DNA from: Patescibacteria group bacterium
GTDB lineage: Bacteria > Patescibacteriota > Minisyncoccia > Phycocordibacterales > PALSA-1337
Assembly (NCBI GenBank): GCA_038064415.1
Contig: JBBTTD010000005.1
Coordinates: 2,149-66,148, forward strand
Direction of reading: 5' to 3'
Length of the DNA: 64,000 nt
Shown here: positions 1 to 64,000 of the stretch, piece after piece
Layout of the letters: every line of letters starts with the position of its first letter
Position numbering within the stretch: the first letter of the stretch is position 1
The notes under the pieces: generated by a model
Told to the model about the DNA's origin: nothing
Database searches by the model: none
Seen by the model: only the letters and a program-made list of their open reading frames with translations
Position numbers and translations under genes: made by a program

Positions 1-163
1 CTGTTTGAGCGACTAGAAATTACTTAATAAAAGGCGAATGTCGTTGGAATCACCAAAACTTTGCTTTGAGTGATTCCTGAGCCTTTTATTTAGTAATTTC
101 AGAAGCGAGTTCCGCAGGCACATCAAAACACATGTACTTTTTGTTGCTTCTTAGTCCTTATCC

Positions 164-556
164 TCACTTCAACTCCACTTTACCTCCAGCGGCCTCAACT
201 TTCTTTTTGAATTCATCAGCTTCCTCCTTCTTCATACCATCCTTGAGAAGAGCTGGGGCGCTATCAACAAGATCTTTGGCTTCTTTAAGGCCAAGTGCCA
301 AAACTTCTTTGACTACTTTGATAACAGCAATCTTCTGTTCACCAACAGCAATTAAATGAACTGCGAATGTGCTCTTTTCATCACCAGCCGCAACGGTAGC
401 GGCAGGAGTGGCAACCGTAGTCGCTTGAGCAGAAACACCAAATCTCTTTTCTAACAACTTGACCAATTCATTAAGGTCAAGGACTGACATCTTTTCAATT
501 GATTCAACAATTGACTTAAACTTTGCAGGAATTTCTACGGATGTATTTGTTTCCAT
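164..556 (-). CDS. rplL: 50S ribosomal protein L7/L12
   Basis: 130-aa ORF. N-terminal dimerisation segment, Ala-rich hinge, and C-terminal domain ending EAAGGKVELK typical of L7/L12. Confidence 0.93.
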   Translation of the reverse strand: METNTSVEIPAKFKSIVESIEKMSVLDLNELVKLLEKRFGVSAQATTVATPAATVAAGDEKSTFAVHLIAVGEQKIAVIKVVKEVLALGLKEAKDLVDSAPALLKDGMKKEEADEFKKKVEAAGGKVELK

Positions 557-626
557 ATTTTTATTTAATACTAAGTATCTTGGGTTTTTAATTTTGGATT
601 TGTCTAGGATTTAGGATCTCGTGCTT

Positions 627-1118
627 TTAGACTACCTTATTCTTTCCAACTTGATCAAGCGCGATAACTAACCCTTGAATAGGCGAATTTATAACATTGA
701 CGAACATGCCATAAAGAGTCTGAAGTGGTGGAATTGAAGCAATGGCAATCATCTCATCTTTGGTGGTAAATTTGTTTTCAAACACACCGCCAATGATAGC
801 GACCTGATCCTTGTGAGTCTTTTGGAATTCATAAACCCCGCGCGCCGGAGCGACGAGGTCGGCTCCATACGCGAAACCAAATTCGCCAACAAGCTCCACG
901 GCTGTTCCTTCATACTTTTTGTTCTTGAGCGCCAAAGAAGTCAAAGACTTCTTTGCGACAAAAAATCCCACGCCTTCTTTTTTCAAAGCGCGACGCATTT
1001 TGGTGGCCTCTTCCAATTTGAGACCATGAATATTCACGAAAACCAGGGATTTCGCGCCACCCATGATTGTCCCTAATTTCTCAATAATTTCTTTCTTTTG
1101 TGTTTTTGTGCGTGCCAT
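627..1118 (-). CDS. rplJ: 50S ribosomal protein L10
   Basis: 163-aa ORF immediately upstream of rplL. L10-like sequence (MARTKTQKKEII...); conserved rplJ-rplL gene order. Confidence 0.9.
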   Translation of the reverse strand: MARTKTQKKEIIEKLGTIMGGAKSLVFVNIHGLKLEEATKMRRALKKEGVGFFVAKKSLTSLALKNKKYEGTAVELVGEFGFAYGADLVAPARGVYEFQKTHKDQVAIIGGVFENKFTTKDEMIAIASIPPLQTLYGMFVNVINSPIQGLVIALDQVGKNKVV

Positions 1119-1312
1119 TTTTTAAGTACCAAATCTAAAATTTGGAATTTTATTCATTTTTATCGACCACGGCCTGAAGAGAGTATAACCTCGGAAGGTC
1201 TTCTGTCTGAATTAATCAGACCGCCTTCTGTCTTAAGCCTTGCGAACAAATTAGCATAATCGGACAAAAGACGCAACCTACTTGGCTAGTTGGCTAGGGT
1301 AGGCCTTGCCAC
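1119..1312 (-). promoter_or_regulatory. Putative rplJ 5' leader / promoter region (possible L10 autoregulatory leader)
   Basis: 194-bp ORF-free, GC-richer segment upstream of rplJ. By established knowledge rplJ mRNA carries an L10(L12)4-binding leader; no motif verified here. Confidence 0.25.
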
Positions 1313-4036
1313 CTATTCATATTGAGCAATGAATATATCAATTAGTTCAATTATTTGATTCTTTTGGTCAATTGATAATGATCCAGACTTTTGAATAATA
1401 ATTCTTTTCTTTAATCTTTCAGTATTATCAATCACTCTCTTGTAATCTCCATTTTTTACCAGACCCTCCAAACGATCAATCCTTCTGACTATGTCCTTGG
1501 AAAGTTTTGTCGTTCCAATAAGTTGAATAACGGTATTCTTGAGCGATTCCAAAAAAGTTATCGGATCAAGCGTTGATTCAGGATTGGCTACAATGTCCAC
1601 CGAACCATCTCCGTCCACATCTATCGTGAGCGCGGAAGTAGACGAGGCGATTTTCACTGGAATTGCCGTGCCAGAAGAATTACTCGTCACTGTACTTGAA
1701 GCGATCATCAGTGGCGTCGTCGGCAATGAACTATATTCCGCGCTATCCAATACTTCTCCGCCTTTAATCCTCTCCACTTGATAGGTAAACTCTCCAACAC
1801 CCACGCCACGAATGTTCACATTATATTTTTGGCCAGAATCATCGGGTAAAGTGACATAAGTTTCGTATTGATTTTCATCATCATAAATTCTAAAATTACT
1901 TCCAGGAATTTTCGTCTCATACATTGTATAAAGTCCCTCTTCCACATCTAATTCGAGCGAGGTCGGGGTTATGCCAGTATGATTGCCGTACTGGTCATAA
2001 ACATGAAGATCTACGGGAGAGTGTGTGCTCAAAACAAGGAAAGTGTCTTCTTTACTATAATCTGGTTCGCCGATAGTCACATTTGGTATCTTGGAAATTT
2101 CATTTTCAATTGCTTTATAGTCACGGTTTGGCGAATCAACACCGATAATATTTTGAATGGCGCTCTTAGTTGCCTGTGATTCTAAAATATTAGAGTGATT
2201 AATATTCTCGCGTTCCAAGTTGGATTCCGCCTTCAAGTCTATGGCGGTGGTAGTGCCAGAATTGAAAGTCGCGCTCGGAACAACCACCGTCCCGTCGCCA
2301 AATGAAGTCAAGCTGGAATTATATGATTTATTTGAATATATAATACCTTTGGTCGTATCTTTCCCCCATCCAACTATCGCCCATCGAGCAATATTTGTCG
2401 GCCAGACAAATGGATCAAGTATTCCATGAATAATTTCTGCGGCAGTCATCAATATAGAATTTGCCCGCGAACTTATAAATGAATTCTGCGCGACCGATGA
2501 ATCAATCGGGCTTGTGGTGGGACTAGTAGCTCCGCCCGCATAAGTGATTGTCGGGCTAAAAATTTTGGTAAAATATTTGGCTGAAGGCAGAAGCGAATAG
2601 GCACTGGCCATATTCAGACCCAATTCTTTGGCCACACTTTGTTTCAAAATAGCTCCATAACCAATGGATTGACTATCACCGTGTAACAAAGCCAATATCG
2701 CTTGCGGTGTCCCTAAATATGGAACTGCCACGGAAATTACAGAGTCAATCAGATTTTCTTTACCTAAATCTTGCAAGGTTTTAACTAAATATTTTGCAAC
2801 CAAACCACCATTGCTGTGCGCGATCAAAGTAACTTTTTTTGTTTTAGATCGCGAAGCCAGATCTTCAACGGTCTCAATCAGAGAATCAGTGGTCGTCGCT
2901 CGATTCTCACGCCCCGCAACCACCTCAACTATTGACTTACGCCAGTCATAGCCAAAGGACTTCCATTCTGAAATCGTCCCGTTTTCAGAGATACCATCCA
3001 GATAAGTCATAAATGACCTATATATGTCCACAATTCCTAGCGCCTTGTCTATTGGTCCGCCAGTATATATAGACGAATCGGTGCTGGATCCATTTGAGTC
3101 TAAAAACAATTTCCTAACATCGTCGTTTCGGTTTGGCTCCCAAAGCTGATTGATTGAAGATCCCATACCAAGCAGACCAGATTCTGGTCTATACAGACGA
3201 CTAGCCTCAAGACCTGGAATAAATAATATGCTTGAGCAACAAGCAGAGATGTCAGTTGAAAAATCCGGCTCTTTGATTAGCCAAGGATCATAGGAAATTG
3301 GACCAGACAAAATACTGGCGGTTGAGGAACTAACGCTTGAATAAATCGGACCATCTGGACTTCCCCACCAATTATTTTCGGCATTTATTGTATTTGAGCT
3401 GACATTCGCAATCGCGTATCTACCGTTATTTTTTATAATTGAATTTTTTATAAATAATGATGTCGGCGGTTTTCCCAAAGCGTCTTTCAGAATAATGACG
3501 CCATCATTGGCGTTGTTTTTTATTTGACTATCAACAATATCAACATCACTACTCCAGATATACAACCCCGCGCCGGTTGAATTTGAAAATGTTGAAGTGG
3601 CTATCTTGGCGTGTGACCAATACAAAATTAGACCCGGTCCATTAGTCGTCATGTCAGTATAAGCGACATCGGCGCTGCCATTATAAATATGAATCTTATC
3701 TATACCCCCTACTTTCACATGTTCATTAGTAGTACCGTTAATTTTAATAGTGCCATCAGTAACATAAACCGCGGTTGACATATTCAATCGTTCCGGAGCC
3801 AAACTAATCGTCACGCCCGACTCAATCGTTAGGGTATGTGGCCCATTTATAAATACATCTCCACTCAATATGTACGGACTGGCGCTCTTTGTCCAAGTTA
3901 CATCAGTATCAAATGTCCCGCTGATAATAGTCCCAGCTGGGACAGGTGTCTTCGCTTGAGCGATATTAATCATGCTTGTAAATGTCAAAAACCCAACTAC
4001 AAGACCAGAAAAAATAATATAAAATATGTTTTTCAT
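1313..4036 (-). CDS. Secreted multidomain protein: N-terminal right-handed beta-helix domain plus LCAT/PGAP1-like alpha/beta-hydrolase (putative phospholipase/lipase) domain
   Basis: 907-aa ORF with N-terminal signal peptide (MKNIFYIIFSGLVVGFLTFTSMINIAQA). Beta-helix-like repeats (GTFDTDVTWT...ILSGDVFING...IKNSIIKNNGRYAI). FGYDWR motif and nucleophile elbow LIAHSNGG of LCAT-like lipases, around nt 2600-3140. Confidence 0.7.
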   Translation of the reverse strand: MKNIFYIIFSGLVVGFLTFTSMINIAQAKTPVPAGTIISGTFDTDVTWTKSASPYILSGDVFINGPHTLTIESGVTISLAPERLNMSTAVYVTDGTIKINGTTNEHVKVGGIDKIHIYNGSADVAYTDMTTNGPGLILYWSHAKIATSTFSNSTGAGLYIWSSDVDIVDSQIKNNANDGVIILKDALGKPPTSLFIKNSIIKNNGRYAIANVSSNTINAENNWWGSPDGPIYSSVSSSTASILSGPISYDPWLIKEPDFSTDISACCSSILFIPGLEASRLYRPESGLLGMGSSINQLWEPNRNDDVRKLFLDSNGSSTDSSIYTGGPIDKALGIVDIYRSFMTYLDGISENGTISEWKSFGYDWRKSIVEVVAGRENRATTTDSLIETVEDLASRSKTKKVTLIAHSNGGLVAKYLVKTLQDLGKENLIDSVISVAVPYLGTPQAILALLHGDSQSIGYGAILKQSVAKELGLNMASAYSLLPSAKYFTKIFSPTITYAGGATSPTTSPIDSSVAQNSFISSRANSILMTAAEIIHGILDPFVWPTNIARWAIVGWGKDTTKGIIYSNKSYNSSLTSFGDGTVVVPSATFNSGTTTAIDLKAESNLERENINHSNILESQATKSAIQNIIGVDSPNRDYKAIENEISKIPNVTIGEPDYSKEDTFLVLSTHSPVDLHVYDQYGNHTGITPTSLELDVEEGLYTMYETKIPGSNFRIYDDENQYETYVTLPDDSGQKYNVNIRGVGVGEFTYQVERIKGGEVLDSAEYSSLPTTPLMIASSTVTSNSSGTAIPVKIASSTSALTIDVDGDGSVDIVANPESTLDPITFLESLKNTVIQLIGTTKLSKDIVRRIDRLEGLVKNGDYKRVIDNTERLKKRIIIQKSGSLSIDQKNQIIELIDIFIAQYE

Positions 4037-4083
4037 TGCATTAATCAGTTACGAATCTAATAATGCAATTAGCGTATCAGAGT

Positions 4084-4138
4084 GAAATCAAGAAATAATA
4101 AAGATTTGATCAAGATTTGATCAAGATTCTAAAATGTG
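4084..4138. promoter_or_regulatory. Copy 1 of repeated ~55-bp promoter/operator module (GAAATCAAGAAATRATAAAGATTTGATCAAGATTTGATCAAGATT)
   Basis: Near-identical copies at 4688-4742 and 17011-17068. Contains tandem 11-bp TTGATCAAGAT units. Minus-strand reading gives TTGATC-18nt-TATTAT pointing into the 907-aa gene; plus-strand reading gives TTGATC-18nt-TAAAAT. Confidence 0.45.
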
Positions 4139-4308
4139 TCAGAACTTGAGGTAGAGACCAGGTCTCCACCTTATACATTAAACCCAAACTTCCCAACTAA
4201 ATAAAGGAGAGTAAAACTACAAAGGAGAATGACCACAAACCCGATAAAGAACTTGAAAAAGCTTTTATCAAATGGGTTTATCATGGGGATATTATAACAC
4301 AATTTTTC

Positions 4309-4345
4309 CTTGACTTTAAGAATTATTTTGGTATTATATAACTAC
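4309..4345 (+). promoter_or_regulatory. Sigma70-like promoter (TTGACT-16/17nt-TATTAT) of a putative small RNA
   Basis: Consensus-like -35/-10 hexamers seen in the sequence. About 70 nt downstream is a strong plus-strand intrinsic terminator. Confidence 0.4.
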
Positions 4346-4412
4346 AACGAAGGTCTGTGACAAATCCACCTTATGGGGAGAGACTAGAAATAGTCTATCA
4401 GTAACCTTGACC

Positions 4413-4441
4413 ACCCACCTTATGGTGGGTGGTTTTGTCTA
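4413..4441 (+). terminator. Rho-independent terminator (CCACCCACC-TTAT-GGTGGGTGG followed by TTTTGT)
   Basis: Perfect 9-bp stem, 4-nt loop, U-tract on the plus strand only. Confidence 0.65.
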
Positions 4442-4669
4442 CGAATGAATATTTATGTTTTTCTTTATTATTAGATCAAATAATTTCGATATCAATTCTT
4501 GAGGATTGTCATTATATATTCTCACTACAGATTTCTCTATATTGATGATTTCATTTTGCACAATATTTTTATTGTGTATTTGTACATAAACAAGCGCAAA
4601 ACTGGAATGGGCGGAGGTTTTGTGTACACCCGATTCGTCTATATAGACAAAATGTTTTATTTTTTCCAT
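4439..4669 (-). CDS. Small ORF, possible DUF3800-like N-terminal fragment (FVYIDESG motif)
   Basis: 76-aa ORF in an AT-rich region directly downstream, on the minus strand, of module copy 2. YIDESG resembles the DUF3800 N-terminal motif but the ORF is far shorter than that family. Could be non-coding. Confidence 0.3.
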   Translation of the reverse strand: MEKIKHFVYIDESGVHKTSAHSSFALVYVQIHNKNIVQNEIINIEKSVVRIYNDNPQELISKLFDLIIKKNINIHS

Positions 4670-4687
4670 CTCTTTACCCTATCACCT

Positions 4688-4742
4688 CGAAATCAAGAAA
4701 TGATAAAGAAACGATCAAGATTTGATCAAGATTAAAAAATGT
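4688..4742. promoter_or_regulatory. Copy 2 of repeated promoter/operator module
   Basis: About 90% identical to copies at 4084 and 17011. Confidence 0.45.
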
Positions 4743-4796
4743 GGCGTATTCCCCCATGTCCTTAGCGAGGTCTCACATCGCTAATCAACCCAAAAC

Positions 4797-4836
4797 AAAA
4801 ACCGCTCACTTCTTAGTGAAACGGTTTTTGTTTTTA
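4797..4836. terminator. Bidirectional hairpin terminator (AACCGCTCAC...GTGAAACGGTTTTTGTTTTT)
   Basis: Imperfect stem flanked by an A-run and a T-run. Sits 3' of the minus-strand gene 4854-5921 and 3' of a possible plus-strand small RNA starting near 4750. Confidence 0.5.
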
Positions 4837-4853
4837 AATATCTTAATAATTTC

Positions 4854-5921
4854 TTAACTTCCCAACTCATTTAGTTTAGCCCGTGTCTTTGGACCAACCT
4901 GTCCATATCCTTCATCTCCAGGATTAGCGATACCATGCTTGACTTGGAATTTCTGGACTGCCTTTTCGGTAAGGGAACCGAAATATGTTCCTTCATTACC
5001 TGACGACCCAACTCCTTCTGTTGTGACTTGTGTTTCAGGATCTTTATTCAGGATTTTCTGAAGATTCAGAACATTTTCATTAACGCTACCTTTTGACAAG
5101 CGTACAGTAATAACTATGGCCGTTGCCGAAGGGGCACCCGAAACAGGAGCCACGCTTAATGCAGGGACCACTGCAGGTACAACACTACCAATGGCCGAAA
5201 CTTCAGCAATCTTTGCTCGTGTTGCTGGACCGACTCTGCCTACTTGTGATATGCCATATTTTGCTTGAAATCTCTTGACTGCGCGCTCTGTGGCTGGACC
5301 AAAGAACCCATTTGCAATACCCTCGGGATATATTTCACTGAACCGCGCAAGGAACTTCTGAAGTGTCTCTACATCAGCTCCTTCGGTACCACGAGATAGA
5401 TCTTGGGTGAAAATAACAGAAACATTACTTGAGAGTGTGCATATCACTCCTGCTGGACAACCTGAAACACTTGCAGGGATAACTGGGGGGGTAGCTACAT
5501 TGGGTGTACCTCCTCCTCCAGATGATCTACTTCCACTAGTTTGTGCTGATGACACAGTACATATTGTAGTGGAAGGAGTAACATTCACTGTTCTAGTTGA
5601 ACCTGACTTAATTGAAATAGTCAGTGTGTTATTGTCTGATGAACATTCTTGAGAATAATCATTACCTCCTATACCAGTTACTGTCATGATATTTTTTTCA
5701 GCGGATTGTACGACAAGCACTGAATCAACAGGCATTGTAACAACAAAATCACCAGAATTAACCACAAGTGTCTCTACGACAGATGTTGAACCACTCACCG
5801 TTAAGTTGTATGAGCCTACACTTATTGTGGCCCCCGATGTCAAACCCACATCATTGTACGCGGCACCAACAATCACTGGCATTATTATAATAGCTAAAGC
5901 TACATATATATATTTATACAT
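4854..5921 (-). CDS. Secreted protein with two putative peptidoglycan-binding (PG_binding_1-like) domains
   Basis: 355 aa with signal peptide. Two segments matching the PG_binding_1 pattern (LQKFL...GFFGPATERAVKRFQAKYGI...GRVGPATRAKI and LQKILNKD...GTYFGSLTEKAVQKFQVKHGI...GQVGPKTRAKL). Confidence 0.7.
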   Translation of the reverse strand: MYKYIYVALAIIIMPVIVGAAYNDVGLTSGATISVGSYNLTVSGSTSVVETLVVNSGDFVVTMPVDSVLVVQSAEKNIMTVTGIGGNDYSQECSSDNNTLTISIKSGSTRTVNVTPSTTICTVSSAQTSGSRSSGGGGTPNVATPPVIPASVSGCPAGVICTLSSNVSVIFTQDLSRGTEGADVETLQKFLARFSEIYPEGIANGFFGPATERAVKRFQAKYGISQVGRVGPATRAKIAEVSAIGSVVPAVVPALSVAPVSGAPSATAIVITVRLSKGSVNENVLNLQKILNKDPETQVTTEGVGSSGNEGTYFGSLTEKAVQKFQVKHGIANPGDEGYGQVGPKTRAKLNELGS

Positions 5922-5933
5922 AGTAGTAATAGT

Positions 5934-6461
5934 TTATCGAATGCCAAAGAAGTTGAGACTTATTGCGCCCGGAGCTCGAGTGGCAGCAGAGGCATCAGCG
6001 TTGTAGATTCTAAGATTAATGGTTGCATCAGCAGTAGTTGATGCGGCCTCTACATGAAGTCCTGCAGGCATAGAGCTTGTCGCTTGTACAAAGACACGGT
6101 ATGCGTTTGTCAAACCTGTTGCTCCAGTACAGTTGAAATATGCTGATGTGGATGCTGTGATTGCAGCTGAATTAGCAATATTACAATAACCAAAGACCAT
6201 ACTATTGACAGCAGTACCAGATGAACCTACTGTAAGCGTTCCACTCGTCGTAACCGCCGCTAAAGAACTCGCACCACCGACTGTTAGAGTTCCAGCTGTC
6301 GCTTCAATATTTCCAGCTGTTGTTGTAATATTTCCGGCCGTTGAAATAGCTGTACTGATAGTCGTTACAGCAGACGCAACTGACACTACAAAAAACACTG
6401 CTACAATAATTGACAACGAGAAAGTAAGTTTATTTTGCTTTAGACTTGAAAAAGTTTTCAT
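5934..6461 (-). CDS. Small secreted Ala/Thr/Gly-rich protein
   Basis: 175 aa. Signal peptide ending VASA, then low-complexity TAGN-repeat region. Confidence 0.55.
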   Translation of the reverse strand: MKTFSSLKQNKLTFSLSIIVAVFFVVSVASAVTTISTAISTAGNITTTAGNIEATAGTLTVGGASSLAAVTTSGTLTVGSSGTAVNSMVFGYCNIANSAAITASTSAYFNCTGATGLTNAYRVFVQATSSMPAGLHVEAASTTADATINLRIYNADASAATRAPGAISLNFFGIR

Positions 6462-6641
6462 TTTTTATAAATAAGATAGTTAACTATTAATAATAGCTGA
6501 CAAGCTACTTTTAGTTCCTATATTATACACCTAAACAAACATATTACTCTATGTCAATAAACTGTGGACAACTACAAACTGATTAATTTCAGTACTGCAC
6601 AAAGGTAGACCTGTACCAATTATTTCAACACAAAAACCGCC

Positions 6642-6676
6642 CTGAGGTTTTCTCGAGGGGCGGTTTTTGTTGCGTT
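6642..6676. terminator. Bidirectional rho-independent terminator (AACCGCCC...GGGCGGTTTTTGTT)
   Basis: 8-bp GC-rich stem flanked by an A-run and a T-run, immediately 3' of the stop of gene 6734-8644. Confidence 0.6.
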
Positions 6677-6733
6677 CATTTTACGCTAGATAAGTTGAGT
6701 TTTTAACAGAACCTATGAGATTTAATTCCTTTA

Positions 6734-8644
6734 TTAAGGGAATGTAACTCCTGATGTTCTCCAGTCTAGTTCTCCAGCCATGAATGTTACAGCATATGGA
6801 GCATTTTGCTGAATACTCTCAAGTTCAACAGCATATGAACCAGGAGTAAATGCGGCTGTAGCACTGCGACCCATAATACCGAAAGAAACAGGTATATCAA
6901 CTGTTGAACCTTCAGGTAATGTAAATGTGTTGTTAGTTACAGTATAGCCAGAAGGAGCAGAGTAATCAGTCGTAGTCGCATATGAACTCAATGTCAAATC
7001 AGCTACGGCATTTCTGTACACCTTAAATCCTAGTGTAGAAGAAGAAAACATTGTAGCTACGCCTGCTGGTGAACTTGAGGCTAGAGTACCGAGTTGGATA
7101 CTACCACCAACTGCTTTTACTCTGACTGTAAAGTTAGCAGTCAAGGTTGATGTACTAACATTTGTACTCACACCATTTAATTGTGGCGCACCAGCTGTGG
7201 AAATACTCTTAGAAACAAGAGAAACTTCCAATCCACGATTTCTCATACCAATAGAATTACCAGTAGCTGTACCACTTACAGTTACACTATCTCCAATAGA
7301 ATTAACCGCGGTAATATCTGTAGTAGCGGCAATAGCAGCCACTACATTTGCGATAGTACCATTAGCACTAGTAATATCAGCTTTTACAGTAAGAGTCTTG
7401 GTAGTTCCAGCTGGAATTGTGATAATTCCATTACTGTCTGTAATAGTGGCCTTACTAGTAGCGGCTACAGAAGCATTACCTATCTCCGTTGAACCATCAA
7501 AGAGGTAAGCAGTAGTAGAGGTTGCTCCACCTGTTCCTGAACCAGTGAGGGTTACGATAATGGTAGTAAGTGTTACATTATCTTTGTCAGCTTTAACATC
7601 AAATGTCAACACTGGTAATTTGCTTTGCTCATTATCACTAGATCCATCAGCAGCAATAATATCATGCTTTAATGGAGTTGATGAATTTAAAGAAACAGTC
7701 AGTGTGGCTGAATCTGTAAGAGTAGCATCAACATTCTGGGCTCGAGTGATATCCGTGGCGGCAGCAGGAGTATATTGGGCAATACCAGCTCCGTCTACAC
7801 CACGAATTCCATTAGCGGCAAATCTAATCGTGTATGTCTCAGTATCAATGTCAGTACTATCAATTGATGGTCTGACGTCAACTCTAATAGTAAGAACCTT
7901 TGTTGCACCCTTTGCAATTACATAATTCATTCCGCCAATTGTAACGTAGTAGTTACTTGCACTAAGTACAGCCGTGGAAGAATTCAAATCAGAAGAAGCT
8001 AAAACGGCTCCTGTATCATCTGTTACATAAATCTTTGAGTAGATCTTGTTCCAAATAGTAGTAGCTGTTCCCAAATCCAATTTGACTCTTTCTATCCTTA
8101 TATCAGATAGACTTGCTGTAACTTTTGCGGCAAGAACTGGAACATTTGTTTGTCCTTCATAAATAGCAGAGGACAGGCCTGCATTTGTCTGTACCGCTGA
8201 AATTGATCCTTCAACACCAATAGTTGTTATTCCGCCACCTGTTACTGATGTACCTCCACCAATTGGTGTACATGTGTATCCAACTGGACAGTTAACTGCA
8301 ACTGGAATGTTTGGAGTACATACTAATCCTGCTGGGCAGGCAACTGACACACCACCATTCAAAGCAGCTCTCGTTAGAGGACCTACGAAGCCAGTGTTAG
8401 GAATACCATGAGCGGCTTGGTAGAGCTTAACTGCAGCTAGAGTTTGTGAACCGAAATAACCCTTAGCAACACCGCTAACGGTGATAGCTGGAATATTGAA
8501 ACCAGCCGAGATAAGAGCCGTCTGAAGAGCGACGACATTGTCACCTGTTGAACCTACTGAAAGGTTGAAAGTGAAAGTCTGCGCGCCTACGATCGAAGTG
8601 AAAGCCAAAACGGCAACACCCGAAGCGATAAGAAACTTTTTCAT
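6734..8644 (-). CDS. Large secreted/surface protein: N-terminal PG_binding_1-like domain, Cys-rich linker, long Thr/Ser-rich beta-rich region
   Basis: 636 aa with signal peptide. N-terminal VALQTALISAGF...GYFGSQTLAAVKLYQAAHGIPNTGFVGPLTRAAL matches the peptidoglycan-binding domain pattern. CPAGLVCTPN...CPVGYTCTP Cys pairs. Remainder T/S/A/G-rich repeats. Confidence 0.75.
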   Translation of the reverse strand: MKKFLIASGVAVLAFTSIVGAQTFTFNLSVGSTGDNVVALQTALISAGFNIPAITVSGVAKGYFGSQTLAAVKLYQAAHGIPNTGFVGPLTRAALNGGVSVACPAGLVCTPNIPVAVNCPVGYTCTPIGGGTSVTGGGITTIGVEGSISAVQTNAGLSSAIYEGQTNVPVLAAKVTASLSDIRIERVKLDLGTATTIWNKIYSKIYVTDDTGAVLASSDLNSSTAVLSASNYYVTIGGMNYVIAKGATKVLTIRVDVRPSIDSTDIDTETYTIRFAANGIRGVDGAGIAQYTPAAATDITRAQNVDATLTDSATLTVSLNSSTPLKHDIIAADGSSDNEQSKLPVLTFDVKADKDNVTLTTIIVTLTGSGTGGATSTTAYLFDGSTEIGNASVAATSKATITDSNGIITIPAGTTKTLTVKADITSANGTIANVVAAIAATTDITAVNSIGDSVTVSGTATGNSIGMRNRGLEVSLVSKSISTAGAPQLNGVSTNVSTSTLTANFTVRVKAVGGSIQLGTLASSSPAGVATMFSSSTLGFKVYRNAVADLTLSSYATTTDYSAPSGYTVTNNTFTLPEGSTVDIPVSFGIMGRSATAAFTPGSYAVELESIQQNAPYAVTFMAGELDWRTSGVTFP

Positions 8645-9195
8645 TTTGATTTTTATAATTTAACGCACCTTCCCCTATTTAATAATAAAGACGAGGGAAA
8701 TTAATGCGGTTTGTAAACTAATAATACTTTCCACATTTTCCGCATACGCTATCGACACGCAAACGAAAAATTTTGTGGCAATTTAGATATTAAATAATTG
8801 AACAAGAGAACGATTTAACAATCCAACGGTTAAATTAATAAAATTGAACTACTAAACAATTCAACTGATCAATCATCTAACATGATTGAACTTTTGACTA
8901 TCTATTATGTTGTCAAAGTTCGTTACTTGTCCGTTGTCGATTCTTTAAAATCGGTACGCGACTCCCACAACACTATCGAAATGTTCTGGGTACGAATGCA
9001 TAAATAAATTTACACACTCGTTACAAAACATTATACCCTACCAGTAGATAGCATTGCAAAACACTATGTGGATAACGGATCAAACCGTAAAAACTTACGA
9101 AAAATGGCTACATTTATTAACTTATAAGTAATATGGGTATGTTAGCTGTAATACGGCTCAAAGTCAAGGAAACCTTTCATTTTCGTGATTAACTT

Positions 9196-9221
9196 GTCAT
9201 TCCCGCGAAAACGGGAATGAC
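9196..9221. repeat. Palindromic hairpin element GTCATTCCCG-CGAAAA-CGGGAATGAC (family 2; second copy at 20602-20624)
   Basis: Perfect 10-bp inverted repeat, 3' of gene 9274-10065. No U-tract. Confidence 0.6.
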
Positions 9222-9273
9222 ACAACGATACCAAAGAAATGACTAACCCCGTGAAGCCCAGAAACAATTGGTC

Positions 9274-10065
9274 TTATTTCAACGAATACCTACTCCATCT
9301 CCTCTCTCCTTCTTTCTTTACCACCCCCCTATCCATAAGTTCTATCAATTCCCGCTGAATAGTCTTCTCACTACAATCCTTTATGACCTTTGAAAAGTCT
9401 TTAATGGTAAGGTTACTTTGTCCTTTAAGGACATTGATAATTGATTCCTGTCTTTGTGTCTTTTTGACCTGATTATTCTCATGACCTTTTGAAAACCTTA
9501 ATTTATCTGAAGAAATTGGATTTTCAAAACTTGCCCTGTCCTTGATCGGGCCTTGATTATTGATCATCGGTAACTTACCACCCATCTTAAATCCCGACGC
9601 AAACATATCTCCTGTCCTAAAGAAATTCTCTGAAAGGACATAACCGGCATTTTCCGCGTTTTCGGCAAGACGATCACGGAGCATTCCAACAATGTTATCA
9701 ATTTCTTTAACTAATAGTATGTGATTCATTTCACTAATCATGTTGGAAATACGAGCCACATTGAGGAGTGAAATAGTTTCTAGCGCGGAGCTAAATAGGG
9801 ATTGAATTATTGAACTTTTATCTCCAGGAACATTGCTTGACGCTATAAAGGACGAAGAAAGCAATTCCATGCCATGATCGCGCAATTCCCATTTCATTGG
9901 TTCATCGTCCTTTAGGAGTCCTGAAACCAAATAAAGTGCCGCGGTGATTTTTTCTGTCTTTTTGAATATATATAAAAGATATTCTTCAGCAGTGAAAAAA
10001 CCAAGTGATTTCCACTTTAATGGATCATTAAAAGCTGGCTGAATATTGTTGTCTTTTTTGTCCAT
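9274..10065 (-). CDS. Hypothetical protein with C-terminal winged-helix (DeoR/HTH_11-like) DNA-binding domain
   Basis: 263 aa. C-terminus TIKDFSKVIKDCSEKTIQRELIELMDRGVVKKEGERRWSRYSL resembles wHTH recognition helices. N-terminal 200 aa unassigned. Confidence 0.55.
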   Translation of the reverse strand: MDKKDNNIQPAFNDPLKWKSLGFFTAEEYLLYIFKKTEKITAALYLVSGLLKDDEPMKWELRDHGMELLSSSFIASSNVPGDKSSIIQSLFSSALETISLLNVARISNMISEMNHILLVKEIDNIVGMLRDRLAENAENAGYVLSENFFRTGDMFASGFKMGGKLPMINNQGPIKDRASFENPISSDKLRFSKGHENNQVKKTQRQESIINVLKGQSNLTIKDFSKVIKDCSEKTIQRELIELMDRGVVKKEGERRWSRYSLK

Positions 10066-10201
10066 AATAATGATGTACTTTGTCTTTTATTGAAAATTAT
10101 GTGTCTTATATAAAAAGTCTGGATTTACTCTGTCTCTAATGTGTCCATTATAGGTCAAAACAAAAAAGGCGCAAGGGGTGTTTGGTTGATTTTGTGGATA
10201 C

Positions 10202-12532
10202 TTGGTGGATAATCTAAATCGTGCCCTACTTACCATTAAACAATGTGCTATTATTATATCCATGGCAAAAAGAAAAAAGAATCTTGGAGAAAAAATACAC
10301 TTTTGGAATGAGTTGGAGGACAAGACCGTACACACAATTTTGGCTCTATTTTCATTTCTTATTACCGTCCTATCGCTCCTTGCCGCCTTCGGTAAAGCGG
10401 GGTTTGGAAACTACGGTTATGTGTTATTTTCAAGACTTTTTGGAGTCGGTTACTATCTAATTCCGATTGTGTTCGCGATGCTTGGAATTTCCTTTTTGCA
10501 AGGACTAAAAAAACGGTTCGAAATATCCAAGGTAGTTGGAATAATTTTATTCTTTATTTCCGGACTTGGTCTGATCGGACTTATCAATATTGGTGAATTT
10601 GGAAATAGTTATGGGGGTATTGTCGGCCACTGGATAGCTTCTCCGCTTTTGAAACTCCTTGATACTTGGGCAACTATTCTCGTATTAGTGGTGATATTCG
10701 TCGTATCAATAATTATGACTTTCAATTTACACATAACATTAGAACAATTAATGCTCTGGAATCGCAAAGAAAAAAGCGGAAAAAATGGAATACTGAATAA
10801 AGATGGAAAAATGGATGAGGATGAGGAGAAGAGGGTTGATGCGGCCTTGGCGATGGCAAGTGGAGAAATCAGCAACCTGGAACGCGAAGAGATGGAGCGG
10901 GTCGTGGCAGAGCAAAAGAAAAAAGAAGAAGCGAAGAAACGCGCGAGCAAAGACGCGGGACTTTTATTCAATGATGATGAGGAATCAGCTTTTGGAGCCG
11001 CCCTTTCTATTCCCTATTTAAAAACGTTTATACCTCCGCCACTAACGCTTCTGGAAAAAGATAAAGGCAAACCTGAAACGGGAGATATCAAAGCGAACGC
11101 GAATATTATAAAACGAACTTTGCAAAATTTCGGAATTACCGTTGAAATGGACGAAATCTCAATCGGTCCATCTGTCACCAGATACGCGCTGAAACCAGCT
11201 GAAGGCGTGAAGCTATCTCGCATTGTCACATTGAACAACGATCTTTCTTTGGCCTTAGCCGCCCACCCGATTCGCATAGAAGCTCCAATTCCGGGTAAAT
11301 CATTAGTTGGTATTGAGGTCCCAAATACCGCGAAGACAACCGTCGGACTCGCCACTTTGTTGGCAAGTCCTGAATTTCAAGAATCAGAAAAACCTTTGTT
11401 AATATCCCTTGGTAAAGATATCGCCGGCAAAGCTCATTTCGCCAATCTCGGAAAAGCTCCCCACGCGCTTATCGCCGGCGCGACAGGTTCCGGTAAATCT
11501 GTGACGATTCACGCCCTTATTACTTCCCTACTCTATCGAAACTCTCCCGAAAATCTAAAATTCATAATGATAGATCCGAAGCGCGTAGAACTCACGATGT
11601 ATAACAAGATTCCCCATCTATTGACTCCAGTCATCACAGATCCAAAAAAAGCAATCTTGGCTCTAAAATGGGCGTCAAAAGAAATGAGTAGAAGATATGA
11701 TGTGCTGGAACGCAGTGGGAGTCGTGATATAGATTCATATCACAAAAATATTCTTGCTCCAGCGATATTAAAATGGAAAAAAGAGAATAAGGCAAGGTCC
11801 GACCTTGATACTCTGCCATACTTAATCATCATTATTGATGAGTTGGCGGATATTATGCAGTCATACCCGCGCGAATTGGAGTCAGCCATTGTTCGTCTCG
11901 CGCAAATGAGTCGCGCCACAGGCATACATTTAGTGATCTCCACGCAAAGGCCAAGTGTCAATGTCATTACCGGACTCATCAAGGCGAATATTCCTTCTCG
12001 TATCGCTCTCCAAGTTGCTTCGCAAATAGATTCACGAACAATCCTTGACCAACAAGGCGCGGAAAAATTGCTTGGTGCTGGAGATATGCTCTATCTCGGT
12101 GGTGAAATGTCAAAACCTGTTCGTCTACAATCCGCTTACATAACAGAGGCAGAAGTCAAAAAAGTCGTGAGATATCTGATTGATCAATACAAAGATGAAC
12201 TAATAGACGAAATCAATCTCACTACTCCCGAGGTCGGGTCAAGTGCCGCTTTTGATGCAATGAATACTATGCTTGACGAAGATTCATTAGAAGAAGAGGA
12301 TGAGCTTTATGAAACGGCCAAAGAAGAAGTTATCACTACTAATAAAGCATCAACTTCATATATTCAGAGAAGACTTGGCATTGGATATTCTCGCGCCGCG
12401 AAGATTATGGACTTATTGGAACGCAAAGGAGTTATTGGTCCTGCCAATGGCTCAAAGCCAAGAGAAATTATCGGCGCGAAAGAACAGTCTGAAAGTCAGA
12501 AAGATGAAAGTCCCGCTGATTCAATTGTTTAA
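10202..12532 (+). CDS. ftsK: DNA translocase FtsK/SpoIIIE
   Basis: N-terminal 4-TM region, acidic linker, motor domain with Walker A GATGSGKS, and C-terminal gamma (winged-helix) domain TSYIQRRLGIGYSRAAKIMDLLE. Likely true start at ATG 10262 (MAKRKKNL). Confidence 0.93.
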   Translation: MVDNLNRALLTIKQCAIIISMAKRKKNLGEKIHFWNELEDKTVHTILALFSFLITVLSLLAAFGKAGFGNYGYVLFSRLFGVGYYLIPIVFAMLGISFLQGLKKRFEISKVVGIILFFISGLGLIGLINIGEFGNSYGGIVGHWIASPLLKLLDTWATILVLVVIFVVSIIMTFNLHITLEQLMLWNRKEKSGKNGILNKDGKMDEDEEKRVDAALAMASGEISNLEREEMERVVAEQKKKEEAKKRASKDAGLLFNDDEESAFGAALSIPYLKTFIPPPLTLLEKDKGKPETGDIKANANIIKRTLQNFGITVEMDEISIGPSVTRYALKPAEGVKLSRIVTLNNDLSLALAAHPIRIEAPIPGKSLVGIEVPNTAKTTVGLATLLASPEFQESEKPLLISLGKDIAGKAHFANLGKAPHALIAGATGSGKSVTIHALITSLLYRNSPENLKFIMIDPKRVELTMYNKIPHLLTPVITDPKKAILALKWASKEMSRRYDVLERSGSRDIDSYHKNILAPAILKWKKENKARSDLDTLPYLIIIIDELADIMQSYPRELESAIVRLAQMSRATGIHLVISTQRPSVNVITGLIKANIPSRIALQVASQIDSRTILDQQGAEKLLGAGDMLYLGGEMSKPVRLQSAYITEAEVKKVVRYLIDQYKDELIDEINLTTPEVGSSAAFDAMNTMLDEDSLEEEDELYETAKEEVITTNKASTSYIQRRLGIGYSRAAKIMDLLERKGVIGPANGSKPREIIGAKEQSESQKDESPADSIV

Positions 12533-12541
12533 GAGTAAACA

Positions 12542-12919
12542 GTGAGCGCGACAAAATATAACTCAATGCCCTTCACCCGTACAACTGCACTACGATTAGT
12601 AAAAATATCGGCTGGGATTTTGGCGGTGTTTTTAATTGTCGCGTATGCGACATGGCGCTCTCTAAATTACGCACGCGGACCAAGTATTACAATTGATGAG
12701 CCCAAAAATGGCGCCACAATTTCAGCATCAACGACGATAATTAAAGGAAAAGTTGAAAGGGTCAATTCAATCACTTTAAATGACAAACCCATATTCGTGG
12801 ATGAACAAGGAAATTTTAGTGAGACATTAATCGTGTTTCCTGGCACAAATATTTTAACTCTTAAGGCACATGATCAATTTAATAGGACGGTTGAAAAGCA
12901 ATTGAGAATACAAAAATAA
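12542..12919 (+). CDS. Small membrane-anchored hypothetical protein (GTG start)
   Basis: 125 aa, one N-terminal TM helix, beta-rich ectodomain. Follows ftsK by 9 nt. Confidence 0.5.
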   Translation: MSATKYNSMPFTRTTALRLVKISAGILAVFLIVAYATWRSLNYARGPSITIDEPKNGATISASTTIIKGKVERVNSITLNDKPIFVDEQGNFSETLIVFPGTNILTLKAHDQFNRTVEKQLRIQK

Positions 12920-13018
12920 AGTAACGAGTAATGATACTCTTGATTTCATTATTCCCTTTTTAATTATGGTATGATTGTTTCTGCACCTGCGGATTATAAG
13001 ATTTAATATTGAAAGATT

Positions 13019-14134
13019 ATGCCTATACTAAAAGGAAAGGTTAGCTCTCGACATGGGTCGGGAAAAAAAGAAAACGAAAACTCTCGTGGAGTCTCCTCTG
13101 TGCTTGAAGAGATTAATGAAGCAGGTAAATTAGAATCAAAAACTGAAAACAAAAAACATTCAACTAGAATCTCTGACGCGCTTGACGCGATCCGCACAAA
13201 ATTTGGCGAGGATTCCATCATGAAGCTTGGCGACAAGCCAAAAGTAAATGTAAATGCCATCCCGACCGGATCTCTCGGACTAGATTGGGCACTTGGCATC
13301 GGTGGTATGCCTCGTGGACGAGTTATTGAGATATTTGGTCCAGAATCATCCGGAAAGACCACTTTAGCTCTACATGTAGTGGCCGAAGCTCAAAAGCGTG
13401 ACGGCGTATGTGCTTATATTGATGCCGAACATGCCATGGACCCAGAATATGCCACCAAACTTGGCGTGAAGATCAATGATTTACTCATTTCCCAGCCAGA
13501 TACGGGCGAACAAGCTCTAGAAATCGTGGACAGCCTTGTCCGCACGGGAAAAATGGATGTGATCGTCATTGACTCCGTGGCCGCTCTCACTCCCCGCGCC
13601 GAAATTGAGGGCGATATGGGCGCGCACCATGTCGGCGCTCAAGCCCGTTTAATGTCCCAAGCACTCCGAAAACTAACGGCGATCGTCGCCAAATCAAAAA
13701 CTGTCATTATCTTCATAAACCAGATTCGTATGCAAATTGGAGTGATGTTCGGCAATCCAGAAACTACTTCGGGCGGTAAAGCTCTGAAGTTTTACGCGTC
13801 TGTTCGTCTAGATATCCGCAGAATAGCTCAAATTAAAAAAGGCGAAGAAATCATGGGTGGACGCTGTCGCGTGAAAGTAGTAAAAAACAAAGTCGCCGCG
13901 CCATTCAAGCAGACGGAGTTTGACCTGATGTACAACGAAGGTATTTCCCAAGAAGGAGAAATTATCGCGCTTGGAGAAAAATACGAGATCTTGTCTAAGT
14001 CTGGATCTTCTTATTCATTCGGCGAAATAAAGCTCGGTCGTGGATATGATGCCACAAGACAATTTCTCAAAGAAAATGCGGCGGTGAAAAATGATATATT
14101 GAAAGTGATCCGCGCGAGATTGAGTCAACAGTAA
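13019..14134 (+). CDS. recA: Recombinase RecA (with unusual ~45-aa N-terminal extension)
   Basis: Walker [10 protein letters not shown], Walker [12 protein letters not shown]1/L2 loop motifs. The core RecA sequence begins around [10 protein letters not shown]. Confidence 0.95.
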
Positions 14135-14170
14135 AGTAAACAAGATCAAATATTCCCCACTCTAAAGTCG

Positions 14171-14197
14171 TAAGAGTGGGTATATTTGATATCTTGA
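14171..14197 (+). terminator. recA terminator hairpin (CCCACTCT...AGAGTGGG followed by TATATTT)
   Basis: 8-bp perfect stem with a weak U-tract after the recA stop. Confidence 0.45.
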
Positions 14198-14230
14198 CAG
14201 CGTATATACAGGATATATACTGTTATTATT

Positions 14231-14467
14231 ATGACAACTTCTAAAATACTGTTTAACATGGACACAACACTCAAGAAAGAATTGCAGAAAAAAGCCCGCA
14301 AAGAAGGCATGAATCTGAGTACCGTGCTCAATATTACTGCACGCGCTTATATTGCTAATAGAATATATATCAGTGCATCTGATAGAAATTTCGAGCAAGG
14401 AATGGCAGATATTCGTGCAGGTAGAATAAGACCAGCAGAAGAAGTGTTTAAGAGGCTAGGCATATAA
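14231..14467 (+). CDS. Type II antitoxin (RHH/RelB-DinJ-like)
   Basis: 78 aa. Directly precedes, with a 4-nt gap, a RelE/ParE-family toxin. A TTGACA-16nt-TATATA promoter with palindrome GTATATACAGGATATATAC (candidate autoregulatory operator) lies upstream. Confidence 0.65.
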   Translation: MTTSKILFNMDTTLKKELQKKARKEGMNLSTVLNITARAYIANRIYISASDRNFEQGMADIRAGRIRPAEEVFKRLGI

Positions 14468-14471
14468 ACAC

Positions 14472-14717
14472 ATGAATATTTACTTCTCTTATCAGGCTGA
14501 GAATGATCTCAGCAAGCTTCCCTTTGACATGCAAAAACGAATACGAGACAAGGTGCGATTCTTCATGAGACAAACAAATATCTTTACCTTCGCAAAGTAT
14601 ATTGCTGTTAAGAGATGTTACCGATTAAGAATTGGTAATTATCGTTTGCAATTTATCATTAAAAATCAGGAGGTTAAAATAATTTCAATCGATCCGAGAG
14701 ATAAGGCATATGACTAA
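14472..14717 (+). CDS. Type II toxin, RelE/ParE family
   Basis: 81 aa. C-terminal YRLRIGNYRLQFII...VKIISIDPRDKAY typical of RelE/ParE-superfamily mRNA interferases. Confidence 0.8.
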   Translation: MNIYFSYQAENDLSKLPFDMQKRIRDKVRFFMRQTNIFTFAKYIAVKRCYRLRIGNYRLQFIIKNQEVKIISIDPRDKAYD

Positions 14718-14770
14718 TCGCTATCTTTTTTGCTTTTTTTTATTAAACCATATAGAATGCCCCAACACTC

Positions 14771-15343
14771 ATGTCACTCCTTGAATACAGCGAAATTACC
14801 GAGAAGAAATATATCATCCTTGACGGTCAGCCATTTGAGGTGATCTCCGCGCATGTTTTTCGCAAACAACAACGCAAGCCCGTCAATGCCACTAAGCTCA
14901 AAAATCTCATGACAGGCAAAGTTACCGAGTACTCATTTCATGTCTCCGATAAAGTTGAACAAGCTGAAATTGAGTCTAGAGACGTAAAATATCTTTACAA
15001 CAGCCGTGGTGAATGGTGGTTCTGCGAAGCAGAAGACCCGTCCAAACGATTCAAGGTTACTGACGAGCAGATTGGCCCTCAAGGAAAATACATCAAGCCA
15101 AACACGGTAGTAGAACAGCTCCTCTTCCAAGATCAACCTATGGGTTTCAAGATGCCAATTACAGCTGAATTACGCGTTACAGAAGCCCCTCCGGGCATAA
15201 AAGGTGACACTGCCACTGGCGGTCAAAAAGTAATTACTTTAGAAACTGGCGTGACTATCAACGTTCCCTTATTCGTAAACGAAGGAGATATTATTAGAAT
15301 CAATACGGAAACTGGAGAATATAGAGAAAGAGTAACCAGATAG
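14771..15343 (+). CDS. efp: Elongation factor P
   Basis: 190 aa. KGDTATGGQK and ETGVTINVPLFVNEGDIIRINTETGEYRER match the EF-P OB domains. Confidence 0.92.
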   Translation: MSLLEYSEITEKKYIILDGQPFEVISAHVFRKQQRKPVNATKLKNLMTGKVTEYSFHVSDKVEQAEIESRDVKYLYNSRGEWWFCEAEDPSKRFKVTDEQIGPQGKYIKPNTVVEQLLFQDQPMGFKMPITAELRVTEAPPGIKGDTATGGQKVITLETGVTINVPLFVNEGDIIRINTETGEYRERVTR

Positions 15344-15350
15344 AGACAAA

Positions 15351-15463
15351 GAAAAGGTGGCACGCATATTTTGAGAGACCTTGCGAGCGCGACTGGCGCG
15401 AGCACGAGGAATTTTTCAGCAGAAAAATATCCGTGTCTCTCAAAATATGCGTGCCACCTTTTC
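15351..15463. repeat. Long inverted repeat (29-bp perfect arms GAAAAGGTGGCACGCATATTTTGAGAGAC / revcomp) with 55-nt GC-rich loop containing a nested hairpin
   Basis: Arms at 15351-15379 and 15435-15463 are exact reverse complements. Sits between convergent efp and rpsR, so a candidate bidirectional terminator or structured element. Confidence 0.7.
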
Positions 15464-15481
15464 TTTGGTAGATCTTGACAA

Positions 15482-15685
15482 CTAACTCGCTACATATGGA
15501 AGCAATCCCATAAATCGCGCGCGCTTCACCGCCGTCGCCAGTTGACGCTGATACTTCGCGGCAATATTCGTGCGTTTCCTAGAAAGAACACGACCATGAG
15601 GATTGAGGAATTTTTTTAAAACTTCCGTATCCTTGTAATCAATATATTTAATGTTGTGCTGACCGAAATAACACTGCTTTTTCAT
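15482..15685 (-). CDS. rpsR: 30S ribosomal protein S18
   Basis: 67 aa. YIDYKD...LKKFL...RKRT...KYQRQLATAVKRARFMGLLPY is canonical S18. Confidence 0.9.
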   Translation of the reverse strand: MKKQCYFGQHNIKYIDYKDTEVLKKFLNPHGRVLSRKRTNIAAKYQRQLATAVKRARFMGLLPYVAS

Positions 15686-15748
15686 AATATTTTAATAACT
15701 TAATTATTTTGGTTAATTTTTTTCTCTACTCTTCGCTTATTTGCTTAA

Positions 15749-16228
15749 CTAAAATGGTATGTCGTCTGGATTAATTTCCTCACTTGGATAATCTATCTTG
15801 TCCGCTGGAGCTTCAGGCGCTTGACCACCTTTTGTCTCACTTTGACTGTCGCCGGTTTTGCTTGAATTAGAAGCTGATGATGACTGTCCCGCCCCAGCGC
15901 CGCTTGGTCGATTACCAAACTGGACTGCGTCGGCGATGATCTCCGTACGATACTTCTTCTCCCCATTTGCTTCCCAAGAACGAGTCTGTAGACGACCCTC
16001 AAGATAGACCTGCGAACCCTTTTTCATGTATTGAGCGACCAATTCTCCCGTTCGACCAAATGCTGAAATATTGTGAAATTCCGTGGTTTCCTGCCTATTA
16101 CCGTCTTTATCCTTGTAAACACGATTAGTAGCGACACCAAAACTACAAACTTTCGTGCCTGACGGCAAGGCCTTGAGTTCTGGATCTCTAGTGAGATTTC
16201 CTATGATAAATACTTTATTTAGGTACAT
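15749..16228 (-). CDS. ssb: Single-stranded DNA-binding protein
   Basis: OB-fold N-terminus (NKVFIIGNLTRDPEL), Gly/Ser-rich linker, acidic C-terminal tail ending DDIPF. Confidence 0.92.
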   Translation of the reverse strand: MYLNKVFIIGNLTRDPELKALPSGTKVCSFGVATNRVYKDKDGNRQETTEFHNISAFGRTGELVAQYMKKGSQVYLEGRLQTRSWEANGEKKYRTEIIADAVQFGNRPSGAGAGQSSSASNSSKTGDSQSETKGGQAPEAPADKIDYPSEEINPDDIPF

Positions 16229-16332
16229 TTGAGTTATAAAGTCAGAAAGTCCATAAAATCTGAAAGTAAATTGTTAGAGATTTTATGGTCTATTTGACTT
16301 GTGACTTGTTACTTTTAAACTTTCGACTTTTA

Positions 16333-16830
16333 TTATACCTCTTTGACCAGATCATCAATACTCTTGTCCATTTCTTCAATGGTCGCCGGAGCGACAATCT
16401 CCTTTTTATCTTCAGGAACAGTGCCAACTCCGGGAGTCGCGACAAATTCCGAAGAAATTATCAGAGCGGGCGCACGCTTGCCAAGATAGGTATTCTCACG
16501 AACAGTAGAAATGAGAAGTGTGCGTAAAACTGAAGGATGAAGCTCAATTGCTTTTTTCACATCTTCAATTTTATCTGAACCAAGCTCAAACTTGACCCAA
16601 CCAAAATGAGCGGAGTCATATTTCTCATATCCGCCTGATACCATTTTCTTGCTGATTGTATAAGCAAGTAGTTGGCGGTGCGGTATTTCTTCCGCGATGA
16701 CGGAAGATCCCGCATCGGTGATTATTTTTTTAATTGTCTCCGCTTCGGCTGGGACTTTTTCGTCCGGAACCGAGACAATGAGATAACCTATCTCATAGAC
16801 CGATTGGTCTTTATCAGTAGTATCTTTCAT
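16333..16830 (-). CDS. rpsF: 30S ribosomal protein S6 (with C-terminal extension)
   Basis: N-terminal YEIGYLIV...RQLLAYTI...GGYEKYDSAHFGWVKFE is S6-like. Classic rpsF-ssb-rpsR order. Confidence 0.85.
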   Translation of the reverse strand: MKDTTDKDQSVYEIGYLIVSVPDEKVPAEAETIKKIITDAGSSVIAEEIPHRQLLAYTISKKMVSGGYEKYDSAHFGWVKFELGSDKIEDVKKAIELHPSVLRTLLISTVRENTYLGKRAPALIISSEFVATPGVGTVPEDKKEIVAPATIEEMDKSIDDLVKEV

Positions 16831-17010
16831 TTGTTTTGCAGTCAGCGACCCTAGTGGAATGTTCCCTTCAGGACCTCTTGATAAGAGGGCTTACTGCGAT
16901 TACTTATAATATGATACGAGACTAACATGGAATTTACCTCTACGCAAGAGTATTGTATTCCTCGCAGGTTAGGAATGATATGTGGTGGAGGTGATTTGAA
17001 TATAACATCC
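16831..17010 (-). promoter_or_regulatory. Putative rpsF 5' leader (possible S6:S18 autoregulatory element)
   Basis: 180-bp ORF-free segment between module copy 3 and the rpsF start. Established knowledge of rpsF leaders; no motif verified. Confidence 0.25.
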
Positions 17011-17068
17011 CGAAATCAAGAAATGATAAAGATTTGATCAAGATTTGATCAAGATTGGAAAATGTTGT
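17011..17068. promoter_or_regulatory. Copy 3 of repeated promoter/operator module
   Basis: GAAATCAAGAAATGATAAAGATTTGATCAAGATTTGATCAAGATTGGAAAATGT. Minus-strand -35 TTGATC / -10 TATCAT points to the rpsF-ssb-rpsR operon. Confidence 0.45.
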
Positions 17069-17144
17069 GGGATAGCAAGGAGAGACCTCGCCGGGTCACT
17101 GGGTAGACCCATGGAAATTCCTTTGTCAGGTGAGGATCAAGCCT

Positions 17145-17956
17145 TCACATGATAAAGAAGTTTCGTGTATTTTTTAATAATTGCGTAGATACCACCTCTT
17201 CCTTCTCGCCACGAATTTCAGCGATTTTTTTGACTACTTCAATGACATATAATGGTTCATTTCTTTTTCCGCGATATGGAATAGGAGCGACAAATGGGCA
17301 ATCGGTTTCTGACATAATATTAATCAGTGGCACGTTTTTTATTATTTCGTCATAATTTCGCGCGAAAGTTATTACACCACCAAATGACATGGAATTCCCC
17401 ATTTCTACGATATTTTTGGCATTTTCAATGGTTCCAGCGAAAAAGTGAAAATTAGCACGAACTTTGGCGCGCCTCTTTAAGATATCAATCACCTCTTGAT
17501 ATGCGTCTTGAGCGAGGTGAGACCTCGCTCATTCCTAACATGCAACATCAACGGTTTCCCGACTTTATTAGCCAAATCAATATGTTTTTCAAAAATTTCT
17601 CTTTGTTTTGGTATTTCCTCTGGTCTTGAATGAAAGTAATCAAGACCACATTCGCCAATTGCCACTACTTTTGGATTATTAGCTAATTGGTCCAGGACGG
17701 AAAAATCTCCTGAAATATCAACGACTTTCGCGTCTGTCGGATGAAAACCAACAATTGCCCAAACATTTCCGTGAGTTTCGGCCAATTCAACAACTTTTTT
17801 TGATGACTCAATATCCGTACCTACCGCAATAATTCCCACACCCGCTTCTTGGGCGCGTTTAATCACACCTTCACGATCTTTGTCGTAATCGGAAAAATTA
17901 ACATGGCCATGAATATCTATATATTTCAGTTGCTTTGACATGAAAAAATTGACCAT
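17145..17956 (-). pseudogene. tatD: TatD-family hydrolase, split into two frames by a 26-nt palindromic insertion
   Basis: ORF 17489-17956 ends ...LMLHVRNERGLTSLKTHIKR*. ORF 17145-17492 (GTG start, -1 frame) resumes IDILKRRAKVRANFHFFAGT...ETDCPFVAPIPYRGKRNEP. Deleting nt 17508-17533 (contains perfect palindrome TGAGCGAGGTGAGACCTCGCTCA) restores HVRDAYQEVIDILK, matching the TatD HxRDA consensus. Confidence 0.75.
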
Positions 17957-17964
17957 CGGATAAT

Positions 17965-19470
17965 CTACTTCCTCGCGAACAATGGCTGTACCGGGGTCTT
18001 TTTATCAATAATCAGTTTTTTAATAGTCTCTGAAGTATTTGGGAGAATCGGCGTCAAAAGATTCGCAATCAGCCACAACTCTTCCAATAAATACTTAACC
18101 GCTTTCTCCCCCTTTACTCTATTTTCTTTGATAAGTTTAAATGGGGCATTTTCAGCGATATATTTATCCGATTTCATAATTCTTTCCCAAATCTCATCAC
18201 AGACTTTATTGATTTCAAACCCAGCTAACTTTTTGTCAAATTCTACCCAATCAACTGGTCCTTTTGTATTTTTTTCTTGAATCTTAGATCTTGAATCTTG
18301 AATCTTTCCCGTATCAATCCACACCTCATTTGTTTCCGCCATCTTCAAAATACGACTGGTTAAATTTCCGATACCATTCGCAAGATGAGCGTTGTACCCT
18401 TCTTTGAATTTCTCCATTGTGAATGGACTATCTCCAAATGGACTCAGTCCACGCGCCACATAGTAACGCAAAGCATCTGTGCCATATTCTTTGACAATTT
18501 CCACAGGATCAACAGTATTACCTAGTGATTTAGACATTTTCAAACCGCCTTCACCTGTAATAAAGCCATTGATTACAATGGTATGAGATGGCGGTAATCC
18601 TGCGGCCATCAACATCGCTTGCCACATCGCCGACTGCTGGCGAAGGTTATCTTTGCCACAATATTGAACTACCCCACCAGTTTCCACCCACCATTTCTTA
18701 AAAGCGCCCGCAGACTTTTTGCCAGCAATTTCATCATCAGGCCAACCAACAGTAGAAACATAATTAATTAATGCGTCAAACCAAACATACATGACATGCG
18801 CAGAATCATTTGGCACAGGTATTCCCCACGGCATCTTGGTTGCCAAACGAGAAATGCTAAAATCTTCCAGACCTCGTCCCACGAAAACTTTAATTTCATT
18901 GAGTCGAAAGTCTGGAATCACAAATAACGGATTTTCCAGATACAAATCAAGTAACTGTTTTTGAAAAGCGCTGAATCTGAAGAAATAATTTTCTTCATCA
19001 ATCAAAATCAATTCAGTGGTCGGATGAATAAAACAATGCCCATTCTCTAGTTCAGTATCAGTTATTTCAAGTTCACATCCAGGGCAATATTTGGTTTTAT
19101 ATAATTTTTTATAAATAAACCCGTTTGCATCGCACCGACGCCAAAATTCTTGCGCCGCTTTAGTATGATGTCTATCGGTAGTTCGAATGAAATGAATATC
19201 ATCACTCAATCCGAGAACATCTTTGAGCTCTCTGAATTTGATAACATATCGATCAACAAATGCTTGGGTATCTTCATTAAAATGGAAAGCTTTCTGATAT
19301 ATTTTAACACCATGTTCATCCGTGCCAGTATTGAAAAATACCTCATGTCCCGCAAGTTTTTTGACCCGCGCGATAATGTCGGCGCGAATAATTTCCATGG
19401 CAAAACCAATGTGCGGTTCAGCGTTCACATATGGCAGAGTCGTCGTGATGTAAAAAGGTTTTTTGTTCAT
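17965..19470 (-). CDS. metG: Methionyl-tRNA synthetase
   Basis: 501 aa. HIGH-type motif (PHIGFAMEII), KMSKSLGN, CXXC zinc knuckle (CPGCELE). Confidence 0.92.
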   Translation of the reverse strand: MNKKPFYITTTLPYVNAEPHIGFAMEIIRADIIARVKKLAGHEVFFNTGTDEHGVKIYQKAFHFNEDTQAFVDRYVIKFRELKDVLGLSDDIHFIRTTDRHHTKAAQEFWRRCDANGFIYKKLYKTKYCPGCELEITDTELENGHCFIHPTTELILIDEENYFFRFSAFQKQLLDLYLENPLFVIPDFRLNEIKVFVGRGLEDFSISRLATKMPWGIPVPNDSAHVMYVWFDALINYVSTVGWPDDEIAGKKSAGAFKKWWVETGGVVQYCGKDNLRQQSAMWQAMLMAAGLPPSHTIVINGFITGEGGLKMSKSLGNTVDPVEIVKEYGTDALRYYVARGLSPFGDSPFTMEKFKEGYNAHLANGIGNLTSRILKMAETNEVWIDTGKIQDSRSKIQEKNTKGPVDWVEFDKKLAGFEINKVCDEIWERIMKSDKYIAENAPFKLIKENRVKGEKAVKYLLEELWLIANLLTPILPNTSETIKKLIIDKKTPVQPLFARK

Positions 19471-19480
19471 GCGGAATGGG

Positions 19481-20599
19481 CTAATTTTGAACAGAATTTT
19501 TAACCGCTTCCCTCTCGGCTATTTCAACTTTTTTATATTTCTCAATATCATGAATATATTCCATGAAAGCGGCCGAAAGGGGCACCGCGATCAACGCGCC
19601 AAGCACTCCGGCTAATTTTGCGCCGATTACCAGAGCCAAAATAACCACAATCGGCGATATGCCAACCACTTTTTTGACCACAAGCGGATAAAATAATTGG
19701 CTCTCAAATTGGTAAATAATAAGATAAAGACCAATTAAAAGAAAACCTGTGCCAATGCCATTTTCGGTGAATGCCACGAGAATCGCCGGAACTGACGCGA
19801 TCATTGGGCCAAAGACTGGGATAATTTCCAAAATTGCGGCGAATAAAGCGAGCAGTAACGCGTGTTTAATTCCGACTACCATAAGCACAAGGTATACGAG
19901 TACACCGACGACGATGCCGAGCAAAATCTGACCCTGAAGCCATAGGGCGATCTTACGCTGTGAGCGTTTCCATAAATCTATAATGTAGTTGTGATGTTTT
20001 ACCGGGGTGACTATTCGCAAGAAATCATCAACCCCATCTTCTTTAACTGCCAAATAAAATGACAAAACGATTATTAAAATCAATGACAAAAATCCTCCGA
20101 AAATAACACCCGCGGTCTTAAAGACTCCCCCGCCAGTACCCAAAATTAAATTCTGAAAACCTTTAACATATTCCGCGACCGAAATTGTTTGTCCGACCAC
20201 TGGTGGTGAATTTGAACTAAGACTAATACCAATATCACGAATCGGACTCCAAATGTCATCTAAAGATATAGTACTCGGTAGACCATTCAAAAAATCACTG
20301 GCTTCATTGAGCACTAGAGGCATAAAGAATACAACTATTCCAGCCAAGACCGTGGCAATGATAACATAGATTAAAATCACGCTGATGATTCGGTGTACTT
20401 TATGTCTCTTGAGACGACGAATTACTGGTTCAATAGCTGAAGCTAGGATGATCGCGGCCAAAACCACTAAAAGTACATCGGAAATATAGTAAGCGGCAAC
20501 CAATAATATGGCAAAAAGGAAAAATCTGACAATCGTTCCTGTATTGAGATTTATGTGAATATCTCGGGATAAGTCGGACATGGAATTATTGTAACGCAT
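19481..20599 (-). CDS. AI-2E family transporter (PerM/YhhT-like permease)
   Basis: 372 aa, 8 predicted TM helices, sequence pattern of UPF0118/AI-2E permeases. Confidence 0.8.
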   Translation of the reverse strand: MRYNNSMSDLSRDIHINLNTGTIVRFFLFAILLVAAYYISDVLLVVLAAIILASAIEPVIRRLKRHKVHRIISVILIYVIIATVLAGIVVFFMPLVLNEASDFLNGLPSTISLDDIWSPIRDIGISLSSNSPPVVGQTISVAEYVKGFQNLILGTGGGVFKTAGVIFGGFLSLILIIVLSFYLAVKEDGVDDFLRIVTPVKHHNYIIDLWKRSQRKIALWLQGQILLGIVVGVLVYLVLMVVGIKHALLLALFAAILEIIPVFGPMIASVPAILVAFTENGIGTGFLLIGLYLIIYQFESQLFYPLVVKKVVGISPIVVILALVIGAKLAGVLGALIAVPLSAAFMEYIHDIEKYKKVEIAEREAVKNSVQN

Positions 20600-20601
20600 T
20601 T

Positions 20602-20624
20602 GTCATTCCCGCGAAAGCGGGAAT
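20602..20624. repeat. Palindromic hairpin GTCATTCCCGC-GAAA-GCGGGAAT (family 2, GNRA-type loop)
   Basis: Same stem sequence as 9196-9221. Lies in the 45-bp gap between two minus-strand genes. Confidence 0.6.
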
Positions 20625-20644
20625 CTACGGTGTCAGAATTTTCA

Positions 20645-21913
20645 TCAAAATGAAAAATAACTCTTAAATCCTTCCCCGTCCTTAAACTTCCCCACCACCG
20701 CCATATTCAATCCTCCATTAATAAAAATTTCTCTGGCCAATTTTCGCACATCTTTTACCGTGACTTTTTCCACCTTTTTAATAATTTCTTCCGGCAACTC
20801 AATTTTCTTTTTCAAAATCTCCTGACCACCGCAAAATTCAGCGCGCGCTTCGGAAGTCTCAAGTTCCAGCATTGTGGTGCCAGCAATATAATCCTTGGCT
20901 TTTTTAAGCTCCGCCGCCGAAACCAGTTCATCTCTAAACTTTCTGCATTGCGCCAAAATTTCCTTGACGGCTTCTTCAACACGACTATTATCCACGCCCG
21001 CGGAAATAGTTAGAACTCCATGATCAGTAAATGGATCATGATTGGTTTTGACATAATAGCAAAGACCGAGCTCATCACGCATTCTGGTAAAGAGACGCGA
21101 GCTCATGCCTTTTCCTAGAATCGTGGACAAAACATGCATGACTGGTATCCTCTTATCTAAAATCGGAAAAGTCCTGACGCCGATAACTAGATGGGTCTGA
21201 TCTGTTTCTTTGAATTCAGTCTGAATTTTTGGCGCCTCTTGAGATTCTGTGACTTTGATCTTGTCACTCTTTTTGCCTGAATACATCTTTGCGTAAGCTC
21301 TTTTTATTTTCGCGATACAGTCTTTTTCATCAAATGAACCGGAAACTACAACTGTGGTGGCGCTACTGACATAATGTTGGTCGCGATAATCTACTAAAAC
21401 ATCACGAGTAAATGCTTTGACGTTTTTTTCCGTACCGGCAATAGACCACCCAGCGGGCTGATTTTCGTAGAGGACTTCCATGAATATTTCCTGAACTCTA
21501 GATTGCGGCATATCATTGTACATTCTGATTTCCTCAACAATCACTCCTTTTTCTTTTTCCATTTCTTTCGCCGGAAAAAGTGGGTTTAGATACATATCAG
21601 AAACAATATCTAAAATGGTATCCATATGGCGCGAATCGGCTTTAGCATAGTAGCCGGTATATTCATGGCCGGTAAAAGCGTTGTATTGGGCGCCGATGCT
21701 ATCTAACTCGCGGGAAATATCACCACTTTTAGGTCGTCTAGGAGTCCCCTTGAAAACCATGTGTTCCAAAAAATGTGAAATGCCATTGTTTTTTTTATTT
21801 TCATACTTTGATCCCGCTTCAACCATGACTAAAACAGTGACAGATGGGTTGTCTGTCATAGGAATCGTGATAATACGCAGACCATTCTTGAGAGTAGTTT
21901 TATTGAATCTCAT
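20645..21913 (-). CDS. M16-family zinc peptidase (insulinase-like)
   Basis: 422 aa. Inverted zinc motif HFLEH near the N-terminus; two-domain M16 architecture. Confidence 0.88.
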   Translation of the reverse strand: MRFNKTTLKNGLRIITIPMTDNPSVTVLVMVEAGSKYENKKNNGISHFLEHMVFKGTPRRPKSGDISRELDSIGAQYNAFTGHEYTGYYAKADSRHMDTILDIVSDMYLNPLFPAKEMEKEKGVIVEEIRMYNDMPQSRVQEIFMEVLYENQPAGWSIAGTEKNVKAFTRDVLVDYRDQHYVSSATTVVVSGSFDEKDCIAKIKRAYAKMYSGKKSDKIKVTESQEAPKIQTEFKETDQTHLVIGVRTFPILDKRIPVMHVLSTILGKGMSSRLFTRMRDELGLCYYVKTNHDPFTDHGVLTISAGVDNSRVEEAVKEILAQCRKFRDELVSAAELKKAKDYIAGTTMLELETSEARAEFCGGQEILKKKIELPEEIIKKVEKVTVKDVRKLAREIFINGGLNMAVVGKFKDGEGFKSYFSF

Positions 21914-22083
21914 AGGGTAAATGTAACAGAAAACTTATAAATAGACTAACTTTTCTATATATTCTCGTAAAATAATATACCACACCCCAATTAAAAATGT
22001 CCCGCGCTTTTGGAAAAGCGCGGGACAAGAGCAAAAGTCAAAGTACAAAGCGCAGAAAGTGCACAGTGACCCAGTCTTGAGAA

Positions 22084-22740
22084 CTAACTTGCGGACACCA
22101 CGGCCGGACAGTCGTCGCCCCAGTCACCGTCAAGCCAACTGCAGCCCCAGCCCCACCTGCCGCCGCCCCAAGAGAGGTAACGGACATAGAGGCGGCCATC
22201 GGAGCTGCGGTAGATTGTACCCCAGAAAAAGATGTAGTGAGTGTTTTCCTTTTCATCTTTTTTCCACATCTCGGGAATGAGGTGCGGATTCTTGAGTAAA
22301 TAGTCCAGAACATTGGCGTTCAAGACCGGTTGTTTGGCGAGGTCTTTACGGAGCTCGTCACCTACGATGACATTTCTTTTCTTTTGTGGCTTAGACAGAT
22401 AGAAGTCAATTTTCTTACCGTCTAGGTAAAGATCATCACCTTTCCGTTCTAGCTTCGCCACCTTACCTTTCCGGTGCTCTTCCACCTTCCAACCATCGGG
22501 TAGGAACGGATCCGTACCAAGGTCTATGGCGTGTTCAATCGGTTTGATTTCGGCGTGGCCTAGTTGAACATTCCTCACATTGGCGAGAAAATCTCCCTTT
22601 GTAAGTCCTTTGACTTCGTCCAACGACTGAAAGCCGTTGCGATTGAGTGCATGCTCAATTTCTTGAGCCAAACCGACACTAAGACTGATTAACTTGTCAC
22701 TCATATGACTTGTCTTTCTAATAGTTGTGGACATGTTCAA
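22084..22740 (-). CDS. Hypothetical protein with Trp/Gly-rich C-terminal tail
   Basis: 218 aa. Last ~45 codons lie in a locally GC-rich segment (21914-22200) and encode ...YLSWGGGRWGWGCSWLDGDWGDDCPAVV. No recognised domain. Confidence 0.45.
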   Translation of the reverse strand: MNMSTTIRKTSHMSDKLISLSVGLAQEIEHALNRNGFQSLDEVKGLTKGDFLANVRNVQLGHAEIKPIEHAIDLGTDPFLPDGWKVEEHRKGKVAKLERKGDDLYLDGKKIDFYLSKPQKKRNVIVGDELRKDLAKQPVLNANVLDYLLKNPHLIPEMWKKDEKENTHYIFFWGTIYRSSDGRLYVRYLSWGGGRWGWGCSWLDGDWGDDCPAVVSAS

Positions 22741-22862
22741 ATTATAAACTCGTCCAACTGTTGGGCTTGCAGTGTAGCTTCGCCACAGCAGATAATGGCC
22801 TAAAATAAGCCACTTTCTGCCATGGCGAATGCAAGTTAGAATATCAAAGAACTATTGGGGTA

Positions 22863-24236
22863 TTATAGCATATCTGACTTGATTTTGTCAAGTAATTCCC
22901 CTTCACCAACCCTCTCCTGCTTACCAGTATCTCTATCTCTCATTGTCACCCCGTTGCCTTTTTCAATAGTCTCAAAATCAATCGTAATGCAATACGGCGT
23001 GCCGATCTCATCTTGTCGGCGATAGCGTTTGCCAATGTTGCCATTGTCGTCAAAAGTCACGGCTGGAATTACTTTTTTAATTGTTTTGTAAATTTCTTCG
23101 GCCTTCTTGACTAATTCTGGTTTATTTCGCAAAAGTGGAAATACCGCGACCTTATAAGGCGCGACCGATGGAGTAAGTCTCAAAAATACGCGCTTTTCTT
23201 GCTTAGTCAACTTGGCTTCAGCTGAAGTAGATTGATTTTCATCTGACGCGCCAGCACTTCCCATTTCATCTTCCGTATACGCATCCGCCAATATTGCTAA
23301 TACGGTGCGATCCAATCCAAATGACGGCTCAATGCAATGTGGAAAAAATCTTTCTTTGGTCTCATCATCATAATATGACAAATCAACCTTGCTGAATTCT
23401 GAATGTTGTTTCAAATCAAAATCAGCGCGATACGCGAGACCATACAATTCTTTTCTGCCAAAAGGAAAATCAAACTCAAAATCAATCGTCCGTTTTGAGT
23501 AATGGGCGCGTTCGCCATCAGGTACTTCTAGTTCGTGAACTTTTTTTGAATCCAACCCAAGTTCTGAAATAAAAGCTTTCATTTCGTCGCGGAAATGTTC
23601 AAAGGTTTTCTCCCAATCTTTTGGATTGACGAAATATTCTATCTCCATCTGCTCAAATTCACGCGCACGGAACAGAAAATCCCGCGGAGCAATCTCATTC
23701 CGAAAGGCCTTCCCTATTTGCGCCATACCGAATGGAAGTTTTGGATGAAATGTATCTAAAATGTTTTTGAAATTCACGAACATTCCTTGAGCAGTCTCCG
23801 GACGAAGATATGAAATTGAAGCGGTGTTTTCGCCGGCGCCGACATGCGTCTTGAACATCATGTTGAATTGTTTAACTTCACCAAGTTGTCCTCCACAATC
23901 GGAACATTTCTCAGCATCAGAAATCTGATCAGCGCGAAAACGATGTTTGCATTTTTTGCACTCAACCAAAGGATCCGCAAATCCGTCTACATGACCGCTT
24001 GCCTCCCAAGTTTTTTGATTCATGAGAATGGCGGCATCGGTAGCATACATATCATCACGATTTTCAACGAAACGATTCCACCAGACTTTTTTGATGTTAT
24101 TCTTCAAAGCTACACCCAGTGGCCCATAATCCCACATGCCAGCCAATCCACCATAAATATCAGAACCAGGAAAAATAAAACCTCGGCGCTTGCACAGGGC
24201 GACTAACAAATCCATGACATTTTCTTTTTTTACCAT
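22863..24236 (-). CDS. glyQS: Glycyl-tRNA synthetase (class II, alpha2 type)
   Basis: 457 aa. N-terminal RRGFIFPGSDIYGGLAGMWDYGPLG and class II motifs typical of dimeric GlyRS. Confidence 0.92.
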   Translation of the reverse strand: MVKKENVMDLLVALCKRRGFIFPGSDIYGGLAGMWDYGPLGVALKNNIKKVWWNRFVENRDDMYATDAAILMNQKTWEASGHVDGFADPLVECKKCKHRFRADQISDAEKCSDCGGQLGEVKQFNMMFKTHVGAGENTASISYLRPETAQGMFVNFKNILDTFHPKLPFGMAQIGKAFRNEIAPRDFLFRAREFEQMEIEYFVNPKDWEKTFEHFRDEMKAFISELGLDSKKVHELEVPDGERAHYSKRTIDFEFDFPFGRKELYGLAYRADFDLKQHSEFSKVDLSYYDDETKERFFPHCIEPSFGLDRTVLAILADAYTEDEMGSAGASDENQSTSAEAKLTKQEKRVFLRLTPSVAPYKVAVFPLLRNKPELVKKAEEIYKTIKKVIPAVTFDDNGNIGKRYRRQDEIGTPYCITIDFETIEKGNGVTMRDRDTGKQERVGEGELLDKIKSDML

Positions 24237-24293
24237 GGAGACATTCTATAACAAAAAAGAAGAATTACCAACGAAGGATATATTTTACTGCCA

Positions 24294-26240
24294 TCACTTA
24301 ACAACCACCCCCTGTCCATCCTTATAGTTCGGATCTGTACTAAAACGCGTGGAAAGATAATCTTGTTTGCTCTGAAGTTGCGCTCCCGTGAAGCTATCGG
24401 TAGCCGTAAGTATGGATTGATTAACCAAAGTCGGATTGTCTCCTTCTTGAATAACACTTGGCAAGAATGAGATTTGGAAATTGACTTCTCTCCTTCTAGA
24501 TGAATCAATCGTGTAGGTACTGACATTGCCGATATTCCAAGTCACTGTTCCACTATTTTCATCATAAGTAACCGACTCACTTGAAGGACTGACGACATTC
24601 AGCCATTTAACATATGGCGGCAAGGTGGCGATAACTTTGGCACCACCAACCGCGCTTGAAGTATTATCAACTGTCCAAACTACCGTATAAGTCGTCGGTT
24701 GTTCAACTTTTGGAGGAACTGGTCCTGTATTCGTAAATGGTCCGATAGTGCGCACAACGCGACCTGTTAGAGAAACATTGGAAGATACTCGGGTCGTTCT
24801 AGAAACCGAAGAAGAGAGCACGCTTGGTACATTTGATTCTTGAGTGCGATTGCCGGCAACACCGGCGGTAAAAGTAATGATTGGGTTAACGATTGGATTG
24901 GTAACGGTACTTTTGTCAGTGGGTATTATTGAGAAAGATACTGTACCGCTTTTCCCGGCGTCCACGGAAGCAAAATCACTATTAGTTTGTTGACTCCAAA
25001 TAATCTCATCTGTGGCGGAATTGTAGTAACCAACATCTGGCGCGACGGATGTTTTTTCATAAGCAGATCCAGAAAGTTTAACGGTGATTACCATGTTTGA
25101 AACCGTAGTCGTCAAATTATTGAACCAACCGACGCTGATACGCTCACTCCGACCAAACTGACTGACAAAATCACTTGAAGCGTCATTACCATCAATCAAT
25201 ATGCCCAAAGAAATAAACGGTTTCTGAATAGTCATGATTTGATCGGTGGACATGTATTGCGTGCCGATTGATTTTGGATCAGTTGAACTCTGCGCGCCCG
25301 CGATGAAACGAAATACTCGTGTATCATTATCTTCACCCTGAATCTTTCCGCGAATAGTCACTATTCGTTCTCCACCAGGTGGAATATCGCCAATTTTCCA
25401 AGTAGCATTGTCAGAAAGTGATTTGATGTCGGCTGATATAAAACTGAAACCAAAAGGATAACTGGCCTTCAGTAAAACATTTTTAAGGACATCCTGGGAA
25501 TTTGATCTGAGACTGACCTTCATGTCAAATTCTTGACCAGAAGTGATTTCATTAAACGAAGAAGCCGTCAAAAGTATTGGCGAGGAATTGATCAAAACAT
25601 CGTAGGAAGTCTTTTTGGTAAATAAAGAGCTTGATCCTTTTATTTTATAAGTAACGCTGACTTCAATAGATTTTTGGAGATTTTCTTCACCAAACATTAT
25701 GGCACTAACTGTTTTGCGCGCGGAACCGCCCGCAGGAATGTCACCGAACAATTCGCGAAATGTTTTCAATTCTTGAGTGGAATCTTTGGAATCGGTCGTA
25801 CCAGCGGGAAAATCAATCGCCAAGTCAGCGCCCTGCAAATCAACATTGTTTTTATTCAAAACAGTTATATCAAATGAAACGATCGCTCCGCCCGGAATGG
25901 AAACAGGGCCACTGATGGAAATATCTATATTATTCGCGGAAATGAGATTGGAACCATTATAAAAAATGTAAGCCCCAATGCCGACGGCGACAATACAAAA
26001 TATCAGTGAGCCAATCAATAGTTTTGTAAAAAATGACATGGAATGATCTTCATAATGCGTGTTTAAAATAGGTTTGAGATCTTCATCTTTGGGGTGTTCC
26101 CAATCGGTTCTAACTTGACTATCACTGGGCGTGAAGCGAAGTTTGCGGCGAGTCCGTACATCAGGAGTATTGCGCGAATACAGCGATTTTTTCAACTCCT
26201 CTATACGATTTTTCTCTTCACTTGGGGGCATATCAATCAA
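24294..26240 (-). CDS. Large membrane-anchored hypothetical protein (cytoplasmic N-terminus, one TM, beta-rich extracellular region)
   Basis: 648 aa. TM segment FFTKLLIGSLIFCIVAVGIGAYIF after a ~70-aa charged N-terminus. No recognised catalytic motif. Confidence 0.65.
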   Translation of the reverse strand: MIDMPPSEEKNRIEELKKSLYSRNTPDVRTRRKLRFTPSDSQVRTDWEHPKDEDLKPILNTHYEDHSMSFFTKLLIGSLIFCIVAVGIGAYIFYNGSNLISANNIDISISGPVSIPGGAIVSFDITVLNKNNVDLQGADLAIDFPAGTTDSKDSTQELKTFRELFGDIPAGGSARKTVSAIMFGEENLQKSIEVSVTYKIKGSSSLFTKKTSYDVLINSSPILLTASSFNEITSGQEFDMKVSLRSNSQDVLKNVLLKASYPFGFSFISADIKSLSDNATWKIGDIPPGGERIVTIRGKIQGEDNDTRVFRFIAGAQSSTDPKSIGTQYMSTDQIMTIQKPFISLGILIDGNDASSDFVSQFGRSERISVGWFNNLTTTVSNMVITVKLSGSAYEKTSVAPDVGYYNSATDEIIWSQQTNSDFASVDAGKSGTVSFSIIPTDKSTVTNPIVNPIITFTAGVAGNRTQESNVPSVLSSSVSRTTRVSSNVSLTGRVVRTIGPFTNTGPVPPKVEQPTTYTVVWTVDNTSSAVGGAKVIATLPPYVKWLNVVSPSSESVTYDENSGTVTWNIGNVSTYTIDSSRRREVNFQISFLPSVIQEGDNPTLVNQSILTATDSFTGAQLQSKQDYLSTRFSTDPNYKDGQGVVVK

Positions 26241-26301
26241 TTATACAATGATCAATAACCAATGACCAATGGTTTATACGCGCGAAAATACGATGACGAT
26301 T

Positions 26302-26961
26302 TCAGAGGTGTGACTCTTTCAAGGCCTTATTTATATGTGCGTTGATATTCATTCTTTGCGAACCAACTTCATCTAATAGTTGAACACCTAAATTGTCGGC
26401 CGTAATTTTTGGATTTAATTTTTTATCTGCGCCAATGTATCCAAGCAGATGTAAAATCCTAAAAACAATAACTGATTCAGTAGTTTTCAATCGTATGTCC
26501 GACAAATCCTCTGAACTCTCAATAAAAGCGAAAGATTTTTCAATATGGTCAAACAATTCCGGATGCGCCTCTTCGCCATGGAGCAATCGACGCAGAAGCA
26601 GAACTATTCTGCCAATAATCTCTTTTAATTCACTGCTATTTTTAGCTTTCTCATTTTTTTGTTTTCCTGTCGCCCTTATCGCATTTCGCCCGTCCCAATT
26701 TGTTTCTTGCGACTTTCTACTCTCATCTCGCAACTGATTCGCATTCGTCAATCGCCAATACTCTTTTCCTCTAACAAAAGAAAATTCACCAAAAGAATAC
26801 TCTTGGGAATGAAAGCGTAATTTTGACTTTTCTAATCGTATTCCTTGCGCACTGACCATTATCAGACCTAGATCTCTGGTAAAAATAGAGAAAACTTTTC
26901 CAGACTCACCTCTTGGTCTAGATTCAATGATGAAGCCGGGGGTTGTAGTTACCAAATACAT
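26302..26961 (-). CDS. recO: DNA repair protein RecO
   Basis: 219 aa. N-terminal OB fold GFIIESRPRGESGKVFSIFTRDLGLIMVSAQGIR matching RecO. Confidence 0.75.
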   Translation of the reverse strand: MYLVTTTPGFIIESRPRGESGKVFSIFTRDLGLIMVSAQGIRLEKSKLRFHSQEYSFGEFSFVRGKEYWRLTNANQLRDESRKSQETNWDGRNAIRATGKQKNEKAKNSSELKEIIGRIVLLLRRLLHGEEAHPELFDHIEKSFAFIESSEDLSDIRLKTTESVIVFRILHLLGYIGADKKLNPKITADNLGVQLLDEVGSQRMNINAHINKALKESHL

Positions 26962-26963
26962 GA

Positions 26964-29900
26964 CTAAATATCTAACTTAAAAGTTGATCCACCAACGATT
27001 ATTCCCTCTTTTTGTATAGGTTTGAATGTAATGTCACCAAGCAAGCTCACTGATGAAATTTTCGTACTATTTTTCTCAATAAATTTTCTACCCGCATCAT
27101 CAGTTTCAATCAAAAGAATCACTTTATCATTTACGCTTAAACCTTTCTCCTTGCGCAAGTCTTGAATAGCACGAATAAGCTCGCGAACCATGCCCTCTTC
27201 TTTCAATTCTGGAGTAATATTCACATCAAGCTGTACATCTGTTTCAATCTTTGCTCCAAAGGCAATCTCTTTGACATTAACTTCATCTTTTATTAGATCA
27301 ACGAGTTGACTATTGACCATTGAACCTTGGTCATTCTTAATCCTCAAAGATTGAAGTGGTTGTCTGACATTGATCTTTGTCATCATTCGCGCCTCAAGAC
27401 CTTTGGAAGCCAGATCTCTAACCAGTTTCATACTTTTAATCAGTTCCGAGTCAACAGCACCAGCCGTCGGCCATAATTCCAAATGGACGCTTTGAATGGA
27501 GTCGCTATTTGAACCATTTATGTCATCCCTGATTTGTAATTCTTGGTTTTTGATTTTTCTGTATATTTCCTCCGCGATAAACGGCGTAAACGGCGCGAGC
27601 AACTTTGAAACCTGAAGTAAAATAAATCTGGTCGTCTCAAGCGCTGAATTTTTATCTGATTCATTATCGCCCTTGAATCGCTCACGCGACCTCCTCAAAT
27701 ACCAAGTAGAAATATCGTCGGTAAGATCCATTAGTGGCCAAGAAGCGCGATCAAGTTCACCGGATTCAAGTCCGACGGTCACGGCTGTGATAGTTTCATT
27801 CAGTCGCGCGATAATCCATTGATCTAGTACATTTTGTGATTCTACTTTTGACTTTTGACTTTTGACTTTTGACTGATCTTTATACATCTCATAAAACGAC
27901 ACGACATTTAACAATCGGTTGATCAATTTTTTTGTTATTTCATCAACCCCCTTTTCACTGAATCGCAAATCCTGCCCACGAACAACTGGTGAAGACAATA
28001 AATAGTAACGCAATGAATCCGCGCCATATTTATCAACAAGAGACATCGGATTAGGATAATTATTTTTCCTTTTTGCCATCTTCTGCCCATCTTCTGCCAA
28101 GACTAAACCATTAACAATAACTTTTTTGTATGGGGCCTTGCCAAATAAAGCCACCCCTAAAACGAGCATTGAGTAGAACCAGCCACGAGTCTGGTCTACC
28201 CCTTCCGCGATGAAATCAGCCGGATAGCCCTGCGATTTTTTGAACCAACTGGATTCTGGTTCAAATATCCGTGCGAATCTACCTTGTGTGTCCTGCGCAC
28301 TCTCAAACGGATAATGATTTTCTCCATAAGGCATAGATCCCGACTCAAGCCAGCAATCAAAGACATCTGGTACTCTAACTAATTTATTTCCTTCGGAAGT
28401 TTTTAATCCCAAATCGTCAATAAATGGTCTATGTAGATCAAGTTCATATTCGGAATTGTGTGGCAGTGGCGTGAAATCAAGTTTTTTTACTTCGGCATTC
28501 AAAAGAAATTCTTCGTGTCCACGAAATATTAGACTTTGTTCACGATTCATCCCTTGCGCCACGGTCATTAAAAGAAATCCCGGGGTCTCGTGAGTTATTA
28601 TTAGAATATTTTTGTCCTGATATTTTCGCTCCAAATCATAAAGAAAATCACCCATGCGTTTTTTGATCTCAACATAAGTCTCGCCGCCTTCTGGACTAAC
28701 TACAAAACGATCCTTGTCCGCGAATTGCTTAAAAAATAATTCAATACTTTTGCCATCCATAACGCCACTTTCCATCTCACGGATTCTATCGTCGGTACGA
28801 ATAATATTTTTGTTCCAACCAAGTCTATCGCGTAAAATTTCCATAGTATCTTGCGTACGCACAAATGGAGAAACAAAAACCAAGTCAAATTTGATGTTAC
28901 TCAATGATTTGGCGGCTTTTTCTACCTGTTGTCTACCGTTCAGTGTCAAATGATTTGGCGCCTTAGAATCTCCACTCAAAATACCTTCAACATTACTATC
29001 CGCCTCGCCATGGCGCATTATCCAATAATTATTTTTGGCCTTACTGAATTTCTTCAAATCTCCAACAGAACCCATAACATGATATCTTTCGCGTGATTCT
29101 TGAGTGTCATTTCGCGCTTTTGACTTTTCATCTTTTTCTTCCTTCCACACCGGTATCGGAGCACCCCAAAACCTAGAACGCGAAATCGCCCAATCACGCG
29201 CCCCTTCCAGCCAATTGCCAAATCGCGCCGAACCAACCTCGGGTGGCACCCAAGTAATTTTTTTGTTTTCCGCGACCAGTTTGTCTCTGATATCCGTGAC
29301 TTTCACAAACCAAGACGAGGTGGCGTAATTTAAAAGAGGCGTATCACAGCGCCAACAATGCGGATATGGGTGAACTAGTTTTTCCTTGGCAAAAAGTAAA
29401 TCTTTGCGCGCCAAAAATTTAATTATTTCAATATCTGTTTTTTGATGAGCATCTTTTTCATTTTCTGTATCTATCGGTTTGACACGCAATCCCGCGAAAT
29501 CAGTAACCTCTTTTTTGAATGTTCCGTCAATTGAAACATGTTGGACAAATGGTAAATTGTTCTTTAATGATAGGTCATAATCATCAGCGCCAAATGCTGG
29601 AGCAATATGAACAATGCCCGTACCATCTTCTGTTGTGACAAAATCCGCGCCGTAAATCTTCCAGCCATGTTCGCGATTTTTTAGATTCGGATCTCTTGAA
29701 TAATAATCAAAAAGTGGTTTGTAGGATTTGCCAATTAATGATAAACCTTTGAAAGATTCAACAACTTCGTATTTTTTGTCCTTCAGCACAGAAAGTTGAT
29801 TTCTTGCGAGAATGAAAAACTTGGATAAATTAGTTATGTCGTCAATAATTCTAATCTTCACATAATCAATATTGGTACTGATTGCCAAAGCCACATTCCC

Positions 29901-30620
29901 TGGTAGAGTCCAAGGTGTAGTTGTCCAAGCAAGGATATATGTGCCCGGTTCATTTATAAGTTCAAACTTGGCAGTAACTGAAATGTCCGTAATATCCTTA
30001 TATCCCTGCGCAACCTCAAAGTTTGACAATGTCGTTTCGCATCGCGGACACAAATTCATTAACTTGAATCCCTCATAAATCAAACCTCTGTCATGCAACC
30101 GCTTGAAAATCCACCAGACTGTTTCAGTGTAACTTGCGTCCATGGTGCGATAATCATGATCCATGTCAACCCAACGCCCCAAGCGAGGCACGATTTTACG
30201 CCATTCATCAGCATAACGCATTACACTTTCGCGAGCCGCCTGGTTAAATTTCTCAATGCCATAATCAACTATCTCTTTCTTACTTTTCAGACCAAGCTCT
30301 TTTTCAACCAGATTTTCCACCGGTAAACCATGGCAATCCCAACCCCATCGTCTTTCAACATGATACCCTTGCATTGTTTTCCAGCGTGGAATTGTATCTT
30401 TGATTATTCCAGCCAAAATATGACCGTAATGTGGCAGACCGTTGGCAAAAGGCGGACCATCATAAAAAGTGAATTTACCATTAGTTGATTTTTTCTCTAG
30501 AGACTTCTCAAAAATACCCCTCTCTTTCCAAAAGGCTAATATTCGTTCTTCGCGCTCGGCATGAGTTGATTTTTTGTTATTTTCTTCTGGATTAACCATG
30601 AAATGTATGGGTTGAATCAT
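26964..30620 (-). CDS. ileS: Isoleucyl-tRNA synthetase carrying an inserted histidine-phosphatase (PGAM-like) domain
   Basis: 1218 aa. HIGH (PHYGH), WTTTPWTLP, WAISRSRFWGAPIP, KMAKR (KMSKS-like). After the PIPVW motif, residues ~493-725 (nt ~28446-29144) form an extra domain with RHG signature IMRHGEADSN, FVSPFVRTQDT and ITHETPG. Confidence 0.93.
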   Translation of the reverse strand: MIQPIHFMVNPEENNKKSTHAEREERILAFWKERGIFEKSLEKKSTNGKFTFYDGPPFANGLPHYGHILAGIIKDTIPRWKTMQGYHVERRWGWDCHGLPVENLVEKELGLKSKKEIVDYGIEKFNQAARESVMRYADEWRKIVPRLGRWVDMDHDYRTMDASYTETVWWIFKRLHDRGLIYEGFKLMNLCPRCETTLSNFEVAQGYKDITDISVTAKFELINEPGTYILAWTTTPWTLPGNVALAISTNIDYVKIRIIDDITNLSKFFILARNQLSVLKDKKYEVVESFKGLSLIGKSYKPLFDYYSRDPNLKNREHGWKIYGADFVTTEDGTGIVHIAPAFGADDYDLSLKNNLPFVQHVSIDGTFKKEVTDFAGLRVKPIDTENEKDAHQKTDIEIIKFLARKDLLFAKEKLVHPYPHCWRCDTPLLNYATSSWFVKVTDIRDKLVAENKKITWVPPEVGSARFGNWLEGARDWAISRSRFWGAPIPVWKEEKDEKSKARNDTQESRERYHVMGSVGDLKKFSKAKNNYWIMRHGEADSNVEGILSGDSKAPNHLTLNGRQQVEKAAKSLSNIKFDLVFVSPFVRTQDTMEILRDRLGWNKNIIRTDDRIREMESGVMDGKSIELFFKQFADKDRFVVSPEGGETYVEIKKRMGDFLYDLERKYQDKNILIITHETPGFLLMTVAQGMNREQSLIFRGHEEFLLNAEVKKLDFTPLPHNSEYELDLHRPFIDDLGLKTSEGNKLVRVPDVFDCWLESGSMPYGENHYPFESAQDTQGRFARIFEPESSWFKKSQGYPADFIAEGVDQTRGWFYSMLVLGVALFGKAPYKKVIVNGLVLAEDGQKMAKRKNNYPNPMSLVDKYGADSLRYYLLSSPVVRGQDLRFSEKGVDEITKKLINRLLNVVSFYEMYKDQSKVKSQKSKVESQNVLDQWIIARLNETITAVTVGLESGELDRASWPLMDLTDDISTWYLRRSRERFKGDNESDKNSALETTRFILLQVSKLLAPFTPFIAEEIYRKIKNQELQIRDDINGSNSDSIQSVHLELWPTAGAVDSELIKSMKLVRDLASKGLEARMMTKINVRQPLQSLRIKNDQGSMVNSQLVDLIKDEVNVKEIAFGAKIETDVQLDVNITPELKEEGMVRELIRAIQDLRKEKGLSVNDKVILLIETDDAGRKFIEKNSTKISSVSLLGDITFKPIQKEGIIVGGSTFKLDI

Positions 30621-30629
30621 TCTAGCATT

Positions 30630-30664
30630 TTTTTAATAGCGAGGTCGGACCTCGCTATTAAAAA
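30630..30664. repeat. 35-bp perfect palindrome TTTTTAATAGCGAGGTC-G-GACCTCGCTATTAAAAA (family 1 core AGGTCSGACCT); probable bidirectional terminator
   Basis: 17+1+17 inverted repeat between the ileS start and the stop of gene 30674-31093. Confidence 0.7.
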
Positions 30665-30673
30665 GACCGACGG

Positions 30674-31093
30674 TTACCCATCGGCGTGAAGACTTAAGTT
30701 GTTATGACGAATATTGGTAACTATTGTCCTACAGATTTCGATTTTAGCTAAATCATCGCCAAAATCAGGTATGCGCAGAAACAATTGTATACCGTTCGGT
30801 AGATTCTGGTCGTCTGAATCAAAAGCTTGAAGTTCAAGATACATTCGCCCACTATGGCTACTAAATTGGCCTGAAGGATCGTAAACCCGTAAAGAAGCAG
30901 AGCGAGTAAATTTACCAATCGGATTGTGAATATTTGGCATGATTATTACCCATAACGTTCCGGTCGGATCGACGGATTTCTTTATTGGGGAACAATACCC
31001 TTGCTGTAGCAATGTCTTTGTCTCAAAAAATTTGAAACACGCCGTCAGTTCTTCATACCAATTGCAAAGGGCTCGAACATAATCAATCTTCAT
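30674..31093 (-). CDS. Hypothetical protein
   Basis: 139-aa ORF, no recognisable motif. Confidence 0.45.
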   Translation of the reverse strand: MKIDYVRALCNWYEELTACFKFFETKTLLQQGYCSPIKKSVDPTGTLWVIIMPNIHNPIGKFTRSASLRVYDPSGQFSSHSGRMYLELQAFDSDDQNLPNGIQLFLRIPDFGDDLAKIEICRTIVTNIRHNNLSLHADG

Positions 31094-31175
31094 ATCTCGT
31101 TCTATTTTATGTTGTTTTCTATGTCAAATCTAGCACCAAACAAAATAATTGCAACCGCTAGATGATTGCGCCTAA

Positions 31176-32963
31176 CTACATCTTCTTCGGGACTTTTATC
31201 CCCAAAATCCACAACCCATTTGTCATCGTGGTCAAAAATGCTTGCGTCAAAGCCAATCTATACGAAGATTGAGGATCTTTCTCGTCAATAATAGTTTGAA
31301 CTGCATAATAATTATTGAAAGCTCCAGCCAGATTGACCAGATAGTTTGCCACCTGTTGAGGTGAATATTCTTCTCTGGCACGCTCTACAATATCTGGAAA
31401 TCTGAAAATCAATTTTTCCAATAATGTAACTTCGCTTGGTATGCTTTCATTTTGAATCTTGAATCTTGAATCTTGAATCCTTGCCTTTTCTAACACTGCC
31501 GCCGCCCTGACCGCCGAATATTGCAGATACGGTCCCGAATCTCCTTCAAATGAAATAGATTTAGTTGAATCAAAAATAACATCACCGCCGATTGATTGAC
31601 GGAGAATTGTGTATTTGATCGCGCCGATTGCCACAATGTCAGATATTTCATTTTTGTCCGTCAGACTCAATTCGCGAACGGCGATTTTTTTAGCCACCAA
31701 TTCGCGAATATCCTCAAGTAATGACTCTGCCGAAACAATATTACCTTTTCTGGACGACATCTTTCCTGAAGAAAAACGAAGAAGACCATGTGAAATGTGT
31801 TTGGTTTTCGTGAAAATGTTTTGATCAATTAATGAAAACGCTTTCAATAATACTTTGAAATAATCACCTTGTTCATTCGCCGTAACAATAATTGACCCGT
31901 CTAAATCCGGATATTTCTTGAACTTCTCAATATTGAGACCAATTTCTTTGGCTTCATAAGTTGGCAATCCTTGAGAGGTGATGAAAACACGCGTATGTAG
32001 ATCATAATCTTCACCTTTGAAAATTATAGCACCCTCGCTTTCGGTAAATACTCCCTTTTTAATAAATTCACGCACAACCTTTACACCATCGGTGGCGACT
32101 TCACTCTCAAAGAAAAACTGATCAAATTTCGTGCCAAGTCGCTCGTAAATCAAATCGAAATATTCCAAGCTCCATTTTCGACCCTGTTCATATATTTCAT
32201 TGATTTTGGGATCGGATTTCCCAAATATCTCCTTGTTAATCATGGCAATTTCCTTCTGCGCGGTAGCATCATCATCAAATTTTGCCCCATAAACATACAT
32301 TTCACCCAACCATTTTACTTTTTCGGTTACTGTCTTCTCTCCAATCCCTAGTCTCCAATTTTCAAATCCTTGTTTCTTCAGTATCGCCCAAATAGTTTTC
32401 GCCACATGCAATCCGACATCGCCTTGATAACAAGCACGAATGACATTACCGCCAGAAGATTGGATTAATCGTGAAATTGATTCACCAACCGCATTAGACA
32501 TCAAATGACCGATATGAAAAACCTTGAAAGGATTCGGGTCAGTATACTCAACCATTATTTTTTTACCAGAATCGGAATTATTCCAACCATACTCTTTCCC
32601 ATTTTTTGCAATCGTCACAACATTTTCTGCAAAAATTTTATCTTTGATTTTGAAATTTATGAATCCGGGACCGGCAATGGTGATTGATTGAACAAAATCC
32701 GGTTGTCCTTTTTTTAGTTCAACAATAATCAACTCCGCCATTTCTTTTGGATTTTTAGGAATTTTCGATTTTTCAATTACCCAAGAAATTTTCCCGATAT
32801 GAGAATCGACTAAACCTGCAAATTTTTTAAAGGTAACCATAGCCACATTACTGGAAAAATCTCCATGATCTGGATTTTCCGGATACTCTAAAGTAAAAGA
32901 TGTCTCGGTTATGCCGAGTCTATTTAGAGATTTGATTATTTGACCCTGAAGCTTTTCCTTCAT
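31176..32963 (-). CDS. argS: Arginyl-tRNA synthetase
   Basis: 595 aa. HIGH motif (FHIGHLMS) and C-terminal DALR anticodon-binding domain. Contains an in-frame (GATTCAA)x4 microsatellite at 31447-31478. Confidence 0.92.
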   Translation of the reverse strand: MKEKLQGQIIKSLNRLGITETSFTLEYPENPDHGDFSSNVAMVTFKKFAGLVDSHIGKISWVIEKSKIPKNPKEMAELIIVELKKGQPDFVQSITIAGPGFINFKIKDKIFAENVVTIAKNGKEYGWNNSDSGKKIMVEYTDPNPFKVFHIGHLMSNAVGESISRLIQSSGGNVIRACYQGDVGLHVAKTIWAILKKQGFENWRLGIGEKTVTEKVKWLGEMYVYGAKFDDDATAQKEIAMINKEIFGKSDPKINEIYEQGRKWSLEYFDLIYERLGTKFDQFFFESEVATDGVKVVREFIKKGVFTESEGAIIFKGEDYDLHTRVFITSQGLPTYEAKEIGLNIEKFKKYPDLDGSIIVTANEQGDYFKVLLKAFSLIDQNIFTKTKHISHGLLRFSSGKMSSRKGNIVSAESLLEDIRELVAKKIAVRELSLTDKNEISDIVAIGAIKYTILRQSIGGDVIFDSTKSISFEGDSGPYLQYSAVRAAAVLEKARIQDSRFKIQNESIPSEVTLLEKLIFRFPDIVERAREEYSPQQVANYLVNLAGAFNNYYAVQTIIDEKDPQSSYRLALTQAFLTTMTNGLWILGIKVPKKM

Positions 32964-33045
32964 GTATGCATTCTAGCAAATAAGCCATCTTTTTCACAGA
33001 AAATTTGACAGTTTTTAGAATTTATTTATTAAACAAAAAAACTAT

Positions 33046-33401
33046 TGACAAATAAGGCAATATCGGTTATATTCGTTCTAGACATGTGGAGCTTTGTTTG
33101 GGTCAGCTTCACTGCGTGAACTCGCGCGACAAGTGCTCCCTCTCCGGAGCCTCTAGCGCGACCATGCTAAGGAAAGAACTCCGACAAGAAGTTCACTTCT
33201 AATTCAGACGATGAATCGGTTCCTCGAGACATCTGGAGGTCCATGACTATCCTCCATCGCCGTCGCCGACGGCATCTTGCATGTCAATTGTCTGAAAGAA
33301 GACCTCAAATACTCCCTTGCGTCCGCGGTGCTTGTGCTACACCATCGCGAGGGAGTACCCACTTTTTAGCGCGGTTTGTTTAACCGCGCTTTTTTAATTT
33401 T
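33046..33401 (+). ncRNA. Candidate structured non-coding RNA (~320 nt) with own promoter and terminator; identity unknown
   Basis: Consensus promoter TTGACA-17nt-TATATT at 33046-33076. GC-rich ORF-free body with many local hairpins. Intrinsic terminator GCGCGGTT-TGTT-AACCGCGC plus T-run at 33369-33401. Confidence 0.4.
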
Positions 33402-34626
33402 TAACACCCTTCAAAATCCGATCAATTCTCTTTGCGATGATCATAAAGTCTTTTTCTTTTTTACCCCTAGTCGTTTCAGCGGCAGTACCTAGACGAATAC
33501 CCGATGGATCAGTGGGTGGTCGGGCATCAAAAGGGATAGCGTTCTTATTTACGATAACTCCCTCTTTTTCTAGCGCGTCACTTGCGATCTTTCCGGCAAC
33601 AGCTCCAGCACCTTTTTCATTCTTTTTGCCACTCATCCAAGTATCAATCAAGATCAAATGTGAATCTGTCCCGCCAGAAATTATTTTCCAGCCATATTTT
33701 TTTAATTCTTCAGCTAGAATCTTCGCGTTTAATTTGACCTGTTTTGCATATTTTTTGAATGCTGGACTATTGGCTTCTTTCAGAGTGACTGCCACAGCCG
33801 CGATTTGATTGGCGTGTGGGCCTCCCTGCAAACCCGGAAATACCGCTTTGTCTATTTTCTTATCTAAATCCAAAGGTTTTCCAGTAGAATCATTTTTATT
33901 TTTCTTGGAAAAAATCAAAGCCGAGCGTGGTCCACGCAATGTTTTATGGGTTGTGGTTGTGACAATGTCAGCATACTGAAAAGGCGTCGGGTATTCCCCG
34001 CCCGCGACCAAACCGGCAAAATGCGACATATCTACCATTAGTAAAGCGCCACTTGCATCAGCTATTTCGTGAAATTTCTTAAAATCAACAAATCTTGGAT
34101 AAGCAGTAAAACCAGCCACAATAATATTCGGCTTTTCTCTCAAAGCTATTATTTTAAGGTCATCATAATTTAAGATTTCAGTATTTTTATCAACGCCATA
34201 TGGAATTTGAGTCCAAAACTTTCCAGTGGCTGAAACTTTGTGGCCATGAGTCAAATGTCCGCCTTGATCTAGAGACATACCCATAATTTTTTCTTTAAAT
34301 GGGACAAGCGCTAGATATACCGCCAAATTTGCTGGCGAACCGGAAAGTGGTTGGACATTGACATGCCAATCATTTGAATCTAGTTTGAAAAGTTTGAGGG
34401 CGCGTTGTTTGCACAATTCTTCAAGCTTATCAATATTCTCATTACCGCCATAATATCTAAGCTCAGAATACCCTTCGGCATACTTATTGGTCAGTTCTGA
34501 ACCAAGCGCTGTAAGCACATCTCTGGAGACATAGTTTTCCGAGGCAATTAGATTTATCGCCTTCTTTTGGCGCTTTTTCTCCGCTTGAATTAGTTTTTTT
34601 ATTTGTATGTCTTTCATGTGAATCAA
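33394..34626 (-). CDS. glyA: Serine hydroxymethyltransferase
   Basis: 410 aa. PLP-lysine region THKTLRGPR and conserved SHMT N-terminus. Confidence 0.93.
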   Translation of the reverse strand: MIHMKDIQIKKLIQAEKKRQKKAINLIASENYVSRDVLTALGSELTNKYAEGYSELRYYGGNENIDKLEELCKQRALKLFKLDSNDWHVNVQPLSGSPANLAVYLALVPFKEKIMGMSLDQGGHLTHGHKVSATGKFWTQIPYGVDKNTEILNYDDLKIIALREKPNIIVAGFTAYPRFVDFKKFHEIADASGALLMVDMSHFAGLVAGGEYPTPFQYADIVTTTTHKTLRGPRSALIFSKKNKNDSTGKPLDLDKKIDKAVFPGLQGGPHANQIAAVAVTLKEANSPAFKKYAKQVKLNAKILAEELKKYGWKIISGGTDSHLILIDTWMSGKKNEKGAGAVAGKIASDALEKEGVIVNKNAIPFDARPPTDPSGIRLGTAAETTRGKKEKDFMIIAKRIDRILKGVKN

Positions 34627-34755
34627 ATACTAATGAATATTGTTATTGTATCACGACCATAAACAGAAAAACGCGTTTCTATCTTATGAATCTAACTCAA
34701 AAAGTAAAATGAATCAAATCATCGTGATCTTTCCATTAGTAAAAGAAAAAAGGCC

Positions 34756-34786
34756 TGTTGCAATTGGATGTCGCAACAGGCCCCCT
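34756..34786 (-). terminator. Minus-strand intrinsic terminator (GGCCTGTTGC...GCAACAGGCC followed by TTTTTT on the minus strand)
   Basis: 10-bp perfect stem. The U-tract is present only in minus orientation. Ends a ~600-nt ORF-free transcribed region 3' of tmk. Confidence 0.55.
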
Positions 34787-35368
34787 CGCATTATGCACAC
34801 TACCTCAAACACCGAACGGTACCGCAAACAAAGAACGAACTACGAAATTCAACTGGCAGAGCTATTTTGAATCAGATCTTGAAATAACCGGCGGAAAAAT
34901 ACAAGCTCCATTTATTCCACCAACTACCAAGTTCCTCCGAGTCATCTTAAGGATACCAGTTTACTTTTTTGTTTCGATTAGTAAGACAACTTATTATCCA
35001 TAACCTCTTTCCGCGGAGACATATTAACAGACCAGAGTTAAGGACTTTGTGTCCAAGGTCCGTATTCATAGCCGTTTGTTTGATTTTACGGCGAAGTCTT
35101 CGACAGTTAAAGCCAGGCTAAGAAACCTGCGTTTGACATCTTACGAATCAGAGAATCGTAAAGACTCTCGTTTGATCCCTGCACTTTCTTAAGGAGCAGG
35201 AAGCCTTTAGGAGATTCGGCTGATCAAAGTGATCAGACCGGAGCGTCTCGTACTAGGCCCATATTTCAACGTGCTTTCAACGTTTCGGAACCCAACAACT
35301 GTTCCGATATTGAGACTACTCCTATCACTTTTACTTGTCAACAGGATGTCAAGAAGTTATCCACAGTG

Positions 35369-35387
35369 GTGAAGGCCTGACCTTCAC
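35369..35387. repeat. Hairpin GTGAAGG-CCTGA-CCTTCAC (family 3), directly 3' of tmk
   Basis: Identical 19-nt sequence, in inverted orientation, recurs at 40002-40020. Confidence 0.6.
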
Positions 35388-35390
35388 TGA

Positions 35391-36044
35391 TCATAATCGT
35401 TTTTTTATCTCCGAAATGAAGTCTGTTTTTACTTTTTCAAACGAACGGTTGGCATTAATGACAACATGATCTACTCTGATAAGAAATTTCATGTAACCAT
35501 CGCGCACTTTTTTATGAAACTCAACTTCTCTATTATCAAAATGATCATATTGACCAACCACCGGCAAAAACTGATTGCGTGATTGGGCTCGCCGTACTCC
35601 CTCCTCTGGATCAACATCAACAAAAATATACAAATCCGGTAAAATCGCCAGACGCTTGCGCAAGTTCCAAAAAACTTCTTCCAATTCGCCATTAGACTGC
35701 GCCCAAACATTATACGCGTAAGATGAGGCGTCAAACCGATCCGCAATCACTGGTTTCCCTGAATTTAAAGCCGGAACGATCAGATTTGTCGTGTTATCAA
35801 AACGAGCCGCAAACATTAAACATAAAGTTGCCGCCGTGGGAGTATTTTTTGCCAACGGATTTTTAATTGCCGCAGTACGAATCACTTCGGCATACGGAGA
35901 TCCGCCTGGTTCGCGAGTAGTCAAAATCGCGTCACCCAAAACATCTTTAAGAGCAATCATCAGGGATGATTTACCTGATCCCTCACCTCCTTCTATGGCT
36001 ATAAATAAGGGTTTTTTCTTCATTATCATAAATGGTGAAATCAT
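35391..36044 (-). CDS. tmk: Thymidylate kinase
   Basis: P-loop IEGGEGSGKSS, DRF/DRY-like motif; 217 aa. Confidence 0.9.
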   Translation of the reverse strand: MISPFMIMKKKPLFIAIEGGEGSGKSSLMIALKDVLGDAILTTREPGGSPYAEVIRTAAIKNPLAKNTPTAATLCLMFAARFDNTTNLIVPALNSGKPVIADRFDASSYAYNVWAQSNGELEEVFWNLRKRLAILPDLYIFVDVDPEEGVRRAQSRNQFLPVVGQYDHFDNREVEFHKKVRDGYMKFLIRVDHVVINANRSFEKVKTDFISEIKKRL

Positions 36045-36053
36045 AAAAAATTA

Positions 36054-36530
36054 TCAGCGTCTAAATAATTCAGTGGCGTTCTCAACCAAATAAACATTCT
36101 TAATACCGGCTTTGATCATGGCATCCCAACATGGTTTACAGCACCACCAATGACCGTACAAGTACAAATCCGCGCCAATTATTGATTTTTCGTTCAACAA
36201 AGCATCCCTAATCGCGCGCACTTCACAATGATGACGAAATTGGGCACACCCTGGGCAAAGCCAGTACCTCTGACCTGAAGGAACCCCCAGAATCCTCCTA
36301 AAACACAGACCTTTTTTATGTAATTCCTGCGTTTTTTTACCTTTTAAGGCCGCCTGATTAGCGGCTTTACCAATAATTTTACCATCCATAACCACAACAG
36401 CTCCAGTTGGATGATTTAATTCTGTGGAAAATTGATTTCTCATTTTCATCGCTTCAATCATAAATAAATCTGAAGCTGGCACATATTTGATTGTCCTTCC
36501 TTCTGGAAGATATGGGTAGTCGGGTTGCAT
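36054..36530 (-). CDS. dCMP deaminase (CMP/dCMP deaminase zinc-binding family)
   Basis: HCEVRAI zinc-ligand motif and PCWDAMIKAGI (PCxxC); 158 aa. Confidence 0.85.
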   Translation of the reverse strand: MQPDYPYLPEGRTIKYVPASDLFMIEAMKMRNQFSTELNHPTGAVVVMDGKIIGKAANQAALKGKKTQELHKKGLCFRRILGVPSGQRYWLCPGCAQFRHHCEVRAIRDALLNEKSIIGADLYLYGHWWCCKPCWDAMIKAGIKNVYLVENATELFRR

Positions 36531-36598
36531 ATTAATATCAAAATGAAAAATTACTGTAATTGTTCAATTGTCTTGTGATTATATATAATTAAGCGATT

Positions 36599-37435
36599 AT
36601 GACCAAGTTTGACGAAATCTACCAAAACCTTGTGAAAGAAATAATGACAAATGGAATCGTTGAATTTAGCGAACGAACTGGTTATGAAACAAAAGCAATT
36701 CCCGGATTACATTTCAGCATAGATATTGAAAAAGATGGTTTTCCACTTCTCACCCTTCGAAAAATTCCTATAAAAATGTTTGTAGCGGAACAAATCTGGT
36801 TTATCTCCGGCACACGCAAGCCCGAAATATTTCTGCGAGACTATACGAAGATTTGGGACTTATTTACCAATCCCGGCGATGTTGTAACCGTGGCCTATGG
36901 ATACCGCTGGAGAAAGCATTTTGGACGCGATCAATTGGCTCTACTTATAGATTTATTGCAAAAAGAGTCCAGCTCACGCCACGGCGTAATAGTCACCTGG
37001 GATCCCGCCCAAGACGGACTTTCGTTGGTCAAAAAGAAGAATGTGCCATGTCCATATACATTTACCGTAAATATCATCGGCGGACGACTTCATTTACACA
37101 ATATTATTCGCTCAAATGATGTCATACTTGGAACTCCCGGCGATGTGGCTGGATTCGCGTTACTTCAATGTATCTTGGCGCAAAAACTCGGAGTAAAACC
37201 GGGGATATATTCTCATTCAATATCAAACGCGCATATTTATAGCAACCACTATCATGGCGCCGAAGAAATAATTAAAAGAAAAAATGATCACCCGACAATT
37301 AGACTGGAATTGCCACCCAAAGCTTTTGAGAAATCAGAAAAAATGGATAAAGGATTAACTGATGCTATAATAGATAATCTGGCAAAACAGTACAATCCGA
37401 TGGAAGCAATTACTGGATTAAAAATCGCTCTGTAA
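36599..37435 (+). CDS. thyA: Thymidylate synthase ThyA family (divergent)
   Basis: 278 aa. ThyA-like fold with catalytic Cys in VPCPYTFTV, conserved RSND and dUMP-binding residues. Divergence leaves open a dUMP/dCMP hydroxymethylase-like activity. Confidence 0.75.
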   Translation: MTKFDEIYQNLVKEIMTNGIVEFSERTGYETKAIPGLHFSIDIEKDGFPLLTLRKIPIKMFVAEQIWFISGTRKPEIFLRDYTKIWDLFTNPGDVVTVAYGYRWRKHFGRDQLALLIDLLQKESSSRHGVIVTWDPAQDGLSLVKKKNVPCPYTFTVNIIGGRLHLHNIIRSNDVILGTPGDVAGFALLQCILAQKLGVKPGIYSHSISNAHIYSNHYHGAEEIIKRKNDHPTIRLELPPKAFEKSEKMDKGLTDAIIDNLAKQYNPMEAITGLKIAL

Positions 37436-37456
37436 TTATTTTCTAACGATTCATTT

Positions 37457-38101
37457 TTGAATCTTAACTCAATGGCAATCATTACTAAACAGCAAATCAT
37501 AGAGAAAATAAATTCTGGGTCACTTTTGTTTAAACCAAATCTTGATCAGTTCCAACTTCAAGAACACTCTGTTGATTTGCGACTTGGTTTTACTTTCATG
37601 ATTCCAAAAATGTGGCATATGACCCCGAAAGGGCGCGAATCTCTTGATGTTACTCATTTTGACAAGCGTAATCACGAGTATTTTGAGGTTATAGAGCTTG
37701 AACAAGGACAGTATTTTGACCTCTTACCGCAAGAATATATCTTAGTCTCAACTTTAGAATCAATAAAAATGCCTGTTGATTTGATGGGGGTTTTATATCC
37801 ACGATCTTCAACCAATCGTAAAGGGTTGTCATTGGATTTGACTGGAATCATAGACGCGGGATACGAGGGTCAGCTTGTCTTGCCTATACGAAACAACACC
37901 CGCTCGCAAGCAGTCCGGCTTTATCCAGGCGAACGGCTTTGCCAAGTTGTTTTTGAAGAATTGAAAAACGCGGTTACGCCAAGACCGAGTAAGTATCACC
38001 AAAAAGACATCATTGAGGGAGTTCAGACTGAAAAAAAGACCGAGGTTGAATTGATCACTTCTGGAGATATTAAAAAACTCAAAGAAGATTACAAAATATG
38101 A
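37457..38101 (+). CDS. dcd: dCTP deaminase
   Basis: IDAGYEGQLVLPIRN...GERLCQVVF matches the Dcd/dUTPase-like signature. Confidence 0.85.
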   Translation: MNLNSMAIITKQQIIEKINSGSLLFKPNLDQFQLQEHSVDLRLGFTFMIPKMWHMTPKGRESLDVTHFDKRNHEYFEVIELEQGQYFDLLPQEYILVSTLESIKMPVDLMGVLYPRSSTNRKGLSLDLTGIIDAGYEGQLVLPIRNNTRSQAVRLYPGERLCQVVFEELKNAVTPRPSKYHQKDIIEGVQTEKKTEVELITSGDIKKLKEDYKI

Positions 38102-38610
38102 TCAAGTGTTTTATCATTGCCGCGATGACCGCCGACGGCTATATCGCCAAAGAGGTTAAACATGCCGCTTTTTGGACCAGCAAGGAAGACAAAAAACGGT
38201 TTATTGAACTAACCAAACGCGCTGGAGTAGTAATTATGGGATTGAATACTTTTCAAACACTCCCTCGTCCACTCAACGAACGCAGAAATATCGTATACTC
38301 TCCGGAAAAAATAGAAGGTATTGAAACAACCGCAAAAGAACCGAAAGAATTGTTTAAAGAACTTGAAAATCAAGGCGTCAAAGAGGTCGCGATCTGCGGC
38401 GGATCGCAAATCTACACGATGTTCATGAAAGCGGGAGTTGTTGATAGATTATATTTGACTATTGAACCGTTAGTTTTCGGAAATGGTCTTCGTCTTTTTA
38501 AAGAAGAGCTACACTACCACTTAGAATTAAAAAGTGCCGTACAAGCTGAAAGTGGCGCTTTGCTGCTGGAGTACAAAGTTGATTATTCTGGAAAACCAAA
38601 ACTGAATTAA
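38098..38610 (+). CDS. Dihydrofolate reductase-like protein (FolA/RibD-C family)
   Basis: 170 aa. IAAMTADGYIA...VVIMGLNTFQTLPRPLNERRNIVYS pattern of the DHFR fold. Overlaps the dcd stop by 4 nt. Confidence 0.65.
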   Translation: MIKCFIIAAMTADGYIAKEVKHAAFWTSKEDKKRFIELTKRAGVVIMGLNTFQTLPRPLNERRNIVYSPEKIEGIETTAKEPKELFKELENQGVKEVAICGGSQIYTMFMKAGVVDRLYLTIEPLVFGNGLRLFKEELHYHLELKSAVQAESGALLLEYKVDYSGKPKLN

Positions 38611-38694
38611 GATACAATCAAAGTAATTAAAAGTTTGATGTAACCAAAAAGAGGCCTCCGTCTCATTTTTTCTATATTCTAAAATCTAATTGCC

Positions 38695-39117
38695 TTATTT
38701 AACTTCAACACCCATCTGTCTGGCGGTACCGGCGATAATCTTCATGGCCGCGTCAATATCGTTCGCGTTGAGATCTTGCATCTTCTTTGCGGCAATTTCT
38801 TTGATTTGGGCTTTGGTGATAGTACCGACTTTGCTGGTATTTGGTTTGCCAGAACCTTTTTCTTTGCCAATTGCTTTCAAAATTAAACTAGACGCTGGAG
38901 GGGTCTTTAAAACAAAACTGTATGTTCGGTCTTCGTAGACGCTAATAACCACTGGGATCATATCACCCATCATGCCTTTGGTGGCTTCATTGAACTTCTT
39001 GGTAAAATCACCAATATTAACACCTGCTTGACCCAAAGTCGGACCAAGTGGGGGTGCTGGAGTAGCTTTGCCCGCGGGAGCGATGACTTTTACTTTTTTT
39101 ACGACCTTTTTTGCCAT
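38695..39117 (-). CDS. rplK: 50S ribosomal protein L11
   Basis: 140 aa. [14 protein letters not shown] and the L11 C-terminal domain. Confidence 0.93.
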
Positions 39118-39162
39118 AGTGATGTGGATACTACATTAATAAACTAATTATCACAAGCCCTA

Positions 39163-39708
39163 TTAAACCTTCTTTACTTGCAAAAAATCTAGCTCCACAG
39201 GCGTCTCGCGTCCAAACATTGAAACCAAAACTTTGACCTTGCCTCGCTGGGTATCAACTTCTGAAACTTTTCCTTCAAAATCTTTGAACGGACCGTCAGC
39301 GACCTTGATCAAATCTCCCGTGGATAAATCAATAGAATGTTGAGTATTACTCTGTTGCATTCGTGAAAATAGAGTCTCAACTTCCTTGGGATCAAGAGGC
39401 ACGGGTGAAACTCCCGCGCCGACAAATCCCGTTACGCGTGGAGTATTTCTAACCACATACCAAGAATCATCAGTTACAATCATGTCCACTAAAACATAAC
39501 CAGGGTAAATCTTCTCCTCTTCTTCAACGCGTTTTCCACCTTTGACTTTAATCTTCTTTTCTGTCGGAACAATCACGGCAAAAATCTTGTCCTCCATGCC
39601 GAGAGATTCAATACGCTGTTTTAGGTTACGGGCAACGGCATTTTCATATCCCGCATAGGTATGAATAGCATACCAAGCGCGTTCCCCTGTTGTGTGTTGT
39701 TTTGACAT
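39163..39708 (-). CDS. nusG: Transcription termination/antitermination factor NusG
   Basis: NGN domain WYAIHTYAGYENAV and KOW domain (GDLIKVADGPFKDFEGKV). Confidence 0.92.
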   Translation of the reverse strand: MSKQHTTGERAWYAIHTYAGYENAVARNLKQRIESLGMEDKIFAVIVPTEKKIKVKGGKRVEEEEKIYPGYVLVDMIVTDDSWYVVRNTPRVTGFVGAGVSPVPLDPKEVETLFSRMQQSNTQHSIDLSTGDLIKVADGPFKDFEGKVSEVDTQRGKVKVLVSMFGRETPVELDFLQVKKV

Positions 39709-39746
39709 ATGGTTAATCGTGAATCTGAATTATTTATTGGAATTAT

Positions 39747-39923
39747 TTAAAACAATAATGTAAGTAGTTTAGAAAAAACAAAATCTGACAAACCGAGTAA
39801 AGCCGCGACAAAAACTGAAACTAAAATAACTAAAAGTGTAAACCTCGTAGTCTGGGCGCGAGTCGGCCAGTTCACATGATTCATTTCCGCCTTTGTTTCT
39901 TTGACATATTCAGTGATTTTCAT
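39747..39923 (-). CDS. secE: Preprotein translocase subunit SecE
   Basis: 58-aa ORF, below the ORF-track cutoff: MKITEYVKETKAEMNHVNWPTRAQTTRFTLLVILVSVFVAALLGLSDFVFSKLLTLLF. Single TM; conserved position upstream of nusG. Confidence 0.7.
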   Translation of the reverse strand: MKITEYVKETKAEMNHVNWPTRAQTTRFTLLVILVSVFVAALLGLSDFVFSKLLTLLF

Positions 39924-39994
39924 AGTGTTGGTATTAAAAAACCCCTCTGGGGATTACCTGTGTATAGTATAGGATCGGGAATGTAAAGTCAAGA

Positions 39995-40025
39995 CAAAAA
40001 AGTGAAGGTCAGGCCTTCACTTTTT
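39995..40025. terminator. Bidirectional terminator AAAAAA-GTGAAGG-TCAGG-CCTTCAC-TTTTT (family 3 hairpin)
   Basis: 7-bp stem flanked by an A-run and a T-run, directly 3' of gene 40033-40827. Confidence 0.65.
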
Positions 40026-40032
40026 ATCTACT

Positions 40033-40827
40033 TTACCTTATCTCATAAGTAATTGAGACATTTGAAGTAATCTTTTGCTCACCTGTTGGAATTTCTGGAG
40101 CAACTGCTGGCGTTGTGGCAGAAGACTTCAGAAACATTGCATCTCCTCCCATCATCTCGCGACCATAGATTGGGTTATCACTAGAATCATAGAAACTGGT
40201 AATCCTAACAATTCTGACTCCAAGTTGTTTTGCTAATGCTTTAGCTTTTGATTGAGCATCGGTAATAGCTTTGGCGCGCGCGTCGGCCTTGACTTTTTCT
40301 ATGTCGTCAATAGAAAACGAAAGTCCATTTACATTTTGAACATCAAGAGAACCAATGGTACTGAAGATCGCTCCAGCTTTTGCCAAATCACGGACCTTAA
40401 CTTCAATTGATTGAGAGACATCATAACCTGTCAAAACGGATTTTCCTGGTGGACAATAATTCGTACTGCACACACTATCTTGATAGTCATAATGTGGATT
40501 TATTGAATAGGAAGTAGTTTTGATATCCTTATCGGCAACGCCAGAATCACGCACCGCCTTTAGAGCCGCGTTAATTTTGTCAGTTGATTTTGATTGTGCT
40601 TCAGCTACAGTCTTGGCAATTTCGGTAATACTGAATGAAAAAGTCGCCACATCTGGAATAGAAATCGCTTCACCCTTCCCATTAACTGAAATTGTATTGT
40701 AAATGGGATTGTCTTTGCCGACATATCCGATAGATTTTATTTCTTTGACGGAAATAACGGCTAGAAATATGGCTAAAATCACCCCAACCCACATACCAGT
40801 TTTCCACACTTTTTCTTGAATTGTCAT
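40033..40827 (-). CDS. SIMPL/DUF541-domain periplasmic protein (YggE-like)
   Basis: 264 aa. N-terminal TM/signal, sequence pattern of DUF541. Confidence 0.75.
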   Translation of the reverse strand: MTIQEKVWKTGMWVGVILAIFLAVISVKEIKSIGYVGKDNPIYNTISVNGKGEAISIPDVATFSFSITEIAKTVAEAQSKSTDKINAALKAVRDSGVADKDIKTTSYSINPHYDYQDSVCSTNYCPPGKSVLTGYDVSQSIEVKVRDLAKAGAIFSTIGSLDVQNVNGLSFSIDDIEKVKADARAKAITDAQSKAKALAKQLGVRIVRITSFYDSSDNPIYGREMMGGDAMFLKSSATTPAVAPEIPTGEQKITSNVSITYEIR

Positions 40828-40922
40828 GTTGTTAAAAAATAGTTAATAAAAATATATGTACATAATATCGCCTTTTACATATATGACGCAAGAGAAGTCC
40901 ACTACTTACATTTTCCGCAGGT

Positions 40923-41840
40923 CTACCCTGCGGAAGAAACATCAATTAAGTTCTCAAACAACGCAAAAACTGTCATTGGCCCTACTCCGCCGGGTACAGG
41001 TGTGATTGCGAAAACTATTTCTTTGACACCTTCAAAATCAACATCACCAACCAACTTCTTATTTTCTATTTCATCTTCTAGTTTTTCTCCATAAACGGTG
41101 TTGAGGCCTACATCAATAATAATTTGTCCAGCTTTTACATGATCAGCGCCTATCAATTTTGGTTTGCCAACGGCGACAATGATAATGTCTACCTTTTTTG
41201 TCTCTTTTGCCAGGGCTACAGTCTTACTATGACAAACAGTGACAACTGCTCCAGAATCTTTACACATAACTGCAATTGGTCTTCCAACCATATCAGACCG
41301 ACCAATGACTACAACTTTTTTACCAGACAGATTAATATCGTAATATTTGAGAAGCTCTTTCACGCCCCTAGCGGTTGCGGGTAAAATTGCGCCAGCTTTA
41401 TGATTACTCCACGCTTCAATCTGAAAAGCAGTCAGGCCATCCACATCTTTCTTTGGATCAATTGCGTCAATAATTGTTATCTTGTCTAAATGCTCTGAAA
41501 TTGGTAATTGAACAATTATTCCATTGACATTATTGTCATCATTGAATCCCTTTATAAGTTCAACCAATTTTTCTTGAGTGACATCTGATTGAACTTGAGT
41601 ATGCAAAACATCAACACCGATTTTTTCCGCAAAATTCTTTTTGGCACGAATATAAGAGGCAGAATCTTCACGGTCGCCAACTTGAATAATGGCTAAATTC
41701 GGTTTATTAGAGAGACTTTGAACTTTACTTATAAGTTCCTTTACTAGAGCTTCCCGAGCGATTTTTCCTGAAAGGAGTTTGGCGGACATAAAGAAAGCAT
41801 AACATATTTCTATTTTTGGCAAATTGTTATAAGTCATCAA
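40923..41840 (-). CDS. folD: Bifunctional methylenetetrahydrofolate dehydrogenase/cyclohydrolase
   Basis: FolD motifs (KxxxxxGxD, PGGVGPMTV). Probable true start at the internal Met near nt 41789 (MSAKLLSGK). Confidence 0.9.
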   Translation of the reverse strand: MMTYNNLPKIEICYAFFMSAKLLSGKIAREALVKELISKVQSLSNKPNLAIIQVGDREDSASYIRAKKNFAEKIGVDVLHTQVQSDVTQEKLVELIKGFNDDNNVNGIIVQLPISEHLDKITIIDAIDPKKDVDGLTAFQIEAWSNHKAGAILPATARGVKELLKYYDINLSGKKVVVIGRSDMVGRPIAVMCKDSGAVVTVCHSKTVALAKETKKVDIIIVAVGKPKLIGADHVKAGQIIIDVGLNTVYGEKLEDEIENKKLVGDVDFEGVKEIVFAITPVPGGVGPMTVFALFENLIDVSSAG

Positions 41841-41925
41841 TGTGACCTATCAATTTAACAGCCACCTCAATTGTATATGAAAATAGCGCAGAGACAAGCT
41901 CTGCGCTAAGTGAAGGGAACAAGGT

Positions 41926-42723
41926 TTAAGCTTTAGGCTTAACGGACATTGCCAGACGAGCAGCCATGAGCGAATGCGAATGAGCATGCTTGAGCCAGTA
42001 GAACCTGACCTCGCGGAAACCCGGATACGGACTCCAGCGGCCGCTGGCAACCCCGCCACCCGGAAGGCGGTTCTTGGGGAACCATGTCCATGTTTCCAGA
42101 TCAAGATAATCCTTGAAAGCGAAGTAGCGAAGGCCGAAAGCCAGTGCATACCCACGCAATTCCAAGTACGGCTTGCCGTCAGCATTGAGTTGGTTCGAAG
42201 ACTGACCATAAGTGCCTTCAGTCGGACGAATTGAGTTTTCAATGATCTGGAGCGTCGGTTGGCTGAATGCTTCAGACCGCTTATACTCCATAACATTGCT
42301 TTCTTCGTACACTGAAAGTCTTTGACTCTTGAGTGCCTTCTCAACCACTTGATGGTTGTCGAGGCCTGGGTCAAATGCCAACAGTACATCCTTCCACGGG
42401 AGTTCGGCGGGAAAATCAAACATCTCCCGCAAATTGGCCGTGACGCCGAGGAATTTTTTGGCGAAACGTTCTGTGACTGGAATTATTTCATCCAGATTGG
42501 TCTGCTTCGCTTTGAATGTTCGAGGAAACTCGAACACTGGAACTGGAGATGTTACGACTTGCGGCGTTGACTGTTCCACGAAAACGCTTTCAATCGCCTT
42601 CCAGTATGGATGGTCAGAGTTTCCGATGATGTTCTGCACATCACCATGTTCGGGGTTAAATGATTGGATCTTGGTGGCCGTACGACCAGCCAAAGCCATG
42701 ATAGTTTCAGGACTTGCTTTCAT
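41926..42723 (-). CDS. Hypothetical protein in a locally GC-rich segment (possible horizontally acquired gene)
   Basis: 265-aa ORF. The 41850-42850 segment is visibly GC-richer than its flanks and both strands carry long overlapping ORFs, so frame choice is uncertain. No recognised motif. Confidence 0.45.
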   Translation of the reverse strand: MKASPETIMALAGRTATKIQSFNPEHGDVQNIIGNSDHPYWKAIESVFVEQSTPQVVTSPVPVFEFPRTFKAKQTNLDEIIPVTERFAKKFLGVTANLREMFDFPAELPWKDVLLAFDPGLDNHQVVEKALKSQRLSVYEESNVMEYKRSEAFSQPTLQIIENSIRPTEGTYGQSSNQLNADGKPYLELRGYALAFGLRYFAFKDYLDLETWTWFPKNRLPGGGVASGRWSPYPGFREVRFYWLKHAHSHSLMAARLAMSVKPKA

Positions 42724-42857
42724 AGTTATAATCGCACATAGAGTGACCGTGTCATCCCGACAAGGGAGCTTATCAGTGTGTCAGAGAGCGATTCTGTGTG
42801 TATCCTATCATAATTACATATATAAGTCAATACCATGAAAAACCCCTATGCTATGGC

Positions 42858-43865
42858 TTATTTTGTAGACCACCTAGCAAAAATGCCCGCCGGCAACAGT
42901 CGCGCCTGCGTTCCTTCTTTATTTGTCTCTTTATCTTGTGATTCTTGACCCTTAGTTCCTGATTCCTGTATAACCAACTCCCCCATTTCAATCTCGCCGC
43001 CATATTTATTTTTCAATTCAAGTAAATTGTTTGCATAGGCGATCGCTGAATAGCCCGCTGAATATCCATTAACCAAGAAAAATGACGGTTTGTTTTTCAA
43101 TAATTTTTTACAATCTTCCATGAGTGACAGAAAATGTTCTTCAACCTTCCAAAGTTCATTCGTCGGACCATGGCCAAAAGCTGGTGGATCCATGATAATG
43201 CCGTCATATTTTCGTTCACGTTTGATTTCTCTTTCAACAAACACGCGCGCGTCTTCAACAATCCAACGGATCGGCGCGTCTTTGAGTCCTGAAATTTCCG
43301 CGTTTTCACGAGCCCAAGCAACCGCGGATTTTGAACTGTCTATGTGAACAACTTTAGCTCCAGCTTGCGCGCAAGCTAGCGTAGCGCCTCCCGTGTAGCC
43401 AAAGAGATTTAATACTTCGATGTCGCCATGTTGCGCACTCTCTCGGCGCGAAGAGTTCTCCCTTCGTTTCGCTTCGCTCAAGTCGGGAGAATCTGTCGCA
43501 CCTACGAGTGCGACTGACGATATGAGTTTCCTAAGCCACTCCCAATTTGGCAACTGTTCCGGAAACAAGCCAGTATGTTTAAATGCTGTGGGTTTGATCC
43601 AGAATTTTAAATCGCCAAAAGAGATCTGCCACTTAGCTAGCACATTCTTTTTGAGCGACCAGCTCCCCTCTTTTTCTCCACGAGTAAAATTACCATCAGA
43701 TTTTTTCCACTCTGAAGTTGACAATTTCTTCTCCCACAAAGCTTGAGGATCTGGTCGTGATAAAACTATCTTGCCAAATCGCTCCAATTTTTCCCCATCA
43801 CCAGAATCTAGAAGTTCATAGTCGGAAGAAGCGGCGGTTATGAGGATTTGAGAAATGTTAGACAT
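42858..43865 (-). CDS. Class I SAM-dependent rRNA methyltransferase, RlmI/RlmK-like (COG1092 family), with an in-frame GC-rich hairpin-element insertion
   Basis: VLNLFGYTGGATLACAQAGAKVVHIDSS...DGIIMDPPAFGHG...FFLVNGYS matches the YccW/RlmI MTase core. Nt ~43430-43516 form an ~87-nt GC-rich palindromic element encoding ...SPDLSEAKRRENSSRRESAQHGD... Confidence 0.78.
   Translation of the reverse strand: MSNISQILITAASSDYELLDSGDGEKLERFGKIVLSRPDPQALWEKKLSTSEWKKSDGNFTRGEKEGSWSLKKNVLAKWQISFGDLKFWIKPTAFKHTGLFPEQLPNWEWLRKLISSVALVGATDSPDLSEAKRRENSSRRESAQHGDIEVLNLFGYTGGATLACAQAGAKVVHIDSSKSAVAWARENAEISGLKDAPIRWIVEDARVFVEREIKRERKYDGIIMDPPAFGHGPTNELWKVEEHFLSLMEDCKKLLKNKPSFFLVNGYSAGYSAIAYANNLLELKNKYGGEIEMGELVIQESGTKGQESQDKETNKEGTQARLLPAGIFARWSTK
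43430..43516. repeat. GC-rich ~85-nt hairpin repeat element (family 4), copy A, inside the methyltransferase ORF
   Basis: Reverse complement aligns at roughly 85% with 50836-50915 (shared GCGACAG-TTCTCCC...GGGAGAA...CGCCGAGAG core). Confidence 0.6.
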
Positions 43866-43870
43866 ATTTT

Positions 43871-44134
43871 TTATTTTTTTCTATATACATCTTTGCGGTG
43901 ACCTATAGTGATAAAAATTGCTTTTGATTCAGCCTCAAAATAAAATAAGGCTCTATATGAGCTTGTTATACGCAATGAAAAAGTTCCAGAATCTCCCGCT
44001 AATTTTTTTAAATGTAATCTTGAATCTTTTTGATGCTTCCTAAATCTGATTTCTTGTTTCCGAAACAGATTTTGAATCTTGGTCGGAAGTCTCTTGAACT
44101 CACGATAAAATTCATCAGTAAATTTTATAGTCAT
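43871..44134 (-). CDS. Type II toxin, RelE/ParE (YafQ/RelE-like) family
   Basis: 87 aa. LHLKKLAGDSGTFSLRITSSYRALFYF...IGHRKDVY signature. 4-nt overlap with the upstream antitoxin ORF. Confidence 0.8.
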   Translation of the reverse strand: MTIKFTDEFYREFKRLPTKIQNLFRKQEIRFRKHQKDSRLHLKKLAGDSGTFSLRITSSYRALFYFEAESKAIFITIGHRKDVYRKK

Positions 44135-44361
44135 AGAGTATCATGAACTCGTCCGACCTTCATGTCTCTATAACCTCGACGAATAGACTGTTTTAAAGAA
44201 ATAGGATTCTCATATTCATTTATATATTCAAGAGGTATTGTATCTGAAAGTGTGGTTAACACATGTCTAGAAAGTTCAACCAACGAAAGCCCGTATCGAC
44301 TTGCAATATGTGCCAGACGAGTTTTCTCTTTTTTAGGAAGTGTAATCGTAAGTGTAGTCAT
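44131..44361 (-). CDS. Type II antitoxin (RHH-like)
   Basis: 76 aa. Overlaps the toxin start (ATGA overlap). Confidence 0.6.
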   Translation of the reverse strand: MTTLTITLPKKEKTRLAHIASRYGLSLVELSRHVLTTLSDTIPLEYINEYENPISLKQSIRRGYRDMKVGRVHDTL

Positions 44362-44430
44362 GTGAACATACTACCACTAAAAAAGGCAAAATCAAGTTAG
44401 TATTCAATGATCAAAAAGTATTTGCATTGA

Positions 44431-44916
44431 TCATTGTATCATTGATATTTGATCATTAACTTTATATTTCTTAAACACCACACACGCCGTCACAAACAAA
44501 ATCGTAGAAGTCATTACTGATCCAAGACAATACACGCAATATGATTTGATAATAAAAACTTGAAGAAAGACAAACCAAAGAGACGCTAGAATTCCAAAAA
44601 CAGTAAATAACATAGCCCATTTTAGAATTTCTGTTTTCTTGGTATCCAGATATGCAAAAGCTCCGACTAGAATAATAAAATAGTAGATCGCTCCTAAAAG
44701 TGAAACGGGGATGCCAATTATTGAAGCATAAACACTTGTCAGAACCAGTTCACATCCACCAATAATTGAACAGGGAGGAATAACTCCTTGATAATGTTCA
44801 ATCACAAGATAGGTAGAATCGGCAAAGCCAATCAATGCAATAATAAGTACGAATATTACTAGACTATTTGGCACCGCCCGAAGCGGTCGCGTCAATAAGT
44901 GCTTTAAATTGTTCAT
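44431..44916 (-). CDS. Vitamin K epoxide reductase (VKOR) family protein
   Basis: 161 aa, 4 TM, CxxC active site PPCSIIGGCEL and C-terminal CVYC. Overlaps the DsbA ORF by 53 nt. Confidence 0.8.
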   Translation of the reverse strand: MNNLKHLLTRPLRAVPNSLVIFVLIIALIGFADSTYLVIEHYQGVIPPCSIIGGCELVLTSVYASIIGIPVSLLGAIYYFIILVGAFAYLDTKKTEILKWAMLFTVFGILASLWFVFLQVFIIKSYCVYCLGSVMTSTILFVTACVVFKKYKVNDQISMIQ

Positions 44917-45523
44917 ATCCTTGAGGATTAACTATCACTTTACCATTCACGAAAAATGTGGGGGTTGAATTGACACCTAGCGTGTCTCCTTCATCACGAT
45001 CTCTCTGGATCCGAGCTTTTATTTCAGCGGAACCAAAATCTTTTTTGTATGCCGTCATATCTAAATTCAGACTTTCCGCGTATCCTTCAAAAATAGCCGA
45101 AGCGGTATTGGAATCTTGCCAGACAGTCTGATTTTCAAAAAGAAGTTTGTACATGTCCCAAAATTTACCTTGTTTGCTGGCGGCTTCCGAGGCCTGGGCG
45201 GCAAAAATTGAATTTTTGTGTGGCAGTGGAAACAGTGGGAAGTGGCGATAGACAAAACGAACCGTAGTTGATGCTTCTTTGGTTAGGCGTTCAATTATCG
45301 GATAATAGAGAGCACATGCTGGACACTGAAAATCACTATATTCAATAATAGTGACTGGAACATTGGCTGGACCAAGAATGTGGTCTGTGGAAGTTGCCTC
45401 TGAAGGAGTACCGATCCCAGGTCCGACCTTGGGTGCTTTGTTCATGGCAACAGCAAGACCCCAGACAATTAGGGCTAGAATCAATAGAAAAAATATCCAA
45501 AAAATGATGTGTTTTGTGTTCAT
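44864..45523 (-). CDS. DsbA-like thiol:disulfide oxidoreductase
   Basis: 219 aa. N-terminal TM anchor, thioredoxin-fold CPAC motif (FQCPACALY). Confidence 0.85.
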   Translation of the reverse strand: MNTKHIIFWIFFLLILALIVWGLAVAMNKAPKVGPGIGTPSEATSTDHILGPANVPVTIIEYSDFQCPACALYYPIIERLTKEASTTVRFVYRHFPLFPLPHKNSIFAAQASEAASKQGKFWDMYKLLFENQTVWQDSNTASAIFEGYAESLNLDMTAYKKDFGSAEIKARIQRDRDEGDTLGVNSTPTFFVNGKVIVNPQGYEQFKALIDATASGGAK

Positions 45524-45561
45524 GAGAGATATTGTTGCATAGAATCGCGTTATTTTCTAGG

Positions 45562-45588
45562 GCAAATCAAGGTCGGACCTTGATTTGC
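45562..45588. repeat. 27-bp perfect palindrome GCAAATCAAGGTC-G-GACCTTGATTTGC (family 1)
   Basis: 13+1+13 inverted repeat in the gap between the DsbA start and the stop of gene 45590-46144. Confidence 0.65.
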
Positions 45589-45589
45589 A

Positions 45590-46144
45590 CTAGAATAAAT
45601 TAGCAAACCAAACTAGCGCGCAAATCCCTAAAAAGTTCATGACAAATGAAATAGGGATAAGTAATGACAGGCGGGTCTTTGAAATTCCTAAAAGAGTCAA
45701 GCCCAATTCATCCGGTAATGGTGAAGCGATGATAAACGCGCCGATAATCGGAGAAAGCCATTTCATAAAACCAAGATGGAAAGAACTCAAAATATGTTTG
45801 ACAATTGAGGGCTTCAGAGAATTTTTCAAATCATCGGTAAATTTGTCACGAATAAACAAAAACAAAATTAAATCACCGCATAAAGCTCCGAGAGCTCCCC
45901 AAAAAGCAACTGTTTGCAGGGGCACACTTTCAATAATCCTAGCCAAAGCAAGAGACGACGGCGCGATCGTAAACGCGGAAGTAAAAAATATCCCAGCCAC
46001 AAAACTGGCAAACGCACCGCTTCCTAAAATATATATGAAACTATCTAAAAGCCCGCCTTGAGAAAGTAGTACGGCAATCACGATACCAGATAAAATAAAC
46101 AGTAAATCTTTTAGTAATTCGTGTCTGGCTTTAATGCGACGCAT
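45590..46144 (-). CDS. Hypothetical integral membrane protein
   Basis: 184 aa, ~5 TM helices. Confidence 0.55.
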   Translation of the reverse strand: MRRIKARHELLKDLLFILSGIVIAVLLSQGGLLDSFIYILGSGAFASFVAGIFFTSAFTIAPSSLALARIIESVPLQTVAFWGALGALCGDLILFLFIRDKFTDDLKNSLKPSIVKHILSSFHLGFMKWLSPIIGAFIIASPLPDELGLTLLGISKTRLSLLIPISFVMNFLGICALVWFANLF

Positions 46145-46171
46145 GGTTGTTAAATTATAGCAATCAACACT

Positions 46172-46561
46172 TTAATCCTGAAACTCAATTTCAAAAGGAT
46201 ACATGCCCATTCCGCAACTACCCCGAAGTATTCCAGATGTACTTGTACCAAGATTTATGTCAAAACTTCCCGATGATTGTAATAATTTACTAATACCCAT
46301 ACTTGGAATACGCACAGACGCCGAACAATCAAAAGTCCCATTGGTACTGAATCGCAAAATCGTGGGTAATCCGGATTTGGCGACGCTTTTTCGTGGTTGA
46401 TACCCTCCGCGCGCCCGAATCTCAATAATTTGTTTTCCATCTACAACGCTAACACTGTTGATCGGTGCGCCAGATTTGTCAGAAAAATTGGTCTGCGCGA
46501 GTAAAAATGCCCCACCGACAAGCGCTATCGCAATAATAATAGAGATGACTGTTGATTTCAT
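46172..46561 (-). CDS. Cupredoxin-like small copper-binding protein
   Basis: 129 aa. Signal/TM anchor; C-terminal FDCSASVRIP...GSCGMGMY resembles the cupredoxin_1 family common in copper-resistance loci. Confidence 0.6.
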   Translation of the reverse strand: MKSTVISIIIAIALVGGAFLLAQTNFSDKSGAPINSVSVVDGKQIIEIRARGGYQPRKSVAKSGLPTILRFSTNGTFDCSASVRIPSMGISKLLQSSGSFDINLGTSTSGILRGSCGMGMYPFEIEFQD

Positions 46562-46570
46562 AAGTAGTTT

Positions 46571-47599
46571 TTAGAAATTAAATATCGGAGGAATGATACC
46601 GATTATAACCAAACTATTGATAATATTGAAGATGGCGAACATAATGACCACGAGACCGGCGGTCTTGAAGAAAATCCCCGATTTTGAACTATTCTTTATG
46701 CTAAAAGAACTAAAACTAACTAAAGCCAGAACCGGTAGCGTGCCGAGCGCGAACGCCAGCATAGTTAGTCCTCCTTCAAGAAAATTTCCCGTGCCAAGAG
46801 TATAAAGTTGCATTGATTGGGTAAAACCACATGGCAAGAAAAATGTGGCGATACCCACAAGTAACGGCGTGATCGTATGGTTGAGCTTTGAAACACCATG
46901 AGCGTATTTGGCGATAAATTTTGGCATAGACGGCTGAAGTCTTTTGGCCCAATGAAATGTATCAAGAAGATTTATGCCAAGAATAAACATCACGATACCG
47001 ATTATCAAACTCAAAATAAACGTGGCGGAAGTATTGAGAGAAAACGCGGATCCAAGCGCGCCAATTATTCCACCAAAAACAAAAAACGAAACGATGCGTC
47101 CACCATGAAACATCAGTTGTGGCTTGAATTTATCTCCTTCTTTGGCGAATGTAGCGGACATGGAAAGAAGCAATCCACCGACGACAGCCATACATGTAGA
47201 CAAAGAAGCAATTATTCCAATAATAAACGCTGCTCCGTAAGTCACATTTCCCGCATCAACCAGATTTACAATGCCAAGTTTTTGCAAAAGTACAAATAGA
47301 ATCGCAAAACCCAGAGCAATTGGCACAGCAATTTTAAAATCACTCCACTTAACAATCTTTTGATGTCTTTCAATTGAAATGGTATATCCGTGAGGTTTTA
47401 AAGGTACGGTTAATCCTTTTGCAATTTGTTCCAATGTTTTAGCACCAAAATCACCCACGACTTCCACTGAATGATTCACGAAACTTGATTTAACATAGGT
47501 AATTCCCGGAAAATCTTTTAATTCACTTTCAATCATGAGCACGCAGGCATTGCAGTGCATTCCGTGAACATGGAATGTATGTGTTTTTTGTTGTGACAT
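46571..47599 (-). CDS. HMA (heavy-metal-associated) domain fused to a DsbD/CcdA-like membrane domain
   Basis: 342 aa. N-terminal GMHCNAC metal-binding motif. Membrane part with two TM cysteines (LSTCMAVVGG, FFLPCGFTQ). Confidence 0.7.
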   Translation of the reverse strand: MSQQKTHTFHVHGMHCNACVLMIESELKDFPGITYVKSSFVNHSVEVVGDFGAKTLEQIAKGLTVPLKPHGYTISIERHQKIVKWSDFKIAVPIALGFAILFVLLQKLGIVNLVDAGNVTYGAAFIIGIIASLSTCMAVVGGLLLSMSATFAKEGDKFKPQLMFHGGRIVSFFVFGGIIGALGSAFSLNTSATFILSLIIGIVMFILGINLLDTFHWAKRLQPSMPKFIAKYAHGVSKLNHTITPLLVGIATFFLPCGFTQSMQLYTLGTGNFLEGGLTMLAFALGTLPVLALVSFSSFSIKNSSKSGIFFKTAGLVVIMFAIFNIINSLVIIGIIPPIFNF

Positions 47600-47608
47600 G
47601 AGTCGTGA

Positions 47609-47857
47609 TTAACTAAGATCTTTTTTCTTAGACTCAAATTCTTCTTTGTTAATTTCTCCTTTAGCATAACGTTCCTTTAAAATATCAAGCGCGTTGGATG
47701 AATTTAGGCGTAAATGTTTGCCGCTGATCTCGCGTACAATCCAGACAATAAAAGCAATAAGTAAAATCCAGAAAGCGATCATCATAATCCCGCCCCCAAA
47801 CCAGCCCATTATATTCCCAGTATCCCATCCACCATAATTAGTATATCCGTACATCAT
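47609..47857 (-). CDS. SHOCT-domain membrane protein
   Basis: 82 aa. One TM plus C-terminal LDILKERYAKGEINKEEFESKKKDL (SHOCT pattern). Confidence 0.65.
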   Translation of the reverse strand: MMYGYTNYGGWDTGNIMGWFGGGIMMIAFWILLIAFIVWIVREISGKHLRLNSSNALDILKERYAKGEINKEEFESKKKDLS

Positions 47858-47904
47858 AGTATCTTAATCAATTGTTAATAATTATATTAGTCAATATTTA
47901 GCTA

Positions 47905-48885
47905 TTATATCGCACATCCACTCTGTTGTCGTGTTGGAGCGGGTGCTGATTGTACACCTTCTACACCACATCCACTACCACTTGTTGTTGAACTGCTCGG
48001 AGTGCTGACTTGTGATGCAATGCGAGCATAACCAGATGCGCTTGAATAGTTTACCCCGAGCATTTCCCGCAGGTTTACATCTTTCCATCCAACTCCATTG
48101 TTTTTCATATACATAGCAATCGTCATATAGGTATCTGGAAACCAGTAGGAATTCACCGCCAGAGCCGTCTTCCACATATCCTGCTCGCCCACTCCTTGCG
48201 AAGCCATTAGTTCAAGAAGTCCCAGCATAGCCATACCATGATTACAATCGGGAAAATGAACAGAGTTTCCACAACATGGTCGATATATGCCATGGGATAC
48301 TTTTTCCACTAATGCCTGCTGATCCTCGGTCAGAGTGAAGAATGTGTGGTAACTGTAATGATCCATAGCATTACCTTGTGCCAGTGTCCAGCCACCTGTT
48401 GAAGCAAAGTTTTGTGCCCCGCCGTATTTTGGATCCATCATTTCCCCTTTTTCAAGAATAGGACTTTTTTGCGAGAGACCCAGCGCCCAAAAGAGGTTAA
48501 GTAAAACGCCAGCATTATCACGAGTGATGATGAGCTTTCCAGTCGTAGTGCCGAATAATAATCTCTGGTATTCGTCAGTGAATGCGCCACGATTGGCATA
48601 CAGCGCCTTGAAATCAGCACCCCGAATGGCCCCGGCTTTTATAAGATTTTGCCCCATAATGTCCCATGATACGGGCAAAATTACGCCGCCGGATGGGATT
48701 ATTGATTCTTCAAGTGCCAAAATACGAGCGTCCTGAGTCACAGAATCTTTTGTAATATCAACCGATGATTTTTGAAACTGACGGTTTGAAAAATTGTTGT
48801 AGACCAATGCAATAGCGACAATTGCGCCAGCAATGATAATCGCTAGAGGCAATGGAGATTTGAGTCCTTGAATTTGTTGTTCCAT
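47905..48885 (-). CDS. Membrane-anchored Cys-rich hypothetical protein
   Basis: 326 aa. N-terminal TM. RPCCGNSVHFPDCNHGMAM cysteine cluster. Thr/Ser-rich C-terminal tail. Confidence 0.55.
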   Translation of the reverse strand: MEQQIQGLKSPLPLAIIIAGAIVAIALVYNNFSNRQFQKSSVDITKDSVTQDARILALEESIIPSGGVILPVSWDIMGQNLIKAGAIRGADFKALYANRGAFTDEYQRLLFGTTTGKLIITRDNAGVLLNLFWALGLSQKSPILEKGEMMDPKYGGAQNFASTGGWTLAQGNAMDHYSYHTFFTLTEDQQALVEKVSHGIYRPCCGNSVHFPDCNHGMAMLGLLELMASQGVGEQDMWKTALAVNSYWFPDTYMTIAMYMKNNGVGWKDVNLREMLGVNYSSASGYARIASQVSTPSSSTTSGSGCGVEGVQSAPAPTRQQSGCAI

Positions 48886-48892
48886 ATATTTT

Positions 48893-49453
48893 TTATTCTT
48901 TACAACAGTCTGCTAACTTCTTCATGATTTCTTCCAAGCTATCACTTTGCTTGTTGACACTGCTGACCCCCATCGAATTGCCAGTCGCCTTCTGAATGTC
49001 CACTTCTTCTGTTACCTTCTTCACGCCAATAAGCTTCAATTTGAGCGCCCAGAAAATAGTATAGGTCTTGTAGGCTTTCTCAAATGTCTGACGAGCAAGT
49101 TTTTTCTTATTTTCTGATTGTAGTTTATTTCCCACTTCAATCAATCGCATGGTAACAGCCAAAAGGTGTTTGGACGCGCACCATGTCTCCCCTTCATGGT
49201 TGGGCATAAGCTGCGCGAGCAATTCTTTACGCAGATTGCGCACCTCTTGTGCCGTGTCAAAGTATTCTTCTTTTTTTGTCTTGACGCCAGTAAAGAAGAA
49301 GTGCTCCTCAAGTGAGATCAGGTTCATGACGGCAATGCTTAAGTCTTCGGTAGTTGAAAGATCAACACCGCCTTCTTTTCTGGCTAATTCTATTTTTGTC
49401 ATAAATTCTTCAAGTGACTCGAGGTCCGACCTTGGAATGTTTTGTGATTTCAT
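48893..49453 (-). CDS. Hypothetical cytoplasmic protein (N-terminus encoded by a family-1 palindrome)
   Basis: 186 aa. Codons 6-12 (IPRSDLE) are encoded by CCAAGGTCGGACCTCGAG at 49419-49436. Confidence 0.5.
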   Translation of the reverse strand: MKSQNIPRSDLESLEEFMTKIELARKEGGVDLSTTEDLSIAVMNLISLEEHFFFTGVKTKKEEYFDTAQEVRNLRKELLAQLMPNHEGETWCASKHLLAVTMRLIEVGNKLQSENKKKLARQTFEKAYKTYTIFWALKLKLIGVKKVTEEVDIQKATGNSMGVSSVNKQSDSLEEIMKKLADCCKE

Positions 49454-49463
49454 GTTTATTAAG

Positions 49464-50243
49464 CTAGATGAATAATACTAAGATCCCAATAATGACCATA
49501 ACGACACCGGCATAGAGATGAACATTCTTCATGTTCGTCTGTTTCCATTCTGTGACTTTGCCGATGAGTGCGGGATTGGCGGCAATCCAGAGAGTTGCCA
49601 CGAGCGGAACTATCAGAATAACATTGTACAGAATAAGGTAACCAAATCCTCTGAAATAAGTCACCTGATCATGCAGAAGTCCGATTACCATGAGGTATGG
49701 ACCGCCCATGCACGGGAACTGACAGAGACCGACGAGAAGACCAAGCACGAAGGCGGCTGGCAGTGATACGGTATTGATGAGCTTACCCATCGATCGATGC
49801 GCCGCATCGGGAATTTTGAGTTTGATCGGGAATCTTGGAAAGATCGCACCGAGAAGATTGAGTAGTCCGAAGATGATGAGTAGTGCCGCGCCGAGTTTGC
49901 CCATGAAGTGCGGAACATTGAAGATGTGGATGACCTGCAATAGACCGATACCGATGGTGAAGTACGCGACGAATATACCGGCAATGTAGAGTCCACCGAT
50001 CTGCAAAATTTTTCCTCTGGTCATTTGCAAACCAAACAAGAATGCGATGGTGATGAGAAGAATGGAGAACGAGCATGGATGAACACTGTCCAGTACGGAC
50101 GAAAATAGGACCAGTGGTAAGAGCCAGGAGCCACCTTGCGAGATAGCCCAAATCATCTCAGCTGTGCCGGGTGCGTATTTGAGTACCACGATAGCGAGGA
50201 TGGTTAGAACAGCTATGGTGGCTATAATAATAAGTTTTTTCAT
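49464..50243 (-). CDS. ccdA: Cytochrome c biogenesis protein CcdA / DsbD transmembrane-domain family
   Basis: 259 aa, 6 TM, two TM cysteines in VHPCSFSIL and FPCMGGP. Confidence 0.8.
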   Translation of the reverse strand: MKKLIIIATIAVLTILAIVVLKYAPGTAEMIWAISQGGSWLLPLVLFSSVLDSVHPCSFSILLITIAFLFGLQMTRGKILQIGGLYIAGIFVAYFTIGIGLLQVIHIFNVPHFMGKLGAALLIIFGLLNLLGAIFPRFPIKLKIPDAAHRSMGKLINTVSLPAAFVLGLLVGLCQFPCMGGPYLMVIGLLHDQVTYFRGFGYLILYNVILIVPLVATLWIAANPALIGKVTEWKQTNMKNVHLYAGVVMVIIGILVLFI

Positions 50244-50247
50244 GTGG

Positions 50248-50760
50248 TTATGGAGTTACAAGTGCTTTAATCTCCAACTGAATCGTGCCACCAGCCGTAT
50301 CGGTAAGCGTGACAAAGCGATCAATAGCCCCTACTCCAGCTGGACCATGAGCATTGGGATCATAGACAACGCGGATAATACGACTTTCTTTAGATTTGAT
50401 GATTTCATTTGCCGGAGGAACATATCCCATGCCCGGCATCTTAAACGGACCCTTGGTAGTGCCGTCTGGTTCAACGATGAATGCAGAAGTACACATGCAA
50501 GAAGTCAGCACGGTTGCAACGGTAATATCTTTATCCGTAAGATTGGTCACGGTGAATTCCTTGGTGACATCATTGTTCTTCATAGAGATAGTACCAAAAT
50601 CATAGAATATTTCTGGAGCCGTAAGCAGACTTTTGGTGCCATTTTGTTCTATACCTTGAACAGACGCGGTAGTACTGGCGCTTTTTTTGTAACTCAAAAC
50701 AAGAAGGTAGCTGATAACAGTAAATACAAGTAGAGTAATGATAATTGTTTTTGGTTTCAT
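50248..50760 (-). CDS. DUF1573-domain membrane-anchored protein
   Basis: 170 aa. N-terminal TM. VLTSCMCTSAFIVEP resembles the DUF1573 (PapD-like) TSCGCT motif. Confidence 0.65.
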   Translation of the reverse strand: MKPKTIIITLLVFTVISYLLVLSYKKSASTTASVQGIEQNGTKSLLTAPEIFYDFGTISMKNNDVTKEFTVTNLTDKDITVATVLTSCMCTSAFIVEPDGTTKGPFKMPGMGYVPPANEIIKSKESRIIRVVYDPNAHGPAGVGAIDRFVTLTDTAGGTIQLEIKALVTP

Positions 50761-50835
50761 TTTAGTAAGAATTAAAGATTGTGAATAATAGAACTAGGAA
50801 TAAACACAAAAACTTACGATTAAACGTAAGCGTTA

Positions 50836-50915
50836 GCCGCGCTCGCAGGCGGCGACAGTTCTCCCGACTTGAGCAAAGCGAAGGGAGAATCCTGTCGCGC
50901 CGAGAGGGCGCGGTT
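50836..50915. repeat. GC-rich hairpin repeat element (family 4), copy B
   Basis: GCCGCGCTCGCAGGCGGCGACAGTTCTCCC-loop-GGGAGAATCCTGTCGCGCCGAGAGGGCGCGG; imperfect long palindrome, about 85% identical to the reverse complement of 43430-43516. Confidence 0.6.
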
Positions 50916-51349
50916 TAATTCATCGACGGACTGTTTTCAAAAAGAGAAAGCCAACGAGTTAATTTTCTGCTCCGTAAACCAATAGACGGAGAATCGTATA
51001 GAATACGAGCAACCGCTGGTGGTCCGAGTAACGGCGAACTTATCAAAATAAATAACGCGGCGCAAACTGCAAAAAGTAAAGAAACGATTAACGCTGTTAA
51101 ACCTGAACCAACGGGCATATTAAGAAATGATTGATAGGCGGAAATATGGTGGATCGCCACGGCAACTGTATCTTGTGGACAGATTGATTGACCAACTACT
51201 GAAAAAGGACAATCACCCTCCATTCGTCCATCTGGTCCCCGCGTCATCACCGCAAAACTAAAAATCGCGACCGTAAGGAACGATGTGAGGACAAGCACGG
51301 TGATGATTTTTTTGGATAAAAAAGATGACATGTAGATTAATGACAACAA
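50915..51349 (-). CDS. Hypothetical membrane protein
   Basis: 144 aa, 2-3 TM, CPFS...CPQD cysteine pair. Confidence 0.5.
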   Translation of the reverse strand: MLSLIYMSSFLSKKIITVLVLTSFLTVAIFSFAVMTRGPDGRMEGDCPFSVVGQSICPQDTVAVAIHHISAYQSFLNMPVGSGLTALIVSLLFAVCAALFILISSPLLGPPAVARILYDSPSIGLRSRKLTRWLSLFENSPSMN

Positions 51350-51723
51350 TTATTGTGATTCTCTTTATTTTTTTGATTATCTATGTTTTGATTATCTGAA
51401 TTATGATCATGTCTTGTTCGCAACATCCTGAAAAGATACACAAGGAGAAAGACGCCAACCAACCCGACACCAATCCAACTATAACCCATAGATTTAAAAA
51501 ACTCAATGCCACCAAACAGAACAACAACCGGTAATAAACAACAAATAACCATCATCCACATCGTGCCTTTGTGTCCGCTGTCTTTATTATTACTGTCATT
51601 ATTATGATCGTGCATGTGATTTTGATTATTGATTATAGAATCTCTCCCTTCTTTTCTAGAATCATGTGATGAATCGTCCCGATACCAGCCCAAATCGCAA
51701 TGAGAATAAGAATCCCGGCGCAA
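51337..51723 (-). CDS. Small His-rich membrane protein (DUF2933-like, MVICCLLP motif); start probably internal
   Basis: His/Asn/Asp-rich termini flanking a 2-TM core with CC motif. Overlaps ORF 51633-51854 unless translation starts at Met 37 or Met 55. Confidence 0.45.
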   Translation of the reverse strand: MRRDSYSHCDLGWYRDDSSHDSRKEGRDSIINNQNHMHDHNNDSNNKDSGHKGTMWMMVICCLLPVVVLFGGIEFFKSMGYSWIGVGLVGVFLLVYLFRMLRTRHDHNSDNQNIDNQKNKENHNNCCH

Positions 51724-51854
51724 AGCAAAGCATCTAATTTTGTGACCCCGAATACAAGGTTATCAGCACCGCCGACGATCGTCGCCACAAATGTAACCAC
51801 TCCAGCAAAACCCACAACAACGCTTATGATATGTAATATTTTTGATATTTTCAT
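51633..51854 (-). CDS. Small 2-TM membrane protein
   Basis: 73-aa hydrophobic ORF directly downstream of copA. Confidence 0.4.
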   Translation of the reverse strand: MKISKILHIISVVVGFAGVVTFVATIVGGADNLVFGVTKLDALLCAGILILIAIWAGIGTIHHMILEKKGEIL

Positions 51855-51894
51855 AAAATTGTTAGTTATTTTTGTTAATAAATGCGTGACTTAT

Positions 51895-54267
51895 TTATAA
51901 TTTCTTACTTTTAATTCGAAGGGAATTCCCGACAACCGACACCGATGACATAGCCATTGCAAACCCGGCGATTACTGGACTGAGTAGCCAGCCGAAGAAT
52001 GGGAAAAACACTCCGGTCGCAAGCGGAATACCGACAATATTATAAATAAACGCCCAGAATAAATTCTGTTTAATTCCTCGCATAGTCATCTTTGAAAGCT
52101 TGATTGCCTTCACAAGCTTTGAAATGTCACCGCCAAGCAAAGTGATTCCAGCTGATTCAATTGCCACATCCGTACCAGTCCCCATTGCGACACCGACATC
52201 GGCTTGCGCGAGCGCCGGTGCGTCATTCACCCCATCACCAGCCATAGCTACGATATGACCTCGCGATTGAAGCATTTTTATTTTCGCCAATTTATCTTGC
52301 GGAAGGACATGGGCAACGACATCATCAATACCAACAAGCGCGGCCATGTGTTTCGCGGCTTTTTCGTCATCGCCAGTAAGCATAACCACTTTAATACCGA
52401 GCTTGTGAAGATTGGCAACAGCCTGTTTAGATTCAACCTTTATTTCATCGGCGACCATAACAAAACCGAGCACTTTCTCTTTAGTCGCAAGAATAACCGG
52501 AGTTTTACCTTGCGCGGTAAATTGCTCAATCTTCGTGGAATCAAATGATAGCCCGAGATCTTTTATAAGCTTGGTATTACCAACATAATATTCAATGTTT
52601 TTAATTGACCCTTTCAGCCCTTTTCCTTGAATGGCTTCAAAACTTGAAACATCTTCCGCGACGATGCTCTTTTCTTGCGCATAATTAACAACCGCGTGAG
52701 CAATTGGATGTTCCGACATTTTTTCAAGTGAGGCCAGAATAGATATGAATTCTGATTCCCCAAGTCCAAGGTCCGACCTTGGACTGATTTCAATATTAAC
52801 GAGAGTCGGTCGTCCAATCGTAATCGTCCCAGTTTTATCAACAATAACCGTATCAACTTTATGAAGTTTCTCTAAAGTCGCCGCGTCCTTGATTAAAATT
52901 CCTTCTTTGGCGCCTTTACCAACTCCAACAATGATCGCGGTTGGCGTGGCAAGTCCTAGCGCGCATGGGCAAGCGATAACCAAAACACCCACAAATGAGA
53001 CTAGCCCAAAAGATAGTGCTTGCGAAAATCCAAGTGAACCGATACCAATAAGTAACCACAAACCCAGAGTAAGAAACGCGATGACTAAAACAATTGGCAC
53101 AAAAACACTTGAAATTTTATCCGCCAGAGCTTGAATTGGAGCTTTGCTTCCCTGCGCCTCTTCTACCATTTTTATTATTTGAGCAAGCAAGGTCTCTGAT
53201 CCGATTTTGGTAGCCCTAAATTTGAAATACCCACTCGTATTTATCGTACCGGCAACTATATTGTCTCCAATTTTCTTTTTAGCTGGCATCGGTTCGCCCG
53301 TCACCATTGACTCATCTACAAAAGATGAACCATCAGTAATTATTCCATCAACGGGAATTTTTGCGCCCGGCTTTATGACGATAATATCGCCATGTTTAAC
53401 ATCATTTACGGAAATCTCCATTTCTTTACCATCACGAATAACTAATGCTGTCTTTGCCTGTAAATTTAGCAACTTTTCTATAGCATCACCGGTCCTAAGT
53501 TTAGATCGTGCTTCCAAATATTTCCCAAGTGCGATAAAAGTAATGACAATGATCGTCACGTCATAGTAAGTATTTTCAATATTTATGAATGATTTAAGCG
53601 TATCTCCAAACGCGCTTATTGAAAGACTGTAAAGATATGCGGAAACAGTACCGATACCAATCAGAGTATCCATGTTTGCTTTACCATATCGCAAAAAACG
53701 GTAGAATCCGAGAAGGTACGGTTTGCCAACGACAAATAGCACATAAGTTGCCATCAGAGGCATCGCAAAATCAAAAAACTCTTTGACCACGCCACCCATT
53801 TCCAAAATAATGTCGTATCCCGCTAAGATGCTCCACCCCATGACAAAAACACTGATCACCGCTAACGGAATCGCGGAGATTACTTTTGCTTTCATGTCTT
53901 TAATTTCAGCGAGTTTTTCTTGCTTTGATTGACTAAGGCCTAAATGGGTCGCGTGTTCATCCGCGGACATGCCCATTTGTTCAGCTGACATCTGCATTTT
54001 ATTGGCATTGGCGGTTGTAGATCTAGATAAAGTCTTAACTATTGAATCATTCGTGTTTGGAATAATAAGTGAGTACCCAAACTTCTCAATTTTCCGCGAG
54101 AGATCGGTCGGATTTGTTTTTGACTCATCAAATGCCACCTTTGCCGTCTCGGTCCCATAATTGACTTCAATGGAATGAACGCCATCAATTTTTTTGAAAG
54201 TCTTTTCAATGATACTGGCGCATGAAGCGCAGTGCATTCCTTTTATTCTGTAAGTTTTGGTATTCAT
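51895..54267 (-). CDS. copA: Copper-translocating P1B-type ATPase
   Basis: 790 aa. N-terminal HMA (GMHCASC), CPC in TM6 (IACPCALGLATP), DKTGTIT, HP, GDGVNDAPAL. Confidence 0.93.
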   Translation of the reverse strand: MNTKTYRIKGMHCASCASIIEKTFKKIDGVHSIEVNYGTETAKVAFDESKTNPTDLSRKIEKFGYSLIIPNTNDSIVKTLSRSTTANANKMQMSAEQMGMSADEHATHLGLSQSKQEKLAEIKDMKAKVISAIPLAVISVFVMGWSILAGYDIILEMGGVVKEFFDFAMPLMATYVLFVVGKPYLLGFYRFLRYGKANMDTLIGIGTVSAYLYSLSISAFGDTLKSFINIENTYYDVTIIVITFIALGKYLEARSKLRTGDAIEKLLNLQAKTALVIRDGKEMEISVNDVKHGDIIVIKPGAKIPVDGIITDGSSFVDESMVTGEPMPAKKKIGDNIVAGTINTSGYFKFRATKIGSETLLAQIIKMVEEAQGSKAPIQALADKISSVFVPIVLVIAFLTLGLWLLIGIGSLGFSQALSFGLVSFVGVLVIACPCALGLATPTAIIVGVGKGAKEGILIKDAATLEKLHKVDTVIVDKTGTITIGRPTLVNIEISPRSDLGLGESEFISILASLEKMSEHPIAHAVVNYAQEKSIVAEDVSSFEAIQGKGLKGSIKNIEYYVGNTKLIKDLGLSFDSTKIEQFTAQGKTPVILATKEKVLGFVMVADEIKVESKQAVANLHKLGIKVVMLTGDDEKAAKHMAALVGIDDVVAHVLPQDKLAKIKMLQSRGHIVAMAGDGVNDAPALAQADVGVAMGTGTDVAIESAGITLLGGDISKLVKAIKLSKMTMRGIKQNLFWAFIYNIVGIPLATGVFFPFFGWLLSPVIAGFAMAMSSVSVVGNSLRIKSKKL
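52763..52785. repeat. 23-bp perfect palindrome AGTCCAAGGTC-C-GACCTTGGACT (family 1) inside copA, translated as SPRSDLGLG
   Basis: 11+1+11 inverted repeat within the copA ORF, between the DKTGT and HP motifs. Confidence 0.7.
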
Positions 54268-54272
54268 ATATT

Positions 54273-54542
54273 TTATTTTCGCTTCAGCCGATAGACTTTA
54301 AGAATCTCCCCGACGGCAGTTTTGTGTCTGCCTTTTTTTATCTGGTGAACGACACAAGTATCCAAATGATTTTCCATGAGAGAATCTTCAATTCCGGAAA
54401 GGGCCTGCTTCACTGCTGATGTCTGCGTAATGACATCTATGCAATAAGTGCCTTCCGCGATCATTTTTTGTAATCCACGAACTTGTCCTTCCACGAGCTT
54501 GAGTCTGCGAACTAGTTGTCTTTTATTTTTGTTCATACACAC
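54273..54542 (-). CDS. csoR: CsoR/RcnR-family metal-sensing transcriptional repressor
   Basis: 89 aa. Helical DUF156 pattern with conserved Cys/His (GTYCIDV...HLDTCVVH). Immediately upstream of copA. Confidence 0.82.
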   Translation of the reverse strand: MCMNKNKRQLVRRLKLVEGQVRGLQKMIAEGTYCIDVITQTSAVKQALSGIEDSLMENHLDTCVVHQIKKGRHKTAVGEILKVYRLKRK

Positions 54543-54547
54543 ATCAT

Positions 54548-54563
54548 ATACCCCCTAGGGGTA
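54548..54563. promoter_or_regulatory. Candidate CsoR operator: GC-rich palindrome ATACCCCTAGGGGTAT
   Basis: Perfect 16-bp palindrome 6 nt upstream of the csoR start. Resembles known CsoR operators (ATACCC...GGGTAT-type). Confidence 0.65.
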
Positions 54564-54817
54564 TTAGTCAAGTCAGGGCTGTGAACAAGCAAAAAACTAT
54601 TCCATGGTTTGAAACTGTAATTTATATCCTGATATACTATTTTTTAGACTTATGGAAGAAATAAAGAGCTAGAGGTGCCGCCCAGTTTGCGAATCTTTCA
54701 ATAAAGTCAAACCAGGATTGTTCGACCAACGGCTTAATAACCACTCTATTTTTTTATCATTTGTCATATCATTTGTTAAATACTATTAGCAATCAATATC
54801 ACATCAAATCTGAAATA

Positions 54818-54855
54818 AAAAACCGAACTCCCTAAAAAGGCAGTCCGGTTGTTGT
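54818..54855 (-). terminator. Terminator hairpin for gene 54874-55692 (AACCGGACTGCC...GGGAGTTCGGTT followed by a T-run on the minus strand)
   Basis: Imperfect 10-12-bp stem followed by TTTTT in minus orientation. Confidence 0.5.
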
Positions 54856-54873
54856 GTGTTTCCTTGATACGGC

Positions 54874-55692
54874 TTATTCAGCCGACACCCTGAAGAACTT
54901 TTGAGGAACCGTGTCCAATGAGATGAGATTCAACGGAAACGAATACGAATTTGTATTAGCCCCTGGGTTACTTAAGCTCCAGTTCGTTGCGATCGGCACT
55001 CCGTTCGTATACCACACTTGCAATATACTAGCCGAACTTATCCATCCAGTTATCGAACACTCCTTCTGCCAGGTAACAGGATCGGCCAGGTTTGTGGTTG
55101 ACATTATGGTTGAAGCCATAAGAACAGTGTATGGCACTCCTAGCGGGTCATTGAACGCGCTGTTTGTCCTGGAGTATTCATAGATATTCCACATGTTTAC
55201 TCCAGTGGAAGCAGAATTCCACGATCCTCCATTTGTATCACCTGGGTTGCCGAGATAAAACATGATGCCAGGGAAGTCACCGCTCCCTGTCTGGGCTTCG
55301 TTAAGCTGGATCATCGCGCTTGCGCTGTGGTTTGTGTTCGTCCCCGGGTTAGGCGGAGGCGGGGGAGGGCTGGGTGGAGGAGGAAGAAGCTTGTCACAGA
55401 GCTTTTTCAAACCCCTGATGAGAATATACCCCACAACGATGATGACGGCAGCAATGGCAACGGCGTCACCGTATCCGCAAGAAGGTATTACATACGTCGG
55501 TGATATCGTTGAATTCAGACCGACATCTGTTCCAACAACATCAGTTGCCTCCGAGGATGGGGACGACCTTTCGATGATGGTCGCGTTTGTCGTTCCTTGA
55601 GCATGCATGGGCGACAGTGTCGCCATAATGCCCACAAGAAAAACGGTCACGACCTGACATTTCAGCGTCTTGGTGAACTTGAGCGTTTTCAC
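54874..55692 (-). CDS. Secreted/membrane hypothetical protein with polyproline linker (PPPPSPPPPPPNP)
   Basis: 272 aa. Signal peptide, TM segment, Pro-rich linker, Asn/Ser/Thr-rich C-terminal domain. Locally elevated GC. Confidence 0.55.
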   Translation of the reverse strand: MKTLKFTKTLKCQVVTVFLVGIMATLSPMHAQGTTNATIIERSSPSSEATDVVGTDVGLNSTISPTYVIPSCGYGDAVAIAAVIIVVGYILIRGLKKLCDKLLPPPPSPPPPPPNPGTNTNHSASAMIQLNEAQTGSGDFPGIMFYLGNPGDTNGGSWNSASTGVNMWNIYEYSRTNSAFNDPLGVPYTVLMASTIMSTTNLADPVTWQKECSITGWISSASILQVWYTNGVPIATNWSLSNPGANTNSYSFPLNLISLDTVPQKFFRVSAE

Positions 55693-56033
55693 TTGGTCAC
55701 CTCTTTCCGTTTACTGTCTGCGGTGGCACTAGAACCACCGAAAACAAGGGCCGCCCACGCCACCATAAAAGTAACGGCGTTTAGCATCACGTAGCCGCGA
55801 AGTATGCGGAATGGTTCATTCACAAAATAGGCGAGGTAAAAAATCGCCACTGTGTAGAGAATAAACCCTAAGAGAAACAATATGGCTCTTGTTCTCCCGC
55901 CATCCTTCCACCACCGGTTGAATTTAGACTCCTCTGACGAAGAGCCGTCTGTTTTCGTTTTCATATTTACCAACCTTTCGTTCAGTTTTTCCGTATTAGA
56001 CCTAGACGAAACCGCCACATGGCAGTAACACAT
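55689..56033 (-). CDS. Small membrane hypothetical protein
   Basis: 114 aa, 2 TM. 4-nt overlap with the downstream gene. Confidence 0.45.
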   Translation of the reverse strand: MCYCHVAVSSRSNTEKLNERLVNMKTKTDGSSSEESKFNRWWKDGGRTRAILFLLGFILYTVAIFYLAYFVNEPFRILRGYVMLNAVTFMVAWAALVFGGSSATADSKRKEVTK

Positions 56034-56223
56034 GTCAAAGATCTATTCCCCACCTCCGTTATACCTTAAGCGCAAGAAAAGTCAATAGTGTGAAAGTGAA
56101 TTCTAATCTGAAACGCAACACTTCTGCAGTAATGTAGTTGTATACCATGTTCCTAGTCTATTGGAAACTTCCATAAATTGGGTCGTATGGTGGATAGATT
56201 TAAAACTTGCTTGATATATAAAA

Positions 56224-56643
56224 TTATGACAAATCAATAATATATAAACTAATAAATTTCTCGACAGCATCGACTGTTGAGTCTTTAAGTTTTGCATTAC
56301 TTTCCGCTACCCATTTTGCAAAATTATATAATTCTTGATTACTTATTTTTAACCATTTAGCATTATCAACCAGAAAAAATAACATAGTAGAAACGGCGAT
56401 CCTTTTGTTACCATTTTGAAAAGGATGATTTTTTATCATCAAATAAAAAAGTATAGCGGTCTTTTTTACTAAACCTCGGTACAAATCCTTACCTCCAAAT
56501 CGTTGAAATGGTTGCACGAGACATCGCTCTAGTGCATTTGGATAACGAGTGACGAAATCAGGAATTGGCTCATCATATGCCATGAGCTTCTTTGCTAAAT
56601 CATAAGCAATATATTCAACATCAACGACTGATAATATTTTCAT
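56224..56643 (-). CDS. doc: Doc (death-on-curing) / Fic-family toxin
   Basis: 139 aa. Fic/Doc motif HPFQNGNKRIAV (HxFx[D/N]GNKR). Confidence 0.85.
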   Translation of the reverse strand: MKILSVVDVEYIAYDLAKKLMAYDEPIPDFVTRYPNALERCLVQPFQRFGGKDLYRGLVKKTAILFYLMIKNHPFQNGNKRIAVSTMLFFLVDNAKWLKISNQELYNFAKWVAESNAKLKDSTVDAVEKFISLYIIDLS

Positions 56644-56648
56644 GAAAA

Positions 56649-56906
56649 TTATTCTTTGCCCAACATTTTCAGAGCTTCTCCGTATTCTTTTACGGTCTTA
56701 TCTATAGATATCTCAATTTCCTTCTTTCTATTCGGAGACAAAATAACACCTAAAACTTCACTTAAATCTGATTGTTCAATAACATAATTACGACCAACTT
56801 TTTGGGCCTTAATTTCGCCACTTTTAATCTTCTTGAATACAGCAATACGACTAATACCAAGAACCTTGGCAACTCTGGCTGTTGAGAGCAATTCCTTATT
56901 TTTCAT
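56649..56906 (-). CDS. HTH (excisionase/MerR-like HTH_17) DNA-binding protein, probable antitoxin partner of Doc
   Basis: Start taken at internal MKNKELLSTARVAKVLGISRIAVFKKIKSGEIKAQKVGRNYVIE. The longer track ORF would run over the tRNA-His gene. Confidence 0.55.
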   Translation of the reverse strand: MKNKELLSTARVAKVLGISRIAVFKKIKSGEIKAQKVGRNYVIEQSDLSEVLGVILSPNRKKEIEISIDKTVKEYGEALKMLGKE

Positions 56907-56960
56907 GAGTAAAGTATATATTATGTTAACCAAGATTGCAATGGTTAACATAGAAAGCAT

Positions 56961-57036
56961 TGGGGGTGCCCAGCGGGAATCGGACCCGCAACGCCAGTTC
57001 CACAAACTGGGGTTTTACCACTAAACTATGGGCACC
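56961..57036 (-). tRNA. tRNA-His (anticodon GTG), CCA encoded
   Basis: Cloverleaf: acceptor GGTGCCC/GGGCACC, anticodon loop TTGTGGA, T-stem GCGGG/CCCGC, 3' CCCCA. Confidence 0.8.
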
Positions 57037-57210
57037 ATATAACAAACTGTTGTGCTAAACTAAATTACTAATATGTCGGCGCTTGCTCATTTATACCAGA
57101 TTTATGGTTACTTAGTCGAGCTAACGCATAGAACGACGACGATCTATTGAGAAACGCGATCGTCATGACCGGTACCCTATTTCGTGTCCACTTTATGGGG
57201 TCCAGATCAG

Positions 57211-57294
57211 TGCGCAGGAGAGGAATCGAACCTCCATACCCGAATGGGCGCTACCACCTCAAGGTAGTGCGTCTACCAGTTTCGCCACCTGCGC
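57211..57294 (-). tRNA. tRNA-Leu (anticodon GAG), long variable arm
   Basis: Acceptor GCGCAGG/CCTGCGC, anticodon stem-loop CTACC-TTGAGGT-GGTAG, T-loop GGTTCGATTCC, 84 nt. Confidence 0.8.
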
Positions 57295-57393
57295 ATTTTT
57301 GCTTAAAAATAAATCTACTAACTCTAGTAGATCTTCATCATATCGGAAGATTGATTTATTTTCTAGTATGGCTAGGGTTTTAAGCCCTAAATT

Positions 57394-57816
57394 TTAAACC
57401 TTAACGGGCTCCTCAACCTTTGGGGCTTCAGGGCTTTCAACAATTACTTCTTTATCTTTAACACTCAAGATGCGTCTCATTTGGTGACGAATTTCTTTTG
57501 CGGCCTTGCGACGAATGAAATAAAGCTTGGCGCGACGAACTTTTGAGCGACGAACGAGTTCAACTTCATCAATCATTGGAGAATAAAGCGGAAATGTGCG
57601 CTCAACTCCAATGCCACCGACAACTTTGCGAACAGTGAATGTCGCGCCAGCTTCACGACCGTGTTTATGAGACAAAACTAGTCCTTCAAAAGCTTGAAGG
57701 CGAAATTTGCCTTTATCTTCTTCAATCTTCTGCCAGACACGAACCAAATCGCCTGAACGAATATCAAGATTTTTACGCTCTTTCAGATCTACGGGAGTTA
57801 TTACCTTGGTTGCCAT
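57394..57816 (-). CDS. rplS: 50S ribosomal protein L19
   Basis: 140 aa. L19 signature (RSGDLVRV...[18 protein letters not shown]...RRAKLYF). Confidence 0.92.
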
Positions 57817-57876
57817 AGTGGGAGTACATTATCATAGCAAAAGAAAATACTCAAGGAATAAATTACTAAGACTTGA

Positions 57877-58758
57877 TTATTCATGCTTAATTTTAATCCC
57901 AAACTTCTTACGGGCCTTCTCAAAATCTTTCGGCAAAGGTGCCTCAACTTTGACATGTTTCCCCCCTAAACTCTCAAATTCTATAGATTGAGCATGGAGT
58001 GCGGTACGCTTGAAACCAAGTGCCATTGGCCTTTTGGGAGCATAGAGGGTATCTCCTACAACGGGATGGTTAATTGCCATAAAATGAACTCTGATCTGAT
58101 GTGTCCTGCCTGTTTTTGGTTCAACTTCAACTAATGAAAACTTCTCCATTTCTCCATTCAATTCATTGTGAGTTTCCGCTGGGGCCCGCTCTTTACTCCA
58201 ATCGGGGGCAGGAATGACAAAAGAGGCTAATCTAGTCCAATATGTTTCCGCCTCACGCATCTCACCACGAGCCCCTCTCTGTGCCGACCATTTGCGAAAA
58301 TCAGAATTACTTCTGCCGATCGGCCGACTGATGGTTCCAAACTCTTCATCAAGTTTGCCCCAAACAAAAGCTAGGTATTTTTTTATCATTGCCCGATCTC
58401 GAAATTGTTTCTTTAAATTAGCATGTCCTTCAACTGTTTTAGCAATCACCAAAACCCCAGAAGTTTCTCGATCAAGTCTATGAACTATTCCTGGACGAAG
58501 TATCGGTGTGCCATCAGGTGTGCGTGTGTGTTCCCCAACATTTGCAGTATCAGGAAATTTTTTAATGATCCAATCGGTCAGAAATGGTCCGGAGTCACGA
58601 CCATCTGGATGAATGATCAGTCCAGCGGGTTTGTTGATTACTACGCAATCATCATCCTCATAGAGAATTTCAATTTTGGGTATTTTTAGCAATTTATTGC
58701 TCATTACATGAATATACGCTAATCTAAGATAGTTCACAAGAAATTTATCCATGCGCAA
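57877..58758 (-). CDS. RluA-family pseudouridine synthase
   Basis: 293 aa. Catalytic HRLDRETSGVLV motif and KPAGLIIHP. Confidence 0.88.
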   Translation of the reverse strand: MRMDKFLVNYLRLAYIHVMSNKLLKIPKIEILYEDDDCVVINKPAGLIIHPDGRDSGPFLTDWIIKKFPDTANVGEHTRTPDGTPILRPGIVHRLDRETSGVLVIAKTVEGHANLKKQFRDRAMIKKYLAFVWGKLDEEFGTISRPIGRSNSDFRKWSAQRGARGEMREAETYWTRLASFVIPAPDWSKERAPAETHNELNGEMEKFSLVEVEPKTGRTHQIRVHFMAINHPVVGDTLYAPKRPMALGFKRTALHAQSIEFESLGGKHVKVEAPLPKDFEKARKKFGIKIKHE

Positions 58759-58803
58759 TTAGCTGTTTTGGTAGGTATCAAATGGAATTGACAATACATA
58801 CAT

Positions 58804-58879
58804 GCGCCCTTAGCTCAGTTGGTAGAGCAACCCATTTACACTGGGAAGGTCAGGAGTTCGAATCTCTTAGGGCGCACCA
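58804..58879 (+). tRNA. tRNA-Val (anticodon TAC), CCA encoded
   Basis: Acceptor GCGCCCT/AGGGCGC, D-arm TAGCTCAGTTGGTAGAGCA, anticodon loop TTTACAC, T-loop GGTTCGAATC. Confidence 0.88.
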
Positions 58880-58881
58880 AA

Positions 58882-58916
58882 ACCAAAAATCTTCCTCTCG
58901 TGGGAAGATTTTTGGT
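58882..58916 (+). terminator. Intrinsic terminator after tRNA-Val (ACCAAAAATCTTCC...GGAAGATTTTTGGT)
   Basis: 14-bp perfect stem with an embedded U-tract. Confidence 0.6.
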
Positions 58917-58946
58917 TACTCAATTTTGTGAATTTGTAACTTACAC

Positions 58947-59315
58947 CTACATCTGCGGTGCAGATGAGGAAACAGAACTTCCCTTTGAACTAAATCCGAC
59001 AATTGCGACGACAACACCTACAATGAGGTAGACCCAGTTTGTCGCGGAATCAGTGACAAAAGCTCCAAACAAAACTGAACTTCCTTGGACCAAACCAAGA
59101 ATCGCGATTACCACATAGATAATTCCAACCGTCTTCAGGGCGGTTGCTACTGAAGGTTTTGAAGCTAGAAGTAGTAATACTATACCCACAATGATATGAA
59201 CAATGCTACTCAAAGCATCCGCGACAATAAAGCCGAGAACTGGAGTAGCAAAAAAGCCCCAGATACCGACAATCACAAAGATGACACCCAAGACAAAAGA
59301 TAATGTTTTTGCCAT
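58947..59315 (-). CDS. Small 4-TM membrane protein (DUF4383-like)
   Basis: 122-aa highly hydrophobic ORF. Confidence 0.55.
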   Translation of the reverse strand: MAKTLSFVLGVIFVIVGIWGFFATPVLGFIVADALSSIVHIIVGIVLLLLASKPSVATALKTVGIIYVVIAILGLVQGSSVLFGAFVTDSATNWVYLIVGVVVAIVGFSSKGSSVSSSAPQM

Positions 59316-59420
59316 ATTATTTTACTATTAATTTATAATGCCATTGACCAACTATATTATATGCTGTATTGAGATATTAGAAAACAGGACAATCCACAGG
59401 TCGTTTTGTTCACTTAACTT

Positions 59421-59470
59421 GTCCCCTCGGTTGGAATCGATCAACATTCACGGCTTTTATGTTCCTGTGG
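59421..59470 (-). pseudogene. Degenerate partial copy of the tRNA-Arg 3' half
   Basis: GTCCCCTCGGTTGGAATCGA identical to the 3' acceptor/T-arm of tRNA-Arg at 59496-59567, then diverges. Confidence 0.5.
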
Positions 59471-59495
59471 AGTATCAAGTGCTTACAAATTCTTG

Positions 59496-59567
59496 TCCCC
59501 TCGGTTGGAATCGAACCAACATCGACGGCTTAGAAGTCCGCAGTTCTATCCATTGAACTACGAGGGG
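59496..59567 (-). tRNA. tRNA-Arg (anticodon TCT)
   Basis: Acceptor CCCCTCG/CGAGGGG, D-stem GTTC/GAAC, anticodon loop CTTCTAA, T-arm GTTGG-TTCGATT-CCAAC. 72 nt, no CCA encoded. Confidence 0.75.
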
Positions 59568-59603
59568 AAATATTCAAAATACTAACACAAATTGCTTAAA
59601 ACC

Positions 59604-59637
59604 GGCTTCATGTCCGCAGTTCTATCCATTGAACTAC
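59604..59637 (-). pseudogene. Exact duplicate of the 5' 32 nt of tRNA-Arg (acceptor 5' strand through anticodon stem)
   Basis: GTCCGCAGTTCTATCCATTGAACTACGAGGGG repeated 36 nt upstream of the intact gene. Confidence 0.55.
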
Positions 59638-59712
59638 GAGGGGTCATCATATTGATAACTAAGACACAATAACCGACAACCAAACAACACACAAGTCCAT
59701 TGTTTGATTATT

Positions 59713-60057
59713 TCACAAAGACGGATCAGACATACGCGCGCTTCCTTGAATTATATTCGTTCTTTCCGTACCGCGATTATTAAATTCCTTTAATATTTTA
59801 GAAAGAGAATTAGAGTTAAATATCGTATTGGACTTGAACTCCGAACTTGATTCTGGTCGCGACAATCTATCACTAATTTTACTATAAGCGATATACCCAA
59901 GAACTACGAAAACCCCAGATACGATTGAAGAGATGACGATCAATAACAACCAACCAAGATAAGGGTCAGTCAATACCCGACGAATGAATGGGTCGCGATG
60001 ATCCCTGGAAGAGGTGTGTCGGCGAGAATGATGTCGCGTAAAAGAAAATATAGGCAT
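59713..60057 (-). CDS. Hypothetical single-TM protein (possible pilus-assembly accessory)
   Basis: 114 aa. Basic His/Arg-rich N-terminus, one TM. Directly downstream of a PilO-like gene. Confidence 0.4.
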   Translation of the reverse strand: MPIFSFTRHHSRRHTSSRDHRDPFIRRVLTDPYLGWLLLIVISSIVSGVFVVLGYIAYSKISDRLSRPESSSEFKSNTIFNSNSLSKILKEFNNRGTERTNIIQGSARMSDPSL

Positions 60058-60071
60058 GATTTTATTATATG

Positions 60072-60629
60072 TTAATTCGCGTCATGGATAGTTGTGGCTT
60101 TGAGGACAAAAGACAGATTCCACTCTCTAGAAAGATTTTTTGGATCTGACGAACCTGAAGAGTTGAGACGAACATTACTTATAGAAATTTTGTAAGGAAG
60201 CACCTCGGCTAACATCAAAGTTCTTATAACCGCCGACCAAGATCCTTGGACTTGCACACCCGCATTGATAAAGCCAAATTTGCCATTTTGGCCACTAGGA
60301 TCAATGCTATCAATAGACGAGAGCACGACTCTACTACCAGTACGACCACCGAGAGATTCAATGGTCTCTATAAAAGAAACCGTATCTGAATCTTTTACAA
60401 AAAATGAAAAAACACTAGCACGGTCTGTGGCTGTTTTTTCATATAAAGATGTTAACTCTTTTTGTTCTTGTTTGTATGATTCATTTTTTGCTAATGTACT
60501 TCTAACAGTCAGTGCGTCTGCAAGTGAGACATTGACGCGATAATTCATATATCCGTAAAGCGTATAGACAAAAAGCGTGACGGAGAACGCGATAATTAGC
60601 AAAGCTATGTGATTATGATGCCTCTTCAT
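60072..60629 (-). CDS. PilO-like type IV pilus assembly protein
   Basis: 185 aa. N-terminal TM then periplasmic domain. Position after PilM- and PilN-like genes; 4-nt overlap with the upstream ORF. Confidence 0.5.
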   Translation of the reverse strand: MKRHHNHIALLIIAFSVTLFVYTLYGYMNYRVNVSLADALTVRSTLAKNESYKQEQKELTSLYEKTATDRASVFSFFVKDSDTVSFIETIESLGGRTGSRVVLSSIDSIDPSGQNGKFGFINAGVQVQGSWSAVIRTLMLAEVLPYKISISNVRLNSSGSSDPKNLSREWNLSFVLKATTIHDAN

Positions 60630-61168
60630 TGTAAAGATTTAATTACTTTTAACGAAAATGAGATATCTTTGTTTTTAGCCAATCCAGAGATAGGCAGATC
60701 GACTTTATTGCCTTTGTTCAGAGTCTCCAACCTAGTCTTAAATGAAATCAACGATTCGCGAGTCGGGGCAGTGCCTGACAAAAAAATCGTGGCCGTGGAA
60801 GTTGAAATACTTTCAAACCTGATGGAATCAATTGAGATTGGTCCGCGAGCACTGGTGATTTGTTCTATCAGATCAGAATAACGTATTGATGAAAAACTCT
60901 CTGAAAGAGAATTAATCAATAACATATCGGAACGCAATTCTTTTTCAATCCCTAAAATTTCGCTTATGTTTTTATCTTTTCCCGACGAAACAATGGTATC
61001 GTTTATTGAACTCCCCTCAATGTAGACATAAATATAAGCTGGAAAAAGAGAGCAGACACCGACCAGTCCAGTGGCCGCCAACAAAAATAAAGCAACAACG
61101 GCAATATGATAGAGATACTCTTTTTTGAATATTTTCTGCTCTTGAATTGGTAGGAAACTATGTCGCAT
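60626..61168 (-). CDS. PilN-like type IV pilus assembly protein
   Basis: 180 aa. Short cytoplasmic N-terminus, one TM, periplasmic domain. Follows the PilM-like gene. Confidence 0.55.
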   Translation of the reverse strand: MRHSFLPIQEQKIFKKEYLYHIAVVALFLLAATGLVGVCSLFPAYIYVYIEGSSINDTIVSSGKDKNISEILGIEKELRSDMLLINSLSESFSSIRYSDLIEQITSARGPISIDSIRFESISTSTATIFLSGTAPTRESLISFKTRLETLNKGNKVDLPISGLAKNKDISFSLKVIKSLQ

Positions 61169-61180
61169 AAAAGTACTTAA

Positions 61181-62149
61181 TTATAAAGCCAATCCCGCGG
61201 CGATGGCATACTCAAGTGATTGCGCTTTGGTAATCGCGGGAATATATTTATTGATATTAAAAGCGTTGTGCCAGACATCAGGAAGAGCGCTCCGTGGAAT
61301 TATTTCACTATTTTGATTACGAATCAGAGATTCGCATTCCTTGGCGCGAGAACCGACGACAATCACTTCTGATATATCGGAATGCACATCGCTACGCGTG
61401 GTCCAATATGAATAGACTTTGTTGATCTCATTCATTATGGTATTTATTGAAAAATCGGAGATTTTTGTCAAAGGAATCTCGTCACTACCCCATGAAATCG
61501 TAGACGTAAAACAGACTACTCCTTCAGAAACAATATAAAAGCCGGTTTTCTTTTTCATAATATGTACGACAAGCTGGGTACTGTTGGAATTGTGAGAGAC
61601 ATATGAAAGTACAATTGACTTTGGTACTACCTCAAAAGCAACGGGAAACGCGCCGGTGGCGCGAATAAGGGCGACATAATGCTCAATATATGTTCTTGGC
61701 ACAACCGAAACGCTGGCACGAAGTAAATTACCGACTACGGTTTGCGGCATAAGATCAAATTGGAATAACGCGTCTGGAGCGGAAAGTGGAACATTTTGAT
61801 CCAATTTGAATTCAATGTTTTGAGCAATTGATTTAAAATCTAAACTCTGAACATCAGTCTGAAATAAATAGGCCTTTTCTTCTGGAATAGAAACCTTCAC
61901 ATACAAAAGATTATTTTTTGCGATAAAATCCGACAGGATAGTAGAAAATTCTTTTTCATCCTTGATTTCTCCGTTTTCCACAAGACCAACGGGAAATTCT
62001 TGGCTGGCGAACTTGGAAATGGTCAATCCATGATAATTTCTGCGATATTCAATACACCTGATTCCATCATCGGATATGTCCAGACCTGCGTGTTGCATGA
62101 CCAGAAACGCTGGGGGCGGAAAGAGTTTGAAAAATAACGAGCTTTGCAT
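61181..62149 (-). CDS. pilM: PilM-like type IV pilus assembly protein (actin-like ATPase fold)
   Basis: 322 aa. N-terminal AGLDISDDGIRCIEYRR resembles the PilM/FtsA phosphate-1 motif. Confidence 0.65.
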   Translation of the reverse strand: MQSSLFFKLFPPPAFLVMQHAGLDISDDGIRCIEYRRNYHGLTISKFASQEFPVGLVENGEIKDEKEFSTILSDFIAKNNLLYVKVSIPEEKAYLFQTDVQSLDFKSIAQNIEFKLDQNVPLSAPDALFQFDLMPQTVVGNLLRASVSVVPRTYIEHYVALIRATGAFPVAFEVVPKSIVLSYVSHNSNSTQLVVHIMKKKTGFYIVSEGVVCFTSTISWGSDEIPLTKISDFSINTIMNEINKVYSYWTTRSDVHSDISEVIVVGSRAKECESLIRNQNSEIIPRSALPDVWHNAFNINKYIPAITKAQSLEYAIAAGLAL

Positions 62150-62269
62150 GCTCTAATTGTAACGCAAAAATTGAGAAATATGAAATCTATACCCACATCG
62201 CTCGGCAAATATCTTGATTTTTCAAGCCCGCGGAAACTCAGTGGACGATTTGGCAAAATATTTGCCAAG

Positions 62270-62890
62270 CTATTTAAGTCTCTTTAGACCCTCCTTAAAT
62301 ATCTCCTTCAAGGCCGGGGCGGCGGAAGTCAAAATAATTATTATAACTATTGGAATAACATAGCAATCTGGATTTGGAATAAGTGCTCCAAGTCCATATC
62401 CAAGCCATAGCATGAGCCACGTCCAAAGGAAACCACCGATAATATTAAAAGCAAGAAATGTTTGATATTTCATTGTGCCAATCCCAGCCACGATCGGCGC
62501 AAATGTCCTTATGATGGGAATAAAGCGTGATAAAATAATCGTTTTTTTGCCGTACTTTTCGTAAAAATGTTGAGCACGAACTATATACTTTTTGTTAAAT
62601 AACAATGAATCTTCGCGAGTAGAGAGCGCGGGGCCAATTTTCTTTCCAAAAGCATATCCGAGTGAGTCCCCGATCACTGCGGCTAGAAAAGTCCCAATCA
62701 ATAGCCAAGAAAATGACACATAACCTTGTGAAGCCAGGAATCCGGCGGTAAATAAAAGTGAGTCTCCGGGAAAAAAGAAGCCAAAAAATAATCCCGTTTC
62801 AATAAAAATTATCAAAATCACACCTAGAGTACCGAGGGTGGTGATTAAAATTTTTGGTTCAAGTAGAATTTGAAAGAATTCGGTAGTCAT
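62270..62890 (-). CDS. DedA-family (VTT/SNARE-associated) membrane protein
   Basis: 206 aa. DedA signature region FIETGLFFGFFFPGDSLLF...RFIPIIRTFAPIVAG. Confidence 0.85.
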   Translation of the reverse strand: MTTEFFQILLEPKILITTLGTLGVILIIFIETGLFFGFFFPGDSLLFTAGFLASQGYVSFSWLLIGTFLAAVIGDSLGYAFGKKIGPALSTREDSLLFNKKYIVRAQHFYEKYGKKTIILSRFIPIIRTFAPIVAGIGTMKYQTFLAFNIIGGFLWTWLMLWLGYGLGALIPNPDCYVIPIVIIIILTSAAPALKEIFKEGLKRLK

Positions 62891-63271
62891 TTAATTTTTT
62901 TGTCTATCCAGATAGCTCTGTAATATCAACGCCGCCGCTGACGCATCACTCATATTATTCTTACCTTGAAATCTTTCAGCTTGAACACTGGTCATAAATT
63001 CTAATTCCAAATAAACAATAAATCCGACCTTCTCTAATTCTTTTTTGAATTCATCGGCTTCTTCAAAAATAGCATTTGGTTGCTGTCTATAATTGCGCGA
63101 CTCTCCTATCACAATTTCTTTGACCTCGTGTTGTTTCGCGATCTCTATTATTTCTTTCACCGCCACATCACTATTTTGCACAACTACCAAAGGTAAAGCG
63201 AACTTGCGTGATTCGTCAGAGACCGCGACTCCGATTCGCTTTGTGCCGTAGTCTATTCCGAGAATTTTCAT
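62891..63271 (-). CDS. ruvX: Holliday-junction resolvase-like RuvX/YqgF
   Basis: 126 aa. MKILGIDYGTKRIGVAVSD N-terminus typical of YqgF/RuvX. Confidence 0.88.
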   Translation of the reverse strand: MKILGIDYGTKRIGVAVSDESRKFALPLVVVQNSDVAVKEIIEIAKQHEVKEIVIGESRNYRQQPNAIFEEADEFKKELEKVGFIVYLELEFMTSVQAERFQGKNNMSDASAAALILQSYLDRQKN

Positions 63272-63378
63272 AACTTAACAATATCATACAATTATCATAA
63301 ATGTGTTGCGAAACAACGGTTTTTCCTTTATGATTGGGAAACTGATTTGCCTAAGCTAAATTGAGTAAGGCTAAACAG

Positions 63379-63468
63379 GGATGGGTGCCGGAGTGGTCTA
63401 ACGGAACAGTCTTGAAAACTGTCGTCCTCGAAAGGGGACCGTGAGTTCAAATCTCACCCCATCCGCCA
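63379..63468 (+). tRNA. tRNA-Ser (anticodon TGA), long variable arm, CCA encoded
   Basis: Acceptor GGATGGG/CCCATCC, anticodon stem-loop ACAGT-CTTGAAA-ACTGT, T-arm GTGAG-TTCAAAT-CTCAC. Confidence 0.85.
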
Positions 63469-63518
63469 TTGATCTATACTATTCACACCATAAAAATAAT
63501 TAATGCTATAATTGTCCT

Positions 63519-63983
63519 ATGGCAAGTCAACCTCTGATTATTTGGAGCGCGCCGGAACATTTATATGTTGAAAAAAAGCCCGACTGGTATTGGGCTGTTG
63601 GAATTATCACGCTGGCATTAGCGGCAGTAGCTTTTATTTTTGGCAACATAATAACTGGAATATTCGTAGTCGTCGCCGCGATTGCGTTGGTTCTGCACGC
63701 CTCCAAACCACCACGAACAGTCAGCTACGAAATAAACGATCGTGGAATCGTGGCTGGTGATATTCTCTACCCTTTTCTTAGTCTAGAATCATTCTGGATA
63801 CCGCACGATGAGTTTCCGCCAAAACTAATCATCAAATCAAGAAAACTTTTCATGCCTTTTATTGTCATTTACATTGACGAGATAGATCCTGAACAAGTCA
63901 GAGAAGTCATGCTCACTTATATTGCCGAAACCGAACATCGCGAACCGCTTTTGAAACATGTTCTGGAAATGTTAGGATTTTAA
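63519..63983 (+). CDS. Hypothetical 2-TM membrane protein
   Basis: 154-aa ORF downstream of tRNA-Ser. Confidence 0.5.
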   Translation: MASQPLIIWSAPEHLYVEKKPDWYWAVGIITLALAAVAFIFGNIITGIFVVVAAIALVLHASKPPRTVSYEINDRGIVAGDILYPFLSLESFWIPHDEFPPKLIIKSRKLFMPFIVIYIDEIDPEQVREVMLTYIAETEHREPLLKHVLEMLGF

Positions 63984-64000
63984 AATAGAACAAAAAATAA

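Follow-up and report, generated by a model that had tools for sequence, protein, structure and literature searches.

To our knowledge, all characterised enzymes of the LCAT family (Pfam PF02450) act on lipids, cleaving or transferring phospholipid acyl chains, and LCAT, PDAT and LPLA2 are natural transacylases. How CPR/Patescibacteria that lack fatty-acid or phospholipid synthesis obtain their membrane lipids is an open question. CPR bacteria have been reported to be without lipid synthesis and enriched in lysolipids, and the lipidomics pointed to lysolipid uptake, with phospholipase A mentioned only as one way in which lysolipids form and no enzyme named (PMC7242380); for another CPR lineage, a secreted phospholipase was proposed for the harvest of host lipids (PMC8080830). 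We found no literature linking LCAT-family enzymes to CPR. Cultured Paceibacteria have epibiotic or parasitic lifestyles, with deformation of the host surface, and secreted proteins with peptidoglycan-binding (PGBD) and Ig-like domains are among their most highly expressed; in archaea-parasitising Paceibacteria these were proposed to serve host attachment (PMC10936435).

The DNA analysed here, a window of 64,000 nt from the Patescibacteria MAG of an ultra-small bacterium (groundwater, 0.1-µm-filtered), carries four minus-strand genes for predicted secreted proteins of 907, 355, 175 and 636 aa (Table 1). Their positions and sizes had been given exactly in a preliminary description and agree with the gene calls of the identical contig in the public record; that they are strictly consecutive, as stated there, does not hold, given an 817-nt spacer (4037-4853). 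Signal-peptide-like N-termini, called by inspection and a simple heuristic, were found on all four products, as had been claimed. A check for sortase motifs gave a covalent sorting signal (C-terminal LPXTG, then a hydrophobic stretch and charged tail) in 0 of 4. The upstream neighbour, a 263-aa protein and possible regulator, keeps its syntenic place in 46 loci, where its identity ranges over 33-79%. PADLOC defence models gave marginal matches only (LmuA, E 8e-4, on the hydrolase elbow, and HTH-type matches for the 263-aa protein), and a defence-system origin was rejected.

Table 1. Features of the locus and associated repeats, in window positions
Feature	Position	Strand	Basis or description
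907-aa multidomain enzyme	1313..4036	-	Signal peptide, β-helix, LCAT/LPLA2-like α/β-hydrolase, β-sandwich, helical tail
Signal peptide (predicted), residues 1-28 (...INIAQA/KTP)	3953..4036	-	Uncharged run 4-23, then AxA site
Right-handed parallel β-helix, residues ~36-250	3287..3931	-	Model, Foldseek, PF13229 in homologues
LCAT/LPLA2-family α/β-hydrolase, residues ~266-650	2087..3241	-	Pfam, LCAT alignment, invariant residues
Putative triad codons	Ser408 2813-2815; Asp581 2294-2296; His614 2195-2197	-	
β-sandwich, residues ~660-820	1577..2059	-	Model strands 665-817
C-terminal helical bundle, residues ~825-907	1316..1564	-	Helices 825-840, 844-861, 889-906
70-nt promoter-like repeat module	4069..4138	-	33 nt upstream of LCAT start codon; direct-repeat family D1
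Further copies of the 70-nt module	4674-4743; 16997-17066		
76-aa ORF	4439..4669	-	Pfam DUF3800 E 0.0078, under cut-off; gene in public record
355-aa secreted protein	4854..5921	-	β-rich N-domain and two C-terminal PG_binding_1
175-aa secreted protein	5934..6461	-	Ala/Thr/Ser-rich; uncharacterised Patescibacteria-only family
636-aa secreted protein	6734..8644	-	PG_binding_1, Cys-hairpin linker, ~four Ig-like β-sandwiches, conserved C-terminal tip
263-aa upstream neighbour	9274..10065	-	Weak C-terminal winged-HTH; HTH_DeoR E 0.007, under cut-off

Residues 342-494 of the 907-aa protein match the Pfam LCAT family well above threshold (PF02450, E 4.1e-19, 69.5 bits, cut-off 21), and the same domain is present in 120 of 120 homologues among the matches listed; full-length homologues number more than 120 at E<1e-188. 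The alignment spans LIAHSNG and AVPYLGT...HGDSQSI, that is, the nucleophile elbow and the next segment, with HMMER placing ISVAVPYLGTPQAILALLHGDSQSI of the 907-aa protein opposite the GAPWGGS-like segment that follows the nucleophile in LCAT. This link was seen in sequence only when the hydrolase domain was used in isolation; a profile from the full-length alignment had 0 matches to PDB sequences at E≤0.01. The FGYDWR and AHSNGG motifs of the preliminary description are present and invariant across homologues: S408 (held by the elbow AHSNGG), D581 (held by GDGT), H614, YDWR and C266-C267 are unchanged in 116 of 116 and 76 of 76 sequences (Y363, D364, W365 and R366 each in 76/76), and the PG loop of the hydrolase is likewise invariant, in homologues ranging to ~30% identity. 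Because triad, YDWR and PG loop are invariant and the hydrolase is the most conserved domain of the protein (mean identity 51%), the enzyme is, judging from sequence, probably catalytically active. A disulfide such as that of the membrane-binding subdomain in vertebrate LCAT/LPLA2, which we take to be typical rather than strictly defining, is impossible here, because Cys occurs just twice in the protein, at the adjacent positions 266 and 267.

The AF2 model of the whole protein is of high confidence (pLDDT 90.6), with the N-terminus a helix followed by a low-pLDDT segment (23-33). In Foldseek, LPLA2 and LCAT come out as its best PDB folds, with E from 6e-10 to 2e-7 and TMt 0.62-0.68, at ~420 aligned columns for targets of 377 residues, i.e., essentially the whole target; this length, taken overall rather than mapped per residue, fits the presence of the cap and membrane-binding subdomains. 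Profile, model and fold search thus bear out the LCAT-like hydrolase that had been proposed. The best folds in a viral structure library were LCAT-family phospholipases of eukaryotic viruses, with tailspikes matching weakly, on which grounds a phage-depolymerase origin was rejected.

The pectate-lyase-like β-helix likewise stands, though the window protein itself has no Pfam Beta_helix match at E≤1: PF13229 occurs in many homologues, AF2 gives a ladder of short β-strands over residues 36-250, and Foldseek finds AlgG, polygalacturonase and Pel9A. Conservation there is lower (mean identity 30%), and the positions that are invariant or at least 90% conserved hold W, S, P, Y, G, L, T and N but never D, E, K, R or H, so that the conserved acidic or basic catalytic residues of lyases and glycosidases are absent from 36-250. 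The lack of conserved charged residues makes a binding or spacer module likelier than a second enzyme, and the β-helix is probably non-catalytic. The β-sandwich carries a conserved STHSPVxLHVYDxxGNHTG motif and a Ca-loop-like DxDGDGxxD, which may bind Ca, and its D681 is invariant, with H686 and D806 each kept in 74 of 76 sequences. Least conserved is the helical tail (mean identity 26%), and 14 of 75 homologues lack more than half of it; sandwich and tail are accessory. A separate point tells against a lipid-directed reading, namely that the pairing of β-helix and esterase would be suitable for action on glycans as well.

The wall-binding assignments fared similarly well. The N-terminal PG_binding_1 module (PF01471) of the 636-aa protein scores above cut-off (nt 8360-8548, E 5e-14, 52.6 bits, cut-off 23), and the long Thr/Ser-rich β region described after it is supported and modelled as tandem Ig-like domains (AF2, pLDDT 85.8), for which Foldseek finds the Ig domains of PrgB, the C-domains of AgI/II, UafA and integrin legs. 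The 'Cys-rich knot' that had been placed between them amounts to two short CPxGxxC hairpins in a linker with pLDDT<50, found in just 37 of the 120 members of the family. No ligand-binding head domain was identified in the protein, whose type directly follows the HTH gene in 46 of 46 loci. It would be a wall anchor with an Ig-domain stalk, ~640 aa in all, that attaches to the peptidoglycan of its own cell through PG_binding_1 and without a covalent bond, and as a conserved stalk protein beside the enzyme it is a candidate major surface component of Paceibacteria cells.

Pfam also confirms two PG_binding_1 modules in the 355-aa protein (E 3e-20, 72.6 bits, cut-off 23), presumably held on the cell's own peptidoglycan in the same non-covalent way as a variable partner, with orthologues in some loci only (L001, L018, L044, L085). 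The 175-aa protein is Ala/Thr-rich as described (Ala 18%, Thr 15%, with Ser 13%) and matches nothing in Pfam or NCBIfam; none of its 73 homologues has a Pfam domain, and the family shares an invariant TTIST that follows the signal peptide, a pair of invariant Cys and conservation at the C-terminus. Homologues lie within the same locus in L001, L018, L085 and L086, and both types vary between lineages. Identity as a type IV pilin was rejected, as the G/F-x-x-x-E motif is missing and the conserved motif comes after, not before, the hydrophobic segment. A 574-aa protein of locus L003 (T2SS-T3SS_pil_N with a C-terminal PG_binding_1) is not a fusion of the two types, having no similarity to the 175-aa family.

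The spacer separates the LCAT gene from the genes with PG_binding_1, is rich in hairpins and holds two copies of a 70-nt repeat, besides a 76-aa ORF that is probably a DUF3800 remnant outside the system. The repeat contains a σ70-like TTGATC-18-TATTAT, and its core motif has 4 occurrences against 0 expected; a third copy (16997-17066) lies 167 nt upstream of rpsF. The LCAT gene in the window seems to be served by a promoter-like module of its own, and this module was present in none of 86 related loci.

The joining of β-helix and LCAT-like lipase had been called a non-standard architecture, which is right with respect to characterised proteins and wrong within Paceibacteria, where it is the norm: no fewer than 482 species-level genomes from Paceibacteria/Parcubacteria encode the enzyme, and 2,859 clusters (50% identity) match at E≤1e-30, of which the best 150 are near full length. 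The syntenic block runs ftsK, HTH gene, PG-anchored Ig protein, a variable middle, LCAT gene and rplJL; rplJ lies within 1.5 kb of the LCAT gene in 63 of 80 loci, and each of the 80 fetched loci has one LCAT-type gene. Genes of the middle encode proteins that combine PG_binding_1 with Ig-like, fn3, PKD or LTD domains, and no other enzymes; one locus (L075) has a TasA/SipW-type operon upstream, recognised from N-terminal motifs by inspection. The possibility, raised earlier, that this is universally conserved housekeeping cell-wall machinery is borne out halfway: the locus is conserved like housekeeping genes, and it does not match known cell-wall machinery.

We consider the locus to be a lineage-wide envelope locus of Paceibacteria in which an exported LCAT-family enzyme works beside wall-anchored surface proteins, a tentative reading that we would put at a rough probability of 0.45. 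Its constant element would be the Sec-exported enzyme of ~900 aa, with an LCAT/LPLA2-family hydrolase core and a putative triad Ser408-Asp581-His614. By analogy with that family, the enzyme would break an acyl ester bond in a glycerophospholipid, passing the acyl chain either to water (as a phospholipase A) or to a hydroxyl acceptor (as a transacylase). It would act outside the membrane, within a layer of proteins sitting non-covalently on the cell's own peptidoglycan via PG_binding_1, namely the Ig stalk and variable partners such as the 175- and 355-aa proteins, and lysolipids or fatty acids would be released from the membranes of neighbours or hosts, or from the cell's own membrane. Such release would fit bacteria for which an absence of lipid synthesis and an enrichment in lysolipids have been reported. 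As its role, the harvest of host lipids or an attack on membranes is plausible though conjectural, and the cluster as a whole may serve attachment or host-membrane attack, as first suggested. Its conservation in hundreds of related species that reportedly have no lipid synthesis makes the enzyme a candidate for membrane-lipid acquisition, and a concrete one: predicted to be exported, with an invariant triad, and from a family of lipid-acting enzymes. The bolder form of this proposal, that it is the missing extracellular step, a class-wide and near-essential phospholipase A/transacylase in a PG-anchored layer, stripping the membranes of hosts or neighbours of lysolipids or acyl chains, is on present grounds doubtful; if true, this step would supply membrane lipids to bacteria unable to make fatty acids and would explain the lysolipid enrichment of CPR.

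The alternative most to be reckoned with, which we nonetheless hold unlikely, is that there is no system at all: four independent secreted proteins would be neighbours only through a rarely rearranged region of the Paceibacteria chromosome. Synteny reaches far past the cluster and takes in many unrelated genes (recA, efp, ftsK, rplJL, the MS channel), and it may therefore reflect a static core genome rather than functional coupling. The content between the PGB-Ig and LCAT genes is variable, including mobile or toxin-like inserts (e.g., in L063), and in three loci (L055, L081, L082) the LCAT gene has only housekeeping genes around it. That the four genes form one apparatus, as the preliminary description had it, is not demonstrable: two of the types (175 and 355 aa) are variable, the LCAT gene can occur by itself and, in the window, it has a separate promoter-like module after a hairpin-rich spacer. 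Against full independence, however, in L086 (from Kaiserbacteria) and L085 the LCAT gene is again accompanied by a PGB protein and a member of the 175-aa family although the surroundings differ, and the gap is usually filled by another surface or glycan-related protein.

Self-envelope remodelling, a housekeeping role rather than attack on a host, seems to us rather unlikely too: the enzyme would convert the cell's own outer-leaflet lipids to lysolipids, or pass acyl chains to glycans or glycoproteins of the surface, the putative glycan acceptor being bound by the β-helix. Such a role would accord with class-wide conservation in a housekeeping neighbourhood, with the promoter-like module common to the LCAT gene and the site upstream of rpsF, and with the natural transacylases of the LCAT family. 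Lysolipid enrichment in CPR (PMC7242380) would fit as well. Glycan-assembly genes (Wzy_C, with TPR, or PMT_2 and GT2) are embedded in the locus in some lineages, but neither the cluster (1313-10065) nor the ten other ORFs of the window that were scanned contain glycosylation genes, and the β-helix is without conserved charged binding or catalytic residues. Were the enzyme to modify its own envelope, it would still represent a conserved step, so far uncharacterised, in how Paceibacteria build their envelope.

It is improbable that the enzyme is a carbohydrate esterase whose β-helix binds a polysaccharide (cell wall, capsule or host envelope glycan) while the hydrolase removes O-acyl groups, the LCAT likeness being one of fold ancestry only. 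The resemblance of the β-helix to AlgG, pectate lyases and polygalacturonases, the predicted peptidoglycan binders next door and the JGI family name 'pimeloyl-ACP methyl ester carboxylesterase', a generic esterase call, all point that way; the structural match, though, covers nearly the whole LPLA2/LCAT chain (TMt 0.66-0.68) and not the hydrolase core alone, YDWR and the post-nucleophile motifs, which are specific to the family, do not vary, and the characterised PF02450 members are, as far as we know, all lipid-acting. More improbable still is a T6SS Tle-like antibacterial or anti-host lipase toxin that lyses the host membrane, which is the membrane-attack idea of the preliminary description at its strongest, for although Tle4 matches in structure (E 4.8e-6), Pfam gives weak Tle3 and PlaB-type matches and cultured epibiotic or parasitic Paceibacteria deform host surfaces (PMC10936435), the Tle3 (E 0.048, 13.6 bits, cut-off 27) and Tle4 (TMt 0.33) likenesses are weak, no T6SS, other secretion-system or immunity gene adjoins the LCAT gene (T6SS and immunity genes being absent nearby in the window and in 80 loci), defence and toxin families were not detected, and a single LCAT-type gene per locus in a ribosomal-gene setting is unlike accessory toxin loci.

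Among known systems, T6SS phospholipase effectors (Tle4, PDB 4r1d; Tle3, PF24322) are exported lipases used where cells meet, and they resemble the 907-aa protein weakly in structure and in profile; unlike them, its gene is core and syntenic rather than an accessory toxin, and the scores fall below family thresholds. The Paceibacteria PGBD/Ig-like proteins of Kuroda et al. 2024 (PMC10936435) come from the same class as the 636-aa protein and share its signal peptide, PG-binding domain and Ig-like folds. Their genes, however, lie far from ftsK in those genomes, and one of them (PMX_810_sub_00350) has other neighbours; orthology is therefore unproven, and identity of the 636-aa protein with those highly expressed proteins is not supportable. 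A stalk of tandem Ig-like β-sandwiches is shared with Gram-positive Ig-fold adhesins (PrgB, 8beg; antigen I/II C-domains; UafA; FnBPA), which are attached by LPXTG/sortase where the 636-aa protein has an N-terminal PG_binding_1 anchor; TM-scores are low (0.10-0.23), so that the likeness is one of generic fold class.

For the enzyme, the propeptide form of BlEst2 from Bacillus licheniformis (PDB 6wpx) offers a comparable layout, a secreted bacterial α/β-hydrolase lipase followed by a C-terminal β-sandwich, which in BlEst2 is presumably an autoinhibitory propeptide; it lacks a β-helix, and the Foldseek match (E 2.6e-5, ~630 columns) has a low TM of 0.17/0.32. The best structural matches, over nearly the whole target chain, are LPLA2 (PLA2G15) and LCAT (PF02450; PDB 4x90, 4x97, 6mvd). 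Identity to characterised LCAT-family enzymes is only ~14-16%, and the 907-aa enzyme differs from them in being bacterial and predicted to be Sec-exported, and in its β-helix, β-sandwich and helical tail, found in no characterised member. Nonetheless, it has in common with LPLA2 and LCAT the AHSxG elbow, YDWR, the G-D-G-T Asp motif and the order Ser-Asp-His, and its triad spacing of 173 and 33 residues is close to the ~162-164 and 32 that we take to be theirs.

The 907-aa protein matched Pfam LCAT (E 4e-19, 69.5 bits where the cut-off is 21), and PG_binding_1 was found twice in the 355-aa protein (E 3e-20) and once, N-terminally, in the 636-aa protein (E 5e-14), so that a domain search bore out both assignments of the preliminary description. 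An AlphaFold2 model of the 907-aa protein, built on 116 homologues (pLDDT 90.6, pTM 0.74), gave the domains listed in the table. Its best PDB folds by Foldseek were lysosomal phospholipase A2 (LPLA2) and LCAT, at E 6e-10 to 2e-7 and target-normalised TM 0.62-0.68, with ~420 aligned columns against 377-residue targets. When the hydrolase domain was isolated and aligned by sequence with LCAT, LIAHSNG paired with LIGHSLG at the nucleophile elbow, and the family-specific segment that follows the elbow, AVPYLGTPQAILALLHGDSQSI, also aligned. Against a viral structure library the model found LCAT-family phospholipases of eukaryotic viruses, with weak tailspike matches. Of the proposed pairing of β-helix and lipase, the hydrolase thus stands by Pfam; the β-helix is seen in the model and by Foldseek but was not detected by Pfam in the window's own protein.

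Conservation was followed in 116 database homologues and in 76 full-length genes from species genomes, reaching down to ~30% identity; Ser408, Asp581 and His614 were invariant in all of both sets (116/116 and 76/76), as were the YDWR motif and the PG loop after strand 1. Equally invariant was the vicinal pair Cys266-Cys267 (3236-3241, minus strand), the sole cysteines of the protein, which directly precede hydrolase strand 1 and could possibly serve as a vicinal disulfide, a redox switch or an acyl thiol. Mean identity to the window protein fell from the hydrolase (51%) through the sandwich (40%) and the β-helix (30%) to the helical tail (26%). The core has a genuine LCAT-family fold, its invariant triad under strong purifying selection, in a multidomain protein that looks exported.

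Features of the window, of the 907-aa protein and of related loci from other genomes (handles beginning with L)
Feature	Position	Strand	Basis or remark
907-aa ORF (LCAT)	1313-4036	-	ORF call and public gene call on identical contig
355-aa ORF	4854-5921	-	ORF call and public gene call on identical contig
175-aa ORF	5934-6461	-	ORF call and public gene call on identical contig
636-aa ORF	6734-8644	-	ORF call and public gene call on identical contig
Signal helix	N-terminus of 907-aa protein	-	AlphaFold2 model
Right-handed β-helix	residues ~36-250 of 907-aa protein	-	AlphaFold2 model
α/β-hydrolase	residues ~266-650 of 907-aa protein	-	AlphaFold2 model
β-sandwich	residues ~660-820 of 907-aa protein	-	AlphaFold2 model
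Helical bundle	residues 825-906 of 907-aa protein	-	AlphaFold2 model
70-nt direct-repeat module	4069-4138, 4674-4743, 16997-17066		upstream of LCAT gene, DUF3800 remnant and rpsF
Glycosylation-type genes in or near the locus	L011 7182-9784; L014, L016, L065, L068, L069; L018 4067-6522; L086 760-2766		Wzy_C+TPR with PsbP-like, or PMT_2 with GT2

The preliminary description had called a β-helix joined to an LCAT-like lipase a non-standard architecture; it proved instead to be what a large, class-wide and uncharacterised family normally looks like. Full-length homologues at E<1e-188 number at least 120, every one from a Patescibacteria/Paceibacteria-type MAG. When a single genome was scanned for each species, at least 482 species had a relative, with Taylorbacteria, Kaiserbacteria, Nomurabacteria, Paceibacterota, Parcubacteria and Minisyncoccia among the names. 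Searched exhaustively with a profile, 1.84 billion representatives yielded 2,859 clusters at E<=1e-30, the best 150 being near full length. Public records name these homologues in generic terms ('right-handed parallel beta-helix repeat-containing protein', 'pimeloyl-ACP methyl ester carboxylesterase', 'hypothetical'). Many TPA assemblies (L005, L007-L010 and many others) are titled 'uncultured Candidatus Saccharibacteria' and carry a Paceibacteria-type locus; since RecA from these assemblies reaches 96% identity with that of the window, as close as RecA of Taylorbacteria (94%), the title is probably a placeholder.

The source is a 92-kb contig assembled from 0.1-µm-filtered groundwater, its MAG labeled 'Patescibacteria group bacterium' at NCBI. 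ORF calls recovered all four minus-strand genes exactly where they had been placed, and public calls agree. By inspection and a simple script, each product has a signal-peptide-like N-terminus, as claimed: a basic n-region comes first, then a hydrophobic core, then a small-x-small site (the four sites are AQA|K, VGA|A, ASA|V and VGA|Q). The genes share strand and order, as described, but are not uninterrupted: an 817-nt spacer at 4037-4853, with a 76-aa DUF3800-like remnant, breaks up the run. The repeat earlier termed module copy 1 is indeed upstream of the lipase gene, a 70-nt element lying 33 nt before the LCAT start codon, with another copy 167 nt upstream of rpsF; it combines a tandem AATCTTGATCA core (four occurrences against zero expected by chance) with a σ70-like TTGATC-18-TATTAT, and was not found in 86 related loci. 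Given this promoter-like module, and hairpins with T-runs 3' of the 355-aa gene and of the remnant ORF, the LCAT gene is probably driven by its own promoter; a single operon of the four genes, though possible, is not supported. A separate 40-nt element containing the hairpin TCCCGCGAAAACGGGA is repeated at 9179-9218 and 20585-20624, one copy sitting in the stretch that separates the HTH-like gene from the 636-aa gene.

Across genomes the LCAT gene is embedded in housekeeping surroundings. Among 80 non-redundant loci, rplJ lay within 1.5 kb downstream in 63, of which 48 have it on the same strand and 15 on the opposite one; in these 15 (L013, L020, L024, L025, L027 and others) rplJ-rplL is inverted relative to the window, adjacency being kept and orientation not. 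All 46 loci that reach far enough had, in this order, a divergent ftsK, a ~260-aa HTH-like gene and an Ig protein of >550 aa with N-terminal PG_binding. The stretch between this Ig-protein gene and the LCAT gene is variable: some loci have nothing recognisable there, some have one or two more proteins that join PG_binding_1 to Ig-like, TIG, fn3, PKD or LTD domains, enzymes being absent, one has unrelated, mobile-looking genes in the gap before the LCAT gene, and the 175- and 355-aa pair was found in some lineages only. A Kaiserbacteria contig runs Wzy_C, 175-aa-family protein, PG_binding protein, LCAT; in a Parcubacteria genome (L075, 4923-9998) the LCAT gene comes after an apparent TasA/SipW-type fibre operon, read by inspection only from ...GATTAFFSDTETS... 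signal peptides and a GSMEP signal peptidase. Where the block from ftsK to rplJ is intact, the Ig-stalk protein is always a neighbour. The 175- and 355-aa proteins are optional; the enzyme is the constant element of the locus, which behaves like conserved envelope equipment and unlike an accessory weapon.

The sortase-motif check found no LPXTG-type signal in any of the four proteins, so that anchoring, through PG_binding_1, would be non-covalent. The model of the 636-aa protein (pLDDT 85.8) begins with a helical PG_binding_1 domain, continues through a disordered linker and ends in about four Ig-like β-sandwiches, with structural neighbours all at low TM (PrgB Ig-like domains, antigen I/II C-domains, UafA, FnBPA, integrin legs); we read it as a generic wall-displayed stalk. 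Its extreme C-terminus (6734-6781, minus strand), M-x-G-E-x-D-W-R-T-x-x-V-x-F-P, is invariant or near-invariant in 107 homologues, a hint that the stalk may end in a partner-binding tip. The Cys motifs reported in this protein are present, but they form two CPxGxxC hairpins in the low-confidence linker rather than a knot, and only 37 of 120 family members have them. The 175-aa protein, Ala/Thr-rich as described (Ala 18%, Thr 15%, Ser 13%), has no Pfam match, nor does its family of 73 detected members, confined to Patescibacteria. Its members share an invariant motif, A-[VA]-TTIST-x-[IV]-x-T-x-G (residues 31-43), just behind the signal-peptide core; a role in processing, glycosylation or strand exchange is possible. 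The family's other features are a Thr/Gly/Ala repeat stretch that varies, a pair of invariant Cys and a conserved C-terminus. Elsewhere in the window, a 648-aa protein with a DUF11 repeat (24294-26240, minus strand) is probably a further surface protein, and a 1218-aa IleRS-like class I tRNA synthetase (26964-30620, minus strand) carries an unusual insertion, a histidine-phosphatase domain (His_Phos_1, E 2.8e-29, residues 533-699).

Members of the LCAT family (LCAT, LPLA2, PDAT, plant LCAT-like PLA1) attack a glycerophospholipid at its acyl ester, with water or a lipid hydroxyl as acceptor of the acyl chain. The 907-aa protein is likely an active exported lipid esterase or transacylase; it would work beyond the cytoplasmic membrane, in the company of surface proteins bound to the cell's own peptidoglycan, making lysolipids or fatty acids or transacylating an acceptor. 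To this whole picture we give a probability of roughly 0.45. The preliminary description's interpretation, a surface apparatus for attachment or attack on host membranes, finds partial support. A host-directed role in an obligately host-dependent lineage is possible; that this is the lineage's lipid-harvesting enzyme seems doubtful. Candidate-Phyla-Radiation (CPR) genomes have been described without lipid synthesis, with lysolipids enriched in CPR-size fractions and phospholipase A named only generically (PMC7242380); a secreted phospholipase was proposed for harvest of host lipid by Vampirococcus (PMC8080830); and in cultured Paceibacteria PGBD/Ig-like secreted proteins rank with the most strongly expressed, their orthology to the cluster proteins being unproven (PMC10936435).

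One rival is remodelling of the cell's own envelope or acylation of surface glycans, favored by glycosylation genes embedded in the locus: the variable stretch from the Ig gene to the LCAT gene holds a Wzy_C+TPR membrane protein together with a PsbP-like one in six loci, and PMT_2 plus GT2 in a single locus, and with such genes in several lineages the Thr/Ser-rich surface proteins may themselves be glycosylated. A carbohydrate esterase is favored by the β-helix, which resembles AlgG, polygalacturonases and Pel9A (Foldseek, PDB); the homologue alignment shows no conserved acidic or basic residue in it, for which reason we take it to be a binding or spacing module and not a second catalytic domain. 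The genes might also be mere syntenic neighbours, functionally uncoupled; the LCAT gene stands alone among housekeeping genes in three loci (L055, L081, L082). A Tle-like toxin is weakly supported, Tle4 appearing among the lower-ranked folds with the Bacillus lipase BlEst2 (propeptide form) and PlaB.

The reading as an exported LCAT-family enzyme offers a testable enzymatic hypothesis for the open question of how CPR acquire lipids, from domain calls within reach of routine annotation; the papers searched contained none linking the LCAT family to CPR. By Pfam threshold, motifs and fold the 907-aa enzyme is an LCAT-family member. Vertebrate LCAT and LPLA2 carry a disulfide. The 907-aa enzyme differs from every characterised member in being bacterial and, by prediction, Sec-exported, in its N-terminal β-helix, in its C-terminal β-sandwich and helical tail, and in having a vicinal pair as its sole two cysteines, which makes the vertebrate-type disulfide impossible.

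Follow-up and report, generated by a model that had tools for sequence, protein, structure and literature searches.

A putative activator operator of tandem 11-bp repeats at extended −10 promoters of a Patescibacteria genome and its relatives

Introduction

What is the function of a ~55-bp sequence that recurs, nearly unchanged, ahead of unrelated genes in a Patescibacteria genome? The sequence lies in a 64-kb stretch of DNA, the whole of which is called the window here. The window has a GC content of 40.6%, and homologues of its proteins are labelled Parcubacteria, Paceibacterota, or Taylorbacteria. The window's rpsF product is identical to a protein annotated 'Patescibacteria group bacterium', and contigs from the 0.1-μm fraction of Hainich groundwater carry it. 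A sequence-only reading had proposed that the repeat is a promoter/operator with two palindromic cores and a sigma70-like promoter on each strand. To our knowledge, the regulation of genes has hardly been studied in the Candidate Phyla Radiation, and the organisms are largely uncultured. We found no descriptions of promoter or operator motifs for this group in the literature searched.

Results

A three-copy repeat

A repeat finder returned a single three-copy family in the 64-kb window, at 4069–4138, 4674–4743, and 16997–17066. A search with the 22-nt core TTGATCAAGATTTGATCAAGAT matched only the loci of these copies in the window and gave no match in 100 shuffles, so that both searches bear out the three copies noticed earlier. 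Placed in register, the 55-nt copies occupy 4084–4138, 4689–4743, and 17012–17066; the coordinates first given hold for copy 1 and are off register by 1 nt for copies 2 and 3. Pairwise identities are 89%, 93%, and 89% over the 55 nt and 90.5–97.6% over the 42-nt array, which roughly agrees with the >90% first claimed. A scan of the 64 kb for four phased units found copies 1–3 only, and none in shuffled sequence. The three-copy repeat is non-random, with a chance expectation of none. A generic upstream element of every strong promoter was rejected, as the 64 kb have only three sites and other window promoters lack the units.

An exact 19-mer gave 14 scattered matches in reference genomes, which we judged unrelated or due to chance. 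Two loci in Melainabacteria/Obscuribacterales (L001, 2373–2391, and L008, 2215–2233) both carry GGATCAAGATTTGATCAAGAT beside the end of a conserved gene; these are probably unrelated to the array, having two units only and no extended −10 box. A scan of IMG/VR with a three-unit pattern matched nothing but simple tandem repeats of unrelated viruses, and a viral or mobile origin was set aside.

Anatomy of the array and its promoter

Each copy consists of four head-to-tail units on the minus strand, and each unit is composed of an 8-bp core, TCTT(G/T)AT(C/T), and a 3-nt linker. A TGnTAnnnT box (extended −10) follows 6 nt downstream of unit 4 in all three copies. The layout on the minus strand is AATCTTGATC AAATCTTGATC (A/G)(A/T)(A/T)TCTTTAT(C/T) ATTTCTTGATT, then 6 nt, and then TGnTAnnnT. 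The elements of the three copies are as follows.

4086–4126, minus strand: copy 1 array of four unit cores (4126–4119, TCTTGATC; 4115–4108, TCTTGATC; 4104–4097, TCTTTATT; 4093–4086, TCTTGATT)
4127–4138, minus strand: copy 1 upstream flank CACATTTTAGAA, common to the three copies and part of the homogenised tract
4071–4079, minus strand: copy 1 extended −10 box TGATACGCT, 6 nt past unit 4, with a predicted start at ~4064
4691–4731, minus strand: copy 2 array (cores TCTTGATC, TCTTGATC, TCTTTATC, TCTTGATT)
4676–4684, minus strand: copy 2 extended −10 box TGATAGGGT, followed 6 nt later by ATG at 4669
17014–17054, minus strand: copy 3 array (cores TCTTGATC, TCTTGATC, TCTTTATC, TCTTGATT)
16999–17007, minus strand: copy 3 extended −10 box TGTTATATT, with a predicted start at ~16992

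With four units exactly 11 bp apart in each of three copies, the array exceeds the minimum of two head-to-tail units at a 10–11-bp period expected of an OmpR/PhoB-type operator. The linker after unit 2 is GTT in copy 2, not AAA. Similarity between copies stops ahead of the spacer and −10 box (tcactcTGATACGCT, tcgaggTGATAGGGT, and tcgggaTGTTATATT), yet the distance from array to box remains identical, which argues that the spacing is a functional constraint and not an artefact of copying.

The box has the form of an extended −10 element, with TGn directly before TAnnnT in TGATACGCT, TGATAGGGT, and TGTTATATT. Transcription would start ~7 nt downstream of it, and under this assignment the unit cores span ~−62 to −22. 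The −35 position of the array promoters reads ATCATT or ATTATT, with no −35 hexamer. The proximal core ends 9 nt before TAnnnT (6-nt spacer plus TGn), close to the ~10 bp of OmpR/PhoB-type operators (PMC1906773). TTGAC −35 boxes are present at other window promoters, which carry no units; the array is thus specific to a subset of promoters.

Many genes in the window have a TGnTAnnnT box that ends 6 nt ahead of the ATG (for example, 20645–21913, 31176–32963, 44131–44361, 62891–63271, and 63519–63983), a pattern that indicates leaderless mRNAs in this genome. Copy 2 fits this rule exactly, with TAGGGT, then aaagag, and then the ATG at 4669. The genome-wide rule and the fit of copy 2 identify the −10 element as the box 6 nt past unit 4, and not as the TAT(T/C)AT that had been proposed, which falls inside unit 3; the better candidate lies outside the interval first described and is conserved in position in ~20 promoters. 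The TTGATC taken earlier for a −35 element fares no better, as the cores are at least 20 nt from the TGnTAnnnT box. By the same leaderless signature, the 76-amino acid ORF downstream of copy 2 is predicted to be leaderless. Copy 2, many window genes, and most array promoters thus resemble extended −10 leaderless promoters, with TGnTAnnnT 6–8 nt before the start. Copies 1 and 3 differ in having leaders of ~28 nt and ~160 nt, respectively, and the array promoters differ in the added upstream array, which is absent from ordinary promoters of the window's genome.

Target genes in the window

All three copies lie upstream of minus-strand genes, namely those of an LCAT/β-helix protein, a 76-amino acid ORF, and the rpsF-ssb-rpsR operon.

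1313–4036, minus strand: target gene 1, a 907-amino acid protein with an LCAT-type α/β-hydrolase (lipase) domain
4037–4064, minus strand: predicted short 5′ UTR of the LCAT-like gene, with a TGCATTA...TAATGCA hairpin beside the AUG
4439–4669, minus strand: target gene 2, a 76-amino acid ORF with a weak match to the DUF3800 N-terminus (E = 0.008)
15482–16830, minus strand: target operon 3, with rpsF (16333–16830), ssb (15749–16228), and rpsR (15482–15685)
16831–16992, minus strand: predicted structured rpsF leader of ~160 nt, with compensatory changes in 10 of 24 predicted pairs

Target gene 1 is annotated by NCBI (MAG) as a right-handed parallel β-helix repeat protein. The hairpin in its 5′ UTR is kept in four of five species, with no covariation. 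The rpsF leader is conserved in five genomes and has no match to an Rfam family; it may be a lineage-specific S6:S18 autoregulatory leader.

The neighbourhoods of the copies have further features. TatD (17145–17956, minus strand) is split in the window into two overlapping ORFs of 155 and 115 amino acids, and a strain variant (L016) is broken differently. In relatives, TatD is one gene encoding 258–282 amino acids, and the window TatD is a frameshift or pseudogene. Between copies 1 and 2, the DUF3800-II RNA family RF02961 matches at 4344–4412 on the plus strand (39.6 bits, E = 1.6e-5, just under the gathering score of 43.2), within a small RNA gene (4310–4432, plus strand) that has a near-consensus promoter (TTGACT-16-TATTAT, 4310–4337) and a terminator (4415–4432). 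This RF02961-like gene is convergent with the 76-amino acid ORF, whose weak DUF3800 match fits the known association of the RNA with DUF3800. An unannotated hydrophobic small ORF of 37 amino acids (MINPFDKSFFKFFIGF...; 4171–4284, minus strand) lies directly upstream of copy 1. It is kept in L026, L163, L164, and L165, has its own extended −10 box 5–9 nt before the ATG in each case, and is probably leaderless.

Arrays at orthologous and other promoters in related genomes

Synteny around rpsF is kept in relatives, whose RpsF proteins are 68–76% identical. Their TatD-rpsF spacers carry the same layout as the window copies (L020, L022, and L024; weaker in L026), as in the L020 rpsF promoter, AAAACTTCATC AAATCTTTATC ACTTTTTTATC TGTTCTTTATC tcgagc TGATACACT. 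A further rpsF promoter with an array, in L046, was found independently by pattern scan. Orthologous rpsF promoters thus have the array in four other genomes (L020, L022, L024, and L046) and a weaker version in a fifth (L026). Orthologous LCAT-like promoters have it in L026, L163, L164, and L165, where the extended −10 box is TGATACGCT, TGATATGGT, or TGGTAGGCT; the box at the promoters in L164 and L165 is identical to that of copy 1. The LCAT-like proteins of L163–L165, which were fetched as homologues, are 52–66% identical.

The search for the module and the catalogue of downstream genes that had been suggested, here covering the window and metagenome contigs, led to array promoters beyond the three copies. 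A scan of metagenomes with a three-unit pattern returned mostly simple repeats, plus ~13 further array promoters, one of them on a contig with a protein assigned by NCBI to Ca. Taylorbacteria. Beyond the rpsF and LCAT-like loci, about ten array promoters lie on Parcubacteria-type contigs. Array promoters elsewhere usually have four or six units (three in two cases), a 6–7 nt spacer, and an extended −10 box, with the ATG mostly 6–8 nt after the box. The position of the −10 box relative to the array is kept across ~20 promoters. A position frequency matrix has the core TCTTNATC kept across genomes and the linkers varying (AAA, ATT, GTT, AGA, and ACT); in other genomes, the conserved 8-bp core is joined by GTT, AGA, GGA, or ACT. 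Where the window has TTGATC, the relatives have TTCATC or TTTATC. The conserved features, judged from these alignments, are the direct repeat, the 11-bp period, the orientation, and the distance to the −10 box.

The proposed role as promoter/operator of the three minus-strand genes is upheld as a prediction, with the array and extended −10 box upstream of each. A shared regulon, also proposed earlier, is the best reading of the same array type at orthologous rpsF and LCAT-like promoters of related species. The conserved core of targets consists of rpsF-ssb-rpsR and the secreted LCAT-like lipase. The variable targets are MazF/PemK-like proteins, a 134-amino acid family, a Bro-N protein, a ComM-like protein, and the 76-amino acid DUF3800-like ORF. 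A fourth copy precedes a leaderless 134-amino acid gene on another contig (L050/L162), which we judged from neighbouring NCBI accessions to belong to the same assembly as the window.

The 134-amino acid protein belongs to a family of ~120–135 amino acids with the signature CPAFGGE...HLxRKG...KHFFSV, comprising 807 clusters at 50% identity. Members are encoded at L162 (10001–10405), L055 (2231–2629 and 3912–4310), L056, and L166 (41–400), and all five genes examined are leaderless with an array just upstream. The family has no match in Pfam, NCBIfam, or PADLOC, and a Foldseek comparison of its AlphaFold model, predicted at very high confidence (pLDDT 96), with the PDB gave no significant match. 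In the window's genome, a five-gene island (L162, 9550–14140) splits the ribosomal-protein cluster between rplE and rpsN-rpsH, and contains the array-driven 134-amino acid gene, a 109-amino acid ORF, and genes for a DUF5667 protein, an ECF sigma factor, and an fn3 protein. In a contig from a peat metagenome (L055, 1–10435), three array-driven leaderless small genes, two of the 134-amino acid family and one MazF-like, are inserted among the pilin genes of a type IV pilus cluster.

Homogenisation of arrays within genomes

Array sequences are closer within a genome than between the orthologous loci of different genomes. Over 61 nt, the window array copies are 77–85% identical, and the rpsF array of L022 and the LCAT array of L164, which are on the same contig, are 89% identical, with the same linkers and the same degenerate CAGT unit. 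Between genomes, arrays are 57–66% identical. This likeness within genomes points to concerted evolution, through gene conversion or through tight co-evolution with a factor. The near-identity of linkers and degenerate units within a genome exceeds what factor binding alone would need. Independent Logan contigs (L017–L019, at position 1, and L166, at position 1) break off exactly within the array. Short-read contigs repeatedly stop there, as they would at any dispersed repeat.

Discussion

Proposed mechanism and known analogues

We consider it probable, by analogy with known operators, that the array is a Pho-box-like activator array that substitutes for the −35 element and is bound by a lineage-specific factor, most likely of the OmpR/PhoB winged-helix type. 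Each copy would form the upstream half of a minus-strand promoter, with four units (~−62 to −22, core TCTT-N-ATC), a 6-nt spacer, and an extended −10 box. Dimers of the factor would line up head to tail along one face of the helix, two of them per four units; the even unit numbers and alternating linkers (e.g., GTT/AGA) fit such 22-bp dimer sites. At the promoter-proximal unit, the factor would contact RNA polymerase and so replace the missing −35 element. The array would co-regulate rpsF-ssb-rpsR, the secreted LCAT-like lipase, the leaderless 76-amino acid DUF3800-like ORF, and the leaderless 134-amino acid gene on the other contig. The repeat anatomy, its strand, its fixed distance to the −10 box, and its conservation at orthologous promoters are observed; protein binding, activation, and the regulator family are what we infer, and the mechanism is modelled on PhoB, SphR, and PhoP at Pho boxes and on HP1043/HsrA in H. 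pylori.

In PhoB and SphR boxes, 8 bp are followed by an A/T-rich linker of 3 bp; those of PhoB are placed 10 bp ahead of the −10 element, and SphR requires at least three repeats (PMC1906773). Streptomyces PhoP binds cooperatively to 11-nt direct-repeat units, up to six per operator (PMC2275107). Pho boxes (PhoB of E. coli, SphR of Synechocystis, PhoP of Streptomyces and Bacillus) and the arrays share 11-bp head-to-tail repeats with an 8-bp core and 3-bp linker, 2–6 units per operator, and a fixed orientation relative to transcription (PMC1906773, PMC2275107). In both, the proximal unit ends ~9–10 bp upstream of the −10 element, in place of a −35 element. By our own comparison, the core TCTTNATC resembles the Synechocystis CTTAACCT and the Streptomyces GTTCAY in the central TT-N-A or TTCA. 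The core sequence is, however, not the same, and unlike typical Pho boxes, arrays within a genome are nearly identical, including their linkers. The targets also differ, as they include rpsF-ssb-rpsR and toxin-like genes. The ~20 genes linked to arrays include no pst, pho, or phosphatase gene, and the core is unlike the published CTGTCAT or CTTAACCT as a whole; the targets catalogued here thus give no support to a Pho regulon in particular.

A second analogue is the essential orphan OmpR-like regulator HP1043 (HsrA) of H. pylori, whose targets include ribosomal-protein genes. The promoters it acts on have direct repeats at an 11-bp distance, no −35 element, and in some cases an extended TG (PMC5253667). 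The arrays are similar in having a −10 without a −35 element, 11-bp direct repeats, and ribosomal or housekeeping targets, in a small genome with few regulators. HP1043 sites differ in consisting of two TTTAAG hexamers, bound by one dimer, whereas the arrays have 4–6 units and another core.

The annotated stretches of the window and the surroundings of the arrays showed no gene for an OmpR-type regulator. The regulatory genes seen in annotated neighbourhoods are those of HTH_17, CsoR, an ECF sigma factor, a histidine kinase (L162), and a stand-alone receiver domain (L055). None of these is array-linked, and a regulator encoded nearby was therefore set aside. The target set is heterogeneous (ribosomal proteins, SSB, lipase, MazF/PemK-like, 134-amino acid family, Bro-N, and ComM-like) and suggests no single physiological signal. 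The boxes of CtsR, Fur, DnaA, and MraZ were likewise set aside, because their periods or cores do not fit the units of relatives.

Alternative explanations

The main rival to an activator array is a repressor operator, along whose 4–6 units a factor would polymerise, occluding or locking polymerase at a self-sufficient extended −10 promoter and silencing toxin-like genes among others. Extended −10 promoters work without a −35 element or an activator, so the array promoters would need neither, and the proximal unit reaches ~−22, near the footprint of polymerase. Several array-linked genes are, moreover, solitary MazF/PemK-like or toxin-like genes, which would need tight silencing. Nevertheless, we regard repression as rather unlikely. 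The fixed distance of 6–7 nt, which argues for activation over repression, is kept with the orientation in ~20 promoters, as is typical of activator-polymerase contact and unneeded for occlusion. The core targets include rpsF-ssb-rpsR, which is presumably highly expressed, and no array promoter has a −35 element, though TTGAC boxes exist elsewhere in the genome. A protein might also be dispensed with altogether, if phased A/T tracts formed curved DNA or a UP-like element to which polymerase is drawn directly. In the window copies, the units are phased at 11 bp and joined by A/T-rich linkers (AAA, ATT), as would suit such an element. In other genomes, however, the linkers are GTT, AGA, GGA, and ACT, without A-tracts, and it is the C- and G-containing core TCTTNATC that is conserved instead. 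A UP element is contacted in the minor groove, at A/T-rich sequence between −40 and −60, whereas the 8-bp cores reach −22, and we give a factor-independent element very little weight.

The sequence-only reading pictured two TTGATCAA operators binding a dimer, with TTGATC as a −35 element 18 nt from TAT(T/C)AT or NAAAAT, to form a bidirectional and possibly methylation-sensitive promoter. TTGATCAA is indeed a perfect palindrome and occurs twice, 11 bp apart, in copies 1 and 3, and a consensus scan matches at 9 of 12 positions on both strands. These matches are nonetheless weak, with an 18-nt spacer, and copy 2 has a single TTGATCAA, its first core being ACGATCAA. The cores of relatives, TCTTCATC or TCTTTATC, are without dyad symmetry, and the feature kept is the 11-bp direct repeat. 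With TTCATC or TTTATC, the relatives lose the palindrome, the GATC, and the likeness to a −35 element, yet keep the array and TGnTAnnnT; the palindrome and GATC are therefore peculiar to the window's genome. The suggested methylation sensitivity does not generalise, as GATC is absent from most units of relatives, and the window has about as many GATC sites as expected (240 vs. ~231). The plus-strand promoter is weak: copy 2 has lost its −35 element (ACGATC), the −10 element begins variously with T, A, or G, and the plus-strand sequence downstream is not conserved. We therefore hold this palindromic promoter to be most improbable. Small RNAs from the plus strand (TTGATC-18-TAAAAT plus a downstream hairpin) were also considered and rejected, as the hairpin past copy 2 is the terminator of a 355-amino acid minus-strand gene, downstream sequence is not conserved, and no Rfam match adjoins any copy.

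The array might alternatively be a homogenised or propagated cassette, a master promoter copied or gene-converted between loci whose positions are not each needed by a regulator. Highly similar upstream regions before non-homologous genes of one genome have been described as putative mobile promoters (Matus-Garcia et al. 2012, PMC3488235), and the similar upstream regions before non-homologous window genes match this description. Arrays within genomes are closer than those between genomes, by the identities given above, and also occur before accessory genes (MazF-like, Bro-N, and the 134-amino acid family in the ribosomal-cluster island). The arrays differ from mobile promoters in lying at orthologous loci of several species and in lacking mobile-element features; neither a transposase nor terminal inverted repeats nor target duplications accompany them. 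With arrays at rpsF and at the LCAT-like gene in at least five genomes each, their presence there is ancestral and not due to recent insertion, and the 8-bp core is kept across genomes while linkers drift, a signature of protein recognition. Homogenisation, moreover, accounts for likeness and not for function, and so complements the factor model. A cassette as the whole explanation is thus improbable. The mobile cassette suggested earlier is unlikely as a recent insertion and survives as within-genome homogenisation, and the arrays are best read, from their distribution, as an old regulon motif that has been homogenised, not as one mobilised recently.

Significance

Tandem direct-repeat activator operators are a known kind of element, of which the array is most likely a new, putative member. 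The array is a defined cis-element whose core regulon, rpsF-ssb-rpsR with the secreted LCAT-like lipase, is conserved, and it could be used as bait to identify the regulator; in so little-known a group, such regulatory handles are rare. The promoters described here provide a model for one Parcubacteria clade, with an extended −10 box, frequent leaderless mRNAs, and an optional TTGAC −35 element. The concerted evolution of the array offers a clear case of promoter homogenisation in a very small genome, and the array's tendency to break short-read assemblies matters for the binning and finishing of these genomes.

More speculatively, Parcubacteria may have a master regulon, whose ~45-bp activator array is kept near-identical by gene conversion at unlinked promoters of each genome and diverges in concert between species. 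The array might then also act as a plug-in module that wires recently gained accessory genes, most of them leaderless (MazF-like toxins, the 134-amino acid family, Bro-N, and DUF3800), to the regulator of rpsF-ssb-rpsR and the lipase. We think this scenario doubtful; if it is true, the supply of ribosomes and SSB would, like lipid scavenging and growth-arrest toxins, be tied to one signal in host-dependent cells.

Other features of the window

A 630-nt non-coding region (8645–9273, minus strand) lies upstream of a 636-amino acid PG_binding gene and has long blocks kept in five genomes, including GTTATCCACA (DnaA-box-like), TGTAACGAGTGTGTAA, and GCGTGTCGATAGCG. The region has no Rfam match and no GC-skew switch. 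Repeats with an 8-bp period, (CTTGAATC)n, occur within the coding sequences of metG and argS (18270–18315 and 31445–31490), encoding KIQDSRSKIQEK in MetRS and RIQDSRFKIQNE in ArgRS. ACGT is strongly depleted in the window (21 sites) and TCGA is low (66), with GATC as expected (240 vs. ~231); the scarcity of ACGT and TCGA suggests restriction avoidance. A hairpin, GTCATTCCCGCGAAA(A/G)CGGGAATGAC, is repeated in two intergenic regions (9179–9218 and 20585–20624), and one copy of it abuts the start codon of the gene at 19481–20599.

Follow-up and report, generated by a model that had tools for sequence, protein, structure and literature searches.

Two adjacent minus-strand ORFs of 155 and 115 amino acids lie in the window, the whole 64-kb stretch of DNA analyzed here, and the ORF list and Pfam searches identified them as the halves of one TatD hydrolase, in agreement with the initial annotation. 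The tatD 5′ fragment (17489–17956, minus strand; annotated by NCBI as a 150-aa version, MEK7609819.1) matches PF01026 positions 1–132 (E = 8.7e-39). Its 141 TatD residues run to ...LHVR and are followed by the out-of-frame tail NERGLTSLKTHIKR and a TGA stop, the C-terminus of the ORF reading ...LHVRNERGLTSLKTHIKR before the stop. The tatD 3′ fragment (17145–17492, minus strand; MEK7609818.1 at NCBI), 115 aa from a GTG in the −1 frame, matches PF01026 positions 136–252 (E = 1.4e-30), and the halves overlap by 4 nt, with the GTG start of the 3′ ORF running into the upstream stop (GTGA). The minus strand at the break reads CAT GTT AGG AAT GAG CGA GGT CTC ACC TCG CTC AAG ACG CAT ATC AAG AGG TGA, and the loop-coding segment between the HVR and AYQ codons (17505–17533, minus strand; AATGAGCGAGGTCTCACCTCGCTCAAGAC) is 29 nt long, compared with 48 nt in an intact allele described below.

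The earlier reading that removal of 26 nt restores a single TatD frame was borne out: in-silico removal of 17508–17533 (or 17509–17534) yields a 261-aa protein that aligns gap-free with T. maritima TatD (1j6o; E = 4.7e-52) across PLMLHVRDAYQEVIDILK (...LHVRDAYQEV...) and matches Pfam PF01026 (TatD_DNase) with 259.6 bits over profile positions 1–252 of 253. The reconstructed protein belongs to the TatD family of hydrolases (PF01026) and retains 72 of the 74 columns that are ≥95% conserved among 120 homologues. By alignment to solved TatD structures, we take the His of the HVR (HxR) motif to be the metal-binding histidine. The halves carry no further lesion besides the break. The tatD of the window strain is a recent, ordinary pseudogene or split gene, and TatD function has probably been lost in this strain.

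A single REP-like hairpin occupies the break (17509–17531), with a 10-bp stem (TGAGCGAGGT/ACCTCGCTCA), a 3-nt loop and a predicted RNA minimum free energy (MFE) in context of −16.8 kcal/mol; its exact pattern is expected 0.00 times in shuffles. The initial annotation had called it a perfect 23-bp palindrome, a description that needs correcting: two inverted 10-bp arms enclose a 3-nt loop that is itself not palindromic (GAG on the plus strand, CTC on the minus strand). A degenerate REP-like hairpin, GCGAGGTCTCTCCTTGC (17075–17091, minus strand), with 2 mismatches to the core, lies 54 nt past the tatD stop, a position that fits a terminator, a role it may serve. An Rfam scan of the whole window at gathering thresholds returned only 5 tRNAs and nothing at the tatD break.

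Split and intact alleles in Hainich strains

The organism comes from Hainich aquifer groundwater, the window strain from well H41, and it is a Parcubacteria/Paceibacteria-type member of Patescibacteria, as assigned from the naming of its nearest TatD relatives and from its entries at NCBI. The split tatD was recovered in at least 8 contigs from independent runs, different filter fractions and two assemblers, and is therefore not the error of a single assembly. The exact 155-aa product was found on 7 contigs from five samples (DNA 99.96–100% identical), and all long H41 contigs, whether from the authors’ assembler or from Logan, carry the 150/155 + 115-aa split. The window is 100% identical to one H41 contig (L208), and an H51 contig (L207) shows 0.3–2% divergence in places and a gene-content indel.

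Look-up of the neighbouring S6 protein with a short flank told apart three kinds of contig at tatD: the window type (split into 150 + 115 aa), an H51 scaffold whose hairpin contains ten Ns, and an intact form. The latter (GCA_964361975.1, contig CAYICG010000005.1; L223) is from the same species, and its tatD is one 271-aa ORF. Over 2798 nt it differs from the window type by 0 mismatches and a single 19-nt gap. The intact protein reads HVR-N-ERGETSLARSHLAQ-D-AYQEV, with 48 nt between the HVR and AYQ codons (AATGAGCGAGGTGAGACCTCGCTAGCGAGGTCTCACCTCGCTCAAGAC), of which a 42-nt stretch is its own reverse complement (MFE −39.6 kcal/mol, z = −7.3) and consists of two inverted 21-nt hairpin units, in frame, coding ERGETSLARSHLAQ. 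The intact protein also occurs on a 75,741-nt Hain_H51 contig (P0122), and a partial TatD on a 92-kb contig (P0124) reads through the palindrome. The orthologue comparison called for earlier thus did find an intact gene in a same-species sister, where the 26-nt segment, rather than being absent, is joined by 19 additional nt.

The 29-nt segment of the window equals the intact 48 nt minus 19, and nine equivalent deletion registers reproduce it exactly, because AGCGAGGT occurs twice in the intact allele, 19 nt apart. The remaining copy of this 8-nt direct repeat lies at 17522–17529 (minus strand), with the 19-nt deletion junction somewhere within it (9 registers). Since 19 is not a multiple of 3, the downstream part of tatD in the window is in the −1 frame. 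The break is very recent, given the highly conserved columns that are kept and the absence of any mismatch to the intact allele in 2.8 kb.

If the H41 genomes really carried the 42-nt palindrome, the 19 nt would have been lost during library PCR or in sequencing or assembly. Amplification and assembly both struggle with perfect palindromes, and in one H51 scaffold an N10 gap, bordered on both sides by miscalled bases, falls exactly on the palindrome, as would be expected if the assembler had failed there. The deletion allele, however, is the consensus of the at least 8 contigs described above, and at k ≥31 a 42-nt palindrome should break contigs rather than give a clean 19-nt deletion. The allele also tracks the strain, being split in H41 and intact or N-gapped in H51, whose assemblies do recover the palindrome. 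Assembly error, a concern raised at the outset, was thus addressed by the recurrence of the split in independent runs; an in-vitro origin of the deletion is unlikely, and we consider an artefact as the explanation of the allele extremely improbable. Both alleles might conceivably coexist in one sample.

Two further observations concern these strains. At ~56.2–57.0 kb, the H41 type has a Fic + HTH_17 gene pair at the position occupied in the H51 contig by a different 163-aa ORF (L207 2372–3338 versus L208 2706–3388; neighbouring DNA 98–99.7% identical). At L207 13757–15159 (~3.8–5.2 kb past the right window end), a reverse transcriptase (RVT_1) adjoins a bAvd accessory gene, the hallmark pairing of a diversity-generating retroelement, here in the same genome. 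The strains in the two Hainich wells can be told apart from each other.

The TatD loop and the origin of the frameshift

The best full-length homologues of this TatD are only ~70% identical, and a MAFFT alignment placed the break at a hypervariable site. All 120 closest homologues have the form LHVRN-(variable)-NAYQE, with 6–60 residues (median 13) between HxR and AY, and the canonical single D/N/E residue at the loop site occurs in none of them. Across 68 analysable metagenome TatD loci, the HxR–AY spacer measures 3 nt in most bacteria and 18–66 nt in the CPR-like group. Its length is divisible by three throughout, and no related locus (0 of 68) is frameshifted. The close fit to Bacillus TatD, previously offered as evidence, and that to Thermotoga TatD, both obtained once 26 nt are removed, are accordingly an arithmetic coincidence (29 − 26 = 3), because all 120 closest homologues have 6–60 residues at this site.

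Four homologues (P0117, P0069, P0001 and P0071) were compared for hairpins at the DNA level. After the HVR codon, P0117 (L202) has a 111-nt in-frame insert that forms a long hairpin (MFE −55.8 kcal/mol, z = −7.4), and P0069 (L203) has one of 123 nt (MFE −67.9 kcal/mol, z = −8.4). These inserts are homologous to each other, with both partners substituted in 5 of 32 pairs and 0 broken, and represent another palindrome family that occupies this TatD site; they are REPIN-like in arrangement, with two inverted G-rich arms around a 20-nt spacer. No hairpin was present in the closest relatives P0001 (27-nt loop) and P0071 (180-nt loop), both with z ~0, and some hot-spot loops are thus not palindromic. 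The tatD of a further locus (L121) has a degenerate GAGG...CCTC hairpin coding SRGDLSLS. This one TatD loop is a palindrome-accepting hot spot across a whole clade.

We consider it likely that an in-frame REP-like doublet was already present in tatD and that a 19-nt slippage deletion within it split the gene in the H41 strain. The ancestral tatD would have carried a translated 42-nt REP/REPIN-like doublet in the loop after the HVR (HxR) motif, a palindromic element whose original route into tatD may have been a RAYT-type Y1 transposase. In the window strain (well H41), 19 nt would then have been lost between the two direct copies of AGCGAGGT, the likeliest cause being slipped-strand mispairing during replication, favoured by the hairpin. 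Such a deletion would have left a composite structure, with its left arm from unit 1 and its loop and right arm from unit 2, as the single perfect hairpin at 17509–17531, and the −1 frameshift would have left tatD as two ORFs. On grounds of parsimony, the direction of the 19-nt change is probably that of a deletion. Slippage between direct repeats across a hairpin is suggested by the two 8-nt copies of AGCGAGGT that bound the loss. Slipped-strand deletion between short direct repeats around a palindrome is classical replication-slippage mutagenesis, and tatD resembles it in the 8-nt direct repeat on both sides, in the loss of one repeat together with the intervening 11 nt, and in the ability of the lost stretch to fold as a hairpin; nothing essential differs.

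The alternative that a 26-nt hairpin transposed into an uninterrupted HVR|DAYQE and broke tatD, with the 42-nt doublet arising later, draws on the gap-free canonical motif that 26-nt removal restores and on the family consensus seen in other genomes, AATGAGCGAGGT-NNN-ACCTCGCTCAWW, which spans the same 26 nt. It is nevertheless very unlikely in our view: the canonical one-residue form is missing from all 120 closest homologues, the sister strain with identical flanks is intact with 45 extra nt, and two events would be needed, the break and an exact frame-restoring 19-nt inverted duplication, where one deletion suffices. Of the initial proposal that a mobile palindromic element inserted into and broke tatD, the part that stands is the presence of a transposase-associated REP-like family at the break; the break itself is probably a 19-nt deletion and not an insertion.

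The split gene might instead still be functional, through ribosomal recoding or through separate halves, translated via the GTGA overlap, that reassemble into a barrel. Both halves are without further lesions, the overlap of the ORFs could allow coupled translation, and the loop region tolerates 6–60 residues. An AGG...AGG pair also lies in the right register, so that an 11-nt peptidyl-tRNA-Arg hop would give HVR-SHLAQD-AYQEV, with a junction peptide such as HVRSHLAQDAYQ. The lack of decay, however, is fully explained by the recency of the break, the possible Shine-Dalgarno sequence AAGAGG abuts the GTG with zero spacing, and, with none of the 68 related loci frameshifted, nothing conserved marks a programmed event. 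Bypass and frameshift models were evaluated over every 26-nt deletion register and the codons of both frames; the AGG-to-AGG 11-nt hop alone fits, and it is without stimulatory features. This hop is unnecessary because the sister allele is in frame. Programmed translational bypassing is known from phage T4 gene 60 and from the “byp” elements of Magnusiomyces mitochondria. It resembles tatD in that a short GC-rich hairpin interrupts an ORF and a matching AGG/AGG codon pair is present, but tatD differs from these cases in having no stop, rare or hungry codon after the take-off codon and no conservation, and in its in-frame sister strain. The programmed frameshifting offered initially as an alternative is not supported: no slippery X XXY YYZ heptamer precedes the hairpin, at whose 5′ edge the downstream frame has a TGA stop. 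Taken together, we regard continued function of the split gene as very improbable.

The hairpin family in the window and in other Patescibacteria

Perfect hairpins with a stem of ≥10 bp number 11 in the window, with none in any of five shuffles; the window genome is characterised by hairpins, most of them between genes. Only two other window hairpins have the AGCGAGGT...ACCTCGCT core, so that the 64 kb hold 3 related copies, one in tatD and two intergenic. The first relative, TAGCGAGGT-CGG-ACCTCGCTA, lies inside a 16-bp-stem hairpin upstream of ileS (30630–30664). The second, TTAGCGAGGTCTCACATCGCTAA (4762–4784, plus strand), has one arm mismatch and the same CTC loop as the tatD hairpin, with which it has the 13-mer AGCGAGGTCTCAC, loop included, in common; by our own arithmetic, ~0.002 chance matches to this 13-mer are expected in 128 kb (both strands). 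The initial annotation had assigned the tatD hairpin to a wider GAGGTC...GACCTC family in the window, which holds for these two core relatives; the other hairpins of that description have only the AGGT-N3-ACCT tip in common with it. This tip occurs 7 times in the window, against 0.41 expected.

Hairpins with the AGGT-N3-ACCT tip lie at 11793–11807, 45419–45429, 45562–45588, 49422–49432 and 52763–52785. The first and last of these are AGGTCSGACCT hairpins in ftsK and copA, respectively, where one identical nucleotide stretch, AAGGTCSGACCTTG, is translated as ARSDLD and as PRSDLGL within variable segments; the copA copy corresponds to ~5 extra residues relative to A. fulgidus CopA, and the ftsK copy sits in a region of FtsK that is variable anyway. 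A conserved repeat of ~45–55 nt (GAAATCAAGAAATGATAAAGA..GATCAAGATTTGATCAAGATT) occurs three times (4084–4128, 4689–4733 and 17012–17056), each copy upstream of a minus-strand gene (LCAT-like, a 76-aa ORF and rpsF) and beside a GAGACC/GGTCTC-type hairpin. It may be a repeated promoter, and several independent assemblies stop within it, at 17027. Between efp and rpsR, a perfect 33-nt inverted repeat pair (15347–15379 and 15435–15467), 55 nt apart, could form a very long hairpin. In the ileS-like ORF (26964–30620, minus strand; 1218 aa), a histidine-phosphatase domain (His_Phos_1, aa 533–699) splits the tRNA-synt_1 catalytic domain.

We searched one genome per species with the query AGCGAGGTNNNACCTCGCT; the window’s own genome was not among the matches listed. 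These were mostly generic A/T-flanked terminators in unrelated phyla, and only the subset extended by TG...CA was informative. For the full 23-nt form, TGAGCGAGGT-N3-ACCTCGCTCA, 11 of the 16 exact matches listed fell in Patescibacteria. Two MAGs, one of Nomurabacteria (L051) and one of Kaiserbacteria (L081), each have a pair of hairpin copies that bracket an ORF of 218 or 233 aa. The bracketed ORFs, of the IS200-like tyrosine transposase type, are 53% identical to each other and match Pfam Y1_Tnp (PF01797) with E-values of 9e-10 and 2e-8. Their best NCBIfam model is NF047646, “REP-associated tyrosine transposase”, at 47.5 and 33.8 bits, below its 80-bit cut-off, and in the PDB they match E. 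coli TnpA-REP (4er8) best, in an alignment where the HUH and Y motifs coincide. These RAYT-like ORFs carry the motifs HUH (NHFHLL) and YIHLNP. A third RAYT-like gene, at L021, has an internal hairpin copy, and in all three transposase genes an in-frame copy lies in a variable segment before the HUH motif, in two orientations coding ERGSTSL and SEVQPRS. In-frame copies were also found in the LepA linker between domains II and III of a Saccharibacteria MAG and in an HhH-GPD repair protein of a Wolfebacteria MAG. No RAYT homologue was found by tblastn in the 64-kb window and a 9-kb extension (~73 kb). The top tblastn candidate there, a CcdA-like membrane protein (E = 0.022), did not match Pfam Y1_Tnp.

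Stuttered partial arm copies lie beside the same hairpin at L106 4530–4590, L031 5705–5790, L070 5405–5460 and L117 7590–7650, as in the example GAATGAGCGAGG-GAATGAGCGAGGTTG-GAATGAGCGAGGTTGAACCTCGCTCATT, which suggests repeated slippage or template switching at hairpin elements. Template switching is a known route to perfect inverted repeats and frameshifts, and with such stuttered copies in other Patescibacteria one could imagine that the tatD hairpin arose as a quasi-palindrome, by template-switch errors in place within the stretch coding the loop, and has no kinship with any family of dispersed or mobile elements. Against this origin stand the same 20-nt stem in many unrelated Patescibacteria genomes, where it flanks Y1 transposase genes, and the recurrence of the 13-mer at 4762–4784; we attach only the slightest probability to it, and the translated REP-like doublet remains our preferred ancestral state.

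Relation to REP/REPIN and Rickettsia palindromic elements

REP/REPIN and RAYT systems are known from, for example, E. coli and Pseudomonas fluorescens (PMC3116915, PMC3337134, PMC5581495), and a single Y1 transposase gene flanked by the same repeat is the defining REP/REPIN-RAYT arrangement (PMC5581495, PMC3116915). The tatD element resembles REPs in its short palindromic unit (here 21–23 nt, with an 8–10-bp stem and a 3-nt loop), and related genomes have this hairpin on either side of a single HUH/Y1 transposase-like gene. REP families have many copies per genome, enriched outside genes; in the 64 kb analysed here, three related copies were found, two of them intergenic. The intact allele, like a REPIN, has two inverted units forming one long hairpin, and the window allele resembles the single units that are decay products of REPIN doublets. 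Several features differ. The tatD element is translated inside a coding sequence, whereas REPs are extragenic by definition, and no spacer separates the two tatD units as it does in typical REPINs. The associated ORFs are longer (218–233 aa) than known RAYTs and fall below the NCBIfam RAYT cut-off. Classical REPs have a conserved GTAG or CGTC tag at one end (PMC3733652); neither tag was found in the copies seen, which are flanked as AA-TGAGCG...CGCTCA-WW. The host is a Patescibacteria lineage, for which our literature search found no description of a REP/RAYT system.

In behaviour, the closest precedent is the Rickettsia palindromic elements (RPEs), reportedly described by Ogata et al. in 2000. 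RPEs are ~100–150 bp long, restricted to Rickettsia, unrelated in sequence and without a known linked transposase, whereas the tatD unit is 21 nt (42 nt as a doublet), occurs in a different phylum and is linked to a Y1 transposase; the likeness is behavioural only. As with the tatD element, RPEs are tolerated in frame in conserved proteins at variable or surface segments, and members of the family also lie between genes. RPEs are mentioned as selfish palindromic repeats residing in frame within protein-coding genes (PMC1779305; MITE review PMC10969869). Our literature search for palindromic insertions in Patescibacteria coding genes returned nothing relevant.

The gene break itself is ordinary, probably a very recent, strain-specific inactivation of a non-essential hydrolase, and the interest lies in a hairpin family that is both translated and transposase-associated in Patescibacteria, together with the hot spot in the TatD loop. 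A broader and rather doubtful proposal is that a REPIN-like family with a divergent RAYT-type transposase routinely settles in frame in conserved proteins (TatD, LepA, HhH-GPD glycosylase and the transposase), creating lineage-specific surface loops at permissive hot spots, and that palindrome instability, through slippage or inverted duplication, switches genes off, and possibly on, between close strains. REP/REPIN elements have been treated as strictly extragenic, and here a REP-like family, with a transposase partner, is translated inside conserved Patescibacteria proteins. For annotators, this would offer a concrete reason for “split” genes in such MAGs. Assemblers are prone to breaking or mishandling palindromes within genes, the N10 gap of one scaffold being an example. 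If true, the proposal would mean repeat-driven protein-loop innovation and strain-level gene inactivation in reduced genomes, and, if general, it would account for part of the puzzling lineage-specific insertions in CPR proteins.
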